DNA of 64,000 bases from Mobula birostris (taxonomy: Eukaryota): positions 213,820,005 through 213,884,004 of the forward strand of contig NC_092370.1 of the NCBI RefSeq assembly GCF_030028105.1, in the 5' to 3' direction. Every line of letters begins with the position of its first letter. Position 1 is the stretch's first letter. The notes beneath the pieces were generated by a model that was not told the origin of the DNA, searched no databases, and worked only from the letters and a program-made list of their open reading frames with translations. Both the position numbers and the translations under genes were made by a program. This document shows, piece by piece, positions 1 through 64,000 of the stretch.

Positions 1-1058
1 TTAACCACAGAGTCAACCTGCACAGCTGCTTTGAGCGTCCTATGGACTTGGACCCCAGGATCCCTCTGATCCTCCAAAAGTCTTGCCATTAATACTATAT
101 TCTGCCATCATATTTGACCTACCAAAATGAACCACTTCACACTTATCTGGGTTGAACTCCATCTGCCACTTCTCAGCCCAGTTTTGCATCCTATCAATGT
201 CCCACTGTAACCTCTGACAGCCCTCCACACTATCCACAACACCCCCAACCTTTGTGTCATCAGCAAACTTACTAACCCATCCCTCCACTTCCTCAGCCAG
301 GTCATTTCTCAAAATTATGAAGAGTATGGGTCCCAGAACAGATCCCTGAGGCACACCACTGGTCACCGACTTCCATGCAGAAAGTGACTCGTCTACAACC
401 ACTCTTTCCCTTCTGTGGGCGAGCCAGTTCTGAATCCACAAAGCAATGTCCCCTTGGATCCCATGCCTCCTTACTTTCTCAATAAGCCTTGCATGGGGTA
501 CCTTATCAAATGCCTTAATGAAATCCACATACACTGCATCTACTGCTCTACTTTCATCAACATGTTCAGTTACATCCTCGAAAAAATTCAATCAGCCTCG
601 TAAGCCACGGCCTGCCCTTGACAAAGCCATGCTGACTATTTCTTATCATGTTGTACCTCTTCAAATGTTCATAAGTCCTGCCTCTCAGGATCTTCTCCAT
701 CAACTTACCAACCACTGAAGTAAGACTCACTGGTCTATAATTCCCTAGGGATATCTCTACTCCCTTTCTTGAATAAAGGAACAACATCCACAACCCTCCA
801 ATCCTCTGGAACCTCTCCTGTCCCCATTGATGATGCAAAGATAGTCACCAGAGGCTCAGCAATCTCCTCCCTCACCTCTCACAGTAGCCTGGGGTACACC
901 TCATCCGGTCCCAGCAACTTATCCAACTTGATGCTTTCCAAAAGCTCCAGCACATTCTTTTTCTTAATATCTACATGATCAAGCTTTTTAGTCTTCTGCA
1001 AGTCATCACTACAATCACCAAGATCCTTCTCCATCGTGAATACTGAAGTAAAGTATTT
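1..1058 (-). mobile_element. CR1-clade LINE, decayed reverse transcriptase fragment
   Basis: ORFs 566-838 and 40-591 read NYRPVSLTSVVGKLME, DAVYVDFIKAFDKVPH, SGVPQGSVLGP and KFADDTKVGG, typical CR1 RT motifs; frameshifted. Confidence 0.92.
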
Positions 1059-1059
1059 A

Positions 1060-2256
1060 CCTACTGATGTTTATTATAAACCTATGGCTCTTACAGCTAC
1101 CTGGACTATACTTTCTCCCACCCTATTACTTGTAAAAACGCCATCCCCTTCTCTCAATTTCTCTGCCTCCACTGCATCTGCTCTCAGAAGGAGGCTTTTC
1201 ATCCCAGAATGAAGAAGATGTCCTCCTTCATCAAAGAAAGGGGCTTCCCTCCCTCCACTATCAACCCTGCCCTCAACCCTATCGCTTTCATCTCACGCCC
1301 TGCTCTCACCCCATCCTCTCGCCACCCTACTAGGAGTAGGGTTCCTCTTGTCCTCACCTACCACCCTACCAACCTCCGTGTCCAGCACATAATTTCTGCA
1401 ACTTCCCCCATCACTAACATGATCCCACTACCAAGCACATTTTTCCCTCCCCCCACCATTTTCTGCTTTCCATAGTGATCACTCCCCCACACAGCTCTTT
1501 TGTCCATTCGTCCCTCCTCACTGATCTTCCTCTTGGAACTTATCCTATGCCTGCCCGTACACCTCCTTCCTCACTACCATTCAGGGCCCCAAACAGTCCT
1601 TCCAGGTGAGGTGACACTTCACCTGTGAGTCTGTAGGGGTCATATATTGTGTCTGGTGCTCCCGGTGTGGCCTCCTGTATATCAGTGAATCCTGATGTAG
1701 GTTGGGAGACCACTTCGCCAAGCACCCAGTGGCCACCATTTTATTTCCACTTCCCATTTTGATATGTCTATCCATGACCTCCTCTACTGTCGTGATGATG
1801 CCACACACAGGGTGGAAGAACAATAACTTATATTTCATTTCGATAACCTCCAACCTGATAGCATGAACCTCAATTCCTCGTACTCCTCCCCCCCACCACC
1901 TTTCACCATTCCCCATTCCCTTTTTCCTCTCACCTTATCTTCTTGCCTGTCCATTGCCTCCCTCTGGTGCTCCTCCCCTTTTTCTTTCTTCCATGGCCTC
2001 TCCCATCAGATTCCCCCTTCTCCAGCCCTGTATCGCTTTCACCAATCAACTTCCCAGCTTTTTACTTCAACCCTCCCCCTCCCTGTTTCAACTATCACCT
2101 TGTGTTTCTCCCTCCCCTCCCTTCCCCCCATCTTTTAACTCTTCTCATCTTTTTTTCGCCAGTCCTGCTGAAGGGTCAGGGCCCAAAACATCGACTGTAC
2201 TCTTTTCTCATAGATACTGCCTGTCCTATTGAGTTTTTCCAGTATTTTGTGTGCAT
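1060..2256 (+). mobile_element. Penelope-like element (PLE), 5'-truncated: RT C-terminus, GIY-YIG endonuclease and terminal module
   Basis: YYKP...YLDY..SHP..CKNAIPFSQF and MSSFIKERGFP; FTCESVGVIYCV.CSRCGLLYI (GIY-YIG-like); pyrimidine-rich 3' region; decayed hammerhead at 2161-2197. Confidence 0.88.
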
Positions 2257-2261
2257 TCCAT

Positions 2262-2436
2262 GGTCAAAGTCACTTAGACCACATCTTTCCCAAATTCTGA
2301 TGTCTGGTTTGAATAAGAAATGAAGCTCTGGACCATGTCTGCATGCTTTTATGCATTGAGTACTGCCACATGATTGACTGATTAGATATTTGCATTAATG
2401 AGGTGTACAGATGTACCTGATAGTGGACACTGAGTG
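2262..2436. mobile_element. Tc1/mariner DNA transposon terminal fragment
   Basis: Ends ...GATGTACCTGATAGTGGACACTGAGTG followed by TA (2437-2438). Resembles the vertebrate Tc1 TIR CACTCACCGGCCACTTTATTAGGTACAC, recognised from memory. Confidence 0.65.
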
Positions 2437-2927
2437 TATAATCATTCAATTAAATGAAGCTGTGGTTTCTTTGCTTTGATAGGCAGGGCTGTGGAATTAG
2501 AACACCCTTATCCACATCAGAATTTAAAGCAATAGCTGCCAAACAGAGTTTATAATGTGAGGTCAAATGATAAATAGCTAACCCTTTCAACAGAATCAGG
2601 AAGTTAAAGCTTATTAATTTTCAGCAGAGAAAACAATCTCCGTATCCATGGACACCAAGTGATATGTTGGCTATTTCCAGTATTTTTAACATGTAGATTC
2701 AGATTCAGATTTACTTAGCACAGACTTGACGGGTCGAAGAGCCTGTTTTTGTGCTGTACTTTTCCTTGACTCCGTACGTAAAAACAGTGAAGTACGTCAT
2801 TTCTGTTAACAACTGACACACCTAAGGATGTGCTCGCAGCAGTCCCCAGTGTCACCACTCACTCTAGCCCCAATGTAGCATGCCCACAATGCTCGGCAGA
2901 ACAACACAGACCACAATAACAACAAAA

Positions 2928-4030
2928 CCATAAGATATCGGAGCAGAATTGGGCCATTTGACCCATAAAGAGTGCTCTGCCATTCCATCATGGCTGATTT
3001 ATTATCCTTCTCAACCCTATTCTCCTGCCTTCTCCCATATTCTTTAATGCCCTGACTAATCAAAAACCTATCAACCTCTGCTTTAAAGACACTCAATAAC
3101 TTGGCCTCAACTGTTGTCCGTGGCAATAAGTTCCACAGATCCACCAACCCCTGGCTAAAGGAATTTCTCCAAATTTCTGTGCTAAATGGATATCCCTCTC
3201 TGATGAGACCCTAGACTATAGGCAACATCGTCTCCAAATCCACTCTACCTAGGCCTTTCACTATTCAATAGATCCCCCCTCCCAATTCTTCTAAACTCCT
3301 GCAAGTGTAGGCCCAGAGCCACAAATGCTCCTCATATGCTAACACTTTCATTCCCAGAATCATTCTCATGAACCTCCTTTGGACCCCGTACAATGCCATA
3401 CATCTTTTCTTAAATAAGGGGTCCAAAACTGCTCACAATACTCCAAGTGCGCTCTGACCAATGCTTTATAAAGCGTCACCATCACATCCTTGATGTATTC
3501 TATTCCTCTCAAAATGAATGCTAACATTACATTTGCCTTCCTACCATCGACTCAAGCTGCAAGTTAACCATTAAGGAATCCTACGTGAGGACTCCCAGGT
3601 CCCTTTGCACCTCTGACTTTTAAAATTTTCTGCTGATTTAGAATTTAGCCTTTGCCTTTATACTTTCTGTCGAACTGCATTACCATACACTTTCCTGTAC
3701 CATATTCCATCTGCCATTTCTTTACCCATTCTCCCAAGATGTCTAAGTTCTTCTGCAGACTCCCTGCTTCCTCAACACTACCTACCTCTCCACCTATTTT
3801 TGTATCATCCACAAATTTGGCCACAAAGCCATAAATTCTGTTGTCCAAACATTAACATATACTGTAAAAAGGAGTGTCCCCAATACTGACTCCTGCAGAA
3901 CAGCCCCACTTTATTCCCACCCTTTGTCTCCTGCCTGTCAGCCAATCTTCTATCAATGCACATATTTTTCCTATAATACCATGTGCTCTGATCTCGTAAA
4001 GCAATTTCATGTGCAGCGTCTTGTCAAAAC
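2928..4030 (-). mobile_element. CR1-clade LINE 3' portion (decayed)
   Basis: ORFs KFVDDTKIGGEVGS, IEDWLTGRRQRVGI and VDLWNLLP...FKAEVDRFL; CR1 3' UTR ends near 2928. Confidence 0.88.
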
Positions 4031-4790
4031 AATAGCATCCCATCCATATCACTGGACTTTGAATGTGGAGCACAGAGCAAAGGCCTGCCCTTTAACTCCT
4101 CCACATCCCTATTCCTAAATCCTAATCTGACCTCTACTCCACCTCCCACATCCCTGTCCCAATACCCTAACCTGACCCCACTTTATCATCCCCAGAACAA
4201 CCCTACATACTTAGAAAGGAACTAAGCCTGTGCCACCACCTTGATTGAGACTGCAGCTTGGTGCCACCTCGGCTAATAATTTAAAATTGCAACCTTCTGC
4301 TGGATTGTTCTTTTGTTTTAGGCCTCTATCTCTGCTGCTTGAGGAAATCCCTGCTTTACTAAATAGCTAACAAAGTAGTGCAAGCAGAATATTTTGAGGA
4401 ATTTCTTTGCAGGAAACTTCAGAACCGTAAGTATCTCCATTGAACTAAATACTCTTTCCAATATATTACTAAATTGTTTGAGAGTTCATTATAGTGATAA
4501 TGCTGAAATAATGGACATTCATCATCATTATACAGTGAACTGTTGGCAGATTTGGAATTTACATACATGTGTAGTTAAAATATATTATTTTTCAACCCAG
4601 GAACAGAAATGTTTTCAAAATTTGTGCATTTGAGGCTGGGAAGAAAAAACTGGTTGTTTATAACCGCTTCCAGTTAACTTCTAGACAACTTTGGTTGTCA
4701 ATGAAGATGAAGCTTAAAGTCAACCAAACCATTCCCCACTGTTGTTCACAGACAGGTTAGCCGCCATTCCACCTTGTAGTAAGAACAAAG

Positions 4791-5055
4791 GTCAAGAAAG
4801 CGGTCTCTGCAAGCGTTGTGGAACGTGTAGAGCACGACTAGACACAGAAGTCCTGGTCATCCACTGCGCCTAGTCCCATCTCCAGTTGTCTCGACTCTTG
4901 TCTTGCCACTGGATCCAGATGGGAATTGGGAAGAGAGAGAGAGAGGCAGATGCTGCACAACTCTCCCTCACTTCAATCCAAATCATGCGCTAGTCTCAAC
5001 ACCATCATCATCATAACGGTGTCGAGGTCTTCATCGATGACGACGATGGATGAAC
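4791..5055 (+). mobile_element. RTE-clade 3'-end fragment or RTE-type SINE with 10-bp TSD
   Basis: Flanked by AAGAACAAAG (4781-4790) and AAGAATAAAG (5056-5065). Internal CTCCCTCACTTCAATCCAAATCA and the terminal GGTCTTCATCGATGACGACGATGGATGAAC resemble RTE-family 3' ends (from memory). Confidence 0.55.
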
Positions 5056-6304
5056 AAGAATAAAGCCAGAAGGCCCAGCTGTTCACTCGAATGTGTTATA
5101 AGCTAAGAGTTAGTGTTGATTCAGGTAACCCAGGTGCTAGTTTAGCTGAGGGTTAAAATCAACCCAGATGGTCCACTTCAGTATGGTACCATATGATTTC
5201 ACATAATGTAATGATCCGATTGGTTCCTGTCCCTACAATTTCCTCCTTCTTGCATACTTCATTGCCTAGATTGGTGCAAAAAGGTACTTCACATTCTGCT
5301 AATGCAATACGATTAAGGATATGCTGACAGTCTTTTAAAAGAAATGAAATAGTTAAATGTTAAACTTCATATACAGGCAATTCACATACAGAAAATTCAC
5401 AAACAGCATCACTATATGATGAAATGTTTTAAGAATTAAAGGGCATATTGTAAATGTGTTCTTCTATTGAAACATTAATAACTTGGATTTGCAGTTTGAC
5501 CATATTGGTGTAAAAACAAGATGTATGCAAATAGTAAGATAAAGCACATGCCAAAGATACAAATAGCTTAATGTTAGACTTCATTGCATTCTGTTTGGCA
5601 TCTTTGGCTGAAAGTTCTATTTATCTAAAATAACTTTGATATTCAATTCATCAGATATAAGGCGAGATTTCCTCAGGGAAATCAATGCACAAAATGACAT
5701 TATTAATACAAGTTTTCATTTGGTTGCCACTCTAACCCAATATATTTTACATTCAGCATCTCCAACAAGGTCAAATTTAAGTTTTAGTTCTGTTCTACTT
5801 CTTAAAGAAACTTATGTCTGTATTTGTCTTCCAAAACTGCTAATTAATATTCTAATTCATAACAGAAATATCTGATTTTGATTATATTTCTTACTTTCTC
5901 AGGAGCACAATTACGATCTATGGTAGTTGAAACAATTGAACAGCAAGCGATGATTACTGGATTGCTGCTATGCAATTATTTCATTAGCATTATTGTTGAT
6001 CCGTATAAATATATATCATGGGGAAAATAATTTTAATTGTTAATTTAATTATTTTAGTTCACATCTTGATTGTTGCCTTTGGTTCCTAATATCTGATTGA
6101 ATTTAATTTTCTGTTACTCAGCGATGCCGGATGAATATCACAGTGCAGTTGAAAAACTTGATTTAGCAATTTCTGTCAGATAAGTTACACACTACAGTGA
6201 GAATGTCTTCAATCAAAGTGCTTTCCCTCATCACTGGATTACAATACATTTATAATGTGTTATCTATTTCAACTTTACTATCAAACTCAATGTTTCATAA
6301 GTTT

Positions 6305-6578
6305 AAGGAGAAAAATTAGATAGAAACCTGAGGGGCAATTTTTTTCACACTGAGAGTGGTATATATATGGACTGAGCTACCAGAGGAAGTTTTTGAGGCA
6401 GGTACAATAACAACTTTTAAAAGACAATTGAACAGGTACGTGGATCGGAAAGGTTTGGAGGGATATGGATCAAATGTGGGTAAATGGGATTGGTTTAGGT
6501 GGGTATCTTGCTCAGCATGGACAAACTGGTCCAAATGGTCCTGTTTCCTTGCATTATGACTCTGTGCCTCTGTGACTA
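6305..6578 (+). mobile_element. CR1 3' end
   Basis: GNFF..RVVYIWTELPEEVFEAGTITTFKRQLNRY followed by a TGACTCTG-type tail. Confidence 0.8.
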
Positions 6579-6615
6579 TTTTGTAATTCGCTATTATTAG
6601 ATGAATGCTTGATTA

Positions 6616-7290
6616 GAGGAGAAGATGGCAGGCGGGAGGAGAAGATGGTGACACGACGCAGCTTGCAGCAGCCACTCCGGTAAATCATATCTGTTATCTG
6701 TCAAGTAGGGTGCCGTGCACAATCCTGATTTGATGGAGACAGACGTGAGGGCACAGAGGAACATCTGTGAAACTTCTGAAATGCCTGCTTCGCTGCCACT
6801 GCTACTGTGTGATCCAGAATCTCCGGAGGGGAAGGCCCCGAGTCCTCGGCTTTGTTTGTTGCTCAGCGGCCGGGGTGGGGTTGAAGCGCTCGGCAGAGAT
6901 GGTGCTCGGTGTCGGAGGCTCGAAGTTTTCGGACGGCCTCAGAGTCGGCTGCGGTCGGGTGCTTCCAATGCATCAGCAAGTTTGCGGCGCTTGGAGTTCA
7001 TTGCAGGGAGAGTTTCTCCCTTCTACCGCCTGCGTGAGATGATGGGGCTATCGGGACTTGAGACTTTTTTTCTTACCGTGCCCATGGTCTGCTCTTTATC
7101 AAATTTCAGTATTGCTTTGCACTGTTGTAACTATATGTTATAACTATGTGGTTTTGTCAGTTTTAGTCTTGGTTTGTCCTGTGTTTCTGTGATATCTTTC
7201 TGGAGGAACATTGTATCATCTTTTAATGCATGCATTTCTAAATGACAATAAACGAGGACTGAGTGTCCTTGTAATCTAATCTAAAATCTA
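6616..7290 (+). mobile_element. Non-autonomous LINE-derived element (about 650 bp), copy 1
   Basis: Colinear with 18661-19288. 5' GGAGAAGATGGC; 3' AATGACAATAAA, hairpin GAGGAC-TGAGT-GTCCTT (7254-7270) and (AATCT)n tail. Confidence 0.75.
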
Positions 7291-7540
7291 GATTGTTAAT
7301 ATTCTCATATTATAATAAATGACAGTAGGTGCTTTTCACAGATATTTCAAAATCTATGTAAATGCCATTCTAGGCATTGCACAAAACTGAACCACTCTTG
7401 TATTCCCCTGCTTACAACTGAGCTTCTCATACCAACATTGACATTCCTTTCCAGAAGATTTACATTGTCGCTACATGAAACTTCCTCATTCCAAGTAGTG
7501 ATTGCATCTATTTTATATTGAGAAAGCCAAATAGAAATTT

Positions 7541-8530
7541 GAAGTTCAAAGTTTCAAGTAAATGTATTATCAAAGTACATGTATGTCACCATATACAACC
7601 CTGAGATTCATTTTCCTGCGGGCACGCTCAATAAATCCATAGTAGGCAGCCGTTGATGCCAGGGGATCATGGGTTTGCGCCTCTGGTGGACTGTGCCCTC
7701 TCCTGGGTGAAAGCTTGTGCGGGAAGATTTGAAGAACCGGCTGTTTCCCATGCAGCGGGATCCCCCTCTCCACGTCACTGAGGTAGTCCAAGGGAAGGGC
7801 AAGCAGTTTCGTCGCAGAGGTTGCCAGATTGAAGTTGTAAACAATATCAAACAGTAAACAGCATAGAGTCCCTGGCTCCAGATTTCTTCCTCAGGGTTTT
7901 CTCCTGAAGCCTTTCTCATGGGTGGGTATGGCCGCAAGGAAGCTGAAGTTTAAAATCATAGTTCTCCTTCTCCTAGACGGGTTGCAGTCTAAGGCCGATG
8001 GACCCCATCTGCCCAAAACAACTGGTTTTGAGGTGCCAGTGGTCCACCTTTGCCCTTCTCTCGTTAGTAGAAACAGTTCCGCCAGGCCTAGTAATTAAGC
8101 CATAGTGTGAAGGCCAAGAGTTGGACTCGGTTCTCAGAGGCTGTTAGAGACACACGCTATTTGGAGCACTTTATATGTACCGGGAGCTTATCCCCACTAC
8201 CACCCCTGGCTATGACAGCCTAAGGAACCAATAATTCCATAATAGAATAATAACCATAACAGAATCAATGAAAGAATTTGGTGTTCAACCAGTGTGCAAA
8301 AGACAACAAACTATATGATTACAAAAAGAAAGAAATAATAATAATAATAAATAAATAAGCAACAAATATTGAGAACATGAAATGAAGAGTCTTGGAAGTG
8401 AGTCTATTGATTGTGGGAACATTTTAGTGAAGGGGCAAGTGAAGTTATCCTCTTTGGTTCAAGGGCCTGATAGTGGAGTAGTAATAACTGTTCCTGGACC
8501 TGGTGGGGTGAACCCTGAGGCTCCGGCACC
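7541..8530 (-). mobile_element. Rex1/Babar-type LINE 3' end, interrupted by 7646-8228
   Basis: Same 3' UTR and (CTTTGAA)n-like tail as 14132-14550, 20660-22550, 23240-23910, 44210-44467 and 61833-62954. Confidence 0.75.
7646..8228 (-). mobile_element. RTE-related non-autonomous element (583 bp) with 17-bp TSD
   Basis: TSD CAATAAATCCATAGTAG (7629-7645) / CAATAATTCCATAATAG (8229-8245). Minus strand contains GCAACCCGTCTAGGAGAAGGAGAACT, resembling a conserved RTE 5'-UTR motif. Confidence 0.65.
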
Positions 8531-8885
8531 CACTTGGAATAGTGATAATCCTATTCTGATTGCCAATGTGTTCTTGAACTCCATCCAACCCATTTACAAT
8601 ATCAGCTCTTTACCTTTAATATCACACTGAGGCTCATCACATACTCAGAAAACTTCGGATTACTTTCCAAGTCTGAGCTGCTTGACTGTCATGAGTTGAT
8701 TTTTGAAAACCACAGTTTTACAATTTCTCCGTCTCCGCCGCATCTGCTCTCAGGATGAGGCTTTTCATTCCAGGACGAAGGAGGTGTCTACATGAGGAAA
8801 TCTGCAGATGCTGGAATTTCAAGCAACACACATAAAAATTGCTGGTGAACGCAGCAGGCCAGGAAGCATCTATAGGAAGAGGTAT

Positions 8886-8921
8886 AGTTGACGTTTCGGG
8901 CCGAGACCCTTTGTCAGGACT
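8886..8921 (-). ncRNA. Hammerhead ribozyme motif, core-mutated (CUGACAA)
   Basis: Minus strand AGTCCTGACAAAGGGTCTCGGCCCGAAACGTCAACT. Confidence 0.7.
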
Positions 8922-10521
8922 AACAGAAGGAAGAGATAGTAAGTGATTTGATAGTGGGAGGGGGAGGCAGAGATCCGAAATGATGGGAGAAGACTGGAGG
9001 GGGAAGGGATGGAGCTAAGAGCTGGAAAGTTGATTGGCAAAAGGGATACGAGAGGATCATGGGATGGGAGGCCTAGGGAGAAAGAAAGGGGAGGGGGGAA
9101 GTGCAGAGGATGGGCAAGGAGTATAGTGAGAGGGACAGAGGGAGAAAAAGAAGAGATAGAAAAAATATATATATTATAATAAATAAATAAATAATGGATG
9201 GGGTACGAAGGGGAGGTGGGGCATTAACGGAAGTTAGAGAAGTCAATGTTCATGCCATCAGGTTGGAGGCTACCCAGATGGAATATGAGGTGTTGTTCCT
9301 CCAACCTGAATGTGGCTTCATCTTGACAGTAAAAGAGACCGTGGATAGACAAATCAGAATGGGAATAGGACGTGGAATTAAAATGTGTGGCCACTGGGAG
9401 ATCCTGCTTTCTCTGGCGGACAGAGCGTGGGTGTTCAGCAAAATGGTCTCCCAGCCTGCGTCGGGTCTCGCCAATATATAGAAGGCTGCATCGGGAGCAC
9501 CGGACGCAGTATATCACCCCAGCCAACTCACAGGTGAAGTGTTGCCTCACCTGGAAGGATTGTCTGGGGCCCTGAATGGTGGTGAGGGAGGAAGTGTAAG
9601 GGTATGTGTAGCACTTGTTCCGCTTACAAGAATAAGTGCCAGGAGGGAGATCAGTGGGGAGGGATGGGAAGGAGATTCCCTTCCTCCACCATCAACTCTG
9701 CTTTCAAATGCATCTCCCCCATTTCATGCACATCTGCTCTCACCCCATCCTCCTGCCACCCCACTAGGGATAGGGTTCCCCTTGTCCTCACCTACCACCC
9801 CACCAGCCTTTGGGTCCAATGTATGATTCTCCGTAACTTCAGCCACCTCCAACTGGATCCCACCACCAAGCACATCTTTCCCTCCCCCCCCCCCTTCTGC
9901 TTTCCGCAGGGATCGCTCCCTACATGACTCCCTTGTCCATTTGTCCCCCCCATCCCTTCCCACTGATCTCCCTCCCGGCACTTATCCTTGTAAGCGGAAC
10001 AAGTGCTACACATGCCTTTACACTTCCTCCCCCACCACCATTCAGGGCCCCAGACAGTCCTTCCAGGTGAGGCGACACTTCACCTGTGAGTCGACTGTGT
10101 CCGGTGCTCCCAGTGTGGCCTTCTATATATTGGCTAGGTGCAACGCAGACTGGGAGACCGTTTTGCTGAACACTTCCAACCTGATGGCATGAACATTGAC
10201 TTCTCTAATTTCCGTTAATGCGCCTCCTCCCCTTCTTACCCCATCCCTTATTTATTATTTTTTATTTTTTTCCCCTTTCTTTCTCTCTTTTATCTCCTTC
10301 TGTCCATCTCACTATATCTTCCTCTAATGCTCCCCTTCCCCTTTTTTTCTCCCTGGGCCTCCCATCCCATGATCCTCTCCTCTTCTCCAGCCTGGTATCC
10401 CTTTTGCCAATCAACTTTCCAGCTCTTTGCTCCATCCTTCCTCCTCCTGTCTTCTTCTATCATTTCAGATCTCCCCCTCCTCCTCCCACTTTCAAATCTC
10501 TTACTCACTCTTCTTTCAGTT

Positions 10522-10557
10522 AGTCCTGACGAAGGGACTCGGCCCGAAACGTCGACT
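10522..10557 (+). ncRNA. Minimal type I hammerhead ribozyme, intact core
   Basis: AGTC / CTGACGA / AGGGACTCGGCCC / GAAA / CGTC / GACT; predicted cleavage after C10553. Confidence 0.8.
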
Positions 10558-10819
10558 GTACCACTTCCTACAGATGCTGCCTGGCCTGCTGTGTTCCACC
10601 AGCATTTTGTGTGTGTTGCTTGAATTTCCAGCATCTGCAGATTTCCTCGTGTTTACAGTTTTGTTGGCATCACTTTCCATAGAGTAGCAACTTGGAAAAT
10701 TACTGCAGGTATTCCTTTCTGTAAAGTCCTCCATGAGCTCTGGTGGTGGAAATTGACTCTGAAATGTGTAGACCTGGTAAGGATGTTATGATATGAATGA
10801 GCCTCAGGGGCAGATACAC

Positions 10820-11036
10820 TAGAAGAGATGCAGACAAATTTTCAGATGCAACAGACAAAATGCTGGTGGAGCTGAACAGGTTGGCCAGGATCTATGGAAG
10901 GAAATGGACAGTTGATGTATGGGTTGTGTCCTTTCATCTGTCCATTTCCCTCCATAGTGGCTGCCTGGGCTGTTGAGCTCCTGCAACATTTTGAGTCTTG
11001 CTCCATATTCCAGCATTTACTGTCTCCTGTGTCTCC
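10820..11036. repeat. Palindromic mini-element formed by two inverted PLE terminal modules
   Basis: Left arm CAAAATGCTGGTGGAGCTGAACAGG...CTATGGAAGGAAATGGACAG is the approximate reverse complement of right arm CTGTCCATTTCCCTCCATAG...GAGCTCCTGCAACATTTTG. Confidence 0.7.
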
Positions 11037-13765
11037 ACTCTCTGAATTTTTGGGTATTTGGATTGTCATTAGATCAGGTGTGATCAATAGGGCAATTGTT
11101 TTCTGAACTCTCTGATCACTGAATACCAGGAAAGCAATTGCCTATGGAATTCACTACCAATAAAAAGTTAGCACCCTATGAATCTCATGCTAGAGGTTTC
11201 ATTATTAATGAACATGATCACAGCATCAAATGAATTAAGTTGTTAAATTTCATCATCCAAATTTCTTGCTTAATAAAGGAGAAGAAATCTACATTTAAAT
11301 CAGAGGCTGCAAAAGCTGCACCACACAACTACTAGCATTTACAAAAAGTGAAGTGATAAGCGTTTTGAACGAAGCACTTTCTCAGAATGGGAAATCGAGA
11401 TCTCAGCAAACATTCCAATGAGGTTGGAAATAAAAGGGGAGATAAAATATATGGAGAGATGAGGTTTGCACTTTTGTATAAGCTGCTTAGGGGAAAATTA
11501 AATGTGGGAAATGACAACTGGAGGAGAAAAACAGAATTAATAATTAGAAGTCTTCAAGGATAGTTTGTGCAGAAGACAACAAGATTGTGTCATTATTTTT
11601 GCTGTTAGGAGCGAGCAAAACAGATATTAGTTATTGGTTCTGCAAAGCTCTTCGTTAGTGCCTGCATAGTCAGAATGGAAGAGTAGGCCTTACTATTCTC
11701 TGAATATAATCAGGCTGATTTTGTGTCTGGTCTACCCATCCTGTTTGATCTGCTATGCACTTAGCATCGAAAAATCTACCAAACTCTGTCTTGATAACTG
11801 AGCATTCATGGCGCTCTGTCAAGATGTGATAGGTTTACAACCCTCCAAAAAATGCAGCCTCACTTAAGTGTCTGACCCCTTACTTTGGAATCAATCCCTT
11901 TTGTTGTGGTCCCAGCAGCCAAAGGAAATAGCTTCTCAATATCTGAACGGCTTGCATTTATTATGAGGCACATTGCAACAGCATAATCTGTTTTTCATGA
12001 GTACATTCAGAAATAACAACATCAACTTGAAGAGATCAAAAAGGCTTCAAAATATTTGCAGAAGTGCTTTTCTTGATGAATGTCTAATGTTTTCAATTTG
12101 ACAAGGCTGTCACTGCCCAGAAATGCTCCACTGCCTTCAACGATGAAGGAATGGCACTTGTCATTCATTCCGTACAAAGGCACCATCAAATCCAGTTTGT
12201 ACTAAATTATGTATTTGACTCATTCCATCATTGCTCTCAAACTGATTTTTCAAATTACTTTGATCGCAAATTTAGATAGTATTTCCGAAAAGTATGTCTG
12301 TTGTCTATTGCTGTGCTTTCAACTACCTCATAATTCTTTTCCTCCTGCTTACATCTAACTTTTACCTGTGAGGAATTTTGAGCTGATTTGCTACATACAA
12401 GACACTATACAAAAAAAAAACATTCTTCTAATTGAAATTTGGTTCATCAAATGCAAATTACATCAAATATCTGGCGCAATGAAAAATGAAAATGAAATTC
12501 TTCCCAGAATTGAGTTTGACATACATCAGGTGCCAGACTCAGCTGGTTTTCAGTTGAGTGAGAAGCTTGATCATGTATGTACATTGGGACCAGGTTGTTA
12601 CTTGGGAGTGGGGTTTGTATCTCCATGCTAATCTCTTTCTTCTTTTGTGTTTCAACTCAAAATCAAATAGGTAGGGTTAGAATAGTTTAGATAGACTAAA
12701 TGGCAGCACCCAGAGCATTAAGCAGCTTGCTCCTTCCAGTCATTGGTGCTGGCCCTTACAGCTTGAGAGTAACTTTTAGTATGTTACTGTACTACCCCTT
12801 TTGGCTTCCGTCCATGAACCGGCCAATGAAAAGCAAGAAGGTGGTCATGAGTGTACTCGGTGATAAACTTTGTTTTTGTCCAGAAGTGATCTAGATTTTT
12901 AAAAAAAATCTCACCCAGTCAATATTGGATACCGATGCCAAATGGTGCATCCGATCAGATGAAGTGAATGTCTTCAGTCAGGGAAATGGGATGTGGGCAG
13001 TCATGCAATATTGTCCGACCTAGGTCTGGAAGCACATCTCATCAGTCTCATATCTTCCACACGGGACCGATCATACTGTTGTACAGAAGCCTCAGTCAGC
13101 ATAAAACAAATGCATTGGACAACGATTCACGGGGCCCTAATGATTTAGAGATTTGAGTACTTTGTCAGCTTAATGACGGCAAGGAACAGCTCTTGATTTT
13201 GTTCCTGACACTTTCCTTGCATCTGCCTGGCAATTACGCACCCTGCTCTGAATGGAAGCTGCACTACATTTCCAGGAGGATCATATCACTGAGGGGAGAT
13301 AAGTACAGGCCAACGTGGAGTAGGCCATTCCAGACCTTCAAGTTGCACTACTCCAGCAACCTCTGATTCACCCCTAGCCTAATCACCGGACAATTTACAA
13401 CAACCAATTATGTAGTTTCATGTAACTTTGCATTAGATCAATGGAAATTCTTGTAGGAGAAGCAAAAGCAACTTTTTTTTAAAAAAAACAGAGAATTCCT
13501 CAATTGTCTACTTATGACTGAAACTTTTGAACTGAAAACTTAATCTGAATGGCAGATTTCATAATATCCTGAGAAAGAATTGGGAACTGAGCATAGTCAT
13601 AGGCCCTGGATCTGAAATCACTTGAAAACTGAAATTCCTATGTTAAGGAAGTGGTGAGAATTACAGAGTTTCTTTGCTCTTTTAAATCGCTGTTACCAGT
13701 CCAGGCAGCATTGCTGTTTGCTCTGCCAATTTGGTCAAAGTGAGATGTGTCAATCCGTGCTTATG

Positions 13766-13992
13766 ATTATGAAGACACGTAGTCCTCTTTTATTGTCATT
13801 GAGTAATGCATGCATTAAGAAATGATATATTATTTCTCCTGGTGTGATATCACAAAACACAGGACAAACCAAGACTGAAAAAACTGACAAAACCACATAA
13901 TTATAACGTATAGTTACAAACAGTGTAACAATACCATAACTTGGTGAAGTCCATGAGCACAGTCAAGTTCAAAGTTTCTCAAATGTCCCACA
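13766..13992 (-). mobile_element. 5'-truncated copy 3 of the non-autonomous LINE-derived element
   Basis: Reverse complement of the 3' end of 6616-7290; hairpin at 13771-13787; possible TTATG TSD (13761-13765 / 13993-13997). Confidence 0.7.
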
Positions 13993-14067
13993 TTATGTGT
14001 GTTAGCAGAGACTAACTTACTGTTATTGATACAAAAAATAAAGTTTACTCTATTGGTGCATGTAATA

Positions 14068-14960
14068 GGGCGGCATTGTGTTACAGCTCTTTACAATATC
14101 AATGATCACCAATCAGGGTTCGATTCCTACCAAAGTTCAAATTTCAAAGTAAATTTATTATCAAAGTACATACTGTGTAGTTACCATGTATTATACAACC
14201 CTGAGCTTTGTATTCTTGTTGGCATACTTAGTAAATCCAATAACCAAAACAGAATTAACGAAAGACCACACCAAGTGGGCAGACAACCAGTGTGCAAATA
14301 CAAACAAAGAAAAAAATTAATAAATAAAACAATTGAATAAATAAATAATAAATAATCAATAAATACAGTTCAGTGATTGGGCAAGTGAAATTGATTGAAA
14401 TTATCCCCTCTGGTTCAAGGATTTGATGGCTGAGAGGTAATAACTGTTCCTGAATTTGGCGGTGTGAGTCCTGAGACTCCTGTACCTTCTTCCTGTTGGC
14501 ACAGTGAGAAAAGAGCATGACCTGGGTGGTGGGGGTTCCTGATGGTCAATGCTGCTGTCTGCAAGTAGTTTGTATGTTCTCCCCTGTTTTGTGTATGAGA
14601 TTTGTTATGTCACCAAAGGCACTCACAGATTTCTTCAAAGAGCAATACCTCAAAAAGGCGGCCTCCATCATTGAGAACCCCCATAACCCAGCACATGCTT
14701 TCTTCCTTCTGTTCATTGCTACCATCAGGGAAGAGGTACATAAGCCTGTAGGCACACATTCAGCAACTCATGAACAGCTTCTTCCCTTCTGCCACCTGAT
14801 TTCTGAATGGACATTGAACCCATGAACACGACCTCACTATTCCTTTTGTACTAGTTATTTAATTTAACTGTTTTATCTATCTACATATATATATAAAACC
14901 TGATTCTGATTCTCCGGGTAATCCAGTATCCTCCCTCATTCCAAAGATGTAGAGTTAGGT
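14068..14960 (+). mobile_element. tRNA-derived V-SINE (HE1-like) split by Rex-type insertions (14132-14550 minus; about 14640-14880 plus)
   Basis: B-box-like GGGTTCGATTCC near 14115-14127; V-domain-like GCTGTCTGCAAGTAGTTTGTATGTTCTCCCC after 14550; CTCCGGG...TCCTCCCTCATTCCAAAGATGT near 14912-14950. Confidence 0.55.
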
Positions 14961-14964
14961 TTAG

Positions 14965-15590
14965 TGTGGCCTCCTGTATATTGGTGAGACCCAACGTAGA
15001 TTGGGAGACTGCTTCGCTGGGCACCTACCAAAAAAAAGTGGGATCTCCCGGTAGCCACCATTTCAATTCTAATTCCCATGGCCTCCCCTATTGCCTTGAT
15101 GAGACCACACTCAGGTTGGAGGAGCAACACCTTATATTGAGTTTGGGTTGCCTCCAACCTGATGGCAAGAACAGTGATTTCTCAAATCTCCGGTAACCCC
15201 CACCCCCTTCCCCATTCCCATTTCCCTCTCTTACCTTTTTCCTTACCTGCTCCTTCTCCTTCCTTGTCTGCCATGGTCTTCTACCCTTTCCCATCAGACT
15301 ACCCCACCTCCAGCCCTTTATCTCTTTCACCTATCAACTTTCCAGTTCTTTACTCACCCTCTCCGCCCCTTCCGGTTTCACATATCACCTACCACCTTGT
15401 ACTCCTTCTTACCCTCAACCCACCTTATTGCTCTGACTTCTCATTTATTCTCTAGTCCTGATGAAGGGTCTCAGCCTGAAACATCAACTGTTCATTCTTT
15501 TCCATAGATGCTGCCTGGCCTGCTGAGTTCCTCCAGCATTTTGTGTGCGTGTTGCTTTGTATTTCCAGCACCTGCAGATTTTCTCATGTC
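14965..15590 (+). mobile_element. PLE 3' fragment (GIY-YIG tail and terminal module)
   Basis: HHFNSNSHGL.YC.DETTLRLEEQHLILSLGCLQPDG; hammerhead CTGATGA...GAAACATC at 15454-15489. Confidence 0.82.
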
Positions 15591-15594
15591 TGGG

Positions 15595-16275
15595 TATAAA
15601 CAGTCAACATTTTGAACCGAGACCCCCTCAACAGGACTGGAAAAAAAAGGGGGCAGAAGCCAGAATAAGAAGGCAGGTGTAGGGGAAGATGTCCAAGCTG
15701 CCATGAGTTAGGAAACTCGGCTGGGGGAGGGAGAATGAAGTAAGAAGCAGGAAGGTGTTGTGGAGGAGGTAAAAGGTTGAAGGAGGAATCTAATAGGAGA
15801 GGACAGAGGACAGAGGATCAGGGGAAAGGGAAGGGGAAGAGAAGAATGCCCATGGCCTCCTCTACTACCATGATGAGGCCAAGCTCAGGTTGGAAGAGCA
15901 ATGCTTCATATTCTGTTTGCGTAGCTGCCAACCTGATGGCATGAAAATCTCCATCTTCATCTATTCACTCCACTCTCTCTCCTTCTGTTTTTTTTTCATT
16001 CCTCGTTATTATTATCCGTTCTCCCCTTCTCTTCTCCTCACCTGCAGCTTCTTACTTCATCTCTCTCCCCCATCCATCCAATTTTCCCCTCACCTGGTCT
16101 CAAATCACCTGCCAACCTGTACTCCTTCCCTTCTCTCCACCTTCTTATTTTCGGCTTCTGTTCCCTTCCCCTCCCAGTCCTGGTGAAGGGTCTCAGCCCC
16201 AAAAGTCAACTGCTTCGGAGCCAAGACTCTTCAAAGATGCTGCCCGCCTTGTTGAATTCCTCCAGCATTTTGTGC
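15595..16275. mobile_element. Inverted PLE pair: minus terminal module (15595-15845) joined to plus 3' fragment (15848-16275)
   Basis: Decayed hammerheads at 15601-15638 (minus) and 16176-16211 (plus); LEEQCFIFCLRSCQPDGM endonuclease tail. Confidence 0.7.
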
Positions 16276-16847
16276 CGATACTTTTCGCAGCAACCCTTTG
16301 CTGTGATATTATCTAGAGTAAACCCCTTTAAGTGACATCATATTTTTTCCACTTTAATTGTCCTTAGCATTTCATTTTTTTCCTCATTTTTATTCAATAG
16401 CATACTTATGTGAAGAAATAACTGATAAAATGGTGATGGCTGCAGCAATTAGTTGCTCAGGAGGAAGCCCTGGTTAAACCAAAAATAGAATCCATCAATA
16501 TGTGTTTGTCATTTACAAGCTGAGACTTGAGTCGTTGCTCACAATAATGAATACTGTTACCATCTGTGATGACACTGCTGTTCTTGGATAAAGTGTATTT
16601 TATTGTTAATTTGTTTGTCATTGTCATGTCCTGCTATCAGTGCTCCTCTTTTTACTGGGTTACTCTTCTGGAAAGCTTCAGCAATGGAAGTCAAGTAAGG
16701 AACTTTGTAGAAGGTAGTATAATTATCTTGATTAGATATGGGTTAGTGAAATTAGTTAACTTGTTCTGCATGTTTTTAATTACTGCTAATACAAAAGAAA
16801 ATTCTGCAGGTGCCGTAAATTTGAAAAACAAAAGGAAATGATGGAAG

Positions 16848-17512
16848 CAAACACAAGAAAATCTGCAGATGCTGGAAATCCACAGCAACACACAGGGAAA
16901 ATGCTGGAGGAACTCAGCAGGCCAGGTAGCGTCCATGGAAAAGAGTAAACATTCACCGTTATGGCCAAGACCCTTCATCAGGAAGGGGAGAGCTCAGAGC
17001 AAGAAGTTGGGGGGAGGAGAGGAAGAAGTACAAAGTGGCAGCTGATAGATGAAACTGAGAGAGGCGGAGGGGTGAAAGATGAAGTAAAGAGCTGGGAAGT
17101 TGATTGGTGAAAGAGATAAAGGACTGCAGAAGGGGGGATCTGATAGGAGAGGACAACAGACCATTAAAGAAAGGGGAAGGGGGAAGGAGCACCAGAGGGA
17201 GGAGATGGTCAGGTAATGAGATAAGGTGAATGAGGGAACAGGAACAGGAAATGATGAAGGAGAGGAGGGAGGGGGCAACTACCGGAAGTCTGAGAAATAG
17301 ATGTTCACGCCGTCATGTTGGAAGCTACCCGGAGAGAATATAAGGTGTTGCTCCTTCAACCTGAGTGTGGCCTCATCGTGGCAGTGGAGGAGAGCACGAA
17401 CTGACGTGTCGGAATCAGAATGGGAAGTAGAATTGAAATGGGTGGCTACTGGGAGATCCAACTTTTTGTGGCGGATGGAGTGAAGGTGCTTGACGAAGCG
17501 GTCTCCCAATCT
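16848..17512 (-). mobile_element. PLE 3' fragment
   Basis: ORF 17279-17593 RLGDRFVKHL...PVATHFNSTSHS...LRLKEQHLIF; decayed hammerhead at about 16950-16984. Confidence 0.85.
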
Positions 17513-17524
17513 ATGATGAAAGCA

Positions 17525-17700
17525 TTTCGATTCAGATTCATTTATCACATGTACATGGAAACACAAGTTAAAATGCATTGCTCGCGTACACAAACAACAC
17601 TACGTAAAGGTGTGCTGGGGGCAGCCCACAAGTGCCTCCACACATTCTGGTGCTAAGACAGCATGCCTGGCAGAACAACACAGAACATAACAAACAAATT
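17525..17700 (-). mobile_element. Unclassified non-LTR/SINE-like 3' fragment; related pieces at about 2695-2925 and 26825-27790
   Basis: Shared (GATTCA)n terminus and CAAGTGT..CCAC...AGCAT..CC...GCAGAACAACACAGA block at three loci. Confidence 0.5.
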
Positions 17701-18660
17701 TCCCTCCATTGTGACTATCAGTCCCACTGGTATGTAAAAAAGGCCGTTATTTCATTCACAGAGAAGCCAGATTTTGTCCGCAGCACTCATATTAGGACCA
17801 ACATTCAAACTGTCTTTGGTCTCACTGGTATCTTTGATTCGCAATAACTTCAAGAGCAGACTGGACTAATGTGACCTATAGATCAAGGCCATAATCACCA
17901 TCAGCCTAGGGACCATTCCAGCCTAGTTCTGCTCTGGTCCCTGCTGCATCTTACAGACTGCAGCTCAGTGCTGCATTAAACAGAATACCCAAACTCCCGA
18001 AAATCCTTCGATTGTATCCTTATCTTATCTTGGTATGCCTGGTGAACTTGCTTCTCAGGCTCGAGCAGAAAAGGCTGTACAAAGGGGAGTCAAGCTCTCA
18101 AAAGTTTTGTTCCGCATTAGACTGGACACTGTCTGCACTCTGCTCTGTCAGCATGCCATTTTAACCTTGCCTGATTGTCACTTCCACACTGGTGTTACTC
18201 TTTAGAGAGACCTCCCTAGCAAGCTTCTGAAAGGGAGTCAAGGGGACAGCATTTCGGTAATTAGAACATCACATAAGGCACTAAAGGAACTCAACGGGAC
18301 CACCACATCTATGAATGTAAATGGATAGTTGGCACTTTGGTGTTGAGACCCCTCATTTGGAACCTCTGACTTCCAATATCTTCAAGAACATTCTTACATT
18401 CATGGCTGAACTAATGTGCCCTGTAGATCAAGGCCGAAACCACTCCCAGTTTCCTGGTTTAGGAATCATTTCAGGATGTTTCTGATGAAGGTTCTTGACC
18501 CAAAACATTAACAGTCCAATTCCCTCCATAGAAGCTGCCTGACCAACTAAGTTCCTCCTTACATTTTTCTTCTGCAAAGAGTTCCTGGTTTAATGGTGGA
18601 GGATCTCTATGGTCCTCTTGGATATACTTGTATCCTACTTTCTGTTCACCACTGCATTAA

Positions 18661-19288
18661 GGGAGGGAGGAGAAGATGGCAGCACAACGCAGCGCGTATA
18701 GCGTCTCCAGTGAAATGAGATTGTATCTGTTAAATAGAGTACTGTGCACAATTCTGATTTGATGGAGACAGCCATGAGAGCACGGAGGAACATCTGGAGT
18801 AACTTCTGAAATGCCCGGTTCGCTGCCGCTGCTACTGTGCAATCGAGAATCTCCAGAGGGAAGGCCCCAAAATCCTCGGCTTTGTCTGCTGCTGGCGACC
18901 GGGGCTGAGGTTGAAGTGTTCGGCAGAGATGGGGCTCGGTGCTCGGTGTCGGAGGGCTGGTCGGAGCTCGAAGTTTTTGGATGACTCAGAGTCGGACTGT
19001 GGTCGGGTATGGCAGGGAGAGTTTTCTTCCTTCTCCCATCTGTGTGAGATGTGGGACTTTCGAGAGACTTCAAACTTTTTACCGTGTTAATGGCCTGTTC
19101 TTCATCAAGTTACAGTATTGTTTGCACTGTTGTAACTATATGTTATAATTATGTGGTTTTTGTCAGTTTTTCAGTCTTGGTCTGTCCTGTGTTTCTGTGA
19201 TGTCACACCGGAGGAATATTGTATCATTTCTTAGTGCATGCATTACTAAATGACAATAAAAGGGGACTGCGTGTCCTCATAATCTAAT
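18661..19288 (+). mobile_element. Non-autonomous LINE-derived element, copy 2
   Basis: 5' GGGAGGGAGGAGAAGATGGCAG; body colinear with 6616-7290; hairpin GGGGAC-TGCGT-GTCCTC (19262-19278) then ATAATCTAA. Confidence 0.75.
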
Positions 19289-19779
19289 TTTCTGGAAGCG
19301 CTATCCTGTTCCTCTTACATTTGAGGTAGATGGTAAAGTGCTGTGCTTTGTTGAGTAGTCCCCTTGGGAGCCATCTACTGAGATTCTGTTGCTAGACTGG
19401 GTGCTAATTGATGGTAGCTGAGTTGACTAAGGCTTTACTACTTGGTACAAGAATTATAGATAGGATGAACACACAGTCTTTTTTCCAGGTAAAGAACCAA
19501 AAACTAGAGGGCAAAGGTTTAAGGGGTGAGAGGGGAGAGAATTAAAAGGGACTTAAGGGGCAGTTTCTTCATGGAGATTGTGGTCTACCAGCCAGCAGAG
19601 AGAGTAGTTGAGCCAGGTACAGTAATGACATTGACGAAAGAGGCAGCATTATATCGGAAAGCCAATGGTGCTATTCTAGGAACTTTACAAGTGAAAATTA
19701 CAATGTTTATGGGGCTTTTAGAAACAACATTAGAGTTGGAATCAGTGGCTAAATTATGGGGTTGATAATAGACCATCTC

Positions 19780-20040
19780 CTCAACCTCTGCAATGTTTCA
19801 TTAGAGGAAATTTCTGCTGATACAATTCGATGGTTGACAGGTAGACTGACAATTTAAGAGGCAATGGAGTCATCAAGACCGTTGGTGATAGGCAGAACTG
19901 AGTGTCATCAGCATTTATGTGGAAAGGTGCTGTACCCAAGACTGAGATTGGTGTGGAGCAGCATTGAGATGACAAACAGGAGGGGCCCGATGACAGATCT
20001 TCAGTGAAGCCAATAGATTTTGCATGGGATTGATAAAACA
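19780..20040 (-). mobile_element. Old L2-like RT fragment
   Basis: P.SVLG...FHINADDTQFCLS resembles L2 PQGSVLGP / FHxYADDTQLYLS. Confidence 0.5.
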
Positions 20041-20659
20041 TAATTTTACTGAGGAATTTTAATGGAACTTTTCACGACTTCTTCCTGATTATCCAGTAAG
20101 TACAGTGGGATTCTGCTGCATGGTCTACTGTTAATATTTTATTGGAGTTGATATGACACAGCAACAGACCCTTCAGCCCATTGAGTTCACACTAACCACC
20201 ACGCACACATTTTACATTGATATTCCCTAACCTATTTTATCAACCCACATCCCCAATAACTACCCCACCGCTGCCCCTTCCCCCAACATATTCAAAATCT
20301 TACAATTCATACGCATATTAGAAGAAATTTACAATAGGGTTGATAGGATAGTCTATCAAACCTACCTAGTTCCTTCTGTCCATCACCCATGACCCTGTGT
20401 TTCTCCTCCTACCTGGGCTTCTCCTTCTCTATCCCCTCTCCCAATTGGTTCTATTCTCCCATTCGTTCCTCCCTCAGCTGGTTCCATCTATTAGCCGCCA
20501 GACTCTGTCTCATCCCCCCTTTCTAACACCTTTATGCTGCCTATCTTCCCTCCATGCAAGGTCAAAACACAACCCTTTGACTACATGCATGCAGCTTGGC
20601 CTGCTGAGTTCTTCCAGTTGTTTGTTTTATGCCCCATATTCCAACTTCGCTTGTGTTTC

Positions 20660-22550
20660 CAAAGTTCAAAGTACAAAGTAAATTAATTATCAAAATACAT
20701 ATATGTCACCATATACAACCCAGAGATTCATTTTCTTGCAGGCATACACAATAAATCCAATAACCATAATAGAATCAATGAAAGACTGCAACAACAAGGC
20801 CAACAACCAGTGTGCAAAAGACACCAAACTGTGCCAGTATAAAAATAAAGAGAAAAAAATAATAGTAATAAATAAATAAATCAGCAATAAATATCAAGAA
20901 CATGAGATGAGGAGTCCTTCAGTCCATAGGTTTTGGGAACAGTTCAGTGATGGGACAAGTGAAGTTGAGTGAAGTTATTTCCTCTGGTTCTAATAACTGT
21001 TCTTGAACTTGGGGGTATGATTTCATATAACCATAAAACAATTACAGCACAGAAACAGGCCATCTCGGCCCTACTAGTCTGTGCCGATTGCTTACTCTCA
21101 CCTAGTCCCACCGATCTGCACTCAGCCCATAACCCTCCATTCCTTTCCTGTCCATATAGCTATCCAATTTTACTTTAAGTGATAATATCAAGCCTGCGTC
21201 TACCACTTCTACTGGAAACTCGTTCCACACAACTACCACTCTGAGTAAAGAAGTTCCCCCTCGTGTTACCGCTAAACATTTGCCCCCTAACTCTCAACTC
21301 ATGTCCTGAAGCTCCTCTACATTCTTCTTGCAACAGCAGGAAGAGAGCATGATCTGGGTGGTGAGAGTCCTGATGGGGGATTCTGCTTTCCTGAGACAAT
21401 GTTCCATGTAGATGTGCTCAGTAATGGTGAGGGCTTTACCCATGATGAACGGGGCCATTCAAGAGCACTGATGTTTCCATCAAAGCTTGTGTTATAGCCA
21501 GTCAATATACTCTCCATTACACGTCTAGAGACATTTGTCAAAGTTTTAGACGTCATGCCAAATCTTTGTAAACTCTTTAGGAAGTAGAAGCACTGATGTG
21601 CTTTCTTCATTATTGCACTTACTGTGTGTGTTGGGCTCAGGACAGGACTTCCAAAATGATAACTTTGAGGAATTTAAAGTTGCTGACTCTTTCCACCTCT
21701 GATCCCCTGATAAGGACTGGCTCATGTGCCTCCAGTTTCCTCCTCCTGAGGTCGATAATCTGCTCTTTGGTCATGCTAAAATTGAGTAAGAGGTTCTTGT
21801 TGTAGCACCACTCAGCCAGATTTTCAATCTCCCTCCTATATGTTGATTCGAACTGACTGGGGTCTGCAAGTGAGGAAATCGAGGATCCAATTGCACAAGA
21901 AGGTAGTGAGGCTTATTGATTCGGGGATGATAGTGTTGAACCTTGAGCTGTAGTCGATAAAGAGCATTGTGATGTATGCATTTTTGCTGTTCAGATGTTC
22001 CTGGGTTGAGTGAAGAGCTAATGAAATGGCATCTGCTGCAGGTCTGTTGCGTCGGTAGGCAAATTGGAGCGGATCCAAGCTGCTTCTCAGGCAGGAGTTG
22101 ATATGTTTCATCACCAACCTCTCAAAACACTTCATCACTGTGGACGTAAGTGCTACTGGATGACAATCATTGAGGCAGTTTACCACGTTCTTCTTAGGCA
22201 CAGGTATCACTGAAGCCTGCTTGAAGCAGGTGGCTACCTCAGACTGCCGAAGCAAGAGGTTATTGATCTCAGTGAACATTCCAGCTAGTTAATCAGCACA
22301 GGTCTTTAGTACCCAGCCAGGTACCCCATCTGGGCTTTCTGTGTGTTCACTCTCCTGAAGGATGCTCTCAATTCGGCCTCAGAGACTGAAATCACAGGAT
22401 TATCAGGGGCTGTGGGAGTTTGTGATGCTTCCTCCATGCTTTGATGGTCAAAATGAGCAAAGAAGGCATTGAGCTCATCTGGAAGTATAGCCCTTTTGTC
22501 ACCTATGTCCTTTGATTTCACTTTGTAAGAGGTATGAGCGTTCAAGCCCT
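20660..22550 (-). mobile_element. Rex1/Babar LINE fragment (RT and 3' UTR), interrupted by a CR1 3' end at 21028-21305
   Basis: ORF 21836-22279 [12 protein letters not shown]...[21 protein letters not shown]...[12 protein letters not shown]; ORF 21317-21610 KKAHQCFYFLKSLQRFG. Confidence 0.88.
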
Positions 22551-22551
22551 A

Positions 22552-22720
22552 ACAACCTACCAACCTGCACATTTTGGAGAGTGAGAGGAAACGGAAGGAA
22601 ACCCATACAGTCGTAGGCAGAACATACAAATTGCACACAAACAGCATAGGAAGGCAGGATTGAATGTGGGTCCTAGAGCTGTGAGAGAGCATCTCCACTA
22701 GTTGCATCACAGTGCCTCCT
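22552..22720 (-). mobile_element. tRNA-derived V-SINE (HE1-like) 5' part
   Basis: Minus strand GGCACTGTGATGCAACTAG...CTCACAGCTCTAGGACCCACATTCAATCC...GCTGTTTGTGTGCAATTTGTATGTTCT. Confidence 0.6.
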
Positions 22721-23239
22721 ACTGTTTGGCCTTGTATACACAGTTAATTTCCTCACACACCTGAGATACAGAACACACTGCAAGCAATCTTTGCCACTTT
22801 TGTTTGGCAAATGCACCACAGCATATGGCAAATGTTCTAATATGCCAAGATATGGATATTGAAAAGGTTACTGGTTATATAATTGCTAATCACTGCATGA
22901 ATATAATTACAACACATGCACATTTTAACTGGAGGTTTCAGATTTACTTTAGAATTTTACCTAAATGCCTAGTTAACTCATTCAGTTTAACAACAATAAT
23001 TATCATCTGTGTAATAGCATTAATATGGAAAGAATTCTGAAGGATTAAATGGCATTTTATAAAATAAATGGTGATCTCAAAGTAGGAGAATTTAGAAAGA
23101 TCACAAATATTGAAGTACAATAGTGAGGTATATCATTGTTCTGCTGATCTCTGCTTTTTGACAGATTTTGCAAGTGAAGTCCTCATAAGACTGAAATGTT
23201 AATTTCTGACACACAAACTTATTGAATGTTCTCAAAAGA

Positions 23240-23910
23240 GTTCAAATTCCAAAGTAAGTTTATTATCAAAGTATGTACATGTCACAATATACTACCTTGA
23301 GATTCATTTTCTTGCAGACATTCACAGGAAAACAGGGAAATACAATGGAATCAATGAAAAACTACACACAAAGATTGACAAACAAAATGTGCAGAAGACA
23401 AACTATACAAACAAAATTAAATGAATTATTTAATTTAAAAACCATGAGATGTAGAGTCCTTGAAAGTGAATCCATTGTTTGTGGACACAAACAACAGGAA
23501 TTCTGCAGATGCTGGAAGTTCAAGCAACGCACATCAACGTTGCTGGTGAACGCAGCAGGCCAGGCAGCATCTCTAGGAAGAGGTACAGTCGACACTTCAG
23601 GCCGAGACCCTTCGTCAGGACATTGTTTGTGGAATCAGTTTGGAGTTCATATGAGTGAGGTTATCCACACTGGTTCAGGAGTCTGGTGGATGTAGGGTAA
23701 TAACTGCTCCTGAACCTGGTGGTATGAGACAAAAGGCTGCTGTTCATCCTTCCCGATGACAACAGTGAGCAGGGAGCCTGGCATGGATGGTGGGGTCCTT
23801 GATGATGGATGCTGCTTTCTTGTGGCAGCTCTCCTGTAGCTGTGCTCAATGATGGGTTGGGCTTTACATATGATGGACTGAGTTGATCCACTACACTTTG
23901 TAGACTTTTC
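23240..23910 (-). mobile_element. Rex1/Babar 3' end, interrupted by 23486-23620
   Basis: Same 3' UTR family as 20660-21010; the sequence is continuous across the insertion. Confidence 0.75.
23486..23620 (-). mobile_element. 135-bp PLE terminal-module insertion (hammerhead and 3' structured end) with 13-bp TSD
   Basis: Perfect TSD CATTGTTTGTGGA at 23473-23485 and 23621-23633; minus strand begins (G)TCCTGACGAAGGGTCTCGGCCTGAAGTGTCGACT. Confidence 0.85.
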
Positions 23911-24819
23911 CTATTTATTCTAAACATAAATGTACAAGTAAAACATGCCAAAGACAAGTTCAGGAAGCTTGCTATTCCTTTCCCATTCCCACTAATCATC
24001 TCAGGGTCTCTCTCACTTTTCCATTCCTCCCCCCATCCTTGTCTTTAACAAGATTCCTCACTCTACCTCACATGGTTCCTTCCTCTTCTCCTCTCCTTCC
24101 CACTCAGCTCTGATGCCTAATTTTTCATATATTTCACCCATCGCTTACCAGCCTCTATCTACACCCTCTCCCTTTCCCGATGTCTCACCAGGTTTCATTC
24201 GTCTATCGTTCTTTCCCATCCTCCCTTCCACCACTTATCCGATTCAACTATAATTCTCCCAGTCTCAACACTCCCCCTTACCTGTTGTCTCACTAAGCTT
24301 GATCGGCACATTGTTCCTACCCTCCCTCCACTATCTAATTGAACTCTCACTTACTAGCCTTTGACGAGAACCTTAAAAGAGGGCAGCAGCGTGGAGGCAC
24401 TTCAGGAGAAAACTTGAAGAATGCATCACTTGCGAAGATCCTAGCCATCAATTCTAGTGCAGAAGAGGAATAAACATACCCGTGTAAAGAGAAGAGCTTA
24501 CAGGGCTGCAGGAAGCTCCAAATAGTGGAAGGGATGAGACCAAGGATAAATTCATGTATAAAGATGAGAATCATTATTGTAAACTGCTGTTAATTGAAAG
24601 AGAATTTGGAGCAAATGTGGATGAGAGGAATGAGTAAACTGAATGTGGTTGTAAGGGCTTTGAGCACAATAGTTTAGGTAAACCAAACTTCATGGAGGTT
24701 GGAAGTTGAGAAATTGGCAGATCAAGTATTGGAATGGTTGATTTGGAAGTATCAAAAGCAAGTATGCTGCAGGGACTTTCCCCACAGATATTTTTCCGTT
24801 GATTGGAAATAACTTACTG

Positions 24820-25065
24820 GATACAAGAGACTGCAGAAGCTGGAATCTGAAGCAACAAGCAACATGCTGCTGGATCTCAGTGGGACAAGTAGCATTGTGT
24901 GTGTGTGTGGGGGGGGGGAGGGGAGGAAGAATTGTCAATATTTCAGTCAAAATCCTGTAACAAGATTCATGCACTGCCCTGATGCAGAGTTTCAACCTGA
25001 AACATCAGAGATTCCTTTTCACCCACAGATGCTGCTCAACCCAATGAATTCTTTCAGTAGATTTT
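24820..25065. repeat. Decayed palindromic PLE-terminal mini-element
   Basis: Minus arm CTGCAGAAGCTGGAATC...TGCTGCTGGATCTCAG; plus arm CCTGATGCAGAGTTTCAACCTGAAACATC...GATGCTGCTCAACC. Confidence 0.55.
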
Positions 25066-26133
25066 ATGGACAGTAACACTTACAGTTGCATTGCAGACCT
25101 AGCGCGGGCCATGTTTTTACTATCACGCCATATCAGCCCATGCTGTTTACTTTTTCTTACTAATTCAAGACTTGGACACTTTTTCTGAACACAATAGAAT
25201 AGGAGCAGGAGTAAGTCACGTTGATCTTCCAGCCTGCCCCACCATGTAATGACTAATAGGAACTATTACATTTTCAGCTGTTAAAAATGCATTTAAAATC
25301 AAGAATGACCATTTTCCCTGGCTTCTTACAGCCTATAGTGTGCTTTAGAAATATTTTTTTCCCCTCTAAAAGTTAGCAAACCTTGTGAATGAGTTTGTGA
25401 TTGGATTTGCAAAGCTTCCTACTTTAATACAATTTTTGACAGATTTTGCAAGTAAAGTCATTGCAAAGCCCAAGTATCAATTTATGAATCTTTCATATCA
25501 AGGATTATTTCAGGTTCGGAGATAAAATTTTTTTGGTTGACATTGTATCATTTTGGATAAATGTGTAACTACAGTTAAATCATGATTTGATTTGATATTA
25601 CTTTAATATATGACTAAAATATAAACTAGGTTGAATTTAATTCAAAGTAATCCAATTTGCTTCCCACTGTGCCCTGCCATCCTTCTTGCAAGCCCTCTCG
25701 CTGAAGTGTAAAATAACTTGGAAATTAAGAATAATTTTGGTTTTAAAATTTAACAAGTATACAGGTCTTAGGATACCAGTGTAAAAGAGTTCTGTTAAAA
25801 GCAAAACTCCGCTGATTCAGTTGGAGTGCAAGAATGTAAAAGAGCTTTCATAAGGCACTCATAATGAGTAGTGGTTTAGTGAATGCTCATACTTATTTTT
25901 AATTAAATCATACTTGGAAATATAGCAAGATTTTCATACAGTACAAGAATGATTAGAATTAATGGGCTTATTCCCTTTGCTGCATTTACAGAGGCTGGGT
26001 ATTAATGGACTAAAAGGTACTACAACCAGTATGCCCCCACCACAGACTGGCACGTAATTTTTATATCCAGCCTGTCACAGTAATGGAGCGGAGTAGGTAA
26101 GAGTGAATCAGAATCGAATCTGTAGTACATGCC

Positions 26134-26369
26134 TGATGCACCATCAATAACCATCAAAAGACTGGAAGTAGAGTAAATACTGAAAGGCTTTTATTAGCAG
26201 TAAAATGTGACCTCCATCCTGCTGAGTGTCTGCCCTTGGACTGAGGAGGAGGAGCAATGGCACAATCACCTTTATTCAGGGGTCTGTGGGAGGAGCCACA
26301 AGAGCAGTCAGCAGAGGGGTGTGTCCAGACAGGTAACTCAGTTACATCATCTATATGTGGTTTACCACA
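26134..26369 (-). mobile_element. Solo LTR (236 bp) with 5-bp TSD
   Basis: TG...CA termini; perfect ATGCC TSD at 26129-26133 and 26370-26374; AATAAA motifs on the minus strand. Confidence 0.85.
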
Positions 26370-28033
26370 ATGCCATCCTACTTAATGTAGCTGAACATGA
26401 TGATAACACTCTAAATACTGTATGCAGACAGGGAAACAGAGTTAACATTGCAGGCTGAAGACTCTTTCTCGGAACTGGAAAGTTGATATTCTTAAGTTGC
26501 AAACAAGGTAGAGAAATGGTGTATCACACAGACTGGGGCCAGGAGCTAATATTTTACAATTTATATGAATGACTTGAATGAAAGCACCAAAGGAATAGTT
26601 GCTCAGTGTGCTGAAGAAGCAAAGAAGGTTTGGAAAGTAAATTGTGAAGAGAACATAAGGGAGCTAAAATTAATATAGGTAAGGTAAGTGAGTGGACAAA
26701 TATTTACTAAATAGAGTATAATGTAAGAAAATGAAAAATTCCATTTTAACAGGAAGAAAATAAAGAGAATGACAGGAGAATACAGAGCTCTGAGATGCTG
26801 AGAGGGGGCACGTGTTTGCATAATTCAGATTTAGAATCTCCTATTTACACATACGGATTGAAACAAATGGTGAAGTGTGTTGCTTGCATTAGCAACCACA
26901 CTACCTAAACACGAAATGGGACCAGCCTGCAAGTGTTGTCATACACCCTCACACCAACACAGCACATCCACTATGCTCAGCAGAACAATAAAGAACGCAA
27001 CAAGCAAGAAAACAGCAGGAGTAAAGCAATCTCCGTTCCTCTCTAGCACCCACCCACACACAGGGAGTCCTCTAAGCCCAGGTCAGGCTTCCAGGCCTCC
27101 AGGCCTTCAGCTTCCAGTGGACTTGTAGACTTCCAAGTAACAGGCCTCCAACCCCCCGAGTGGCCTTCACACTCATTGACCCAGGCCTTCAGCCAGCTGG
27201 CTTCAACTTCTGGACTTCCGATCGATCTTTGGGTTTCAATTTTCAGTATCAACCCCAGGACTAGACACTAATGGGATCCAAAGCTCCAGGCCTCAAACTC
27301 CAGGCTAGCTGAAGATGAGATCCAAACTTTAGGCCTCGAACTTTGAATTCACTAACTCACTTACTTGGGGTGGGAGATCACCAGCCCTCGTGCTTCTTGT
27401 TTGCACAAACTTCCAATTCTGGGACACACTGACCTAGGTGGACTCACTGACCCAGTGGACCACTAGCCTTTGTCCTTGCTGGTCCTTGTCCACAGCACCT
27501 GCTAGCCCAGCATCCACGGGTGTTCATCAGCACATGACCATGTTGCAAACTTTTGAGCACAGAGCAGAGGCCTAAACTCAGGATGTCCTTTGTCAAACAT
27601 TCATGTCACTGTACTTCAAACATGAAGCGTGGATTGAAGGCCTAGTCCTCGGCCTGACCTCTAACTCCTCCACATCTCTGTCCCCAAATGCTAACCTGAT
27701 CCTTAACCCCCCCTCTCTATCCTGCAAAACCATACCTACAAACTTCAAAAAACAATTAAGTCAGAGCCATGACCTTGATGGAGACCACTGCTCAGCACCA
27801 CCAGATCACAAAAGCTTAATGTGTGTATACAGCAAGTAATTGGAAAGATGCTGGTTGATCTGTTTATCAGCAGGATTCCCTTCAATTCTTACTCCCACAC
27901 TCACCTATCTATCTTCAGCACCTCACATTGCTCCAGTTATAGCCAATGTAAGCTCAAGGATCAGCACTTCATCTTCCATCTGGGTGTGTTACAAACTTTT
28001 GGGATTTATAGTGATGTTAATGATTTCAAGCTA

Positions 28034-30748
28034 CCGTAAATTCCGGTGTTTAAGCCGAGAATTTGGCCGTAAATTTTGGTCCTAAAATTAGGGGACCGGC
28101 TTATACAGAGGGTGGAAACTTTGGAAAAACAAATACATGGAAGACAGGTTGTATTTATTGGCTGTTTTTAAGTCAAATACAAAAGAAAGTAAAAACACTT
28201 ATGAAATCTACACAAAAGAAAAAATCTACAAAACACTTTCTGTTTCTCAATTTACTTGTACACACTGTTGTTGTCAAACCTGCAGAGCTTGAAACTCTCA
28301 CACTCTTCATTATCAGACTCTCCGAAAATCACGTCCCATTCTTCGGCAGTCACCATATCGTCGTAAGGATTGTCAATTTCTGCTTCGACATTGTCATTTG
28401 CAGCTCTACTGCCTGCCAAATAGCCATGGTCTTCTTCCCAAAGCAAATGATCTTCAGTGCCATTCAAAGCATTGGTGATGCTGCACTTCTTGAAAGCCTT
28501 CACAATGCACTCGGCCTTCACTTCCTCCCACGATTGCACTATCCACTCGCAAACTGTAGCTAGAGTTGTGGCCCTCATGTTTCCTGCTGGAGTGAATGAC
28601 TGATTTCCAGACATCATCCATTCATTCCACTGTCGACGCATGAATTCTTTGAATGGTTTGTTTAAACTCTCATCTAGTGGCTGGAGCATGGATGTCAAAC
28701 CACCGGGGATGAGTGCAATGTCTGTATTTTCAACTTACAATGCTGCTTTTGTCTCACCTGACGAGTGCGCTTTGAACACGTCCCAGACAAGTAGCGACTT
28801 TTCCTTCCTGAAACCTTCGGGACGTTGACGCCACACCTCTTTAACCCGCTTCGTCCATCCAGCCGCGTTCTTGAACGTAAATGTAAGGGGTTTCTTCTTT
28901 TATGTTACTACGTAGGCTAATGGCTTCTTTGTTATGTTATAATTAAAATGGCTTCTTTGCTACGTTAACTGCTGAGAAAGTCCTCCCACTAGTAGTTTGT
29001 TTGGATTATGTTATTGATAAGAGGAAAAACGAATTAATTGGGATAGATGTTATTCTTTCTAGTGCATTTGTAAGTTATTGTGATGCGCGGGTTTTGTGGC
29101 AGAAGGCACGAGAGAGAGAGAGAGAGAGAGAGGATGGACAAGGTGCTGTGAGTTGGCTAACGGGGTCAGACCCTGAGCAGGAGTCCGAGGTCCAGGGTGT
29201 TCGGCGAGGAGAGGAGATGGAGACGGACTTGTGTGGAGCGTCTGGTTGACCACAGTTGTTGGTCCCAGGCGGCAGGTCGAGGTGGTCCAAAGGGATCGCA
29301 GGGTGAAGAAGGAAGGTCCCAAGATCCAACTGTTTGTGCACGAAGAGATTGAACTTTGATAAGTGTGGTGCCTTTTGTCTTCCTTTTATATTTTATCTCT
29401 ATTAATTGTGTAGTTCCAGTAATATCTATAAACTGTAATTCATTTAACCGTATCTGGTGTATAGTCTGTTATTTGGTGGGGTGGGGTACATCACACAGCA
29501 TCCACACAACTTTATTAGCAAGTTTGGCGGGGCTGGGGGCTGTTTCCCTAGACAACAGCGAGCTGAGCGACCCTGAGGCTTGCCAGGGAGGCTACATAAA
29601 CAACAACACCCCGCGGGATTTTTCTTTCTTTGGGAATGTTTTCCTCTTAAAAATCACAATTGGTGGTAGTTTGGTCCCAACAGCCATACATGTTAACACG
29701 ACAGTAAAGTGTTGCTTCTGGTGTCCAGTTGTTTTTACAAGGACTGTTTTTTCCCCCTTCTGATTGACAGTGCGGTTGCCAGCAAAGTCAAAGAACATTG
29801 GTGTCTCGTCCATGTTACCAATCAGTGAGAGCGGGTAAGAATGTGCCTTTTGATGCTTGAGTACAAACGATTGGAAGGTCGTAATCTTATTCTCAAGGTC
29901 GCTTGGCAACTTCTGAGCAATCTTTGTTTTTTGTCTCAACACAAGATCACATCTATTCGTAAATCGGGTGCATCAACTTCGTGTAGCTTTGAAATTTTCA
30001 CTGACCTCACGGAGTTTTTTGGCCCATTTCAAAGCTTGAACCCAAATCATTTCTCTGGTAATAATGTATCCAGGCGATCGCTGGTAATTCACCCACTCTA
30101 AAACTTTTTTTTCCAGTTCTGGCCACTGGCATGTTTTCCCGCGGTTTGCACATTTCATCTTTGGCATTTTCCCTCAGCATGTCCTCTGCCTTTCTCCACT
30201 CTCTCACTTGTTTCTCGTTTACGGTAAACTTCTTAGCAGCTGCAGAATTATTCGTTCCTTTAGCAAAATCAACGGCCTTCAGCTTGAAGCCAGCATCATA
30301 TCGCATTCATTTTAATCTTTTGTACATGGTGGTCACAAACTCAATACTGAGTACACGTACTGATCCCGCCACCCCGTGTTATGTTTTAACGAGATTACGA
30401 TGGGCGCTAAATGGTTTCACAGGGGGTTACATTTCAGAGGATTCTTTACCATTGGGAACCTAATCCAAAACTTCCCTCCCTGATTTATTTATTAAGATTT
30501 CGCTTATAACGCTCTACAATGTGTAGACCTATTTTCTTAGCAGGTACTGGTTCACAAAATTTTCAGGTTCCGGATCCGGCAAAGCTAAGTACTGGCATGT
30601 GAGATCTTGTGATCTTTTCTGGATAAATCAAAAACCTCTACAAAATGGCTCGGCTTATACAAAGGTAACATGAAAAAGTCACTTTTTTAACCTTGAAAAT
30701 GGGGGGTCGGCTTATACTCCGGGTTGACCTATACACCGGAATTTACGG
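28034..30748 (-). mobile_element. pogo-superfamily DNA transposon, Passer-like, full-length but inactivated
   Basis: TIR CCGTAAATTCCGGTGT (16 bp perfect) at both ends; TA TSD at 28032-28033 and 30749-30750. Transposase pieces: RYDAGFKLKAVDFAKGTNNSAAAKKF (Brinker-type DBD), WPELEKKVLEWV (CENP-B HTH), GNMDETPMFFD, LLVWDVFKAH and GGLTSMLQPLD; frameshifts and stops. Confidence 0.93.
28882..29596. mobile_element. Solo LTR (715 bp) nested in the pogo transposase, 4-bp TSD
   Basis: TGTA...TACA termini; TAAA TSD at 28878-28881 and 29597-29600; removal restores GVVVYVQERGWMDE. Confidence 0.88.
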
Positions 30749-31104
30749 TACATCCTATTTCTCTGCTCTTGCCACAAATATGCCATTTCATGTGTTTCTT
30801 TTTTCTTCTATTTGTTTTAATGAAATGACTTTGGTTTCCATCCTAGAACCCACCCTATAATCCTCATCTTCTCCTTACTGCATCTAAAAGCACACATCTT
30901 CTCACTTTACCAGTTCCGATGAATGGCTCTTGCCCTGGATCGGTGACTGATCTTCCTGATGCTGTTAAGCCTGCTAGGTATTTCTACCGTTTTCTGATTT
31001 TGTTAAGAATATTATCACAACAACCAGTCTTTTCCGAGCTCTGTCATAGGAGTATATTACCTGGCAGACAGAAGTTAAAGACAGTGATCAAAGCTTTGTT
31101 GATG

Positions 31105-32640
31105 AAATCAAATCAAATAAAGTGTAATTATCATTCAGACCATACATGGATACAGTCGAACGAGACAGTATTCCTCTGGGGCACAGGTGTATAACATACA
31201 TTCAAGATAGTGAGAGAGGAAATAAAACACACACACATCATTACACCAGAAAACACATGTATAGTCCAAGTTCCTGAGGGACACGCAAATTGATGGTACA
31301 GCTCCCGGAAACCCAGGCTGTCCTTCCGCCGGTTGAACACTGGAGGGCAGTGCTGATGGGAGTGCCAGGCTCCACGCTACGCCATCCCCAGTGTTGTCTC
31401 AGCTGGACTGCAGCAGCAGACGAGCCCGCTTGAGGCCTCATCCTCACCACACCCGAGATGACACTACTGCCTCGTCGCCTGTCTCACTGCCAAAGAAGGG
31501 AAACAGGCCTGCAGCATCGCACATTATCAATGTCCAACAGGGTCTTGCAAACACAAAAGAAATGTCTAAGACAATCATTCATGGTTACATTGCACAGTGC
31601 TTTCATGCACCAACTCTGATATCTGATGAGTAGCAGGCAGCAGCATGATCTGTACACAGTTCAGCTCCTCTGAACCTTCTCTGGACTTCCTACTGGCTTC
31701 ACCTTCTCCGGCCTGTCCGCCGGCTTCACCTTCTCCGGCCTGTTTGCCAACTTCAGCTTCTCCAGCCTGTCCACCAGCTTCACCTTCTCTGGCCTGTTCG
31801 CCGGCTTCACCTTCTCCGGTCTGTCCACCAGCTTCACCTTCTCCGGCCTGTCCGCCGGCTTCACCTTCTCCGGCCTATTCGCTGGCTTCACTTTCTCCGG
31901 CCTGTTTGCCAGCTTCAGCTTCTCCAGCCTGTCCACCAGCTTCACCTTCTCTGGCCTGTTCACCGGCTTCACTTTCTCCAGCCTGTTCGCCAGCTTCACC
32001 TTCTCCGGTCTGTCCACCAGCGTCACCTTCTCCTGCCTATTCGCTGGTTTCACTTTCTCCAGCCTGTCCGCCAGCTTCTCCTTCTTTGGCTTGTCCACTG
32101 GCTTCACCTTCTCCAGCCTGTTCCCTGGCTTCACTTTCTCCAGCCTGTTCCCTGGCTTCACTTTCTCCAGCCTGTCCGCCAGCTTCAGCTTCTCCAGCCT
32201 GTTCACCAGCTTCACTTTCTCCGGCTTGTCCACCGGCATCACCTTCTCCGGCCTGTTCGATGACATTACCTTCTCCAGTCTGTCCGCCAGCTTCTCCTTC
32301 TTTGGCCAGTCCACCGGCTTCACATTCTGGCCTGTCCACAGGCTTCATCTTCTCCGGCCTGTACACCGGCTTCACCTTTTCCAGCCTGTCCACTGACATC
32401 ACCTTCTCTGGTCTATCCGCCGGCTTCACCTTCTCTGGCCCGTCCGCTGACATCACCTTCTCTGGCTTGTCCACTGGCTCAGCTTCTCTGGCTTTCTGCC
32501 AGCTTCACCTTCTCCTGTCCCTCCACCAGCCTCTCCTTCTCCTGGCCAAGCACCAGCTTCATCTTCTCTGACTCATCCAATAGCTCCTTCGACACTCTGG
32601 CCAGTAACTCTGTACAACAAACAGTGCAGCATTACTCCTG
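31105..32640 (-). mobile_element. Probable non-autonomous non-LTR element hosting the minisatellite
   Basis: (ATTTG)n-type tail and Rex/L2-like 3' UTR on the minus strand near 31105-31190; GC-rich body running into the repeat; 5' boundary uncertain. Confidence 0.4.
31674..32570. repeat. 27-bp minisatellite, about 33 units
   Basis: Unit approximately GGCTTCACCTTCTCCGGCCTGTCCGCC; gives 9-aa periodic ORFs (ASPSPACPP; PEKVKPADR). Confidence 0.95.
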
Positions 32641-32799
32641 ATAATCATTGGCCTATGACCACACAAAGTTGGGAAAGAGCATTCTGGATAGTACTAAGAA
32701 CCTGAGGTCTGTGGATCAGAAGCCCAGAGAAGCTCTGAATAAGAGGCAGAAGGAGCACATCACCTCACCAGACACCCCTTACACCTTGCATGGACTTAC

Positions 32800-34363
32800 A
32801 TTTTTCTCTTTGTAGCAATCATTTTTCTTCCTTGAGTATTGCTTTTTCTTTGGTTCAATATGCTATCCAAACAGAGGCACAGAAGTTGGCACCAACAGCA
32901 GTTTGATCTCTGTTGGGTAACAGTTCATGGTGTCCTGCATGGAGGCAGTTGTAGCATCATCCAGTACCTTTCTTAATTCACTTTCAGTTGACTCTTTTGC
33001 AGGGGATATAGCGTGCAAATGGTGGATTCATCTACCAATCATCTCAGCCAACCATGTCCTCACAAATCTGGCCCCCTGACCTTCTCACAAACAAGCCCAA
33101 TTTGGCTTGTTGGTTGTTGTATTTCACTGTTATAAATGCCATTCCCACAGGAGTTATCTTATCTCCAGTGTAAGTTGTAAGTTGGATATCTGCAGTTTTC
33201 AGTTCATTTTTTTTTTCTGTCTGACCTACATGCTCATTGTAGGTGTCCTACTTTGTGGCATTTTCTGCAATTTTCACATTTAATCCTGTATTGGGCTGGT
33301 GTATGTGAGCCCTGCCACAATGGTAACACAATTTGTTCAGTCAGACTGGTTTCTGTTTAAACATTGCAATTTTGCTCAACTCATTCTTGGCTGCATTTCT
33401 GTCTGCAGTTTCCATTGACACAGCTACTTCAACTGCTTTTTTGAAAGTAAGTTGTGCTTCAGTTAGGAACCAATTTTGAAAGCTTTCCTGTAAGATTCCA
33501 CAAGCTAACCAATCTCTCAGTGTATCATTCAACCCAATGAACTGACAATGCTGAGATAATCTCTTCAATTCAGCGATGTAGACTGAAATGAAATTCCCTT
33601 CTTTTGATTCCACCTAAAGCATTGTACAATCAACAATGCTTTCAGTTCTAAATGTTCCTGCATTACTTTCAAGATAGCAGCAAAGCTCATTTTGGCTGGT
33701 TTGATTGGAGTAGTCAAACTTCTAAGCAAGCTGTATGCCTTTAAATCTAATGCACCCAGCAAAATTGGCACTTGCTTCTCATCAGCTATTCCATTTGCTT
33801 TAAAATACTGCTTAACTTGCTCTGTATAAAATATCCAGTTACCTGCTGTGTAATCAAATGCAGCAAGCTTTCTGATGTAACCTGCCACCTCTCCTCTTTT
33901 TTTATGATTATCATCGCCCTGTACTTATTGTTTATGAACCTGTGAACTCATCCATTTTCTGTCTTTTTAAAAATTGTCATTTCCTCTCCTGTGAAGAAAG
34001 AGTGCTGCCCATTTTTTAAAATTTGAATGTATTGCTCTGCTTTTTTTAACTTGAACATCTCACTGTGCTTCAATAAGTAGGTAGTCATCTTGGCTTTGTT
34101 TAAAACTTCCTTTTTGCCACTGTTATGCTTTGTAACTCCAAAACATTAAACAAAATTAAAGTAAAGCACAGAGCCAGGAAAATCTTAGTTTTGTCTTTAC
34201 TTTAAGTGAGATGCACACGTATGGTGTGGTGACATAATGACATATGCCATTTACATACTTTTAAATATAACCCACGGTGCATTATGTAAATAACAAAGAA
34301 TGCTAAATCAACAATTTATTTGTAACATTATCCAAATGTTACTGAAGTATTAAATGCACAATA
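32800..34363 (-). mobile_element. Decayed Gypsy (Mag-like) LTR retrotransposon: 5' LTR (34121-34363), PBS remnant, gag and partial pol
   Basis: Gag MAGYIRKLAAFDYTAGNWIFYTEQVKQYFKANGI...LRDWLACGI..LTFKKAVEVAVSMETA and CYHCG knuckle remnant; LTR ends CATAACA, followed by G-TGGCAAAAAG (decayed TGGCGACGAG-type PBS). Confidence 0.75.
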
Positions 34364-35207
34364 TCATCCTTCATTATCCTTAGCATTTGTTGGCATTTAA
34401 AAGTAATGATCATGGGGTTACTTAAAGAAAAGATGAGAGACAGACGTGCAGAGGGGGGTTGAAAGCAGAGGGTCACAAGTTAACAAGTGTGCAAGTGAAT
34501 ATTGTAAGCCATCGGGTAACTAGACGCATAAATATTTGGGTCTCTGCAATCATTCAAGAAACCATTTGTGTCTTTGATGAGGACAGCCTTAGAGGAACCG
34601 CCAAAGGGCTTTTGGATGGAGAGTATTGTAGGAGCAATTTACGAGTCCTTTTGAGCTCTGGAGAAAATAGTTGATGAAAGAATTGCATTATATTATTAAT
34701 TCACAGCCCTACTGAGTAAATTTATGTCCCAGTTGTAGATCATCACCAATGTCAATCATACCAACAGTTGACTGTATTTTTCCAGCAATGATTCTTATGG
34801 AAATTGTTTTTGTTAACAAGGACAAAGGTAAAACGCCCATTTATTGGCAAATGTTTAATGATAATGTCTTTCTTGTTTTTGCAGCAGTTAACTGAACTAA
34901 TAACATGTCTAAACTCTACTCATGGAGAATTAAAATATTTATATACAATATCAACGTTGAATTGCTGAAGGTGTGCCTTTACCTTCTGAGGTATACCTAA
35001 CAATTTCCCCGAACTGCTCTCAGTGCTCAAAGAGTCCCTGAGTTGTCCAAAATAGCATCCTAAGCTGCAAAATCATTTTGGCCCATACTTAACTCAGACT
35101 GCCATACAATATCTTTAACTGACTACCAAAGCCTTCAGCAAAATGCAACCCACAGACTTTGAACCCATTTAAATGTTTTTTCTCCAATGGCCATTAGCTC
35201 CATTTTC

Positions 35208-35410
35208 ACACACAAAATGCTGGAGGAATTCAGCAGGTCTGGCTGCACCTATAGAAACAAATAGCGCTGGTGTTTTGGGCAGAGAAGGGTCTCAGCCTGA
35301 AATGTTGACTCTTTATTCCTTTCCATAAACTCTGCCTGACCTGCTGAGTGCAAAAGCATTTTGTGTGTGTTACTCTGGATTTCTATCATCTTCAGAATCT
35401 CTTATGTTTA
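35208..35410. repeat. Palindromic PLE-terminal mini-element joined inside the hammerhead
   Basis: CACACAAAATGCTGGAGGAATTCAGCAGGTC vs GACCTGCTGAGTGCAAAAGCATTTTGTGTG; centre GTTTTGGGCAGAG-AAGGGTCTCAGCCTGAAATGTTGACT. Confidence 0.75.
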
Positions 35411-37749
35411 TGATTAACTGCATTTCCAATTTGGATTTATTGCTATTCCTCCTGCAACAGACACATATGGTTTGTATAAATATAATTCTCAATTTTGAGT
35501 ACATTTTTTCATTTAAAATTAATATATACAGCAGAGTTGAGATAGAAATTAAAATGCATTATGAAACCTAGTGAAAATTTAAGTCTGTGCTCATACTTAC
35601 AGCTATAACCATCTTATATTTGGAATCATTTGAAACATTAAGCCCAGGAAGCTAATGATGTGGAAGAGTTCTCGTCTGATTTTTGGGATTCTTCAATGGG
35701 ATATTTGAAAGATATTGCAGCAGTAACTGGGCTGACCATAATTTCTGCCCTGTTCCTTTTAAACTGGTTTTAAGATTTGAAACATGACATTTGCAATTTC
35801 CTCAACAGTGGGAACGTTATTTTATCTATTTTTAGAATTTTTTATGCAGATTAGGTCGTCCACCCGCTCTCAGAATGCTTTCAAATCTTGGCTCCCTGGC
35901 TGTTTCAATTTATAAGTCAGCTTCCTCATACAAACACGCACTTGTAATTCCACTTTCAAAATTGTTTTTCTACATCTTCAGCATCTACATAGGACATCCA
36001 TTACACATCAAAAAAACCATCCTAGTTAAATATTTATTTTAAAACTCCCATCTATACCATCAACAAATAAATATAAATTAGCTACAGCCATTACTTATTC
36101 ATACTAATAAAAATGGTCTGAAAGGAGCAGACCAGAACAAATACAAATCTTCATTACACTAAAAAAAACATTTAGTTACCATGAACAAGAGAGCTGTGTT
36201 TGCTAAAAAGATATTAATAAGGATGTGGAAATGCAAAGTATCACCATTATTTAAAGCACCCATAGCTGTACATTATTTCATGCATGTATTTACTTATTTA
36301 AGATATTTATGGTATTTAATTGGTGGTAGGAGAATGCATGAAGCTGATGAGCATGTGAGAGAGAGCAGGTTTTTGGGAAACAAACAGGAGAATCAGATTT
36401 ATGGGATTAATGTGACAGCCATGATAGATTACCAATCTTGTGAACCTTGCTGATTGGATAATAGAGTACAGCACTAAAAAAAAGTAATACCTCCAAATAT
36501 TAACCCTCAGTAATAATAATAGCTCTTAATGTCAACTGATTTTATTTTAATTCTGTTTATTTTGGCCAATCTTAAAGGACTAAATAAAAATAAATTCCAA
36601 TATGCTAAATTCAGTGTAGTGGGACAGAAATGAGATAATCAATATTATTTTTGCCAGTGTTATCTCTCTGTTTACTTACTGTTACATTTAATATACAGAA
36701 GAAAACATTGCCAGTTGACAAAGATACAAGAAGAAAATAATTATCCAGTGTTCCATAAAAATCACAGATATGAAACTCTGGCATTGCTTTGCTTTTTCTG
36801 CTGTGTGGCTTCATGTCTGCCTTTCAGTCAACAGGTAGGACTGCCAAGCTCCCAGTGTTGGCCTGCATCTGCCAGGAACTGAAGATCAATCTTCAGCACA
36901 TTGCAGTGAGCGATCCTGGATAAAATCCCAGCATATCAGAATAATTGTGTGTTCGAACATTTCTATCTATCAGTTTTAAAAACACAGGAGGTGAATGATG
37001 AGATTAATAATTCAAATATCCAATTGAGTAAAAGCAGGATCCTTTCATTCTGTAATTTAATGCAGAGGATAAGACACCATTAGAATTGATGTGTGGGCAG
37101 CAATTCTGGAGAGGGGAGTAGTCACACTCCAGAAATCCTGTGCTGCAATCTCAAGGGATACTTTGGATCGGAGACAGCATCTCCATGCTCCAGAACACCA
37201 TGGGGTATACATTCGTCTGCATCCTCAGATGGATGCAGATTGGCTGAGTTTGTTGGCTACCTGCCTTTGCACTATTCTGTGCCATTGTGGTTCAGGATAC
37301 AAATTTCCTCTGGGAAACCAGCTCCTAGCAGATGGACAGCACCCAGAACAGCTCAGTACAGTGCAGGAACTCTCCACGGAAAGGCTGGTGATCCCCTCCC
37401 CAAGGCTCTCCAGTGGTCAAAGGCCATCACAGAGATTGAATTGCAGAAACTGTTGCATGGCTGCTGAGAGCCTTGAATATTCACCAATTCCTTTCATTAG
37501 TCCTGCACTCCCTCTACAATGATAAGTAATTGCAACTGCCAGTTTACTCTGGGATACTTGTTAGTGAGACTCCGCAATAGGTGTCCATAAGAACATTTAA
37601 AGTCAGCAAGCAAATTCCAGAGCTGGGTTCCCAATTGCCTGATTTGTTTCTTAATTTTTGTCTGGAGACCCCTCAGTTTGTTGATGCAAACAGGATATGA
37701 TTGTATTGGCACATTGTTCCTTTCCTCTTCATTTCTGAGATAACCTCCT

Positions 37750-38075
37750 GCGATTAAGGATGACTTGTTTCCCTTCCAGTTTGTGGGTGCTGAAATGGCT
37801 AGTGCAGTAAGTGCAGACTCTTCAATAGACGGGGCAGGAAGAGGCTTATGAGCTGTTGAGCTCCTTCTGCTGCTCACGCAAGACTTCTGTGCACACCTCA
37901 GTCTTGGACTTGAAATTCTCCATTCCATATCCTTCCTTACTCAGCGTAGTCATGGACCAGGGTCTCCCAGGAGCCAGTGAGGACATTACACTTCTTCAAA
38001 GAAGTTTTGGGCATCTTCTTAAATCTTTTCCTTTGCATGTAAATTTCTTTCAAAGACAGGGCCTGGAATAGAGTG
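37750..38075 (-). mobile_element. RTE-clade LINE ORF C-terminal fragment
   Basis: Minus frame KRFKKMPKTSLKKCNVLTGSWETLVHD matches the RTE KRFKDxLKxSLKxCxI...WExLAxDR motif. Confidence 0.65.
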
Positions 38076-38886
38076 CTTTAGGAATTCGATTTCACTGCCA
38101 CTCTGCTTTGTACTTCTGCTGAATGGTAAATTTGTGCTGATGTGACGTTTGACTGCAATTAAGGCAATCATTTCATTGCCTGAATATTAGTCTTTTACTC
38201 TTTTCATTGAATAAGAGTCAAGTGGCACAGACTTGGGCAAATTATTCTCTATTCTACCCAAACCACTGAAGCTGATTATGATATCCTTACTGTCATCTCA
38301 GTTGAAATCAGCTGTCTCAGCACAGAAAGATCCACATGGTCTGCATAGATAAGAAGTGGCAAGGTCACCACAGGAGCTACCCAGAAAACTCACTAAGAGA
38401 TAATGTTTAATTAATAGGCTATCATGTCACTTTCTTCCACTGAGAATTCTCATGGGATAGTAAAGTGCTAATATCCACATGATGCTCCCAGGCCACAAGC
38501 CAAATGAACACTCCTTGTGCTTAAACCAATACAAAACCAAACCATGCCATTGTGGCTTGTCAAAGCTAAGAGATTACAAAGAAGCAAATAGACTAATATT
38601 TATGTTAATTAAGAAAGTAGTATATTGGACAAGGGAATAAAGGGAAATTATTTTAGAATGAAAAAGCTTTTTCATTAATTTTCGTGGTTAAAGGTAAATT
38701 CACCAATTATGTGGAAAGCGATATTTTTTATTATCACGCCTATTTCCCCATTGAGCTTGCCAACCCAAATTTCTTTACATTTCACCCAACAAAACATTTG
38801 GCAGAAAATCAGAAGACAAATAGGTAATTGATTATGAGTTTGAGTTTATTAAAGGGGTATTAATAACAATCTCTTCCTATAAGTAG

Positions 38887-39522
38887 ACCGTTTCACTGAA
38901 TACCTACGCTCTGCCTGCCAGAGAAAGCAGGGTCTCCCAGTGGCCACACAGTTTAATTTCACGTCCCATTCCCATTCTGATATGTCCATCCATGGCCTCC
39001 TCTACTGTCAAGATGAAGCCACACTCGGGTTGGAGGAACAACACCTTATATTCCGCCTGGGTAGCCTCCAACCTAATGGCATGAACATTGACTTCTCTAA
39101 CTTCCATTAATGCCCTTCCTCCCCTTCTTATCCATCCCTTATTTATTTATTTGTTTGTTTGTTTATTTATTTTTTTTCCCCTTTCTTTCTCTCTCTTTTT
39201 CTCCCTCTGTCCCTCTCACTATATCTTCCTCTGGTGCTCCCCCCTCCTTTCTTTCTCCCTCGGCCTCCCAAACCATGATCCTCTCCCTTCTCCAGCCTCG
39301 TATCCCTTTTGCCAATCAACTTTCCAGCTCTTAGCTCCATCCCTCCCCCTCCTGTCTTCTCCTATCATTTTGGATCTCCCCCTCCCCCTCCCACTTTCAA
39401 ATCTCTTACTATCTCTTCTTTCAGTTAGTCCTGACGAAGGGTCTTGGCCCGAAACGTCGACTGTATTTTTTCCTAGAGACACTGCCTGGCCTGCCGCATT
39501 CACCAGCATTTTGTGTGTCTTG
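38887..39522 (+). mobile_element. PLE 3' fragment with 10-bp TSD
   Basis: Endonuclease tail and terminal module; TSD CTATAAGTAG (38877-38886) / CTGTAAGTAG (39523-39532). Confidence 0.88.
39427..39462 (+). ncRNA. Minimal type I hammerhead ribozyme, intact core
   Basis: AGTC CTGACGA AGGGTCTTGGCCC GAAA CGTC GACT; predicted cleavage after C39458. Confidence 0.8.
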
Positions 39523-40175
39523 CTGTAAGTAGGCTGATAGCTTTCCTACAGAAATATTTTACATGTGAAGTAACATCCCTGAGAAAACAAACCATGTCAG
39601 ATATTGAATAAAGAAAATGGATGGTTCAGGACAGTACAGTATTTAAATTTTATACTCCAACAGATTATTAATTTTATGTTTATTGCAAGTCTCCATAGGG
39701 ATCTTTTATATTTAACTAGGTTTGTTGTAGGCCCATCATGAACCGATGATGTCTGAAAACAGCCACGATTCTGTCAATTTAGAAATTAACAGCATGTGAA
39801 ATTGCTGCAAGGACAAGGAGGTGACATAATAAAGCAGAGATTCTGATGTTGCCGCGTAAATCTACAATGCTTGTCAACTATCACAGCATAGGCATCTATA
39901 TCAGACAGCCGCTGTATGTCTTACCAACCCTGGAGATGATAAATTTGTATATACGACATTCTCACAACGGAGATGTGACATCGCTTCTCTTCATTTTATT
40001 TGAAGCAGTTTTAGCTTCCTCCAGCAAATATTTCCTGCAACTATCCTCAGTTTCTTATGGTTCAAGGTTATATTTGATCATTTGTGAGTCCTGCTGATAT
40101 ACTTTTCTATCCATTGTCACTCTCCAGTTTTCAGACTTAGGTTCTGATCTACCGTTAAATGTGCACATCATGGAT

Positions 40176-40870
40176 GATCCCATTTGGTCCATCAACACCA
40201 CCTGTTTAGTCGAGAAAACACAACAGCGCCTCCCCTTCCTGAGGAGATTCGGGTGAGCGAGACTCTCCTCACCCTTTCTAGCCACATTCTACTGGAGCTT
40301 CATCAAGCATGTCCTGACCAGCTGTATCACCTCTGGTATGACAATTGCAAGGTGTCTGACTGTATGACCCTGTAACGGATTGTAAGGACTGCTGAGAGAG
40401 TAATCGGGATCTCTTTCTCCACCCCATCCAGGATATACCGGAAGCGTTGCATTTAGAGTTCTCACCATTGTCAAAGACCCTTCCCATCCGTCCCACAATC
40501 TCTTTGGCCTCCTATCGTCAGACAGAAGGGACTGCCGTATAAGAACAAGAACTGTCAGGCTGGGTAACAGCTTCTTCCCCCGGGCTGTGAGACTGCTGAA
40601 CACCTTGCGACCATCCAGAATACATCATTTATGACAGCAAAATTAGCATTATACTGTTGTATATTTAACTATATGTCATATATACACTCCATATCAACTT
40701 GTACATTTACAGAATGTCTTTATTATCTGTTAATATTATTGTCTTAAATTTACTCTATGTGCTGTACATGATACATGTACTGTGTTTTACACTTTGGTCC
40801 CTGAGAAACATTCTTTCCTTTAATTGTATACATGTGTACTGTTGAATGACAATAAACTTGAATTTGAACC
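40176..40870 (+). mobile_element. Rex1/Babar LINE 3' fragment
   Basis: WSINTTCLVEKTQQRLPFLRR..., KDPSHPSHNLF.LL.S.RR..; AATGACAATAAACTTGAATTTGAA tail. Confidence 0.8.
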
Positions 40871-41175
40871 TTTTTCCTATTTCTCTGACAGTCTGTCCTA
40901 CCCACCCTGACTCACTGCCGCATATTCCCGTTCACTTTAACACAAGCATCCCAGGAGAGTGACTCTGAAATTTTAGTTGGGATTGGCAAAGTCACTAACC
41001 TCAGAGAGAGTACAGCTCGACCTCTCATCGATCCTGTCACAATGGAGATCCTTGCCACAGTCGACAAAAAAAGTGGATTTGAAACCGTGAGGAGAGAATT
41101 TTGTCACAGAGGAAAGCATGGTGAACATCACAATTTAATATCTGTAAATAGCTCTCAAGACGGCAAATATAAGCC

Positions 41176-41815
41176 ATTCATAAGATCATAATACCATAAG
41201 GCATAGGAACAGAATTAGGCCCATTGAATCTTCTCCCCTGTTCCATCAGAGCTGACATATATATATATATATATCCCGCACAACTCCATTTTCCTGCCTT
41301 CTCCTCATAACCTTTGGTTCCCTGAATAATCAAGAGCCTATCAACATCCGCTTTAAATATACACACTTGGCCTCCACAGCTGTCTATAGCAGTGAATTCC
41401 ACAGATTCACCTCCCTCTGGCTAAAGCAATTCCTCATCATCTCTGTTATAAAGGGATGTCCCTCTATTCTGAGGATATACCATCTGGTCTGAGACTCTCC
41501 CACTATAAGAAACATCCTCTCCACATCCACCCAATCAAGGCCTTTCAATATATGAGAGATTTCAATGAGAATCCTCCCCCCAACCCATTCTTTTAAACTC
41601 TAGTGAGTGTAGGCTCAGAGCCTTCATGTGAGGCACATTGTCTGAAAATCCAATTAAACAACATCCACTGACTTTCCTTTGTGTATCCTTACAAAGAATT
41701 CCAACAGATTTGTCAGGCAAGATTTCTCCTTAAGGAAACCATGCCAACTTTGTCCTATTTTATCACATTCCTCCAAGTACACCAAAACCTCATCCTTAAT
41801 AATGGATTCCAAATT
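41176..41815 (-). mobile_element. CR1 fragments
   Basis: IFKADVDRLLI..G.KGYEEKAGKW and ESIIKDEV...QSWHGFLKEKSCLTNLLEFF. Confidence 0.8.
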
Positions 41816-41924
41816 CAACAACAAGGTCCATTTACATTGTGCCTCTTGATAAGGTAAAACATTCCAAGCTTTTTTTAAATTAAATAACACTAAGCAATTT
41901 CAGGAGATGTCCTAAAGCAGAATC

Positions 41925-42110
41925 TTGCAGATCCTGCAAATCTGAAATAACACAGAAAATACCAAAATACTCACTGAGCTAGGCCGCATCTATGGAAAGG
42001 GTCAGTGTTCAAATTTCATTTCTGATGAAAGATCTTCAACCTGAAATATTAACTCTTTTTCATGTTACTCTGCCTGACCTGCCGAGCATTTAACGCTTCT
42101 GTATTTTTAT
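41925..42110. repeat. Decayed palindromic PLE-terminal mini-element
   Basis: Minus arm GCAGATCCTGCAAATC...GCCGCATCTATGGAAAG; plus arm CTGATGAAAGATCTTCAACCTGAAATATTAACT...TGCCTGACCTGCCGAGCAT. Confidence 0.55.
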
Positions 42111-42119
42111 TTGATTTGA

Positions 42120-44870
42120 GGGCATGGATTATTTTTCGGGACTAGGATATTGTGGCCATAACAGAAACAAGGCTGAGGTAAGAGCAGGACTGGCAGCTCA
42201 ATGTTCCAGAAGGCCGATGCTTTAGATGAGATGAGTAACAGAGAAGGAGTTTTGCCTTTCTGATAGGGGAGGATATAGCAGCAGTGCTTATAGGGGATTT
42301 TCTCGATGGATTATCTAACGAGGCTATTAGTGTAGTACTTAGAAACGTTATTGTTGACAAAACACCTGCCAAACCTGCTACTATTCCACAGGTCCAGAGG
42401 CACTATCCTGAAAGAAACAGAACACCACACAAAAGACTGAATCTTTAGAACTGTGAAGTTAGTTATGGACTTTTAATGCATAACCATGTTTATCTGGAAA
42501 CATGGGTATAAAGATTTATGGAAGGGAAATTGAACGTTTTGTACATATACAGTTTTATATTGTATTAATCAGAAAGGGGGAGGTGTGATGTATGGATTTA
42601 TTTCTTTTAGAGCAATGATGCCCCCAGCACTACATACTGATCTGTTGTCTGCGCATGTGCTGTTGTCTATACATATGTATTTTTTTTTACACACACACAC
42701 ACACACCAATGTGAATACCCCAGGTAAAGCATCTCCCATGTGCATGCCTTTATTTAATTGCTATGTAATTGTGCACAGACACAACATGGTGCATCCAAGA
42801 TAGTTTCCTCATGCAATATATAGAGGAACCTACTCCAGAAAGAGAAATACCTGACCTCCTCGGAGGGAATAAGGTGGGTCCAAGTAACTATAGTGGCAGT
42901 TGGGGAGCACTTTAGGTCCAGTGATGATAATAGTTTTAGAAAAAGATAGAATAGATAAACAAGTTAAAACACTGAAATGGAATTGGGTTAACTTTGAGGG
43001 CATCAGGCAGGATCTAAGTGAGGTCGACATGCTCATTTTATGTAAAGATAAACGAACAGTTGGCAAGTGGCAGGTTTTTTAAGGTACGTATCAAGAGTTC
43101 AGGGAACACTGGCTTATAAGAAATAGCAAGGCTTTGGTAAGGAAAAAGAGGGAAGCTAACATCATGTTTAGGCAGCTGGGTAGGAATGAATACCTCGAAA
43201 AATATAAAGGTTTAAGACCAGCCTTAAGAGGGAAATTATGAGAGAGAAAAAAAGAGTACAAGATGGATTTGACAAGCAGGGTAAAAAATATATTGCCAAG
43301 GGATTCTTCATTTACATTAATAGTAAAAGGGGAAAACTAGGTCCTTTTAAAGACTCTCAGGGCTACCTATGTGGGCAGCCATAGGAGATGGCTGAGATAC
43401 TTAACTTCTATTTCTCCACAGTGTTTACAAAGGAGAATATCATTGGTGCTAAAGAAATGAGGACTTAGGACATTTGCTTATTACGGGGAAGGAGGCATTT
43501 GCAGACTTGAAGAGTATTGAGGCAGGTAAATCCCAGGGCCTCATGGGAGGCCAGGGAAGATATTGTGGAGAACTTTGTAGAAAAATTTGCTTCATCATTA
43601 GCCACTGGTGATGTTCCAGAAGACTAGAGGGTTACTAATATTGTTCCTTTGTTCAAGAAGGGAAGCAAGGGCAGGCCAGAGAATTACAGGCCAGTGAGCA
43701 TGACTTCAGTTGAAGGGAAGTTACTGGTGGGAATTCTGAGGGACAAAGTCTACCTCTTGGATAGTCAAAGCTTGATCAGGAAGAGTGGCATGGTTTTATT
43801 TCTGGTGGGTCATACCCAATGAAACTTTTGGAGTTCTTCAAAGAGGAAATAAGTGGATAGTTGAAGGTAGGACAATGGAGGCTATCTATATGGACTTTAG
43901 TAAGGACTTTGACAAGGTCTTGCATGACAGTTGATCTGGAAACTTAGGTCACATGGGATTCAGGGGTGCTAGTGAGGTGGGTTCAGAATTGGCTCGAAGA
44001 TAGGAAGCAAAAGGTAACGGTTAAAGGATGATTCATCAGTTAGAGGCCATGACTATAGTGTCTCCCAGGAGCCTGTGTTGGAGTCTGTTATTTATTACGT
44101 ATGTAAATGATTTGCATCTGAATGTACATGACATGATTAGCAGCCTGGCTGATGATACTAAACTGGGGGTCTTGCTTATAGTGAAACACGTTACAATGAA
44201 TTACAAAGAATAAATTTATTATTGAAATATATATCACCATATTGCTTGAGATTCTTGCAGGCATTCATAATAGATACAAAGAAACACAATAGAACCAATG
44301 AAAAACCTACGCAAAGACAGACAAACAACTAATGTGCAAAAGAAGAAAAGCTGTGCAAAAAAAAGATAAATAAATAAATAATATTGAGAACAAGATTTGT
44401 AGAAGTCCTTGAAAGTGAGTCCATAGGTTGTGGAATCAGTTCAATGTTGAGGTGAGGGAGGTTATCAGTTAAGGTGGTGGGCTGAGGTATGGAAAATGGT
44501 TTTCGCATTAGATAAGCGTGAGGCGATGCACTTTGACATTCGAACCAGGATATATTTATGTAGTGAATGGCAGGGCACTGACAAGTGGTATAGAACACAG
44601 GATCTAGGAGTACAAGTGCACAGTACACTGGAAGTGGCCATTCCATTAGCCAGTGGTGAAGAAGGCATTAGCAATCTGACCTTCACCAGTCAAGGCATCA
44701 AGTTTAGGAGCAGGGTATGATGCTGCAGTTATACAAGTTATTGGCGAGACGGCACTTGGAGTTTTAAGGGCAGGACGGTTTTGAAGTCCCAGTTAAGGGA
44801 AGCAGATTGTCAAGCTGGAGAGGGTGGAGAAGAGATTTATGAGGATGCTGCCTGAACTAGAGAGCTTGAG
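42120..44870 (+). mobile_element. Old, heavily decayed CR1 ORF2 (with a Rex-type tail at 44210-44467)
   Basis: DIVAITETRL, VPLFKKGSKGRPENYRPVSMTS, ISSLADDTKLG, QDLGVQVHSTLEV. Confidence 0.78.
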
Positions 44871-45219
44871 TGTAATGATGAACTCAAGCAAGCAAACCAG
44901 GCGCAGAGTAACTTGAGATTCGAGTAGAAAACACCGACGAGAGTTTATTCACAGAAGAATTAACAAAGGTGCACTGATCGCTGGGAATGAACGTCACTGT
45001 GGAAATGCCAGATGAAGACTGAGCAATGAATGCCCAGCTCGCATAGCTTAAATAGCACAAGGTCACACATGAAACCTGCAATTACCAATAAGGCACAAGA
45101 AAACTTCAGGGGAGCAATTAATAGGTAAATTAAACCACAATGAGGTAAATTAACAATACTTTAGTTGCCCCATTAATAGTTAACTCAATTGGTAGGTTTT
45201 GAGCCATGAAGACCAGACA
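44871..45219 (-). mobile_element. Probable solo LTR (no TSD found)
   Basis: TGT...ACA termini; minus-strand TATTTAAG (about 45047-45054) upstream of AATAAA (about 44944-44949). Confidence 0.45.
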
Positions 45220-45224
45220 AGGTG

Positions 45225-45540
45225 TGGAATTTCCTGAATCCGCTCCACATTCCCTTTCTTCTATGGTCCACTCTCTTCTCCTATCAGATTCATTCCTCTC
45301 CAACCCTTTATATTTCCTATCCATCTGGATTTACTTGTCATCTTTTAGCTATCTTCCTTCACCTCCCCCCAAACCTTTTTACCTTTTTATTCCGGCATCT
45401 TGCCTCTTCCTTTACAGTCCTAAGGAGGGGTCTCAGCCTGACACGTCGACCGTTTCCTTACATACTGCCTGACTTCCGGAGTTCCTCTGGCACCCTGTGT
45501 GTTGATTTGGATTCTAAGCAATTGCAGATTTTCTTGTGAA
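45225..45540 (+). mobile_element. PLE terminal module (decayed hammerhead at 45416-45451)
   Basis: AGTCCTAAGGAGGGGTCTCAGCCTGACACGTCGACC, followed by a decayed terminal structure. Confidence 0.7.
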
Positions 45541-45802
45541 GTTAATCCTGTAAGGGCTTGGATGAGATTTACAATAGTCCACTTGCTTCATGGTTATGGT
45601 TATTGAACTAACTTTACTTCTCAATTTATTTATACGTAGTTAAATTCCCCAGCTGCTATTGTGGATCAAACTCATAATCCAGCCACTGGCTGCATGCCTA
45701 TTAATTTAGCCAGTGCTGCAATAATCGCTGAATAAACCACACAAGGAATTGCTCGTGAAATAAGAAAAGCTAACTGGGGCCTCCAATGGTGAGTCCTGGA
45801 AT

Positions 45803-48800
45803 TGCCTATCTACGGATCGACTTCAAAATCAAAACCAAGATCAGTCAATATATGTTTCCATGAATTTCAAATAAAGGACCGTCTGATTCGTGATGCCCAT
45901 GGAAAAGGTATGATTGACTACCAAGGTCAGAAGATTCGTATTGTTGAAAATTTTTCATCAGAAGTTACGGTTTCGATCCTTATAGATAATGAAGTTCCCT
46001 TTGTTCAACATAAAGTAATTTATGATACTAATGGGCATTTTGTCATAGTATCAGGGAAACTAAATAACAAACTAATGGTATTTGCCAATGTGTATGCTCC
46101 GAATAAAGTCTCTGCCTTTGATTGATCATGCTCACAGATCGCCTATCTTCGGATTGACTTCAAAATCAAAACCAAGATCAGTCAATATATGTTTCCATGA
46201 ATTTGCTGTGGAAGACATTCTGCCTCGTCCCTGTGCCAAAGATGCCGCACCCCAGCGGCCTCAATGACTACAGACCGGTGGCATTGATCTCCCACATCAT
46301 GAAGACCCTGGAGAAACTTGTTCTGGAGCTGCTCCGGCCTATGGTCAGGCCACACTTAGATCCCCTCCAGTTCGCCTACCAGCCCCAACTAGGAGTTGAG
46401 GATGCCATTGTCTACCTGCTGAACCATGTCTACACCCACCTGGACAAGCCAGCGAGCACTGTGAGGGTTATGGTTTTTGACTTCTCCAGTGCGTTCAACA
46501 CCATCCGCCCTGCTCTGCTGGGGGAGAAGCTGACAGCGATGCAGGTGGATGCTTTCCTGGTGTCATGGATTCTTGATTACCTGACTGGCAGACCACAGTA
46601 CGTGTGCTTGCAACACTGTGTGTCCGACAGAGTGATCGGCAGCACTGGGGCTCCACGGGGGACTGTCTTGTGTCCCTTTCTCTTTACTATTTACACCTCG
46701 GACTTCAACTACTGCACAGATTCTTGTCATCTTCAGAAATTTTCTGATGACTCTGCCATAGTTGGATGCATCAGCTGGGGAGATGTGGTTGAGTACAGGG
46801 CTACAGTAGGAAACTTTGTCACATGGTGTGAGCAGACTTATCTGCAGCTTAATGTGAAAAAGACTCGGGAGCTGGTGGTAGACCTGAGGAGAGCTAAGGT
46901 ACCGGTGACCCCTGTTTCCATCCAGGGGGTCAGTGTGGACATGGTGGGGGATTACAAATACTTGGGGATATGAATTGACAATAAACTAGACTGGTCAAAG
47001 AACACTGAAGCTGTCTACAAGAAGGATCAGAGCCGTCTCTATTTCCTGAGGAGACTGCCGGACGATGCTGAGGATGTTCTACGAGTCTGTGGTGGCCAGT
47101 GCGATCATGTTTGCTGTTGTGTGATGGGGCAGCAGGCTGAGGGTAGCAGACACCAACAGAATCAACAAACTCATTCATAAGGCCAGTGACGTTGTGGGGA
47201 TGGAACTGGACTCTCTGACGGTGATGTCTGAAAAGAAGAAACTGTCCAAGTCGCATGCCATCTTGGACAATGTCTCCCATCCACTACATAATGTACTGGT
47301 TGGGCACAGGAGTACATTCAGCCAGAGACTCATTCTTCCAAGATGCAAAACAAAGCGTCATAGGAAGTCATTCCTGCCTGTGGTCATCAAACATTACAAC
47401 TCCTCCCTTGGAGGGTCAGACACCCTGTCAACTTATTTCCTGGCATAATTTACATATTACTATTTAATTATTTATGGTTTTGTTATTACTTAATTATTTA
47501 TGGTGCAACTGTAACAAAAACCAATTTCCCCCTGGGATCAATTAAGTATGACTATGACTATGAATATAGATGACCCAGGTTTCTCTGAGCATTTTTTTTC
47601 ATTTTTACCAAATCTAAGTCTGTACTCATTGGTGATGGGTGGAGATTTTAATTGTTGCTTAGATCCAGCTTTCGATCATTCATCTTCTAAACTAATGATA
47701 CCAAATAAATCAGCTGTGTTTATTGAATCTTTTTTAATGAAATGTGGTATTGTTGATGCTTGGCATTTTTTTCATCCAATAGACAAGGAATATTCATTAT
47801 TCTCTCATGTCCATCATACATATTTCAGGATTGATTTTTTTTTATTGATTGCCAAATGATTCCATCAGCTCAATCCTGTGAAGATAAAGAGATTGCTGTC
47901 TCAGATCACGCTCCTGTGCTCCTATCCTTAAATCTCCCGGGTCTTCTTCAAACAAATAGGTTTTGGCAATTTAATTTAACTTTGTTATCTGATAAAGATG
48001 TTTTAAAGTTTATGGAGAGACAAATTACTCTTTTTTCTGGAAGAGAATACATTAGAGGAGACTTCTAGTCTTATCAGCTGGGATGTCTTTAAGGCGTATT
48101 TTAGAGGACAAATTATTTCTTATACTGCAAGTATTAAGAGAAAAGCTAATAAAGAGAGAAGTGATTTAGCTGATCAGGTGAAACAATTAGACCAAGAGTA
48201 CACCTTGGCTCCAGAACCTGCCTTATAGAAAAGACATGTTGAAACTAAAACTAAATAAGATTTCCTTTTAACCCATCCAATTGAAACCCAACTCTTAAAA
48301 GATAAAAGTCAATTTTATATTCATGGAGATAAAACAGGTAAATTATTGGCTGATCAAATTAAAACCTTCATAGCTAAAAAGCAGATTAAAGAAATATGCA
48401 AAGCTAATGGTGATAGGACAACTGATTATTTAGAAATAAATGGTACTTTTAGAGAATTTTATTCTAAACTCTATAGTTCTGAATCTTCTAAGAATAACAC
48501 CGTAACGAACAATTTTTCAGACCAACTTAACATTCCTACAATTTCTTCCAACAACAGAAAGTTGTTGGAGCAACGCATTTCTTTTGAGGAAATTGTTGAG
48601 GCTGTGCGCTGATTACGTTTGAGGAAAGCTCCAGGTCCAGATGGATTTTCTGGAGAGTTTTGCAAGATCTGTTCCTCACTGCTTATACCTCATTTATGTT
48701 CAGTTTTTTGGGATTCCTTCAAGTCGGGCAGACTCCCTCAATCCTTTTATGAGGCTTCCATTTCGCCTATCTTTAAAAAGAATATGGATCCAACTGAATG

Positions 48801-51240
48801 CTCTTCTTATAGACCAATTTCTTTACTTAATATTGATACTAAGATCCTATCTAAAGTTTTGACCCATAGGAGTGAAAATATTTTACCATCTGTCATTTCT
48901 GATAACCAAACTGGATTTATCAAAAATCGATATTCTCACTTTAATATTTGTTGGTTATTAAATGTTATTTATTCTCCTGCTAATATGATATCAGAATGTG
49001 TGGTATCCCTAGATGCTGAGAAAGCTTTTGACAGAGTTGAATGGAATTGTTCATTTAAAATTTAAGAAAAATTCAATTTTGGACCCATTTTCATTCAATG
49101 GATTAAATTACTTTATTTAGCTCCTTCCACCAGGGTTATCACTAATTCTCATAATTCCAAACCATTTAAGCTTCACCATGGCACTAGTCAAGGCTGCCCG
49201 TTGAGCCCTTTGCTTTTTGATCTGGCCTTAGAACCTTTAGCCATTGCCTTTCGAGAATCTAATGATGTCACCCATATTTTAAGGAGAGACACTATTCATA
49301 AAGTCTTGCTTTACACTGATGATCTGCTGCTATTTATTTCTAATGTTGAGACTTCATTTCCCCATGCGCTTTCTTTACTCTCCTGTTTTAGCCAGTTCTC
49401 AGGTTAGAAATTAAATGTACATAAAAGTGAACTTTTCCCTATGAATAATTTGATACTAACAAACTCTAACCTTCCTTTTAAGATTGTAAGAAACCAATTT
49501 ACCTACTTAGCTGTAACAATTACTAAAAACTATAAGCGTTCATTTAAAGAAAATTTTCTTACCCTATTGAATCACGTAAAAGGGATACTATCAAATTGGT
49601 CGCCTTTTTTGTTATCGCTGATCGGCCGAATTAACTCCATTAAAATGAATATATTACCTAAATTTATATATCTTTTTCAGGCATTGCCTGTTTTTATTCC
49701 TAAATCTTTCTTTGATTCTCCTGACTCCATTATATCTTCTTACATATGGAAGAATAAGCGTCTGAGATTAAATAAAATTCACCTTCAGAAAGATAAAAAG
49801 AATGGAGGATTAGCCTTACCAAACTTTAGATTTCATTATTGGGCAGTTAATATAAGAAATCTTACATTTTGGTTATATTACATTAATCGTGAGGATTGCC
49901 CGATATGGGGTTTTCTTTAAAGAAGCTAACACTGTTAATAAATTTTCTATTATTTCTCTTCTTGGATCCTCACTTCCTTTGTCTCTGAGTAAGTTAACTG
50001 CTAATCTGGTAGTTAAACAAACTATGAGAACTTGGATACAATTCCAAAAATACTTTGGCTTATTGAGATTTTCTCTTTCAAGTCAGTTTTTCTAGTTTTT
50101 TTTTTAAACCTTCTATGATTGGTGTGGCTTTTAAAGAATGGGATAGATTAGGTATTAAATGCATTCAGGACTTGTTTGTAGAGGGAAGTCTCTCTTCATT
50201 TGAACAACTGTCAACTAAATATAGTTTACCCAAAACTCATTTTTTTTAATACCTACAAATGATAGAGTTTTTAAGGTCTCAAATGAGTACATTTCCTAAC
50301 AGTCCTGCTAAGAATCTACTAGATGTAATTTTTAATTTGAAATCTTTTTATAATGGATCTATATTTAATATTTATAATATGCTGTTAGGCATGAGAAGTG
50401 TTCCTTTAGATAAAATCAAAAATCTTTGGGAACATGATTTACAGACTTCAGTTTCTGAGAAAACTTGGAATCAAATTTTTAAATTGGTTAACACTTCATC
50501 TTTATGCACCTGCCACTCTCTCCTACAATTTAAAGTTGTCTATAGGGTCCACATGACCAAGGATAAGTTGTCACATTTTTATGTAGATATATCTCCATAT
50601 TGTGATAAATGTAATATTGGAAAAGCTTCACTCATTCATATGTTTTGGACATGTCAGTCTTGGAAAATATTGGAAAGTACTTCAAACTTTCTCAATACTT
50701 TTCAAGGTAAACTTCAAGCCTGATCCTTTGACCGCTTTATTTGGTATTGTTGGAGGAAAGGATATTATTTTGGAGCCATCTGACTTGCACATTTTGGCTT
50801 TTATGTCTTTCGTGGCCAGGAGGATGCTCTTGCTTAAATGGAAGGAGGTCATTCCGCCTACTCAGACTCAATGGTTACGTAATGTGATGTCATGTTTAAA
50901 TTTAGAGAAGATTCGATGTTCAATCTCTGAATCTAGCCAAGACTTTCAAACATTGTGGGGACCTTTTTTGAATTATTTTCAAAACCTTTCATTTGTTGTT
51001 AAAGCACAGATGATGACTAATAACTTATTTTCCCTTTTTTTGTCTTTACTGATCAGCTTCAGTCTTGGTATTGGGTTAGATTTTTTTATAATAAAATTAC
51101 TATGTTTCAATGTTACAAATTAATTAATCTGTATGAATGTAGGGTAAGAAGTTTATGCAATTTAGTATAATGTATTGATATATTTTTCTTGTACTCTGTA
51201 TTCTTATGTAAAATTAATAAAAACATTGGAAAAAATAAAT
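45803..51240 (+). mobile_element. L1-clade LINE, decayed: ORF1 remnant, APE endonuclease, RT, C-terminal CCHC region and A-rich tail
   Basis: ANVYAPN, VMGGDFN, YFRIDFF, SDHAPV, KAPGPDGFSGEF, SYRPISLLNIDTKILSK, LDAEKAFDRVEW, YTDDLLLF, CDKC...HMFWTC; AATAAAAACATTGGAAAAAATAAA end. Confidence 0.92.
46106..47561 (+). mobile_element. Rex1/Babar 3' half inserted in the L1 endonuclease, with about 100 bp of L1-derived 5' extension
   Basis: ORF 46197-46973 LNDYRPVALISHIMKTLE...LDPLQFAY...DFSSAFNTI...KFSDDSAIVG; (TATGAC)n tail; GAATA repeat at 46101-46105 / 47562-47566; removal restores YAPN-IDDPG. Confidence 0.88.
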
Positions 51241-52312
51241 TCTTCATCTCCATTCTAAAAGGAAGCCCTTTTATTCTGAGGCTGTGTCCTCTGGTCTTAG
51301 ACTCTCCCACCATAGGAAACATCCTCTCCACAGTCACTATCAAGGCCTTTCACCATTCAACAGGTTTCAATGAGGTCGCCGCAAATTCTTCAGAATTCTA
51401 GTGAACACAGGCACAGAACCATCAAATGATCTTCATATGACAAACTGATTCCAATAATGACATCCTGGAATCATTTCATGAATCTCCCTAGAACCATCTC
51501 CAGTTTCAGCACATCCTTTCTAAAATAAGGGGCCCAAAACTGCTCACAATACTGCAAGTGAGGCCTCACCAGCATCTTATGAAGTCATATTACATCCTTG
51601 CTTTTATATTCTAGACCTCTTGAAATAAGTGGTAATGTCACAGTTGCCTTCCTCACCGCAGACTACCTGCAAATTCACCTTTCGGAATTCTGCACAAGGA
51701 CTCCCAAGTCTCTTTGCAACTCAGATTTTCTTTTTTTTAATTAATTTCCCCTCCATTTAAAAAAAACAGACACTTCCCGACGTTGTACTCCATCTGCCAT
51801 TTCTTTGCCCATTCTCCTAATCTGTCTAAATCCTCTGAAGCCTCTCTACTTCCTCAAAACTACCTGCCCCTCTACCTATTTTCATATCATATACAAACTT
51901 CTCATCTACAAGTCTTCAATTTCATCATCCAAATCATTGACAAATAACAAAAAGCATCAGTCCCAACACAGACCCCCATGGAACATCTCTAGTCACTGGT
52001 AGTCAGCCAGAAAATGCTCCTTTATTCCCACTCTTTGCCTCCTACTAATCAGCTACTGCTTTATCTATGCTGGAATCTTTCCTGTAATACCATGGGCTCA
52101 TAGCTTGTTAAGCAGCCTCATCTGTAGCACCCTGTCAAAGGCTTTCTGAAAATCCAAGTACATAACATCAACCAATTCTCCTTTGTCTATCCTGCTTGTT
52201 ATTTCTTCAAAGAATTCCAAAAGATTTGCCAGGCAAGATTTTCCCTATTTTATCATGCAGCTCCAAGTATCCCAAGACCTCATCCTTAATAATTGACTCC
52301 AACATCTTCCCA
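51237..52312 (-). mobile_element. CR1 ORF2 fragment, host of the Gypsy insertion (continues at 61174-61260)
   Basis: ...AACATCTTCCCA | CCACGGAGGTCAGACTAACTGGCCTATAG continues as NYRPVSLTSVV on the far side of the Gypsy element. Confidence 0.82.
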
Positions 52313-53870
52313 GGCATGTATTAGGGAGCTGGAGCAGGGATCCAATCACAGAGTGCACACAGTGATATTAATTGAGTAACAAATCCCAAAGTGCAAACAA
52401 AGTCAGCATCAAAGTTCAGGCAGAGATCAGAACATCCAGAGAAATCCAAAAACCAAAATCAGGAAACAGGCAGAGTCAATATTCAAACAGATAGAGTACA
52501 GATACAAATACTGGAAACACTCAAGGAACTTCACTGGCACAATCTAGCAACAAACAAGTGAAAACACAGGACTGAAATACACTGAGCAATAAACAGAGAG
52601 GCAGATGATAGGTGGAGCACAATGAGACACCGGTGGCAGCAATACAGGTAATAATGAGAAACAGGTGAGAGGCGGAGTACTCAGTAATATAGGGGCTGGA
52701 GTAGAGCAGGAGCGGGGACAGGAGCACATGGCAATACAAAACCACAGACTGACAGATAGGGGAAAACACACAAAGACAGAGTTCAACTGGAAGTACTGAC
52801 AGTACCTCGCGCCCCCCCCCCCCCCCCACCGCCTCTACAGATGCCTCCTGGTGTCACGGCAGGTAGTGCTGGGTGCTGGCAATGAAAGTCCCTGATGAGA
52901 GAGGGGTTCAGGATGTTATGGGCAGAGACCCAGCACTTCTCCTCAGGGCCATAGCCCTCCCAGTCCACAAGGTACTGGAGGCCACAGGCCCGGTGACAAA
53001 TGTCCAGCAGCCAGCTCACTGTGAAGGCCTCTGACCCATCGATGAGCCAAGGGGAGGGGGTGTTGGGGACAGGACATGGGGGTGGCTCATGAAAGGCTTG
53101 ACGCGGGGCACATGGAAGGTGGGATGAATATGGCGGAGAGTGGAGGGGAGCTTGAGATGGACGGCAGCAGGACTGATGACTTCAGCAATGGGAAAGGGGC
53201 GGATGAAAAGAGGGGCAAGCTTACAGGAATCCACCTTGAGGGGCAGGTCTCGGGTTGAAAGCCACACATGCTGTTCCTGGCGGTAACATGGAGCCTTGGA
53301 GCAATGGCTGTCAGCTTAATGCTTGACCCTAGTAGGGGCACGGAGAAGGGCAGAGCGAGTGCACCTCTATTTCCACTGACAATGGCGGATGGATGCCTCA
53401 GGAGATGGAATGCCAACCTCCTCCTGGGCAGTGGAGGTTGGTAGCCAAGGCGCTACTCAAAAGAGGACAGACCAGTGGATGAGGGTGGATGAGAGTTTAT
53501 GGCATACTTGGCCCAGGGTAGCCACTGACTCCACACGGAGGGGATCTGGGAGACCAGCACCGCAATACTGTCTCTAGCTGTTGGTTGACCCACTCAGTAT
53601 GGCCATTGGTCTCTGGGTGGAATCCTGAAGACAGACTCACAGAGGCACCCCTAAGATTACAGAATGCCCTACAGAAGTTGGATGTGAATTGAGAGTGGTC
53701 TGACACAACATCTATAGATAAACCATGTAATTTTAAAACATGCAGTACTAATAACTTAGTAGGCTGGGAAACCATTTCGCTCAACACCTACACTCTGTCC
53801 GCCACAGAAAGCAGGATCTCCCAGTGGCCATATATTTTAATTCCACGTCCCATTCCCATTCTGATATGTG

Positions 53871-54740
53871 CAAAAATGATGAAACTATGTACAGGGAGGA
53901 GGTCAAACACCTAGAGAGTTGGTGCAGGGATAACAACTTAATGCTTAATGTCACCAAAACCAAGGAGATGATCGTCGATTTCAGACGGTCTCAGCCTGAG
54001 CACACACCCCTCAGCATCAGCGGCTCCACAGTGGAGAGAGTGGAAAACATCAAGTTCCTTGAGGTGCAGATCTCGGACAATCTCACCTGGTCCGGGAACA
54101 CAACCAGGATTGTGAAACAGGCTCAGCAGAGATTGCACTTTCTGAGGAAGCTTAAACAAGCATTACTCCCCGCTAACATCTTAACTACATTCTACAGAGG
54201 CGTGGTTAAGAGTGTGCTGGCCTTTTGCATCACAACCTGGTACTCCAGCTGCAGTGTTGTCGACAAAAAAGCTTTGCAGAGGGTGGTTAGGTGAGCAGAG
54301 GTTACTGGGGTCTCCCTACCTTCTGTCCAAGACCTCTTTCAGAGTCTATGCCTCCAGAATACACGATACATCATTAAAGACCCCTCACACCCTCTCCAGG
54401 AACTGTTTGTTCTTCTGCCACCAGGCAAACGTTACAGGAGCATAAAAACTAAAACCACAAGGCTACTTAAACAGCTTCCTCCCACAGGCAGTCAGACTGC
54501 TAAATAGCTGCTCTACCTGACTCTGCTTTGGACACTTAACTTTCACTGGACACTTACAACTTGATTTTAACCGACATGTGGCTGTTGTGTTTTACTATTT
54601 ATTGTTATGTTTATTATTAGTGTTGCGTTTGTTATTTTATGATTGCACTGCCCCTGAGAAACGCTGTCTCATTCTGCCCTGCAGAGCTGATGTATGGTTA
54701 GAATGACAATAAAGTTTTTTGAATCTTTGAATCTTGAATC
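53871..54740 (+). mobile_element. Rex1/Babar 3' fragment nested in the PLE
   Basis: NDETMYREEVKHLESWCRDNNLMLNVTKTKEMIVDFRR...AQQRLHFLRKL; AATGACAATAAA and (GAATCTT)n tail; PLE resumes at about 54741. Confidence 0.88.
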
Positions 54741-55166
54741 TACTCACGGCCTCCTCTACTAGTAGTCAAGATGAAGCCACACTCAGGTTGGAGGAACAAC
54801 CTTATATTCCGTCTGGGTAGCCTCCAACCTGATGGCATGAAAATTGACTTCTCTAACTTCCGTTAATGCCCCTCCTCCCCTTCTTACCCCATCCCTTATT
54901 TATTTCCTTTTTCTTTCTCTCTCTTTTGTCTCCCTCTGTCTCTCACTATAACTCCTTGCCTGCTCTCCACCTTTCTCTGGGCTCCACTTCCCCTTTCTTT
55001 CTCTCTAGGCTTCCTGTCCCATGATCCTCTCCCTTCTCCAGCCTTGTATCCCTTTTGCCAATCAACTTTCCAGCTCTTGGCTCCATCCCTCCCCCTCCTG
55101 TCTTCTCCTATCATTTTGGATCTCCCCCTCCCACTTTCAAATCTTTTACTATCTCTTCTTTCAGTT

Positions 55167-55202
55167 AGTCCTGACGAAGGGTCTCGGCCCGAAACGTCGA
55201 CT
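55167..55202 (+). ncRNA. Minimal type I hammerhead ribozyme, intact consensus-like copy
   Basis: AGTC CTGACGA AGGGTCTCGGCCC GAAA CGTC GACT; predicted cleavage after C55198. Confidence 0.82.
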
Positions 55203-56837
55203 GTACCTCTTCCTATAGATGCTGCCTGGCCTGCTGCATTCCACCAGCATTTTGAGTGTGCTGCTTGAATTTCCAGCATCTGCAGATTTCCTCGTGTTTG
55301 TGTACTAATAATTTGGGTGTTTCTTTGGCAGAGGGGAGTTTAGATAAAGGAATGAAGTGTACAGACTTGGAGAAACGACCAACTACTGTGAGAATGGTGG
55401 TGTTACCATCTGATGGGGAAAGATCAGTGACAAAGTCCAGGGCAATGTGAGACCAGGGTCTCTCGGGGATAGACAGGGGTTGTAACAGACCAGCAGGTGA
55501 CCGGTTAGAGTTCTTGCCTTGAGAACAGACCGAGCAGGCTGAGACAAAGTTGTGGATGTCATCTCCCATGGAGGGCCACCAGAACCGCCGACTGATGAAG
55601 GCCTGAGTACGCTTTGTTCCAAGGTGACAGGATAACCAGGAGGAATGACCCCACTGCAATACCTGTGAGCGGACAGAACTGAGAACATAAACACGGTTAG
55701 TGGGGCATTGACTAGGGGCTGCCTCGCTCTGTTGAGCAGCTTGCACCCTGGCTTCAATGTCTCATTGTGCTGCACCCACGAGACAGTGAGCAGGGAGGAT
55801 GACATCAGGTACTTCAGTGGTCTCAGATGAAGGAAATCTTTGGGGAAGGGAATCAGGTTTTCCATTTTTGGAACCGGGGCAGAAGGACAGTAAAATTGAA
55901 TCTTGCGAAAAACAAGGACCAACGAGCTTGATGGGAGTTGAGACGTTTGTCCGTACGGATACATTCCAGATTCTTGTGATCAGTCCAGATTACGAATAGC
56001 ACCTTGGCTCCTCCAACCAATGCCTCCACTCCTCCAGAGCTAGCTTCACAACAGCAGCTCCTGGTTTCCAACATTGTAATTCTGTTCCGTGGGAGTGAGG
56101 TGGAGAGAGAAGGCAGCACAGGGGTGTACCTTCTCATCCTTGGCCGAGCGCTGAGAGAGAACAGCTCCTACACCGATGTCAGATGCATCCACCTCCACAA
56201 TGAACTGTCGGTTGGTGTCGGGTTGAATCAGGATGGGGGCAGAGGTGAAACGTTCCTTCAGGTCAGAGGATGCTTTTTCAGCAGCAGGGAACCAGGAGAA
56301 TCTGACAGATCAGGTAAGAGCAGTGAGTGGTGCAGCCAGTGTACTGTAATCACTGAAGTGGCAATAGAAGTTAGTGAAGCCCAAGAAGCGTTGTAACTCC
56401 TGAAGAGTCGAGGGTTGGGGCCATTCGACCACCACCTTGACCTTCTGTTGTTCCACCTGAATGGAACTGCCTGAAATGACATACCCCAGGAAGGAGACGG
56501 TATTGCGGTATTTCACAGACTTCACAAAGAGCTAGTTCTCCAGAATGTGCTGGAGAATTTTGTGGACGTGACCTGTGTGTTCAGCAAGGGACTTAGAGAA
56601 AATCAAAATGTCATCAAGATACACAAAAACAAATCGGTTCAGCATGTCCCTGAGAACATCATTTACCAGGGCTTGGAAGATGGCAGTGGCATTGGTGAGA
56701 CCGAATGGCATGACCAGATACTCATAATGGCCTGAGATGGTGTTGAAGGCCGTCTTCCACTCGTCCCCCTTGTGGATGCAGACAAGATGGTAGGTGTTAC
56801 GGAGATCAAGACTGATGAAAACTGAGGCTCTTTGCAG

Positions 56838-58627
56838 TAACCATATAACAATTACAGCTCGGAAACAGGCCATCTCAGCCCTTCTAGTCCGTGCCGAACT
56901 CTTACCCTATCCTAGTCCCACCGACCTGCACTCAGCCATAACCCTCCATTCTTTTCCTGTCCATATATCTATCCAATTTAACTTTAAACGACAACATATA
57001 ACCTGCCTCAACCACTTCTGCTGGAAGCTCATTCCGCACAGCTACCACTCTCTGAGTAAAGAAGTTCCCCCTCATGTTACCCCTAAACTTTTGTCCTCTA
57101 ATTCTCAACCCATGCCCTCTTGTTTGAATCTTCCCCACTCTCAATAGAAAAAAGTCTAACCACATCAGCTCTATCAATCCCCCTCATAATTTTAAACACC
57201 TCTATCAAGACCCCCTCAACCTTCTACGCTCCAAAGAATAAAGATCTAACTTGTTCAACATTTCTCTGTAACTTAGGAGATGAAACCCAGGCAACATTTT
57301 AGTAAACCTCCTCTGTACTCTCTCAATTTTATTGACATCTTTCCTATAATTCGGTGACCAGAACTGTACACGATACTCCAGATTTGGCCTTACCAATGCC
57401 TTATACAATTTCAACATTACATCCCAACTCCTATACTCAATGCTCTGATTAATAAAGGCCAGCATACCAAAAGCTTTCTTCACCACCCTATCCACATGAG
57501 ATTCCACCTTCAGGGAACTATGCACTATTATTCCTAAATCCCTCTGTTCTAAAGCATTATTTAATGCCCTACCATTTACCATATATGTCCTATTCGTTCT
57601 ACCAAAATGTAGCACCTCACATTTTTCAGCATTAAACTCCATCTGCCATCTTTCAGCCCACTCTTCTAACTGTCCTAAATCTCTCTGCAAGTTTTGAAAA
57701 CCTACCTCATCATCCACAACTCCACCTATCTTAGTATCATCTGCATTCTTACTAATCCAATTTACCACCCCATCATCCAGATCATTAATATATATGACAA
57801 ACAACATTGGACCCAGTACAGATCCCTGAGGCACACCGCTACACACCGTCCTCCAATCTGACACACTGTTATCCATCACCACTCTCTGGCGTCTCCCACC
57901 CAGCCACTGCTGAATCCATTTTACTACTTCCATATTAATGCCTAATGATTGAACCCCTTCCTAACTAACCTTCCGTGTGGAACCTTGTCAAAGGCCTTAC
58001 TGAATCCATATAGACAACATCCACTACTTTACCCTCGTCAACTTTCCTAGTAACCTCTTCAAAAAATTCAGTAAATTTTGTCAAACATGACCTTCCACGC
58101 ACAAATCCATGTTGACTGTTCCTAATCAGACCCTGTCTATCCAGAAAATTATATATACCATCTCTAAGAATACTTTCCATCAATTTAGCCACCACTGACG
58201 TCAAACTCACAGGCCGATAATTGCCAGGTTTAGTCTTAGAACCATTTTTAAACAATGGAACCAAATGAGCAATACGCCAATCGTCTGGCACCATTCCCGT
58301 TTCTAATGACATTTGAAATATTTCTGTCAGAGCCCCTGCTATTTCTATACTAACTTCCCTCAAAGTCCTAGGGAATATCTTGTCCGGACCCAGACACTTA
58401 TCCACTTTTATATTCCTTAAAAGTGCCAGTACCTCCTCTTCTTTAATTGTCATACTTTCCATAACTACCCTACTTGCTTTCTTTACCTTACACAATCTAA
58501 TATCCTTCTCCTTGGTGAATACCGAAGAAAAGAAATTGTTCAAAATCTCCTCCACCTCTTCTGGCTCCGCATATAGCCATCCACTGATTCTCCAAGGGAC
58601 CAATTTTATCCCTCACTATCCTTTTGC
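56838..58627 (-). mobile_element. Relatively young CR1 3' 1.8 kb nested in the Gypsy RT
   Basis: Long ORFs 57965-58603, 57205-57933 and 56932-57177 with full CR1 RT motifs; tail ...TGTTATATGGTTA, also seen at 21028. Confidence 0.92.
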
Positions 58628-58816
58628 CACTGCTGTGTACATACATCTATTGATGCTTCTGGACACATCTTCAGTGATGTTCCCGGAATCATCAGGTGTT
58701 TCGGGTCTTTCAACATTATACAACCTCCTCCAGGTGACCCAGCCAGGACTGATCAGACCCCAACTTGTGTCCAGATGGCTAGCTACTTTTCTGCCACTAA
58801 CAGAACTGTAGGAACC
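58628..58816 (-). other. About 190-bp fragment that is neither CR1 nor Gypsy, at the 5' end of the nested CR1; possibly the 3' UTR of an RLE-type (Hero-like) LINE
   Basis: Minus strand GGCTGGGTCACCTGG...TGTTGAAAGACCCGAAACACCTGATGA...CATCACTGAAGATGTGTCC resembles fish RLE-LINE 3' ends, from memory only. Confidence 0.35.
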
Positions 58817-59633
58817 CTTTGTAGTTCAAATGCTGAGGTCATGAGCAGAAGAGGGTAACGGTTCTTAATGATGACTTCATTCAGTCCCTGGTAATCAATG
58901 CATGGACGAAAGGAGCCATCCTTCTTTTCAACAAAGAAAAAACCGGCATCAGCAGGGGCAGAAGACAGCCGGATGATGCCTGCAGCCAGCGACTATTGAA
59001 TGTACTACTCATGGCTTCTGTTTCAGGTATGGGCAGGGAGTACAGGTGGCCCCTTGGGGGAGATGTGCCAGACAAGAGGTCAATGGTGCAATCATATGGA
59101 CGATGAGCTGGCAGGGAAGTGGCCCGGGACTTGCTGAACACAGCCTTGAGGTCCATGTATTCAGGAGGGATGACACTAAGGTCTGAAAATTCGTCGGGAA
59201 TATCTGGGCTTGGAGACAAGGGGATCTGAGCATGGCAGAGGCAGTGGGAGTGAGAATGGGCTCCAGCCTACAATCTTGCAACTGAGCCAGTCAATGTGGG
59301 GGTTGTGTTTAACTAATCAGAGATGGCCCAGGACAATGGGAGCTTGAGGAGAGTCAATAACAAGGTTAACTGTTCATGATGGTTGCTGGATAAACTAAGA
59401 TTCACCGGGGCCATGACATGGGTAGTGTTAGCCAGTCTCCGACATTTCAAGGCGTGGCCTTCAATGGTGACTGGAGAGCAGATGTGGGTAATCCCCACTG
59501 GGCAGCCAAGCTGGAATCGATAAAACAGCCCTCCACACCAGAATAGACCAAGACAGAGATACTCACTGTTGGACGCCCCACTCCAGAGAAGCAGGTATGA
59601 GAGTGAGTGACGAGGAGGGCCGGACAGGTGTCA

Positions 59634-59679
59634 TGCTCACCAGTACCCCTCGACCAACTGGTGAGCACTTGGCTTTTAC
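59634..59679 (-). promoter_or_regulatory. Candidate -1 ribosomal frameshift signal at the gag-pol junction
   Basis: GTAAAAG (59679-59673), 5-nt spacer, then a perfect 11-bp stem (59657-59667 / 59634-59644) directly after the CCHC knuckle. Confidence 0.6.
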
Positions 59680-61832
59680 TGGGCAGGTGGAGATGAAGTG
59701 GTCTGGTTGGCCACAGTACAAACAGGAACAGGTGCTGACTTTCCTTTGTCTTTCAGTCAGCATCAGATGGGTACAGTCAACCTTCATAGCTTCAGGCTCT
59801 AGAACGGGGATTGTAGATGAGGGCAAATGGCAGGGTAATGTAGACTGACGATGAATTTGGAACTCACCCAGTGCCCCCAGGGACCCTTTGGAGCCTCTCT
59901 CTCTGTGGCACTGCTGAAGGCGAACATCAATACAGATGGTCAAATTCACCAGGTCTTCAAAGGTGGCAGGAAGGTCCTGGGTGACCAGCTCATCTTTGAT
60001 GTCTTCGGAAAGGCCATTCAGGAAGGTGTCCTACTGTGCCTCCGAGTTCCAGCCGCTGGAGGTGGCTAGGGTCCCGAACTCTGTGGTGTAATCTGACACA
60101 GATCTGCACCCCGGTGCATGTGCAGCATTTCACGGGCAGCCTGTCTCTCATGTTTGGAGTGATGAAACACTTTTCTTATCTTAGAAAATAACTGAAAACT
60201 TATGCAGAAAGGTGAGCCTGCCTCCCAGACAGCTATTCCCCAGTCTCTCACCCGACTGGACAGTTGGGTGATGACGTAGGCTATCTTGGCTCAATCAGTC
60301 AGAAATGTTGTTGGTTGCAATTCAAAAATGAAGGTGTACTGGGAAAGAAAAGAGCGGCAGGTACCAGGCTCACCTGAGTACTTTTCTGGAGGAGGCAGAC
60401 AGGGCCCTTGGATGGGAGGAGCATGTGGGGATGCAGAGGGCAGGGCAGCAGATGCAGTTGCATAATGTTGATGCGGCTCTGGGACAGCTGGAGTGAGTGA
60501 GTCTGGGCCACAAGATCAGCTACATTGGCAGAAAGCGACTCCACTGCCCTGATCACAGAGTCCAGCTGGTTCTGGTGTCTCCTCAGCATCACTCCCTGTT
60601 GTTCCAGCGCAGCTCTCTGACAACCGGGGTCTGCTGGATCCATTCTGGCCAGATTGTACCATGGAGCAGGGATCCTATCACAGACCCAGTACTGTGTACA
60701 TAGTGATATTAATTGAGTAAAAAATCTCCAAGGTGCAAACAAAGTCAGCGTCAAAGTTCAAGCAGAGATCAAAACATCCAGAGAAATCCAAAAACCAGAA
60801 TCGGGAAACAGGCAGAGTCAATATTCAGACAGACAGAGTACAGATACAAATACTGGAAAGGCTCAGGAAAATTCACTGGCACAATCTGGCAACAAACAGG
60901 TGAAAACACAGGACTGAAATACACTGAGCAATAAACAGAGAGGCAGATGATAGGTGGAGCACAATGGGACAGAAGTGGCAGCGAAACAGGTAATAATGAG
61001 AAACAGGTGAGAGGCAGAGTACTCAGTAATACAGGGGCTGGAGTAGAGCAGGAACGGGGACAGGAGCACATGGGGCATGAAAACAAACAACACCACATGG
61101 CAATACAAAACCACAGACTGATGGCTAGTGAGAAAACACACAAAAAGACCAAGTTCAACTGGAGGTACTGACACCACGGAGGTCAGACTAACTGGCCTAT
61201 AGTTTCCTTTCTTCTGCCTCTCTCCCTTCTTGAAGAGTGGAGCGACATCTGCAATTGGAGCATCCGCTCTTAAAGACACCATCACTGATAGAGGAGATAC
61301 TTACAGTTTCCTCCTCCCTTTAGTTGCTTAATTGAACTGTGATTTCTTGTTCATTCAAAACCCCTTGTCAATCCCAATTTTGGAATGCTAATCCTTATTT
61401 ATAAATCTAATCTAATCTCTGTAATTTCTTCTATTCTCTATAACTTCTGTACTCTTAATCTTAGTTTCCTGTGTATCCACTCAGTTAAGTATTCCAACAC
61501 TACTCAGCTCCCAAAGATATAGGTTTGGTACAGCACTCCACATTTCCGATCTCTTTCCAGACTCTCCTCAAGTCAATCACTCTCACACAGTATCTGAATG
61601 TTCAATTTTGTTTAACTTTTCTGTGAAGCACTTTGTAACATTTCATTATTAAAATGTACAATGAAAATGCTTTTTTTTTGTTATTTTACCTTAATTACTA
61701 TAGTTTCAAAGTTCCTATTGTACATGAAGACTGGGCTCTTTGAGTATGACGCCTCAGTGACTTCACTCAGAAAGCAGAATTTGTTTTGGTTTATTATTGT
61801 CATATGTACCACGATACAGTGGAAAGCTTGTC

Positions 61833-62954
61833 CTCACTTCTTCACTTGCAGACCCCAGTCAATTCAGATTGGCAACAATATCATCTCCACAGTCTCCACC
61901 AGCACAGGTGCACCACAGGGCGATGCGCTTAACCCCTGCTCTATTCGCTTTACACTTACGACTGTGAGGCTAGGCACAGATCCATTGCTGACAACACCAC
62001 TATCATAGGCCGAATCTAAGGTGGTGATGAACCAGCATATTGGAGGGAGATTAAAAATCTGGCTGAGTAGTGCCATAACAACAACCTCTTACCCAATGTC
62101 AGCAAGACCAGGGAGATGATTCAGGAGGAGAAAACGGGAGGACCATAAGACAGCCCTCATTAGGAGATCAGAGGTGGAGGGAGCAGGCAACTTGGAGTTA
62201 TTATTTCAGAGGTGGAGGGGGTCAGCAACTCGGAGTTATCATTTCAGAGGATCTGTACTGGGTCCAGTACATAAGTGCCATTACAAAAAAAACTCTACTT
62301 TCTTAGGAGTTTGCAAAAATTCGGCATGTCAACGAAAACTTTGACAAACTTCTATAGATGTGTGGTGGAGATTATATTAACTGGTTGCATCATGGCCTGG
62401 TGTAGCAGCACCAATACCCTTGAACAGAAATGACTTCAAAAAATAACGGATACAGCCCAGTCCATCACGGGTAAAGCTCTCCCCACCATTGAGGACATCT
62501 ACACAGAATGCTGTCACAGGAAAGCATTCATCATCAGGCACCCCACCATCCATGCTCTCTTCTCGCTACTGTCATCAGGGAGGTGGGACAGGAGCCTCAG
62601 GACCCACACCGCCAGGTTCAGGAACAGTTATTGACCATCAAGTTATTGAATCAGAGGGGATAACTTCACTCACCCCATCACTGAACTGTTCCCACATCTT
62701 ATGGACTTTCAAGGACTCATCATCTCATGTTCTCGATATTTATTGTTTATTTATTTATTATTATTATTTCTATTTTTTTCTTTCTTTCTGTATTTGCACA
62801 GTTTGCTGTCTTTTACACATTTGTCCATCCTGTTGGGTGTGGTGTTTCACTGATTCTTGTGTTTCTAACATTTAATGTGAATCCCACATAAAAGGAATCT
62901 CGGGATTGTATATGGTGACATACATGTACTTCGAGAATAAATTTACTTGGAATT
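61833..62954 (+). mobile_element. Rex1/Babar 3' fragment inserted in another LINE tail (about 61785-61832 and 62960-63080, minus)
   Basis: FTCRPQSIQIGNNIIS...STGAPQG; AATAAATTTACTT tail; TTGTC repeat at 61828-61832 / 62955-62959. Confidence 0.8.
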
Positions 62955-64000
62955 TTGTCTTGCATACTGTTCATACAGATCAAATCATTACACAGTCCAT
63001 TGAGGTAAAACAATAACAATGCCCAGTGAAGTATAAAAGCTACAGAAAAAAGTGTAGTGCAGGTAAACAATAAAGTTCAATATAATAATCAATGTGTGAC
63101 AGAGATTAGCCAATCCTATTGGAATGATCCCAAGATTATGAAGCTGTGAGTTCACATTGTTCTTAATGGGTAAACAGTCCAGACACAAATGTACTGTTGT
63201 GTTTGACATTGCAGGAGACCACAAATCTCAGTAAGGAAGAAATTGCTGGCCCTTTAAATAGCACAATTTCAGGCAAAGCAGGGCTGTAATATTTAGCTCT
63301 TCAGTGATTAAGTAAGATCTGCCTCAGGTTTTCAATTGCACTAATTTTTCATACATAGAAATGTCAAGGGCAAGATGTTTTACTTCAGTCCTGATTAATT
63401 GGACATCATTATATCCATTATATGCCAATAAAATAGATATAACTATGATGAATTTAGGGTCCATTGACTGTAATAAATTCTTTTCTCTGCATCAACAATT
63501 AAACAAAGCCATGGATAGTGTAAAAAATTGACATGAATATTTTATACTATATCTGAAGCTGTACTTTTAGATGAGTGTTACTAGTTAACAATGTAATTAT
63601 TTTTCATTTGATATCTTTCAATAACACGTTGTTTATTGGATTGTCTAATAGGAAGACTCCCAGCTTTTCATTTTATATCTGCAAGACAACAATTACATTA
63701 ATCATATCTGAAGGCAGTGCTTCCCACAAAAATTCTAAATGGATGTCACACTAATTTATCTTTGGGTCAAGCACTACCATTGAAATATTCAGTGTGAAAA
63801 TGCATCAGTAAGGCCAGTCACCAACTACTGCATGGAGCACCGATGAAATGGTGGAAAAGCTGAGCAGGAAAAGGAAGTTGACCATCCCACACCACCTATA
63901 AATTCCCCTCAAATTGATCTCGAACTATTCATCACCAGACATTCCTCTGGATCTAATTCTTGGTTCTCTGCCCAGAAGAATTGTGGGAGCACCTTCCTCA

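Follow-up and report, generated by a model that had tools for sequence, protein, structure and literature searches.

What is a free-standing hammerhead unit of 135 bp doing between perfect repeats in the 3' end of a LINE, and does it move by itself or by way of a larger element? The unit lies in a window of 64,000 nucleotides of the Mobula birostris genome (contig NC_092370.1, positions 213,820,005 to 213,884,004 of the forward strand). The original prediction offered two readings: a retrozyme-like minimal non-autonomous unit mobilised by the proteins of a Penelope-like element (PLE), or a truncation caused by reverse transcriptase (RT) stalling at the ribozyme fold. Our analysis led to a third one. 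The insert is probably a 5'-truncated copy of a 3.5-kb PLE, belonging to a class of copies that end at the first bases of the hammerhead, and it would have arisen by an internal RT start about 135 nt into the RNA followed by run-off at the RNA 5' end.

The insert, its host site and its hammerhead motif

Positions of the element are given on the ribozyme strand, which is the minus strand of the window, with 0 at window base 23620 and the insert extending to +134. The target site duplication (TSD) is exact: its 13 bp are found at 23473-23485, next to the element 3' end, and at 23621-23633, next to the 5' end, where the last minus-strand base (G) coincides with element position -1. Both this repeat and the 135 bp between its copies (23486-23620) had been recognized correctly in the original prediction. 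Allowing +/-3 slack, a flanking 13-mer repeat of such kind has a chance probability of about 1e-6; in its other copies, the host LINE contains the target just once. The recipient is the 3' end of an old LINE (23239-23910, minus strand), comprising the ORF end and the 3' UTR and lying on the same strand as the insert. The insertion is situated about 50 nt beyond the LINE stop codon, in agreement with its proposed placement in a 3' UTR. From the look of the C-terminal peptide, we take the LINE to be Rex1/Babar-like.

Read on the minus strand, 23486-23620 corresponds to the terminal (pLTR) module of a putatively Neptune-like PLE and, as originally claimed, to nothing else; it covers positions 0..+134, optional tail included, and is 95-98% identical to the ends of long copies encoding RT and GIY-YIG endonuclease. 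Copies of the element fall into two 3'-end classes (+93..+99 and +128..+138). The tail (23486-23521, minus strand) is the segment between them, and by analogy with PMC11167929 an RT start is predicted at its far end. When compared with the majority of 29 close copies, the insert showed five differences, two of which affect the GAAA box and the helix III palindrome. Other stretches of the window (8790-9668, 10175-10654, 38885-39524 and 54739-55303) contain longer copies of this PLE end that are somewhat older and in several cases inverted. The window also harbours about 33 copies of a 27-bp unit (31674-32578), the minus-strand consensus of which, read by eye, is the nine-residue repeat ADRPEKVKP and looks like a repetitive coding exon.

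A minimal type I hammerhead, read from the sequence following the description in PMC4209133, occupies 23587-23621 on the minus strand. It consists of the stem I 5' strand (23621-23619, representing -2..+1 with the first A missing), the CUGANGA box (23618-23612) followed by stem II, the GAAA box (23598-23595), the cleavage site between 23591 and 23590 (+29/+30) and the stem I 3' strand (23590-23587). Since the A at -2 is absent and the G at -1 is common to the TSD, the suggested start at the 5' strand of stem I holds for the stem and has to be corrected by one to two bases for the exact position, as the insert begins inside the strand and not at its first base. Its 5' end is indeed upstream of the cleavage site, by 30 nt. 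The reported change of GAAA to GAAG was confirmed; the base after GAAG is altered as well (CpG decay), and the helix III palindrome is also broken. The hammerhead of this copy is predicted to be inactive, and the GAAG change most likely arose after insertion. The core boxes, the short helix I and the palindromic helix III are all present in the majority of the family (5,662 exact copies), not in this copy. No match was obtained within the window with Rfam at gathering thresholds, which these minimal hammerheads escape, and single-strand folding of the unit on the ribozyme strand was no better than that of shuffled sequences (z -1.37). The commonest variant of the young subfamily has T at +21, in place of the C required for the canonical closing pair of stem II, and may therefore possess a weaker ribozyme than the C variant.

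The parent element and the 5' ends of its copies

A 52-nt part of the module is present in at least 18,131 exact copies in the 4.0-Gb host genome. Close copies extend 1.5 kb or more in the upstream direction and enter an ORF with RT, CX2-5CxxC linker and GIY-YIG, and the whole unit measures about 3.5 kb. In one long copy (L081), the single ORF is represented by a 502-aa frame that matched RVT_1 (E 6e-4) and GIY-YIG (E 1e-3), both below curated cut-offs; the top Atlas cluster for this ORF (0.97) contains RVT_1, HTH_animal and GIY-YIG. The linker preceding the endonuclease was seen in the translation of the same copy. Such a linker is given in PMC8557442 as a criterion of Neptune elements, common to Nematis as well, and it is on the linker that our label of the parent as a Neptune-like PLE rests.

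In 10 of 30 loci holding the 5' part of the ORF, an upstream pLTR runs directly into the element body at +138. Starts of the 5' pLTR in ten full-length copies include +94, +79, +36, -1, -76, -78, -255 and, in three copies, points beyond -715; six of the ten begin well upstream of the hammerhead and one begins at -1. Many insertions are composed of two inverted arms, and inverted 5'-truncated partner copies are present. In one case (G000:C1:9715307-9715410), two arms stand back to back and meet exactly at the cleavage site. A second preferred break was noticed near -460..-486 (L149 and L152, also L151, L162, L174 and L180), and two unrelated loci share an identical inverted junction (-468 with -206). 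In all subfamilies, pLTR positions -22..-1 (e.g. L218:700-723) combine a branch-point-like motif and a pyrimidine tract with AG acceptor-like sites, of which there are one or two; the whole ends exactly at stem I and resembles the signal reported for the D. virilis intron, while a strong donor-like site is located around -620, inside the endonuclease region. At another locus (L084:4278-5188), a PLE copy adjoins an array of 84-bp repeats whose opposite-strand translations look like a C2H2 zinc-finger exon.

The 5' ends of the copies were found to pile up sharply at the hammerhead start. The number of exact matches dropped from 5,662 (+1..+57) to 3,819 once positions -9..0 were added. Among the first 100 copies listed, a set censored at +1, 29 were lost by this extension, 25 owing to true ends and four owing to substitutions. 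The true ends were distributed as follows: one at -8, two at -7, one at -5, one at -3, seven at -2, six at -1, three at 0 and four at +1, so that 20 of the 25 lay at -2..+1. Adding the next 7 nt upstream lowered the exact count by another 25% (to 2,868), and the four losses checked were all substitutions; this small control is confounded by polymorphic sites and was not used alone. With an anchor downstream of the cleavage site, eight of 30 copies ended in -8..+3, four in +8..+15 and none in +16..+30, the cleavage site included (the 30-copy and 100-copy samples, both from chromosome 1, overlap in part). Finally, in 1.124 Mb chosen without regard to the repeat, seven of 37 arms, the window copy included, ended in -9..+5. 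This corresponds to 0.0126 ends per nt, as against 0.0008-0.0023 in bins upstream of -50, i.e. an approximately tenfold excess. Ends were somewhat raised in -30..-10 as well (4/30 in the same blind sample) and recurred near -470, indicating that other preferred stops exist. About three quarters of copies continue past -9.

Of these 25 ends, 13 were solo and 12 were joined to an inverted arm. An abutting TSD of 8-14 bp was detected by script in nine of the 13 solo cases. Solo copies with tail accounted for 7/100 and 4/30 of the sampled copies, which, when extrapolated, makes it likely that one to a few thousand of them exist genome-wide. Because solo ends at the hammerhead start are this numerous, the insert in the window is a typical member of a frequent class, and a sharp peak at this point, named beforehand as the outcome to look for, is what the counts revealed (20 of 100 copies at -2..+1, besides the tenfold excess in the blind sample).

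Explanations for the pile-up at stem I

Ordinary random 5' truncation falling by chance at the hammerhead would be in keeping with the mostly 5'-truncated state of PLE copies described in PMC8557442. It predicts breakpoints spread smoothly along the element; the enrichment at -9..+5 and the presence of 25 of 100 ends within a span of about 11 nt contradict this, and because the ends peak so sharply we regard random truncation as refuted, with next to no chance of accounting for this copy. An independent retrozyme-like family, in which the 135-bp unit would replicate from its own RNA with PLE proteins, could explain the fixed size class, the TSDs and the likely one to a few thousand solo copies. 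However, short and long copies (48 and 90, after 17 duplicate loci had been dropped) consist of the same sequence variants: none of 19 variable columns separated them, the lowest p value (0.015) was found at a column fixed by the sampling pattern, and tail and stem variants were equally frequent in both. The diagnostic substitutions that had been set as a test for such a family are thus missing between the two groups. The GAAG form occurs in just seven exact copies genome-wide, and as the other six end anywhere between -14 and beyond -1500, it represents recurrent decay and no family mark. Head-to-tail junctions of the tailed module (in this tail variant) number three in the whole genome, the window contains no tandem array of the module, and half of the same ends belong to inverted pairs typical of PLE insertion. 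For lack of a separating substitution, a diagnostic GAAG and tandem arrays, the independent family is largely refuted and very unlikely to be the source of the insert. In retrozymes, every unit of a tandem array is expected to contain a complete hammerhead, the lineage to be distinct from the autonomous element and the monomers to be bounded by cleavage sites with an intact core. Here, tandem repeats and a lineage of its own are wanting, the unit starts 30 nt upstream of the cleavage site and its core is changed; by the definitions given in PMC7229834 and bioRxiv 10.64898/2026.07.22.740005, it is not a retrozyme.

The remaining alternatives concern events on a longer template. RT copying a longer RNA from the 3' pLTR might fall off at this place because of an obstacle, for example refolding of the hammerhead or of new cDNA, a hybrid that is weak along the pyrimidine tract, or splicing factors occupying the acceptor-like signal that ends at -1. 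Such an obstacle would account for long copies without any transfer step and for the other preferred stops; in all subfamilies seen, a pyrimidine tract ends in YAG at -1, accompanied in the young one by a branch-point-like motif, and folding predicts a hairpin whose loop lies at about -4..+1. That hairpin is weak, however (z -1.1), the left edge of the pile is sharp at -2 (seven ends, as against one at -3), and the jumps recorded in duplications (see below) start from -2. As for stalling at the ribozyme fold itself, the second of the two original readings, the expected halting point of RT is the 3' foot (about +34), yet few ends were located there (1/40 in +26..+45 of the blind sample); they accumulate at the 5' edge instead, when the fold has already been copied, and the reading fits poorly. 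All in all, we consider an obstacle unlikely. A further possibility is that the boundary is a splice junction, i.e. that the template was spliced, with a first exon of 2-3 nt and acceptors at 0 and -4. Splicing was put to test since the end of the D. virilis intron maps to the 5' end of helix I (PMC4209133). Here, too, an acceptor-like signal is present, and a possible acceptor follows each of the two start points at a distance of 2 nt. Plain junctions often have C at -3 (13 in a mixed set of 28), which would equally fit untemplated addition by RT. Yet a sense junction of an upstream element part at 0 or -4 was absent from all 89 broken copies, the strong donor (about -620) was not spliced to the module in any of 13 targeted hits, and the TSDs abut directly. 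These results leave a first exon of 2-3 nt as the single form possibly compatible with splicing, which is quite unlikely to be the cause.

The sharp edge fits best the run-off of RT at a fixed RNA end. The RT of the anole Poseidon PLE has two internal start sites that bracket the tail and needs RNA downstream of them; both target strands are used, and mainly uncleaved RNA is copied (PMC11167929). If RT starts internally in the same manner here, priming would take place at the junction of pLTR and body, near the front of the RNA, and the first product would end where the RNA begins. According to this model, GIY-YIG would nick the target, and +128..+138 (or +93..+99) would serve as internal priming sites of RT. 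The A of -2 would be the 5' end of much of the template RNA, with a minor start at -6/-7, and transcription start in an upstream pLTR would be the simplest source of such an end. Both start points consist of a pyrimidine followed by AGT, which we take to be initiator-like. The run-off cDNA, comparable to strong-stop DNA, could then be joined to the other target strand, yielding a solo unit with TSD as in the window, or to a second cDNA, yielding an inverted pair, or it could jump to another template. Long copies would originate from RNAs beginning farther upstream or from transfer to the downstream pLTR. These extra templates or the transfer step have to be assumed, since three quarters of copies pass -9 and most full-length 5' pLTRs start upstream. 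The other preferred stops, at -30..-10 and near -470, count against run-off, and so does the situation in D. virilis Penelope, in which a start site and an internal promoter are located within the pLTR (PMC2377424), the start site being about 120 nt upstream of helix I with the intron in between (PMC2377424, PMC4209133).

Short internal duplications of the element, in which a hammerhead core end is succeeded by another hammerhead start, bear on the same point. As judged by eye, 23 of 55 rows had a downstream piece starting at -2 and 12-13 had one starting at -6/-7, and in a sister variant it started at -2 in nine of 13 rows; not all rows of either set are independent, since some belong to the same insertion and identical junctions may have been passed on by a single source copy. 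Starts at -2 fit what is expected of end-to-end jumps from a fixed RNA end, and template-end jumps following untemplated addition are known for the R2 RT (PMC8857657). An extra G preceded -6 in five of the 55 rows and -2 in a few rows, including those of the sister variant. This is suggestive of a cap signature, which we do not claim because identical junctions may have been inherited from one source copy. Joints ending at -2 were also found in contigs of four runs; they may be genomic and were not counted.

As read by eye, the cleavage site was the exact end of the upstream piece in 23 of the 55 rows of these duplications, and in eight more the piece stopped one base before it. When compared with a uniform spread, this peak gives p ~2e-11 on the assumption of independent rows, which they are not. 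In the sister variant, which has the canonical closing pair of stem II, upstream ends were spread over +27..+36 and none of 13 rows contained the clean junction. These rare duplications ending at the cleavage site hint at cleavage in vivo, without the same pattern in the sister variant; halting at the foot of stem I, or at the palindrome, would leave the same end base. Two or three head-to-tail copies of a 32-37 nt front piece of the hammerhead were observed inside single insertions at three loci (L256, L274 and L277). It might tentatively be proposed that the genome keeps a record of the whole start-up cycle of the PLE: transcription starting at the first base of the hammerhead, a strong-stop cDNA of 100-135 nt that is often integrated, a ribozyme cut in vivo, and a telomerase-related RT jumping onto the released 32-nt 5' fragment and copying it once or several times running. 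We hold this extended scheme to be possible, though doubtful as a whole. If true, the genome would show directly that a PLE hammerhead cleaves in vivo in an animal, which, like repeated jumping onto the released fragment, could not be shown according to what is reported in PMC4209133 and PMC11167929, and it would likewise be evidence of an LTR-like strand-transfer step in PLEs.

Relation to known systems

Truncated PLE copies and single dispersed hammerheads are already known, and this locus is one of many dead copies, exposing a real and testable regularity of PLE insertion. The pattern bears on how PLEs copy the whole unit when RT starts near the front of the RNA, and on the purpose of the PLE hammerhead. 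An RNA 5' end fixed at stem I would amount to a prediction exact to the base, open to 5'-end sequencing and to the in vitro assay already established for PLEs. Moreover, a hammerhead unit standing alone between TSDs in a vertebrate genome need not be a retrozyme. No paper mapping a 5'-end peak to stem I was found in the literature searched, with subscription papers mostly outside the search; Fig. S2 of PMC11167929 may bear on this.

The element is similar in its architecture to EN+ PLEs of Neptune/Nematis type (Craig et al. 2021, PMC8557442), with which it shares RT, CX2-5CxxC linker and C-terminal GIY-YIG, a pLTR with hammerhead, an optional tail of 30-40 bp, 5' truncation, inverted partners and partial tandems, whereas a sharp pile of 5' ends at stem I with a fixed-size solo class is not among the features described in the available part of that paper. 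Poseidon of Anolis carolinensis, PAc (Frangieh et al. 2024, PMC11167929), would be alike in its two RT starts bracketing the tail, its use of both target strands and its mainly uncleaved template RNA, but it represents a different clade, its ORF starts in stem II while the long ORF here opens downstream of the module, and 5' ends of its genomic copies are unmapped in the main text. Minimal hammerheads as described in PMC4209133 are alike in the short helix I and palindromic helix III; they are mostly single dispersed motifs ascribed to truncated PLEs, as here, although in the window copy the core is broken. Non-LTR retrozymes (Cervera and de la Pena 2020, PMC7229834; Li et al. 2026, bioRxiv 10.64898/2026.07.22.740005) are likewise ORF-less, with a type I hammerhead and relation to pLTRs, and monomers of them exist. 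In these two sources, however, they are defined by tandem repeats, intact ribozymes and circular RNAs, in contrast to the present unit, which is devoid of arrays, a separate lineage and cleavage-site bounds.

Finally, the reading that we consider probable, internal start and run-off, can be set beside LTR retroelements. Their minus-strand strong-stop DNA is made from an internal start near the RNA 5' end, by run-off and subsequent transfer. The proposed PLE product would resemble it, except that no tRNA primer or integrase would be involved and the run-off product itself would be integrated by target priming.

What the first reader, a model, noticed from the sequence alone, without database searches (positions are those of the whole stretch)
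55167..55202. Intact minimal hammerhead ribozymes in the Penelope terminal module (also 10522-10557 and 39427-39462)
Seen: three copies read AGTC-CUGACGA-(A)GGG(U/A)CU(C/U)GGCCC-GAAA-C-GUC-GACU. This gives stem I AGUC/GACU, the full CUGANGA/GAAA core, a GGG/CCC stem II and a GUC cleavage triplet. Stem III is reduced to the palindrome ACGU, which cannot close intramolecularly. Established: PLEs carry minimal type I hammerheads, and hammerheads with a very short palindromic stem III are proposed to cleave as dimers. Inference: this PLE family processes its RNA by dimer-dependent self-cleavage after C10553, C39458 and C55198.
Basis: partly seen in the sequence, partly recalled or inferred. Interest (0 to 1): 0.8.

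Follow-up and report, generated by a model that had tools for sequence, protein, structure and literature searches.

The report
Known minimal ribozyme in Penelope retrotransposon
This is a published kind of tiny self-cutting RNA motif carried by a very abundant jumping gene, and the genomic copies suggest the element is usually copied from uncut RNA, with many copies starting at the motif's first letter rather than at its cut site.

Summary
The three 36-mers fit the published minimal type I hammerhead of Penelope-like elements (Cervera & de la Peña 2014). They lie in the terminal repeat of a Neptune-type element (RT, Cys linker, GIY-YIG) with at least 73,573 young copies. Conservation across subfamilies and one compensatory stem I change argue for past selection on the fold. 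The three copies are intact simply because they are young.

Of 100 sampled copies, 19 start at the 5' edge of stem I and 1 at the cut site. Genome-wide, about 24% start at -2..+3 against about 4% at 28..35. None of 100 listed copies ends at the cut site. Most templates were therefore uncleaved, as reported in vitro for the anole element.

The sharp boundary at the ribozyme's first base was not found in my searches of print. It most likely marks an RNA start, but no RNA data test that, and cleavage itself is untested. The scan has 225 earlier hammerhead/Penelope notes on other genomes and none on this sequence. Ordinary class, one testable twist.

The parts
55167..55202 (+). Minimal type I hammerhead: stem I 55167-55170/55199-55202; core CUGACGA 55171-55177; unpaired A 55178; stem-loop II 55179-55190; GAAA 55191-55194; palindrome ACGU 55194-55197; predicted cut after C55198
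   Evidence: fits the consensus of PMC4209133 Fig. S3
54745..55299 (+). 5'-truncated Penelope-like copy: end of endonuclease region, 3' UTR, hammerhead, long-tail 3' end
   Evidence: blastn to the near-full element L032, 81%
55140..55168 (+). Pyrimidine tract ending in CAG-TT-AG; looks like a 3' splice acceptor whose AG is the first two bases of stem I (TTAGTCC also fits the initiator consensus YYANWYY, recalled)
   Evidence: sequence; tract + YAG seen in older subfamilies; inferred, use not shown
55203..55299 (+). Downstream pLTR segment with two alternative 3' ends about 35 nt apart (the PLE 'tail')
   Evidence: 3' ends at 95-102 in 29 and at 132-139 in 41 of 100 copies, A55167 = 0
10522..10557 (+). 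Second hammerhead copy, intact core
9669..10655 (+). 5'-truncated copy (with an internal deletion) carrying the 10522 hammerhead
8795..9668 (-). Inverted head-to-head partner copy, with a GIY-YIG frame (9224-9691 minus) and a hammerhead at 8886-8921 with G8 changed
   Evidence: (PF01541 E=8e-4, below the curated cut-off)
39427..39462 (+). Third hammerhead copy, intact core
38885..39524 (+). 5'-truncated copy with short-tail 3' end carrying the 39427 hammerhead
23483..23621 (-). Mini-copy that starts at the second base of stem I and runs to the tail; example of the hot-spot class; core decayed
15454..15489 (+). Older-subfamily hammerhead (N7 = U), decayed
16176..16211 (+). Decayed older hammerhead copy
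2161..2196 (+). Decayed older hammerhead copy at the end of a 1057-2235 fragment
45416..45451 (+). Decayed older hammerhead copy
42018..42054 (+). Relic of the divergent family with a 13-nt stem-loop II

Best explanation
The 36-mer is the standard minimal type I hammerhead in the pseudo-LTR of a Neptune-type Penelope-like retrotransposon. Shown: its position in the element, its fit to the consensus, its conservation between subfamilies. Inferred from literature: it is a latent ribozyme that cuts after GUC only when two copies pair through ACGU or when the element's protein refolds it. Shown here: cutting does not set the ends of integrated copies. 3' ends fall at two sites about 65 and 100 nt past the ribozyme (inferred RT start sites), and about a quarter of young copies begin at or within 3 nt of the ribozyme's first base. 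Inferred: integration uses uncleaved RNA, and one major RNA species begins at that A. Cleavage, if it occurs, is more likely a side step (turnover, or trimming of the message ahead of the ORF, whose first long-frame ATG lies 170 nt past A0). The named loci are dead fragments that are intact through youth.
For: Element: 558-aa frame with RVT_1 and GIY-YIG hits (both just under or under Pfam's cut-offs) and CKRNKCYTC linker; pLTR-hammerhead-tail-ORF junction in 7 of 20 loci, plus one cut inside the ribozyme. Selection on the fold: the majority base of all 36 columns is the same in 192 young and 107 older copies except N7 and a C/U switch at 11.1 that keeps the pair, while linker columns 38-42 hold only 36-55% in the older set. 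Stem I inner pair covaries: U partnered with A in 15 of 23, C with A in 12 of 77 (hand tally of 100 of 163 matches; p=1e-5). No selection after insertion: core mismatches 23/783 against 41/957 elsewhere, p=0.16; core intact in 66 of 87. Ends: 19 of 100 at -1..+5, 1 at 32; 13 against 4 (29-35) of 64 bystander copies; 3,120/41,613 against 538/73,573 genome-wide, about 8-fold per base after filter correction; 0 of 100 listed 3' ends at the cut. Literature: anole HHR mutants insert normally, cleavage needs protein, no RNA-seq ends at the site (PMC11167929).
Against: No activity or RNA-end data for this family. The covariation is one evolutionary event between two families and rests on a hand tally. 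Loop II and the segment 48-95 are about as conserved as the core, so conservation is not specific to catalysis. About 33 of 100 listed copies start exactly at GAC after the cut (about 1.3% of all copies), a small local excess; 24 of the 33 are recurrent inverted junctions with GAC(U) microhomology, but 9 are not. Samples come from the first 8 Mb of one contig, and the 64 bystanders include partners of selected copies. In D. virilis the start site lies 46 nt before a 75-nt intron that ends at helix I, not at the ribozyme.
Confidence: 0.8

Rival explanations
1. One reading: tandem transcripts self-cleave as dimers at GUC^, and the cleaved (possibly circularised) unit RNA is the retrotransposition template.
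For: Palindromic ACGU with no loop; intact core; published low-level dimer and trimer cleavage of a Schistosoma min-HHR; small excess of starts at base 32. A religated circle would leave no end at the cut site.
Against: 5' ends at the cut are about 1% and 3' ends under about 0.4% of copies. A circle does not explain a hard boundary at A0. Predicted energies: active dimer -14.7, two inactive monomers -23.8, inactive duplex -32.1 kcal/mol (nearest-neighbour model, which ignores core contacts).
Confidence: 0.15
2. Cause of the A0 boundary, option 1: A0 is a transcription start (internal promoter downstream), so RT started in the tail runs off the RNA end after about 100 or 135 nt.
For: Hand tally of the 100 listed matches: ends at +3 16, +2 14, +1 21, 0 30, -1 13, -2 5, one not truncated. 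Matching is far above chance up to A0 (48/69) and at chance beyond it (18/48, 5/18). No shared upstream exon; target duplications often abut the junction. TTAGTCC fits YYANWYY (recalled).
Against: No capped-end data; no clear extra G at junctions; the Drosophila start lies further upstream.
Confidence: 0.5
3. Cause of the A0 boundary, option 2: the pyrimidine tract and AG form a splice acceptor; splicing factors or another protein bound there stop RT, like a toeprint.
For: Tract + YAG overlapping stem I is kept in older subfamilies. The D. virilis intron ends at helix I, and several rows of Fig. S3 show a U-rich tract + AG at stem I (Adineta, Takifugu, Nasonia; my reading). 21 contigs of one possibly-RNA run diverge just after the AG (weak).
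Against: A spliced end would start at +2, yet A0 and G1 are kept far above chance. No copy joins the one strong upstream donor to this acceptor (0 matches). Three quarters of copies read through the site.
Confidence: 0.25
4. Cause of the A0 boundary, option 3: the cDNA folds back on its own stem I complement, which ends synthesis or stops resection at A0 and primes the inverted copy.
For: 17 of 30 hot-spot loci have an inverted copy flush upstream. Recurrent snap-back-type junctions through GACT or CGTC are seen. Self-priming was proposed for rotifer PLEs.
Against: The cDNA hairpin is weak (-2.6 to -3.8 kcal/mol). Stronger ones lie at 44-96, and there is no end peak at 36-63 (6 of 64; 64-96 not examined). 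13 of 30 have no inverted partner.
Confidence: 0.2
5. The fold is kept as a protein-binding or promoter signal and no longer cuts.
For: No genomic trace of cutting; non-core bases are equally conserved; the monomer prefers an inactive hairpin, and the active-compatible fold has probability 0.0008.
Against: Only the position free in hammerheads (N7) and pair-preserving positions differ between subfamilies. The anole homologue does cut when protein is added.
Confidence: 0.15

Closest known systems
Minimal hammerheads (min-HHR) in pLTRs of metazoan Penelope-like elements (Cervera & de la Peña 2014, PMC4209133; main text parts 1-2 of 4 and supplement file 2 parts 1-2 of 3 read)
   Same: Consensus NNN-CUGANGAH-G..C-GAAA-palindrome-NUH-NNN, short stem I, unpaired base before stem II, mostly solitary truncated copies. 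The Acropora Neptune motif has the same CUGACGAA-GGG and CGUC layout.
   Different: No cartilaginous fish appears among the 56 rows of Fig. S3 (host identity here is from recall, untested). Copy number is far above the 4,000-9,000 reported for coelacanth and Xenopus. Copy ends were not mapped there in what I read.
PAc, Poseidon element of Anolis (Frangieh et al. 2024, PMC11167929; parts 1-2 of 4 read, supplementary figures not visible)
   Same: HHR in the pLTR-ORF junction, two RT start sites giving the tail, uncleaved RNA as template.
   Different: PAc's ORF starts inside stem II; here the first long-frame ATG is 170 nt past A0. This element has the Neptune/Nematis Cys linker. No 5' boundary at the ribozyme is described in the text I read.
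Dimer-cleaving PLE hammerheads (Lünse, Weinberg & Breaker, RNA Biol 14:1499; not held, known from its title and citing reviews PMC6765202 and PMC6466107, passages)
   Same: Very short palindromic stem III, type I.
   Different: I could not see whether this family was among those tested.
D. virilis Penelope (Schostak et al. 2008, PMC2377424, passages)
   Same: Internal TATA-less promoter in the pLTR; intron acceptor at helix I.
   Different: Its start site is about 120 nt upstream of the ribozyme; no donor or intron was found here.
Animal non-LTR retrozymes (bioRxiv 10.64898/2026.07.22.740005, part 1 of 5 and passages)
   Same: Non-coding PLE-derived units with type I HHR; reported in one chondrichthyan.
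   Different: Retrozymes are head-to-tail arrays; here neighbours are mostly inverted (25 inverted, 12 direct pairs within 3.8 kb among 99 motifs).

Membership tests
min-HHR of PLEs | Core CUGANGA / GAAA / NUH | tested here: met
min-HHR of PLEs | Type I, 4-5 bp stem I | tested here: met
   AGUC/GACU; C-G to U-A covariation
min-HHR of PLEs | Unpaired base between 9 and 10.1; G10.1-C11.1 | tested here: met
   A55178; G-C, or G-U in about half of young copies
min-HHR of PLEs | Palindromic 15.2-16.2 without loop III | tested here: met
   ACGU
min-HHR of PLEs | Located in the pLTR of a PLE | tested here: met
min-HHR of PLEs | Self-cleavage as dimer or with protein | not testable with these tools
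   only energy estimates and genomic ends
Rfam hammerhead families | Covariance-model score | tested here: not met
   no hammerhead hit at E<=1; probably because stem III is missing (inferred)
EN+ Penelope-like elements | Single ORF with RT and C-terminal GIY-YIG | tested here: met
   558-aa frame, PF00078 E=7e-7 and PF01541 E=0.0075, both under the curated cut-offs; that copy's N-terminal part lies in other frames
EN+ Penelope-like elements | Partial tandems, inverted 5' copies, 30-40 nt optional tail | tested here: met
Neptune clade | Cys motif CX2-5CxxC between RT and EN (shared with Nematis) | tested here: met
   CKRNKCYTC (definition)
Neptune clade | RT phylogeny | not tested
   no tree built
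Non-LTR retrozymes | Head-to-tail arrays of short HHR units | tested here: not met
   mostly solitary or inverted in the loci held; arrays elsewhere in the genome were not searched

The most novel reading that the evidence does not exclude
The element's transcript begins at the first base of its hammerhead, so ribozyme + tail (about 100-135 nt) is a self-contained promoter and RT-start unit. It has spread as a SINE-like mini-element making up about a quarter of a family of over 70,000 young copies, always from uncleaved RNA, with the stem I complement in the cDNA helping to prime the inverted repeat. The PLE hammerhead would then mark the RNA 5' end and act as an off-switch, not as the enzyme that makes unit-length templates.
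Probability: 0.35. Interest if true: 0.6.

Novelty: new member of a known kind. Interest (0 to 1): 0.3.

Why it matters
The motif itself has been in print since 2014, so its presence here is expected. What the PLE hammerhead does is still open (Craig et al. call it unclear). This family's very large copy number lets insertion ends be read as a record of the RNA templates. They say the templates were uncleaved, which extends the single in vitro result from anole to a genomic scale, and they point to one exact base (A0) to test by CAGE or 5' RACE.

Tried and rejected
Rfam scan: no hammerhead hit. Folding z-scores were not significant (-0.2 to -1.3). Sequencing runs: no RNA holder listed. Four contig runs were laid; contigs cannot show RNA ends, and no row marked the cut site, which is no evidence either way. 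Spliced copies from the one strong upstream donor: 0. Copies skipping the ribozyme with upstream sequence intact, a possible sign of RT jumping a cut RNA: 4, against 2 of a control deletion; uninformative. Cap-derived extra G: no clear signal in 30 loci. The filter was badly designed (it let the consensus through at 3 of 4 places), so only its listing was used, as an upper bound. One search found only mutated copies of the main family and no further family. One dimer structure was an invalid pseudoknot and was discarded. Flanks of the matches were not seen, so their junction classes rest on 11 letters each. Lünse et al. was not held. Paper searches showed no report of this family or of a 5' boundary at stem I, but subscription papers, Repbase/Dfam, bioRxiv supplements and Frangieh Fig. 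S2 were not seen and may bear on that. Earlier scan notes: none for this genome or sequence.

Full report
Numbering: A55167, the first base of stem I, is position 0; the predicted cut lies between 31 and 32.

Observation. The three 36-mers are as described. The genome (4.0 Gb) has 4,596 exact copies and none of the reversed control. A 26-mer inside the motif occurs 41,613 times and a 24-mer just downstream 73,573 times. In 83.8 kb not chosen by any pattern there are 22 hits of all ages, so the total may approach a million if that region is typical. At least six more decayed copies lie in the window. Rfam does not see the motif.

The element. Locus L032 holds a near-complete copy: a 558-aa frame with RT, a CKRNKCYTC linker and a GIY-YIG domain (both Pfam hits under the curated cut-offs). 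That linker marks the Neptune and Nematis clades; I built no tree. In 7 of 20 loci found with the ORF's 5' part, a whole ribozyme and tail sit directly before the ORF, whose first long-frame ATG is at +170. Inverted 5'-truncated partners are common. 3' ends cluster at 95-102 (29 of 100) and 132-139 (41 of 100), the usual tail. The three named copies are 5'-truncated fragments: 54745-55299, 38885-39524, and 9669-10655 with an inverted partner.

Is the fold selected? Among 299 of 382 copies that span the motif, 192 young and 107 older ones share the majority base at every column of the 36-mer except N7 and a C/U switch at 11.1 that keeps the pair. Linker columns 38-42 hold only 36-55% in the older set. 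An older family has stem I with U-A in place of C-G and a 13-nt stem-loop II: U pairs with A in 15 of 23, C with A in 12 of 77, the latter explained by CpG decay (hand tally of 100 of 163 matches; p=1e-5). That is one event. Loop II and segment 48-95 are conserved too, so the signal is not specific to catalysis. After insertion the core decays like its neighbours (23/783 against 41/957, p=0.16; 66 of 87 cores intact). 'Intact' therefore means young.

Can it cut? Not testable here. The monomer's best fold pairs the core GACG with CGUC (-11.9 kcal/mol), and the active-compatible fold has probability 0.0008. The double hammerhead scores -14.7, against -23.8 for two inactive monomers and -32.1 for an inactive duplex (the model ignores core contacts). 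This fits published behaviour: no monomer activity and low dimer activity for a Schistosoma motif, and cleavage only with the element's protein in anole.

Do copy ends mark the cut? No. In the first 100 genomic matches of a 33-mer starting at 32, 19 begin at -1..+5, 10 at 6..28, 1 at 32 and 12 at -50..-2. In 64 copies not picked by a pattern, 13 begin at -1..+5 and 4 at 29..35 (partly partners of picked copies). Genome-wide, patterns demanding non-element letters upstream give 3,120 of 41,613 for ends at -2..+3 and 538 of 73,573 for ends at 28..35, or about 24% and 4% after correcting for the filter. Against my reading: about 33 of the 100 listed start exactly at 32 (about 1.3% of copies), more than the roughly 6 per neighbouring base. 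24 of them are recurrent inverted junctions through GAC(T), which a cDNA snapping back on stem I explains; 9 are not. On the 3' side, 0 of 100 listed matches stop at the cut (under about 0.4% of copies), and 0 of 30. Templates were therefore mostly uncleaved, or religated.

The A0 boundary. In the 100 listed matches (hand tally) ends fall at +3 16, +2 14, +1 21, 0 30, -1 13, -2 5, and one is not truncated. Agreement with the element is far above chance through A0 (48/69) and at chance beyond it (18/48, 5/18). Of 30 such loci, 17 have an inverted copy flush upstream; most of the other 13 show a target duplication at or near the junction and no shared leader. Three causes fit. (1) An RNA start at A0, which RT runs off (0.5); TTAGTCC matches the initiator consensus (recalled). 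(2) A protein block on the conserved pyrimidine tract and AG, which resembles the intron acceptor at helix I of D. virilis Penelope (0.25); no spliced copy from the one strong donor was found. (3) cDNA fold-back on stem I (0.2); the hairpin is weak. RNA runs gave nothing usable.

Comparison and novelty. Every sequence-level feature of the min-HHR class is met, and a coral Neptune motif has the same layout. Activity is untested. No cartilaginous fish is in that paper's alignment; I take the host to be one from recall only. A 2026 preprint reports HHR retrozymes in one chondrichthyan. Six paper searches showed no account of a 5' boundary at stem I; Lünse et al. and Frangieh Fig. S2 were not seen and may bear on this.

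Verdict. A real motif of a known kind in a new host family. The dimer-processing inference is unsupported for integrated copies. The end map adds one modest, testable observation. Interest 0.3.

Noticed in passing
window 10811-11032: Two old copies of the same terminal module lie head to head and form a long hairpin; this gave the two weak microRNA hits in Rfam, which are artefacts of the inverted repeat. Similar pair at 35207-35412.
   Followed up: partly
window 55219-55268; L081 +52: A short upstream ORF (16 codons in L081) starts 20 nt after the predicted cut site, ahead of the main ORF's ATG at +170.
   Followed up: no
L001:1470-1500 and other young copies: One subfamily has a perfect TACTAAC branch-point-like word 13-19 nt upstream of stem I; others read TACTCAC, TACTAGC or TACTATC.
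   Followed up: partly
young family, position 23 (window 55190): About half of young copies (101 of 192) carry G-U in place of G10.1-C11.1, a change in the source element rather than CpG decay.
   Followed up: partly
G000 listing: Recurrent identical inverted junctions through GACT, CGTC or GTC-CT-GAC suggest cDNA snap-back on the ribozyme's own stems; flanks not seen.
   Followed up: partly
window 31630-32571: Tandem repeat open in several frames on both strands (EKVKP-like and SPAC-like translations).
   Followed up: no
window 28252-29972: Remnants of a DDE transposase of the pogo/Tigger type on the minus strand (label from recall).
   Followed up: no
window 52783-60757: Fragments of an LTR retroelement (gag-, RT-, integrase- and chromodomain-like frames, minus strand), interrupted by a CR1-type LINE at about 57200-58800 and adjoining the 55167 copy (labels from recall).
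   Followed up: no
window 48613-51123: L1/Tx1-type LINE fragments on the plus strand (label from recall).
   Followed up: no
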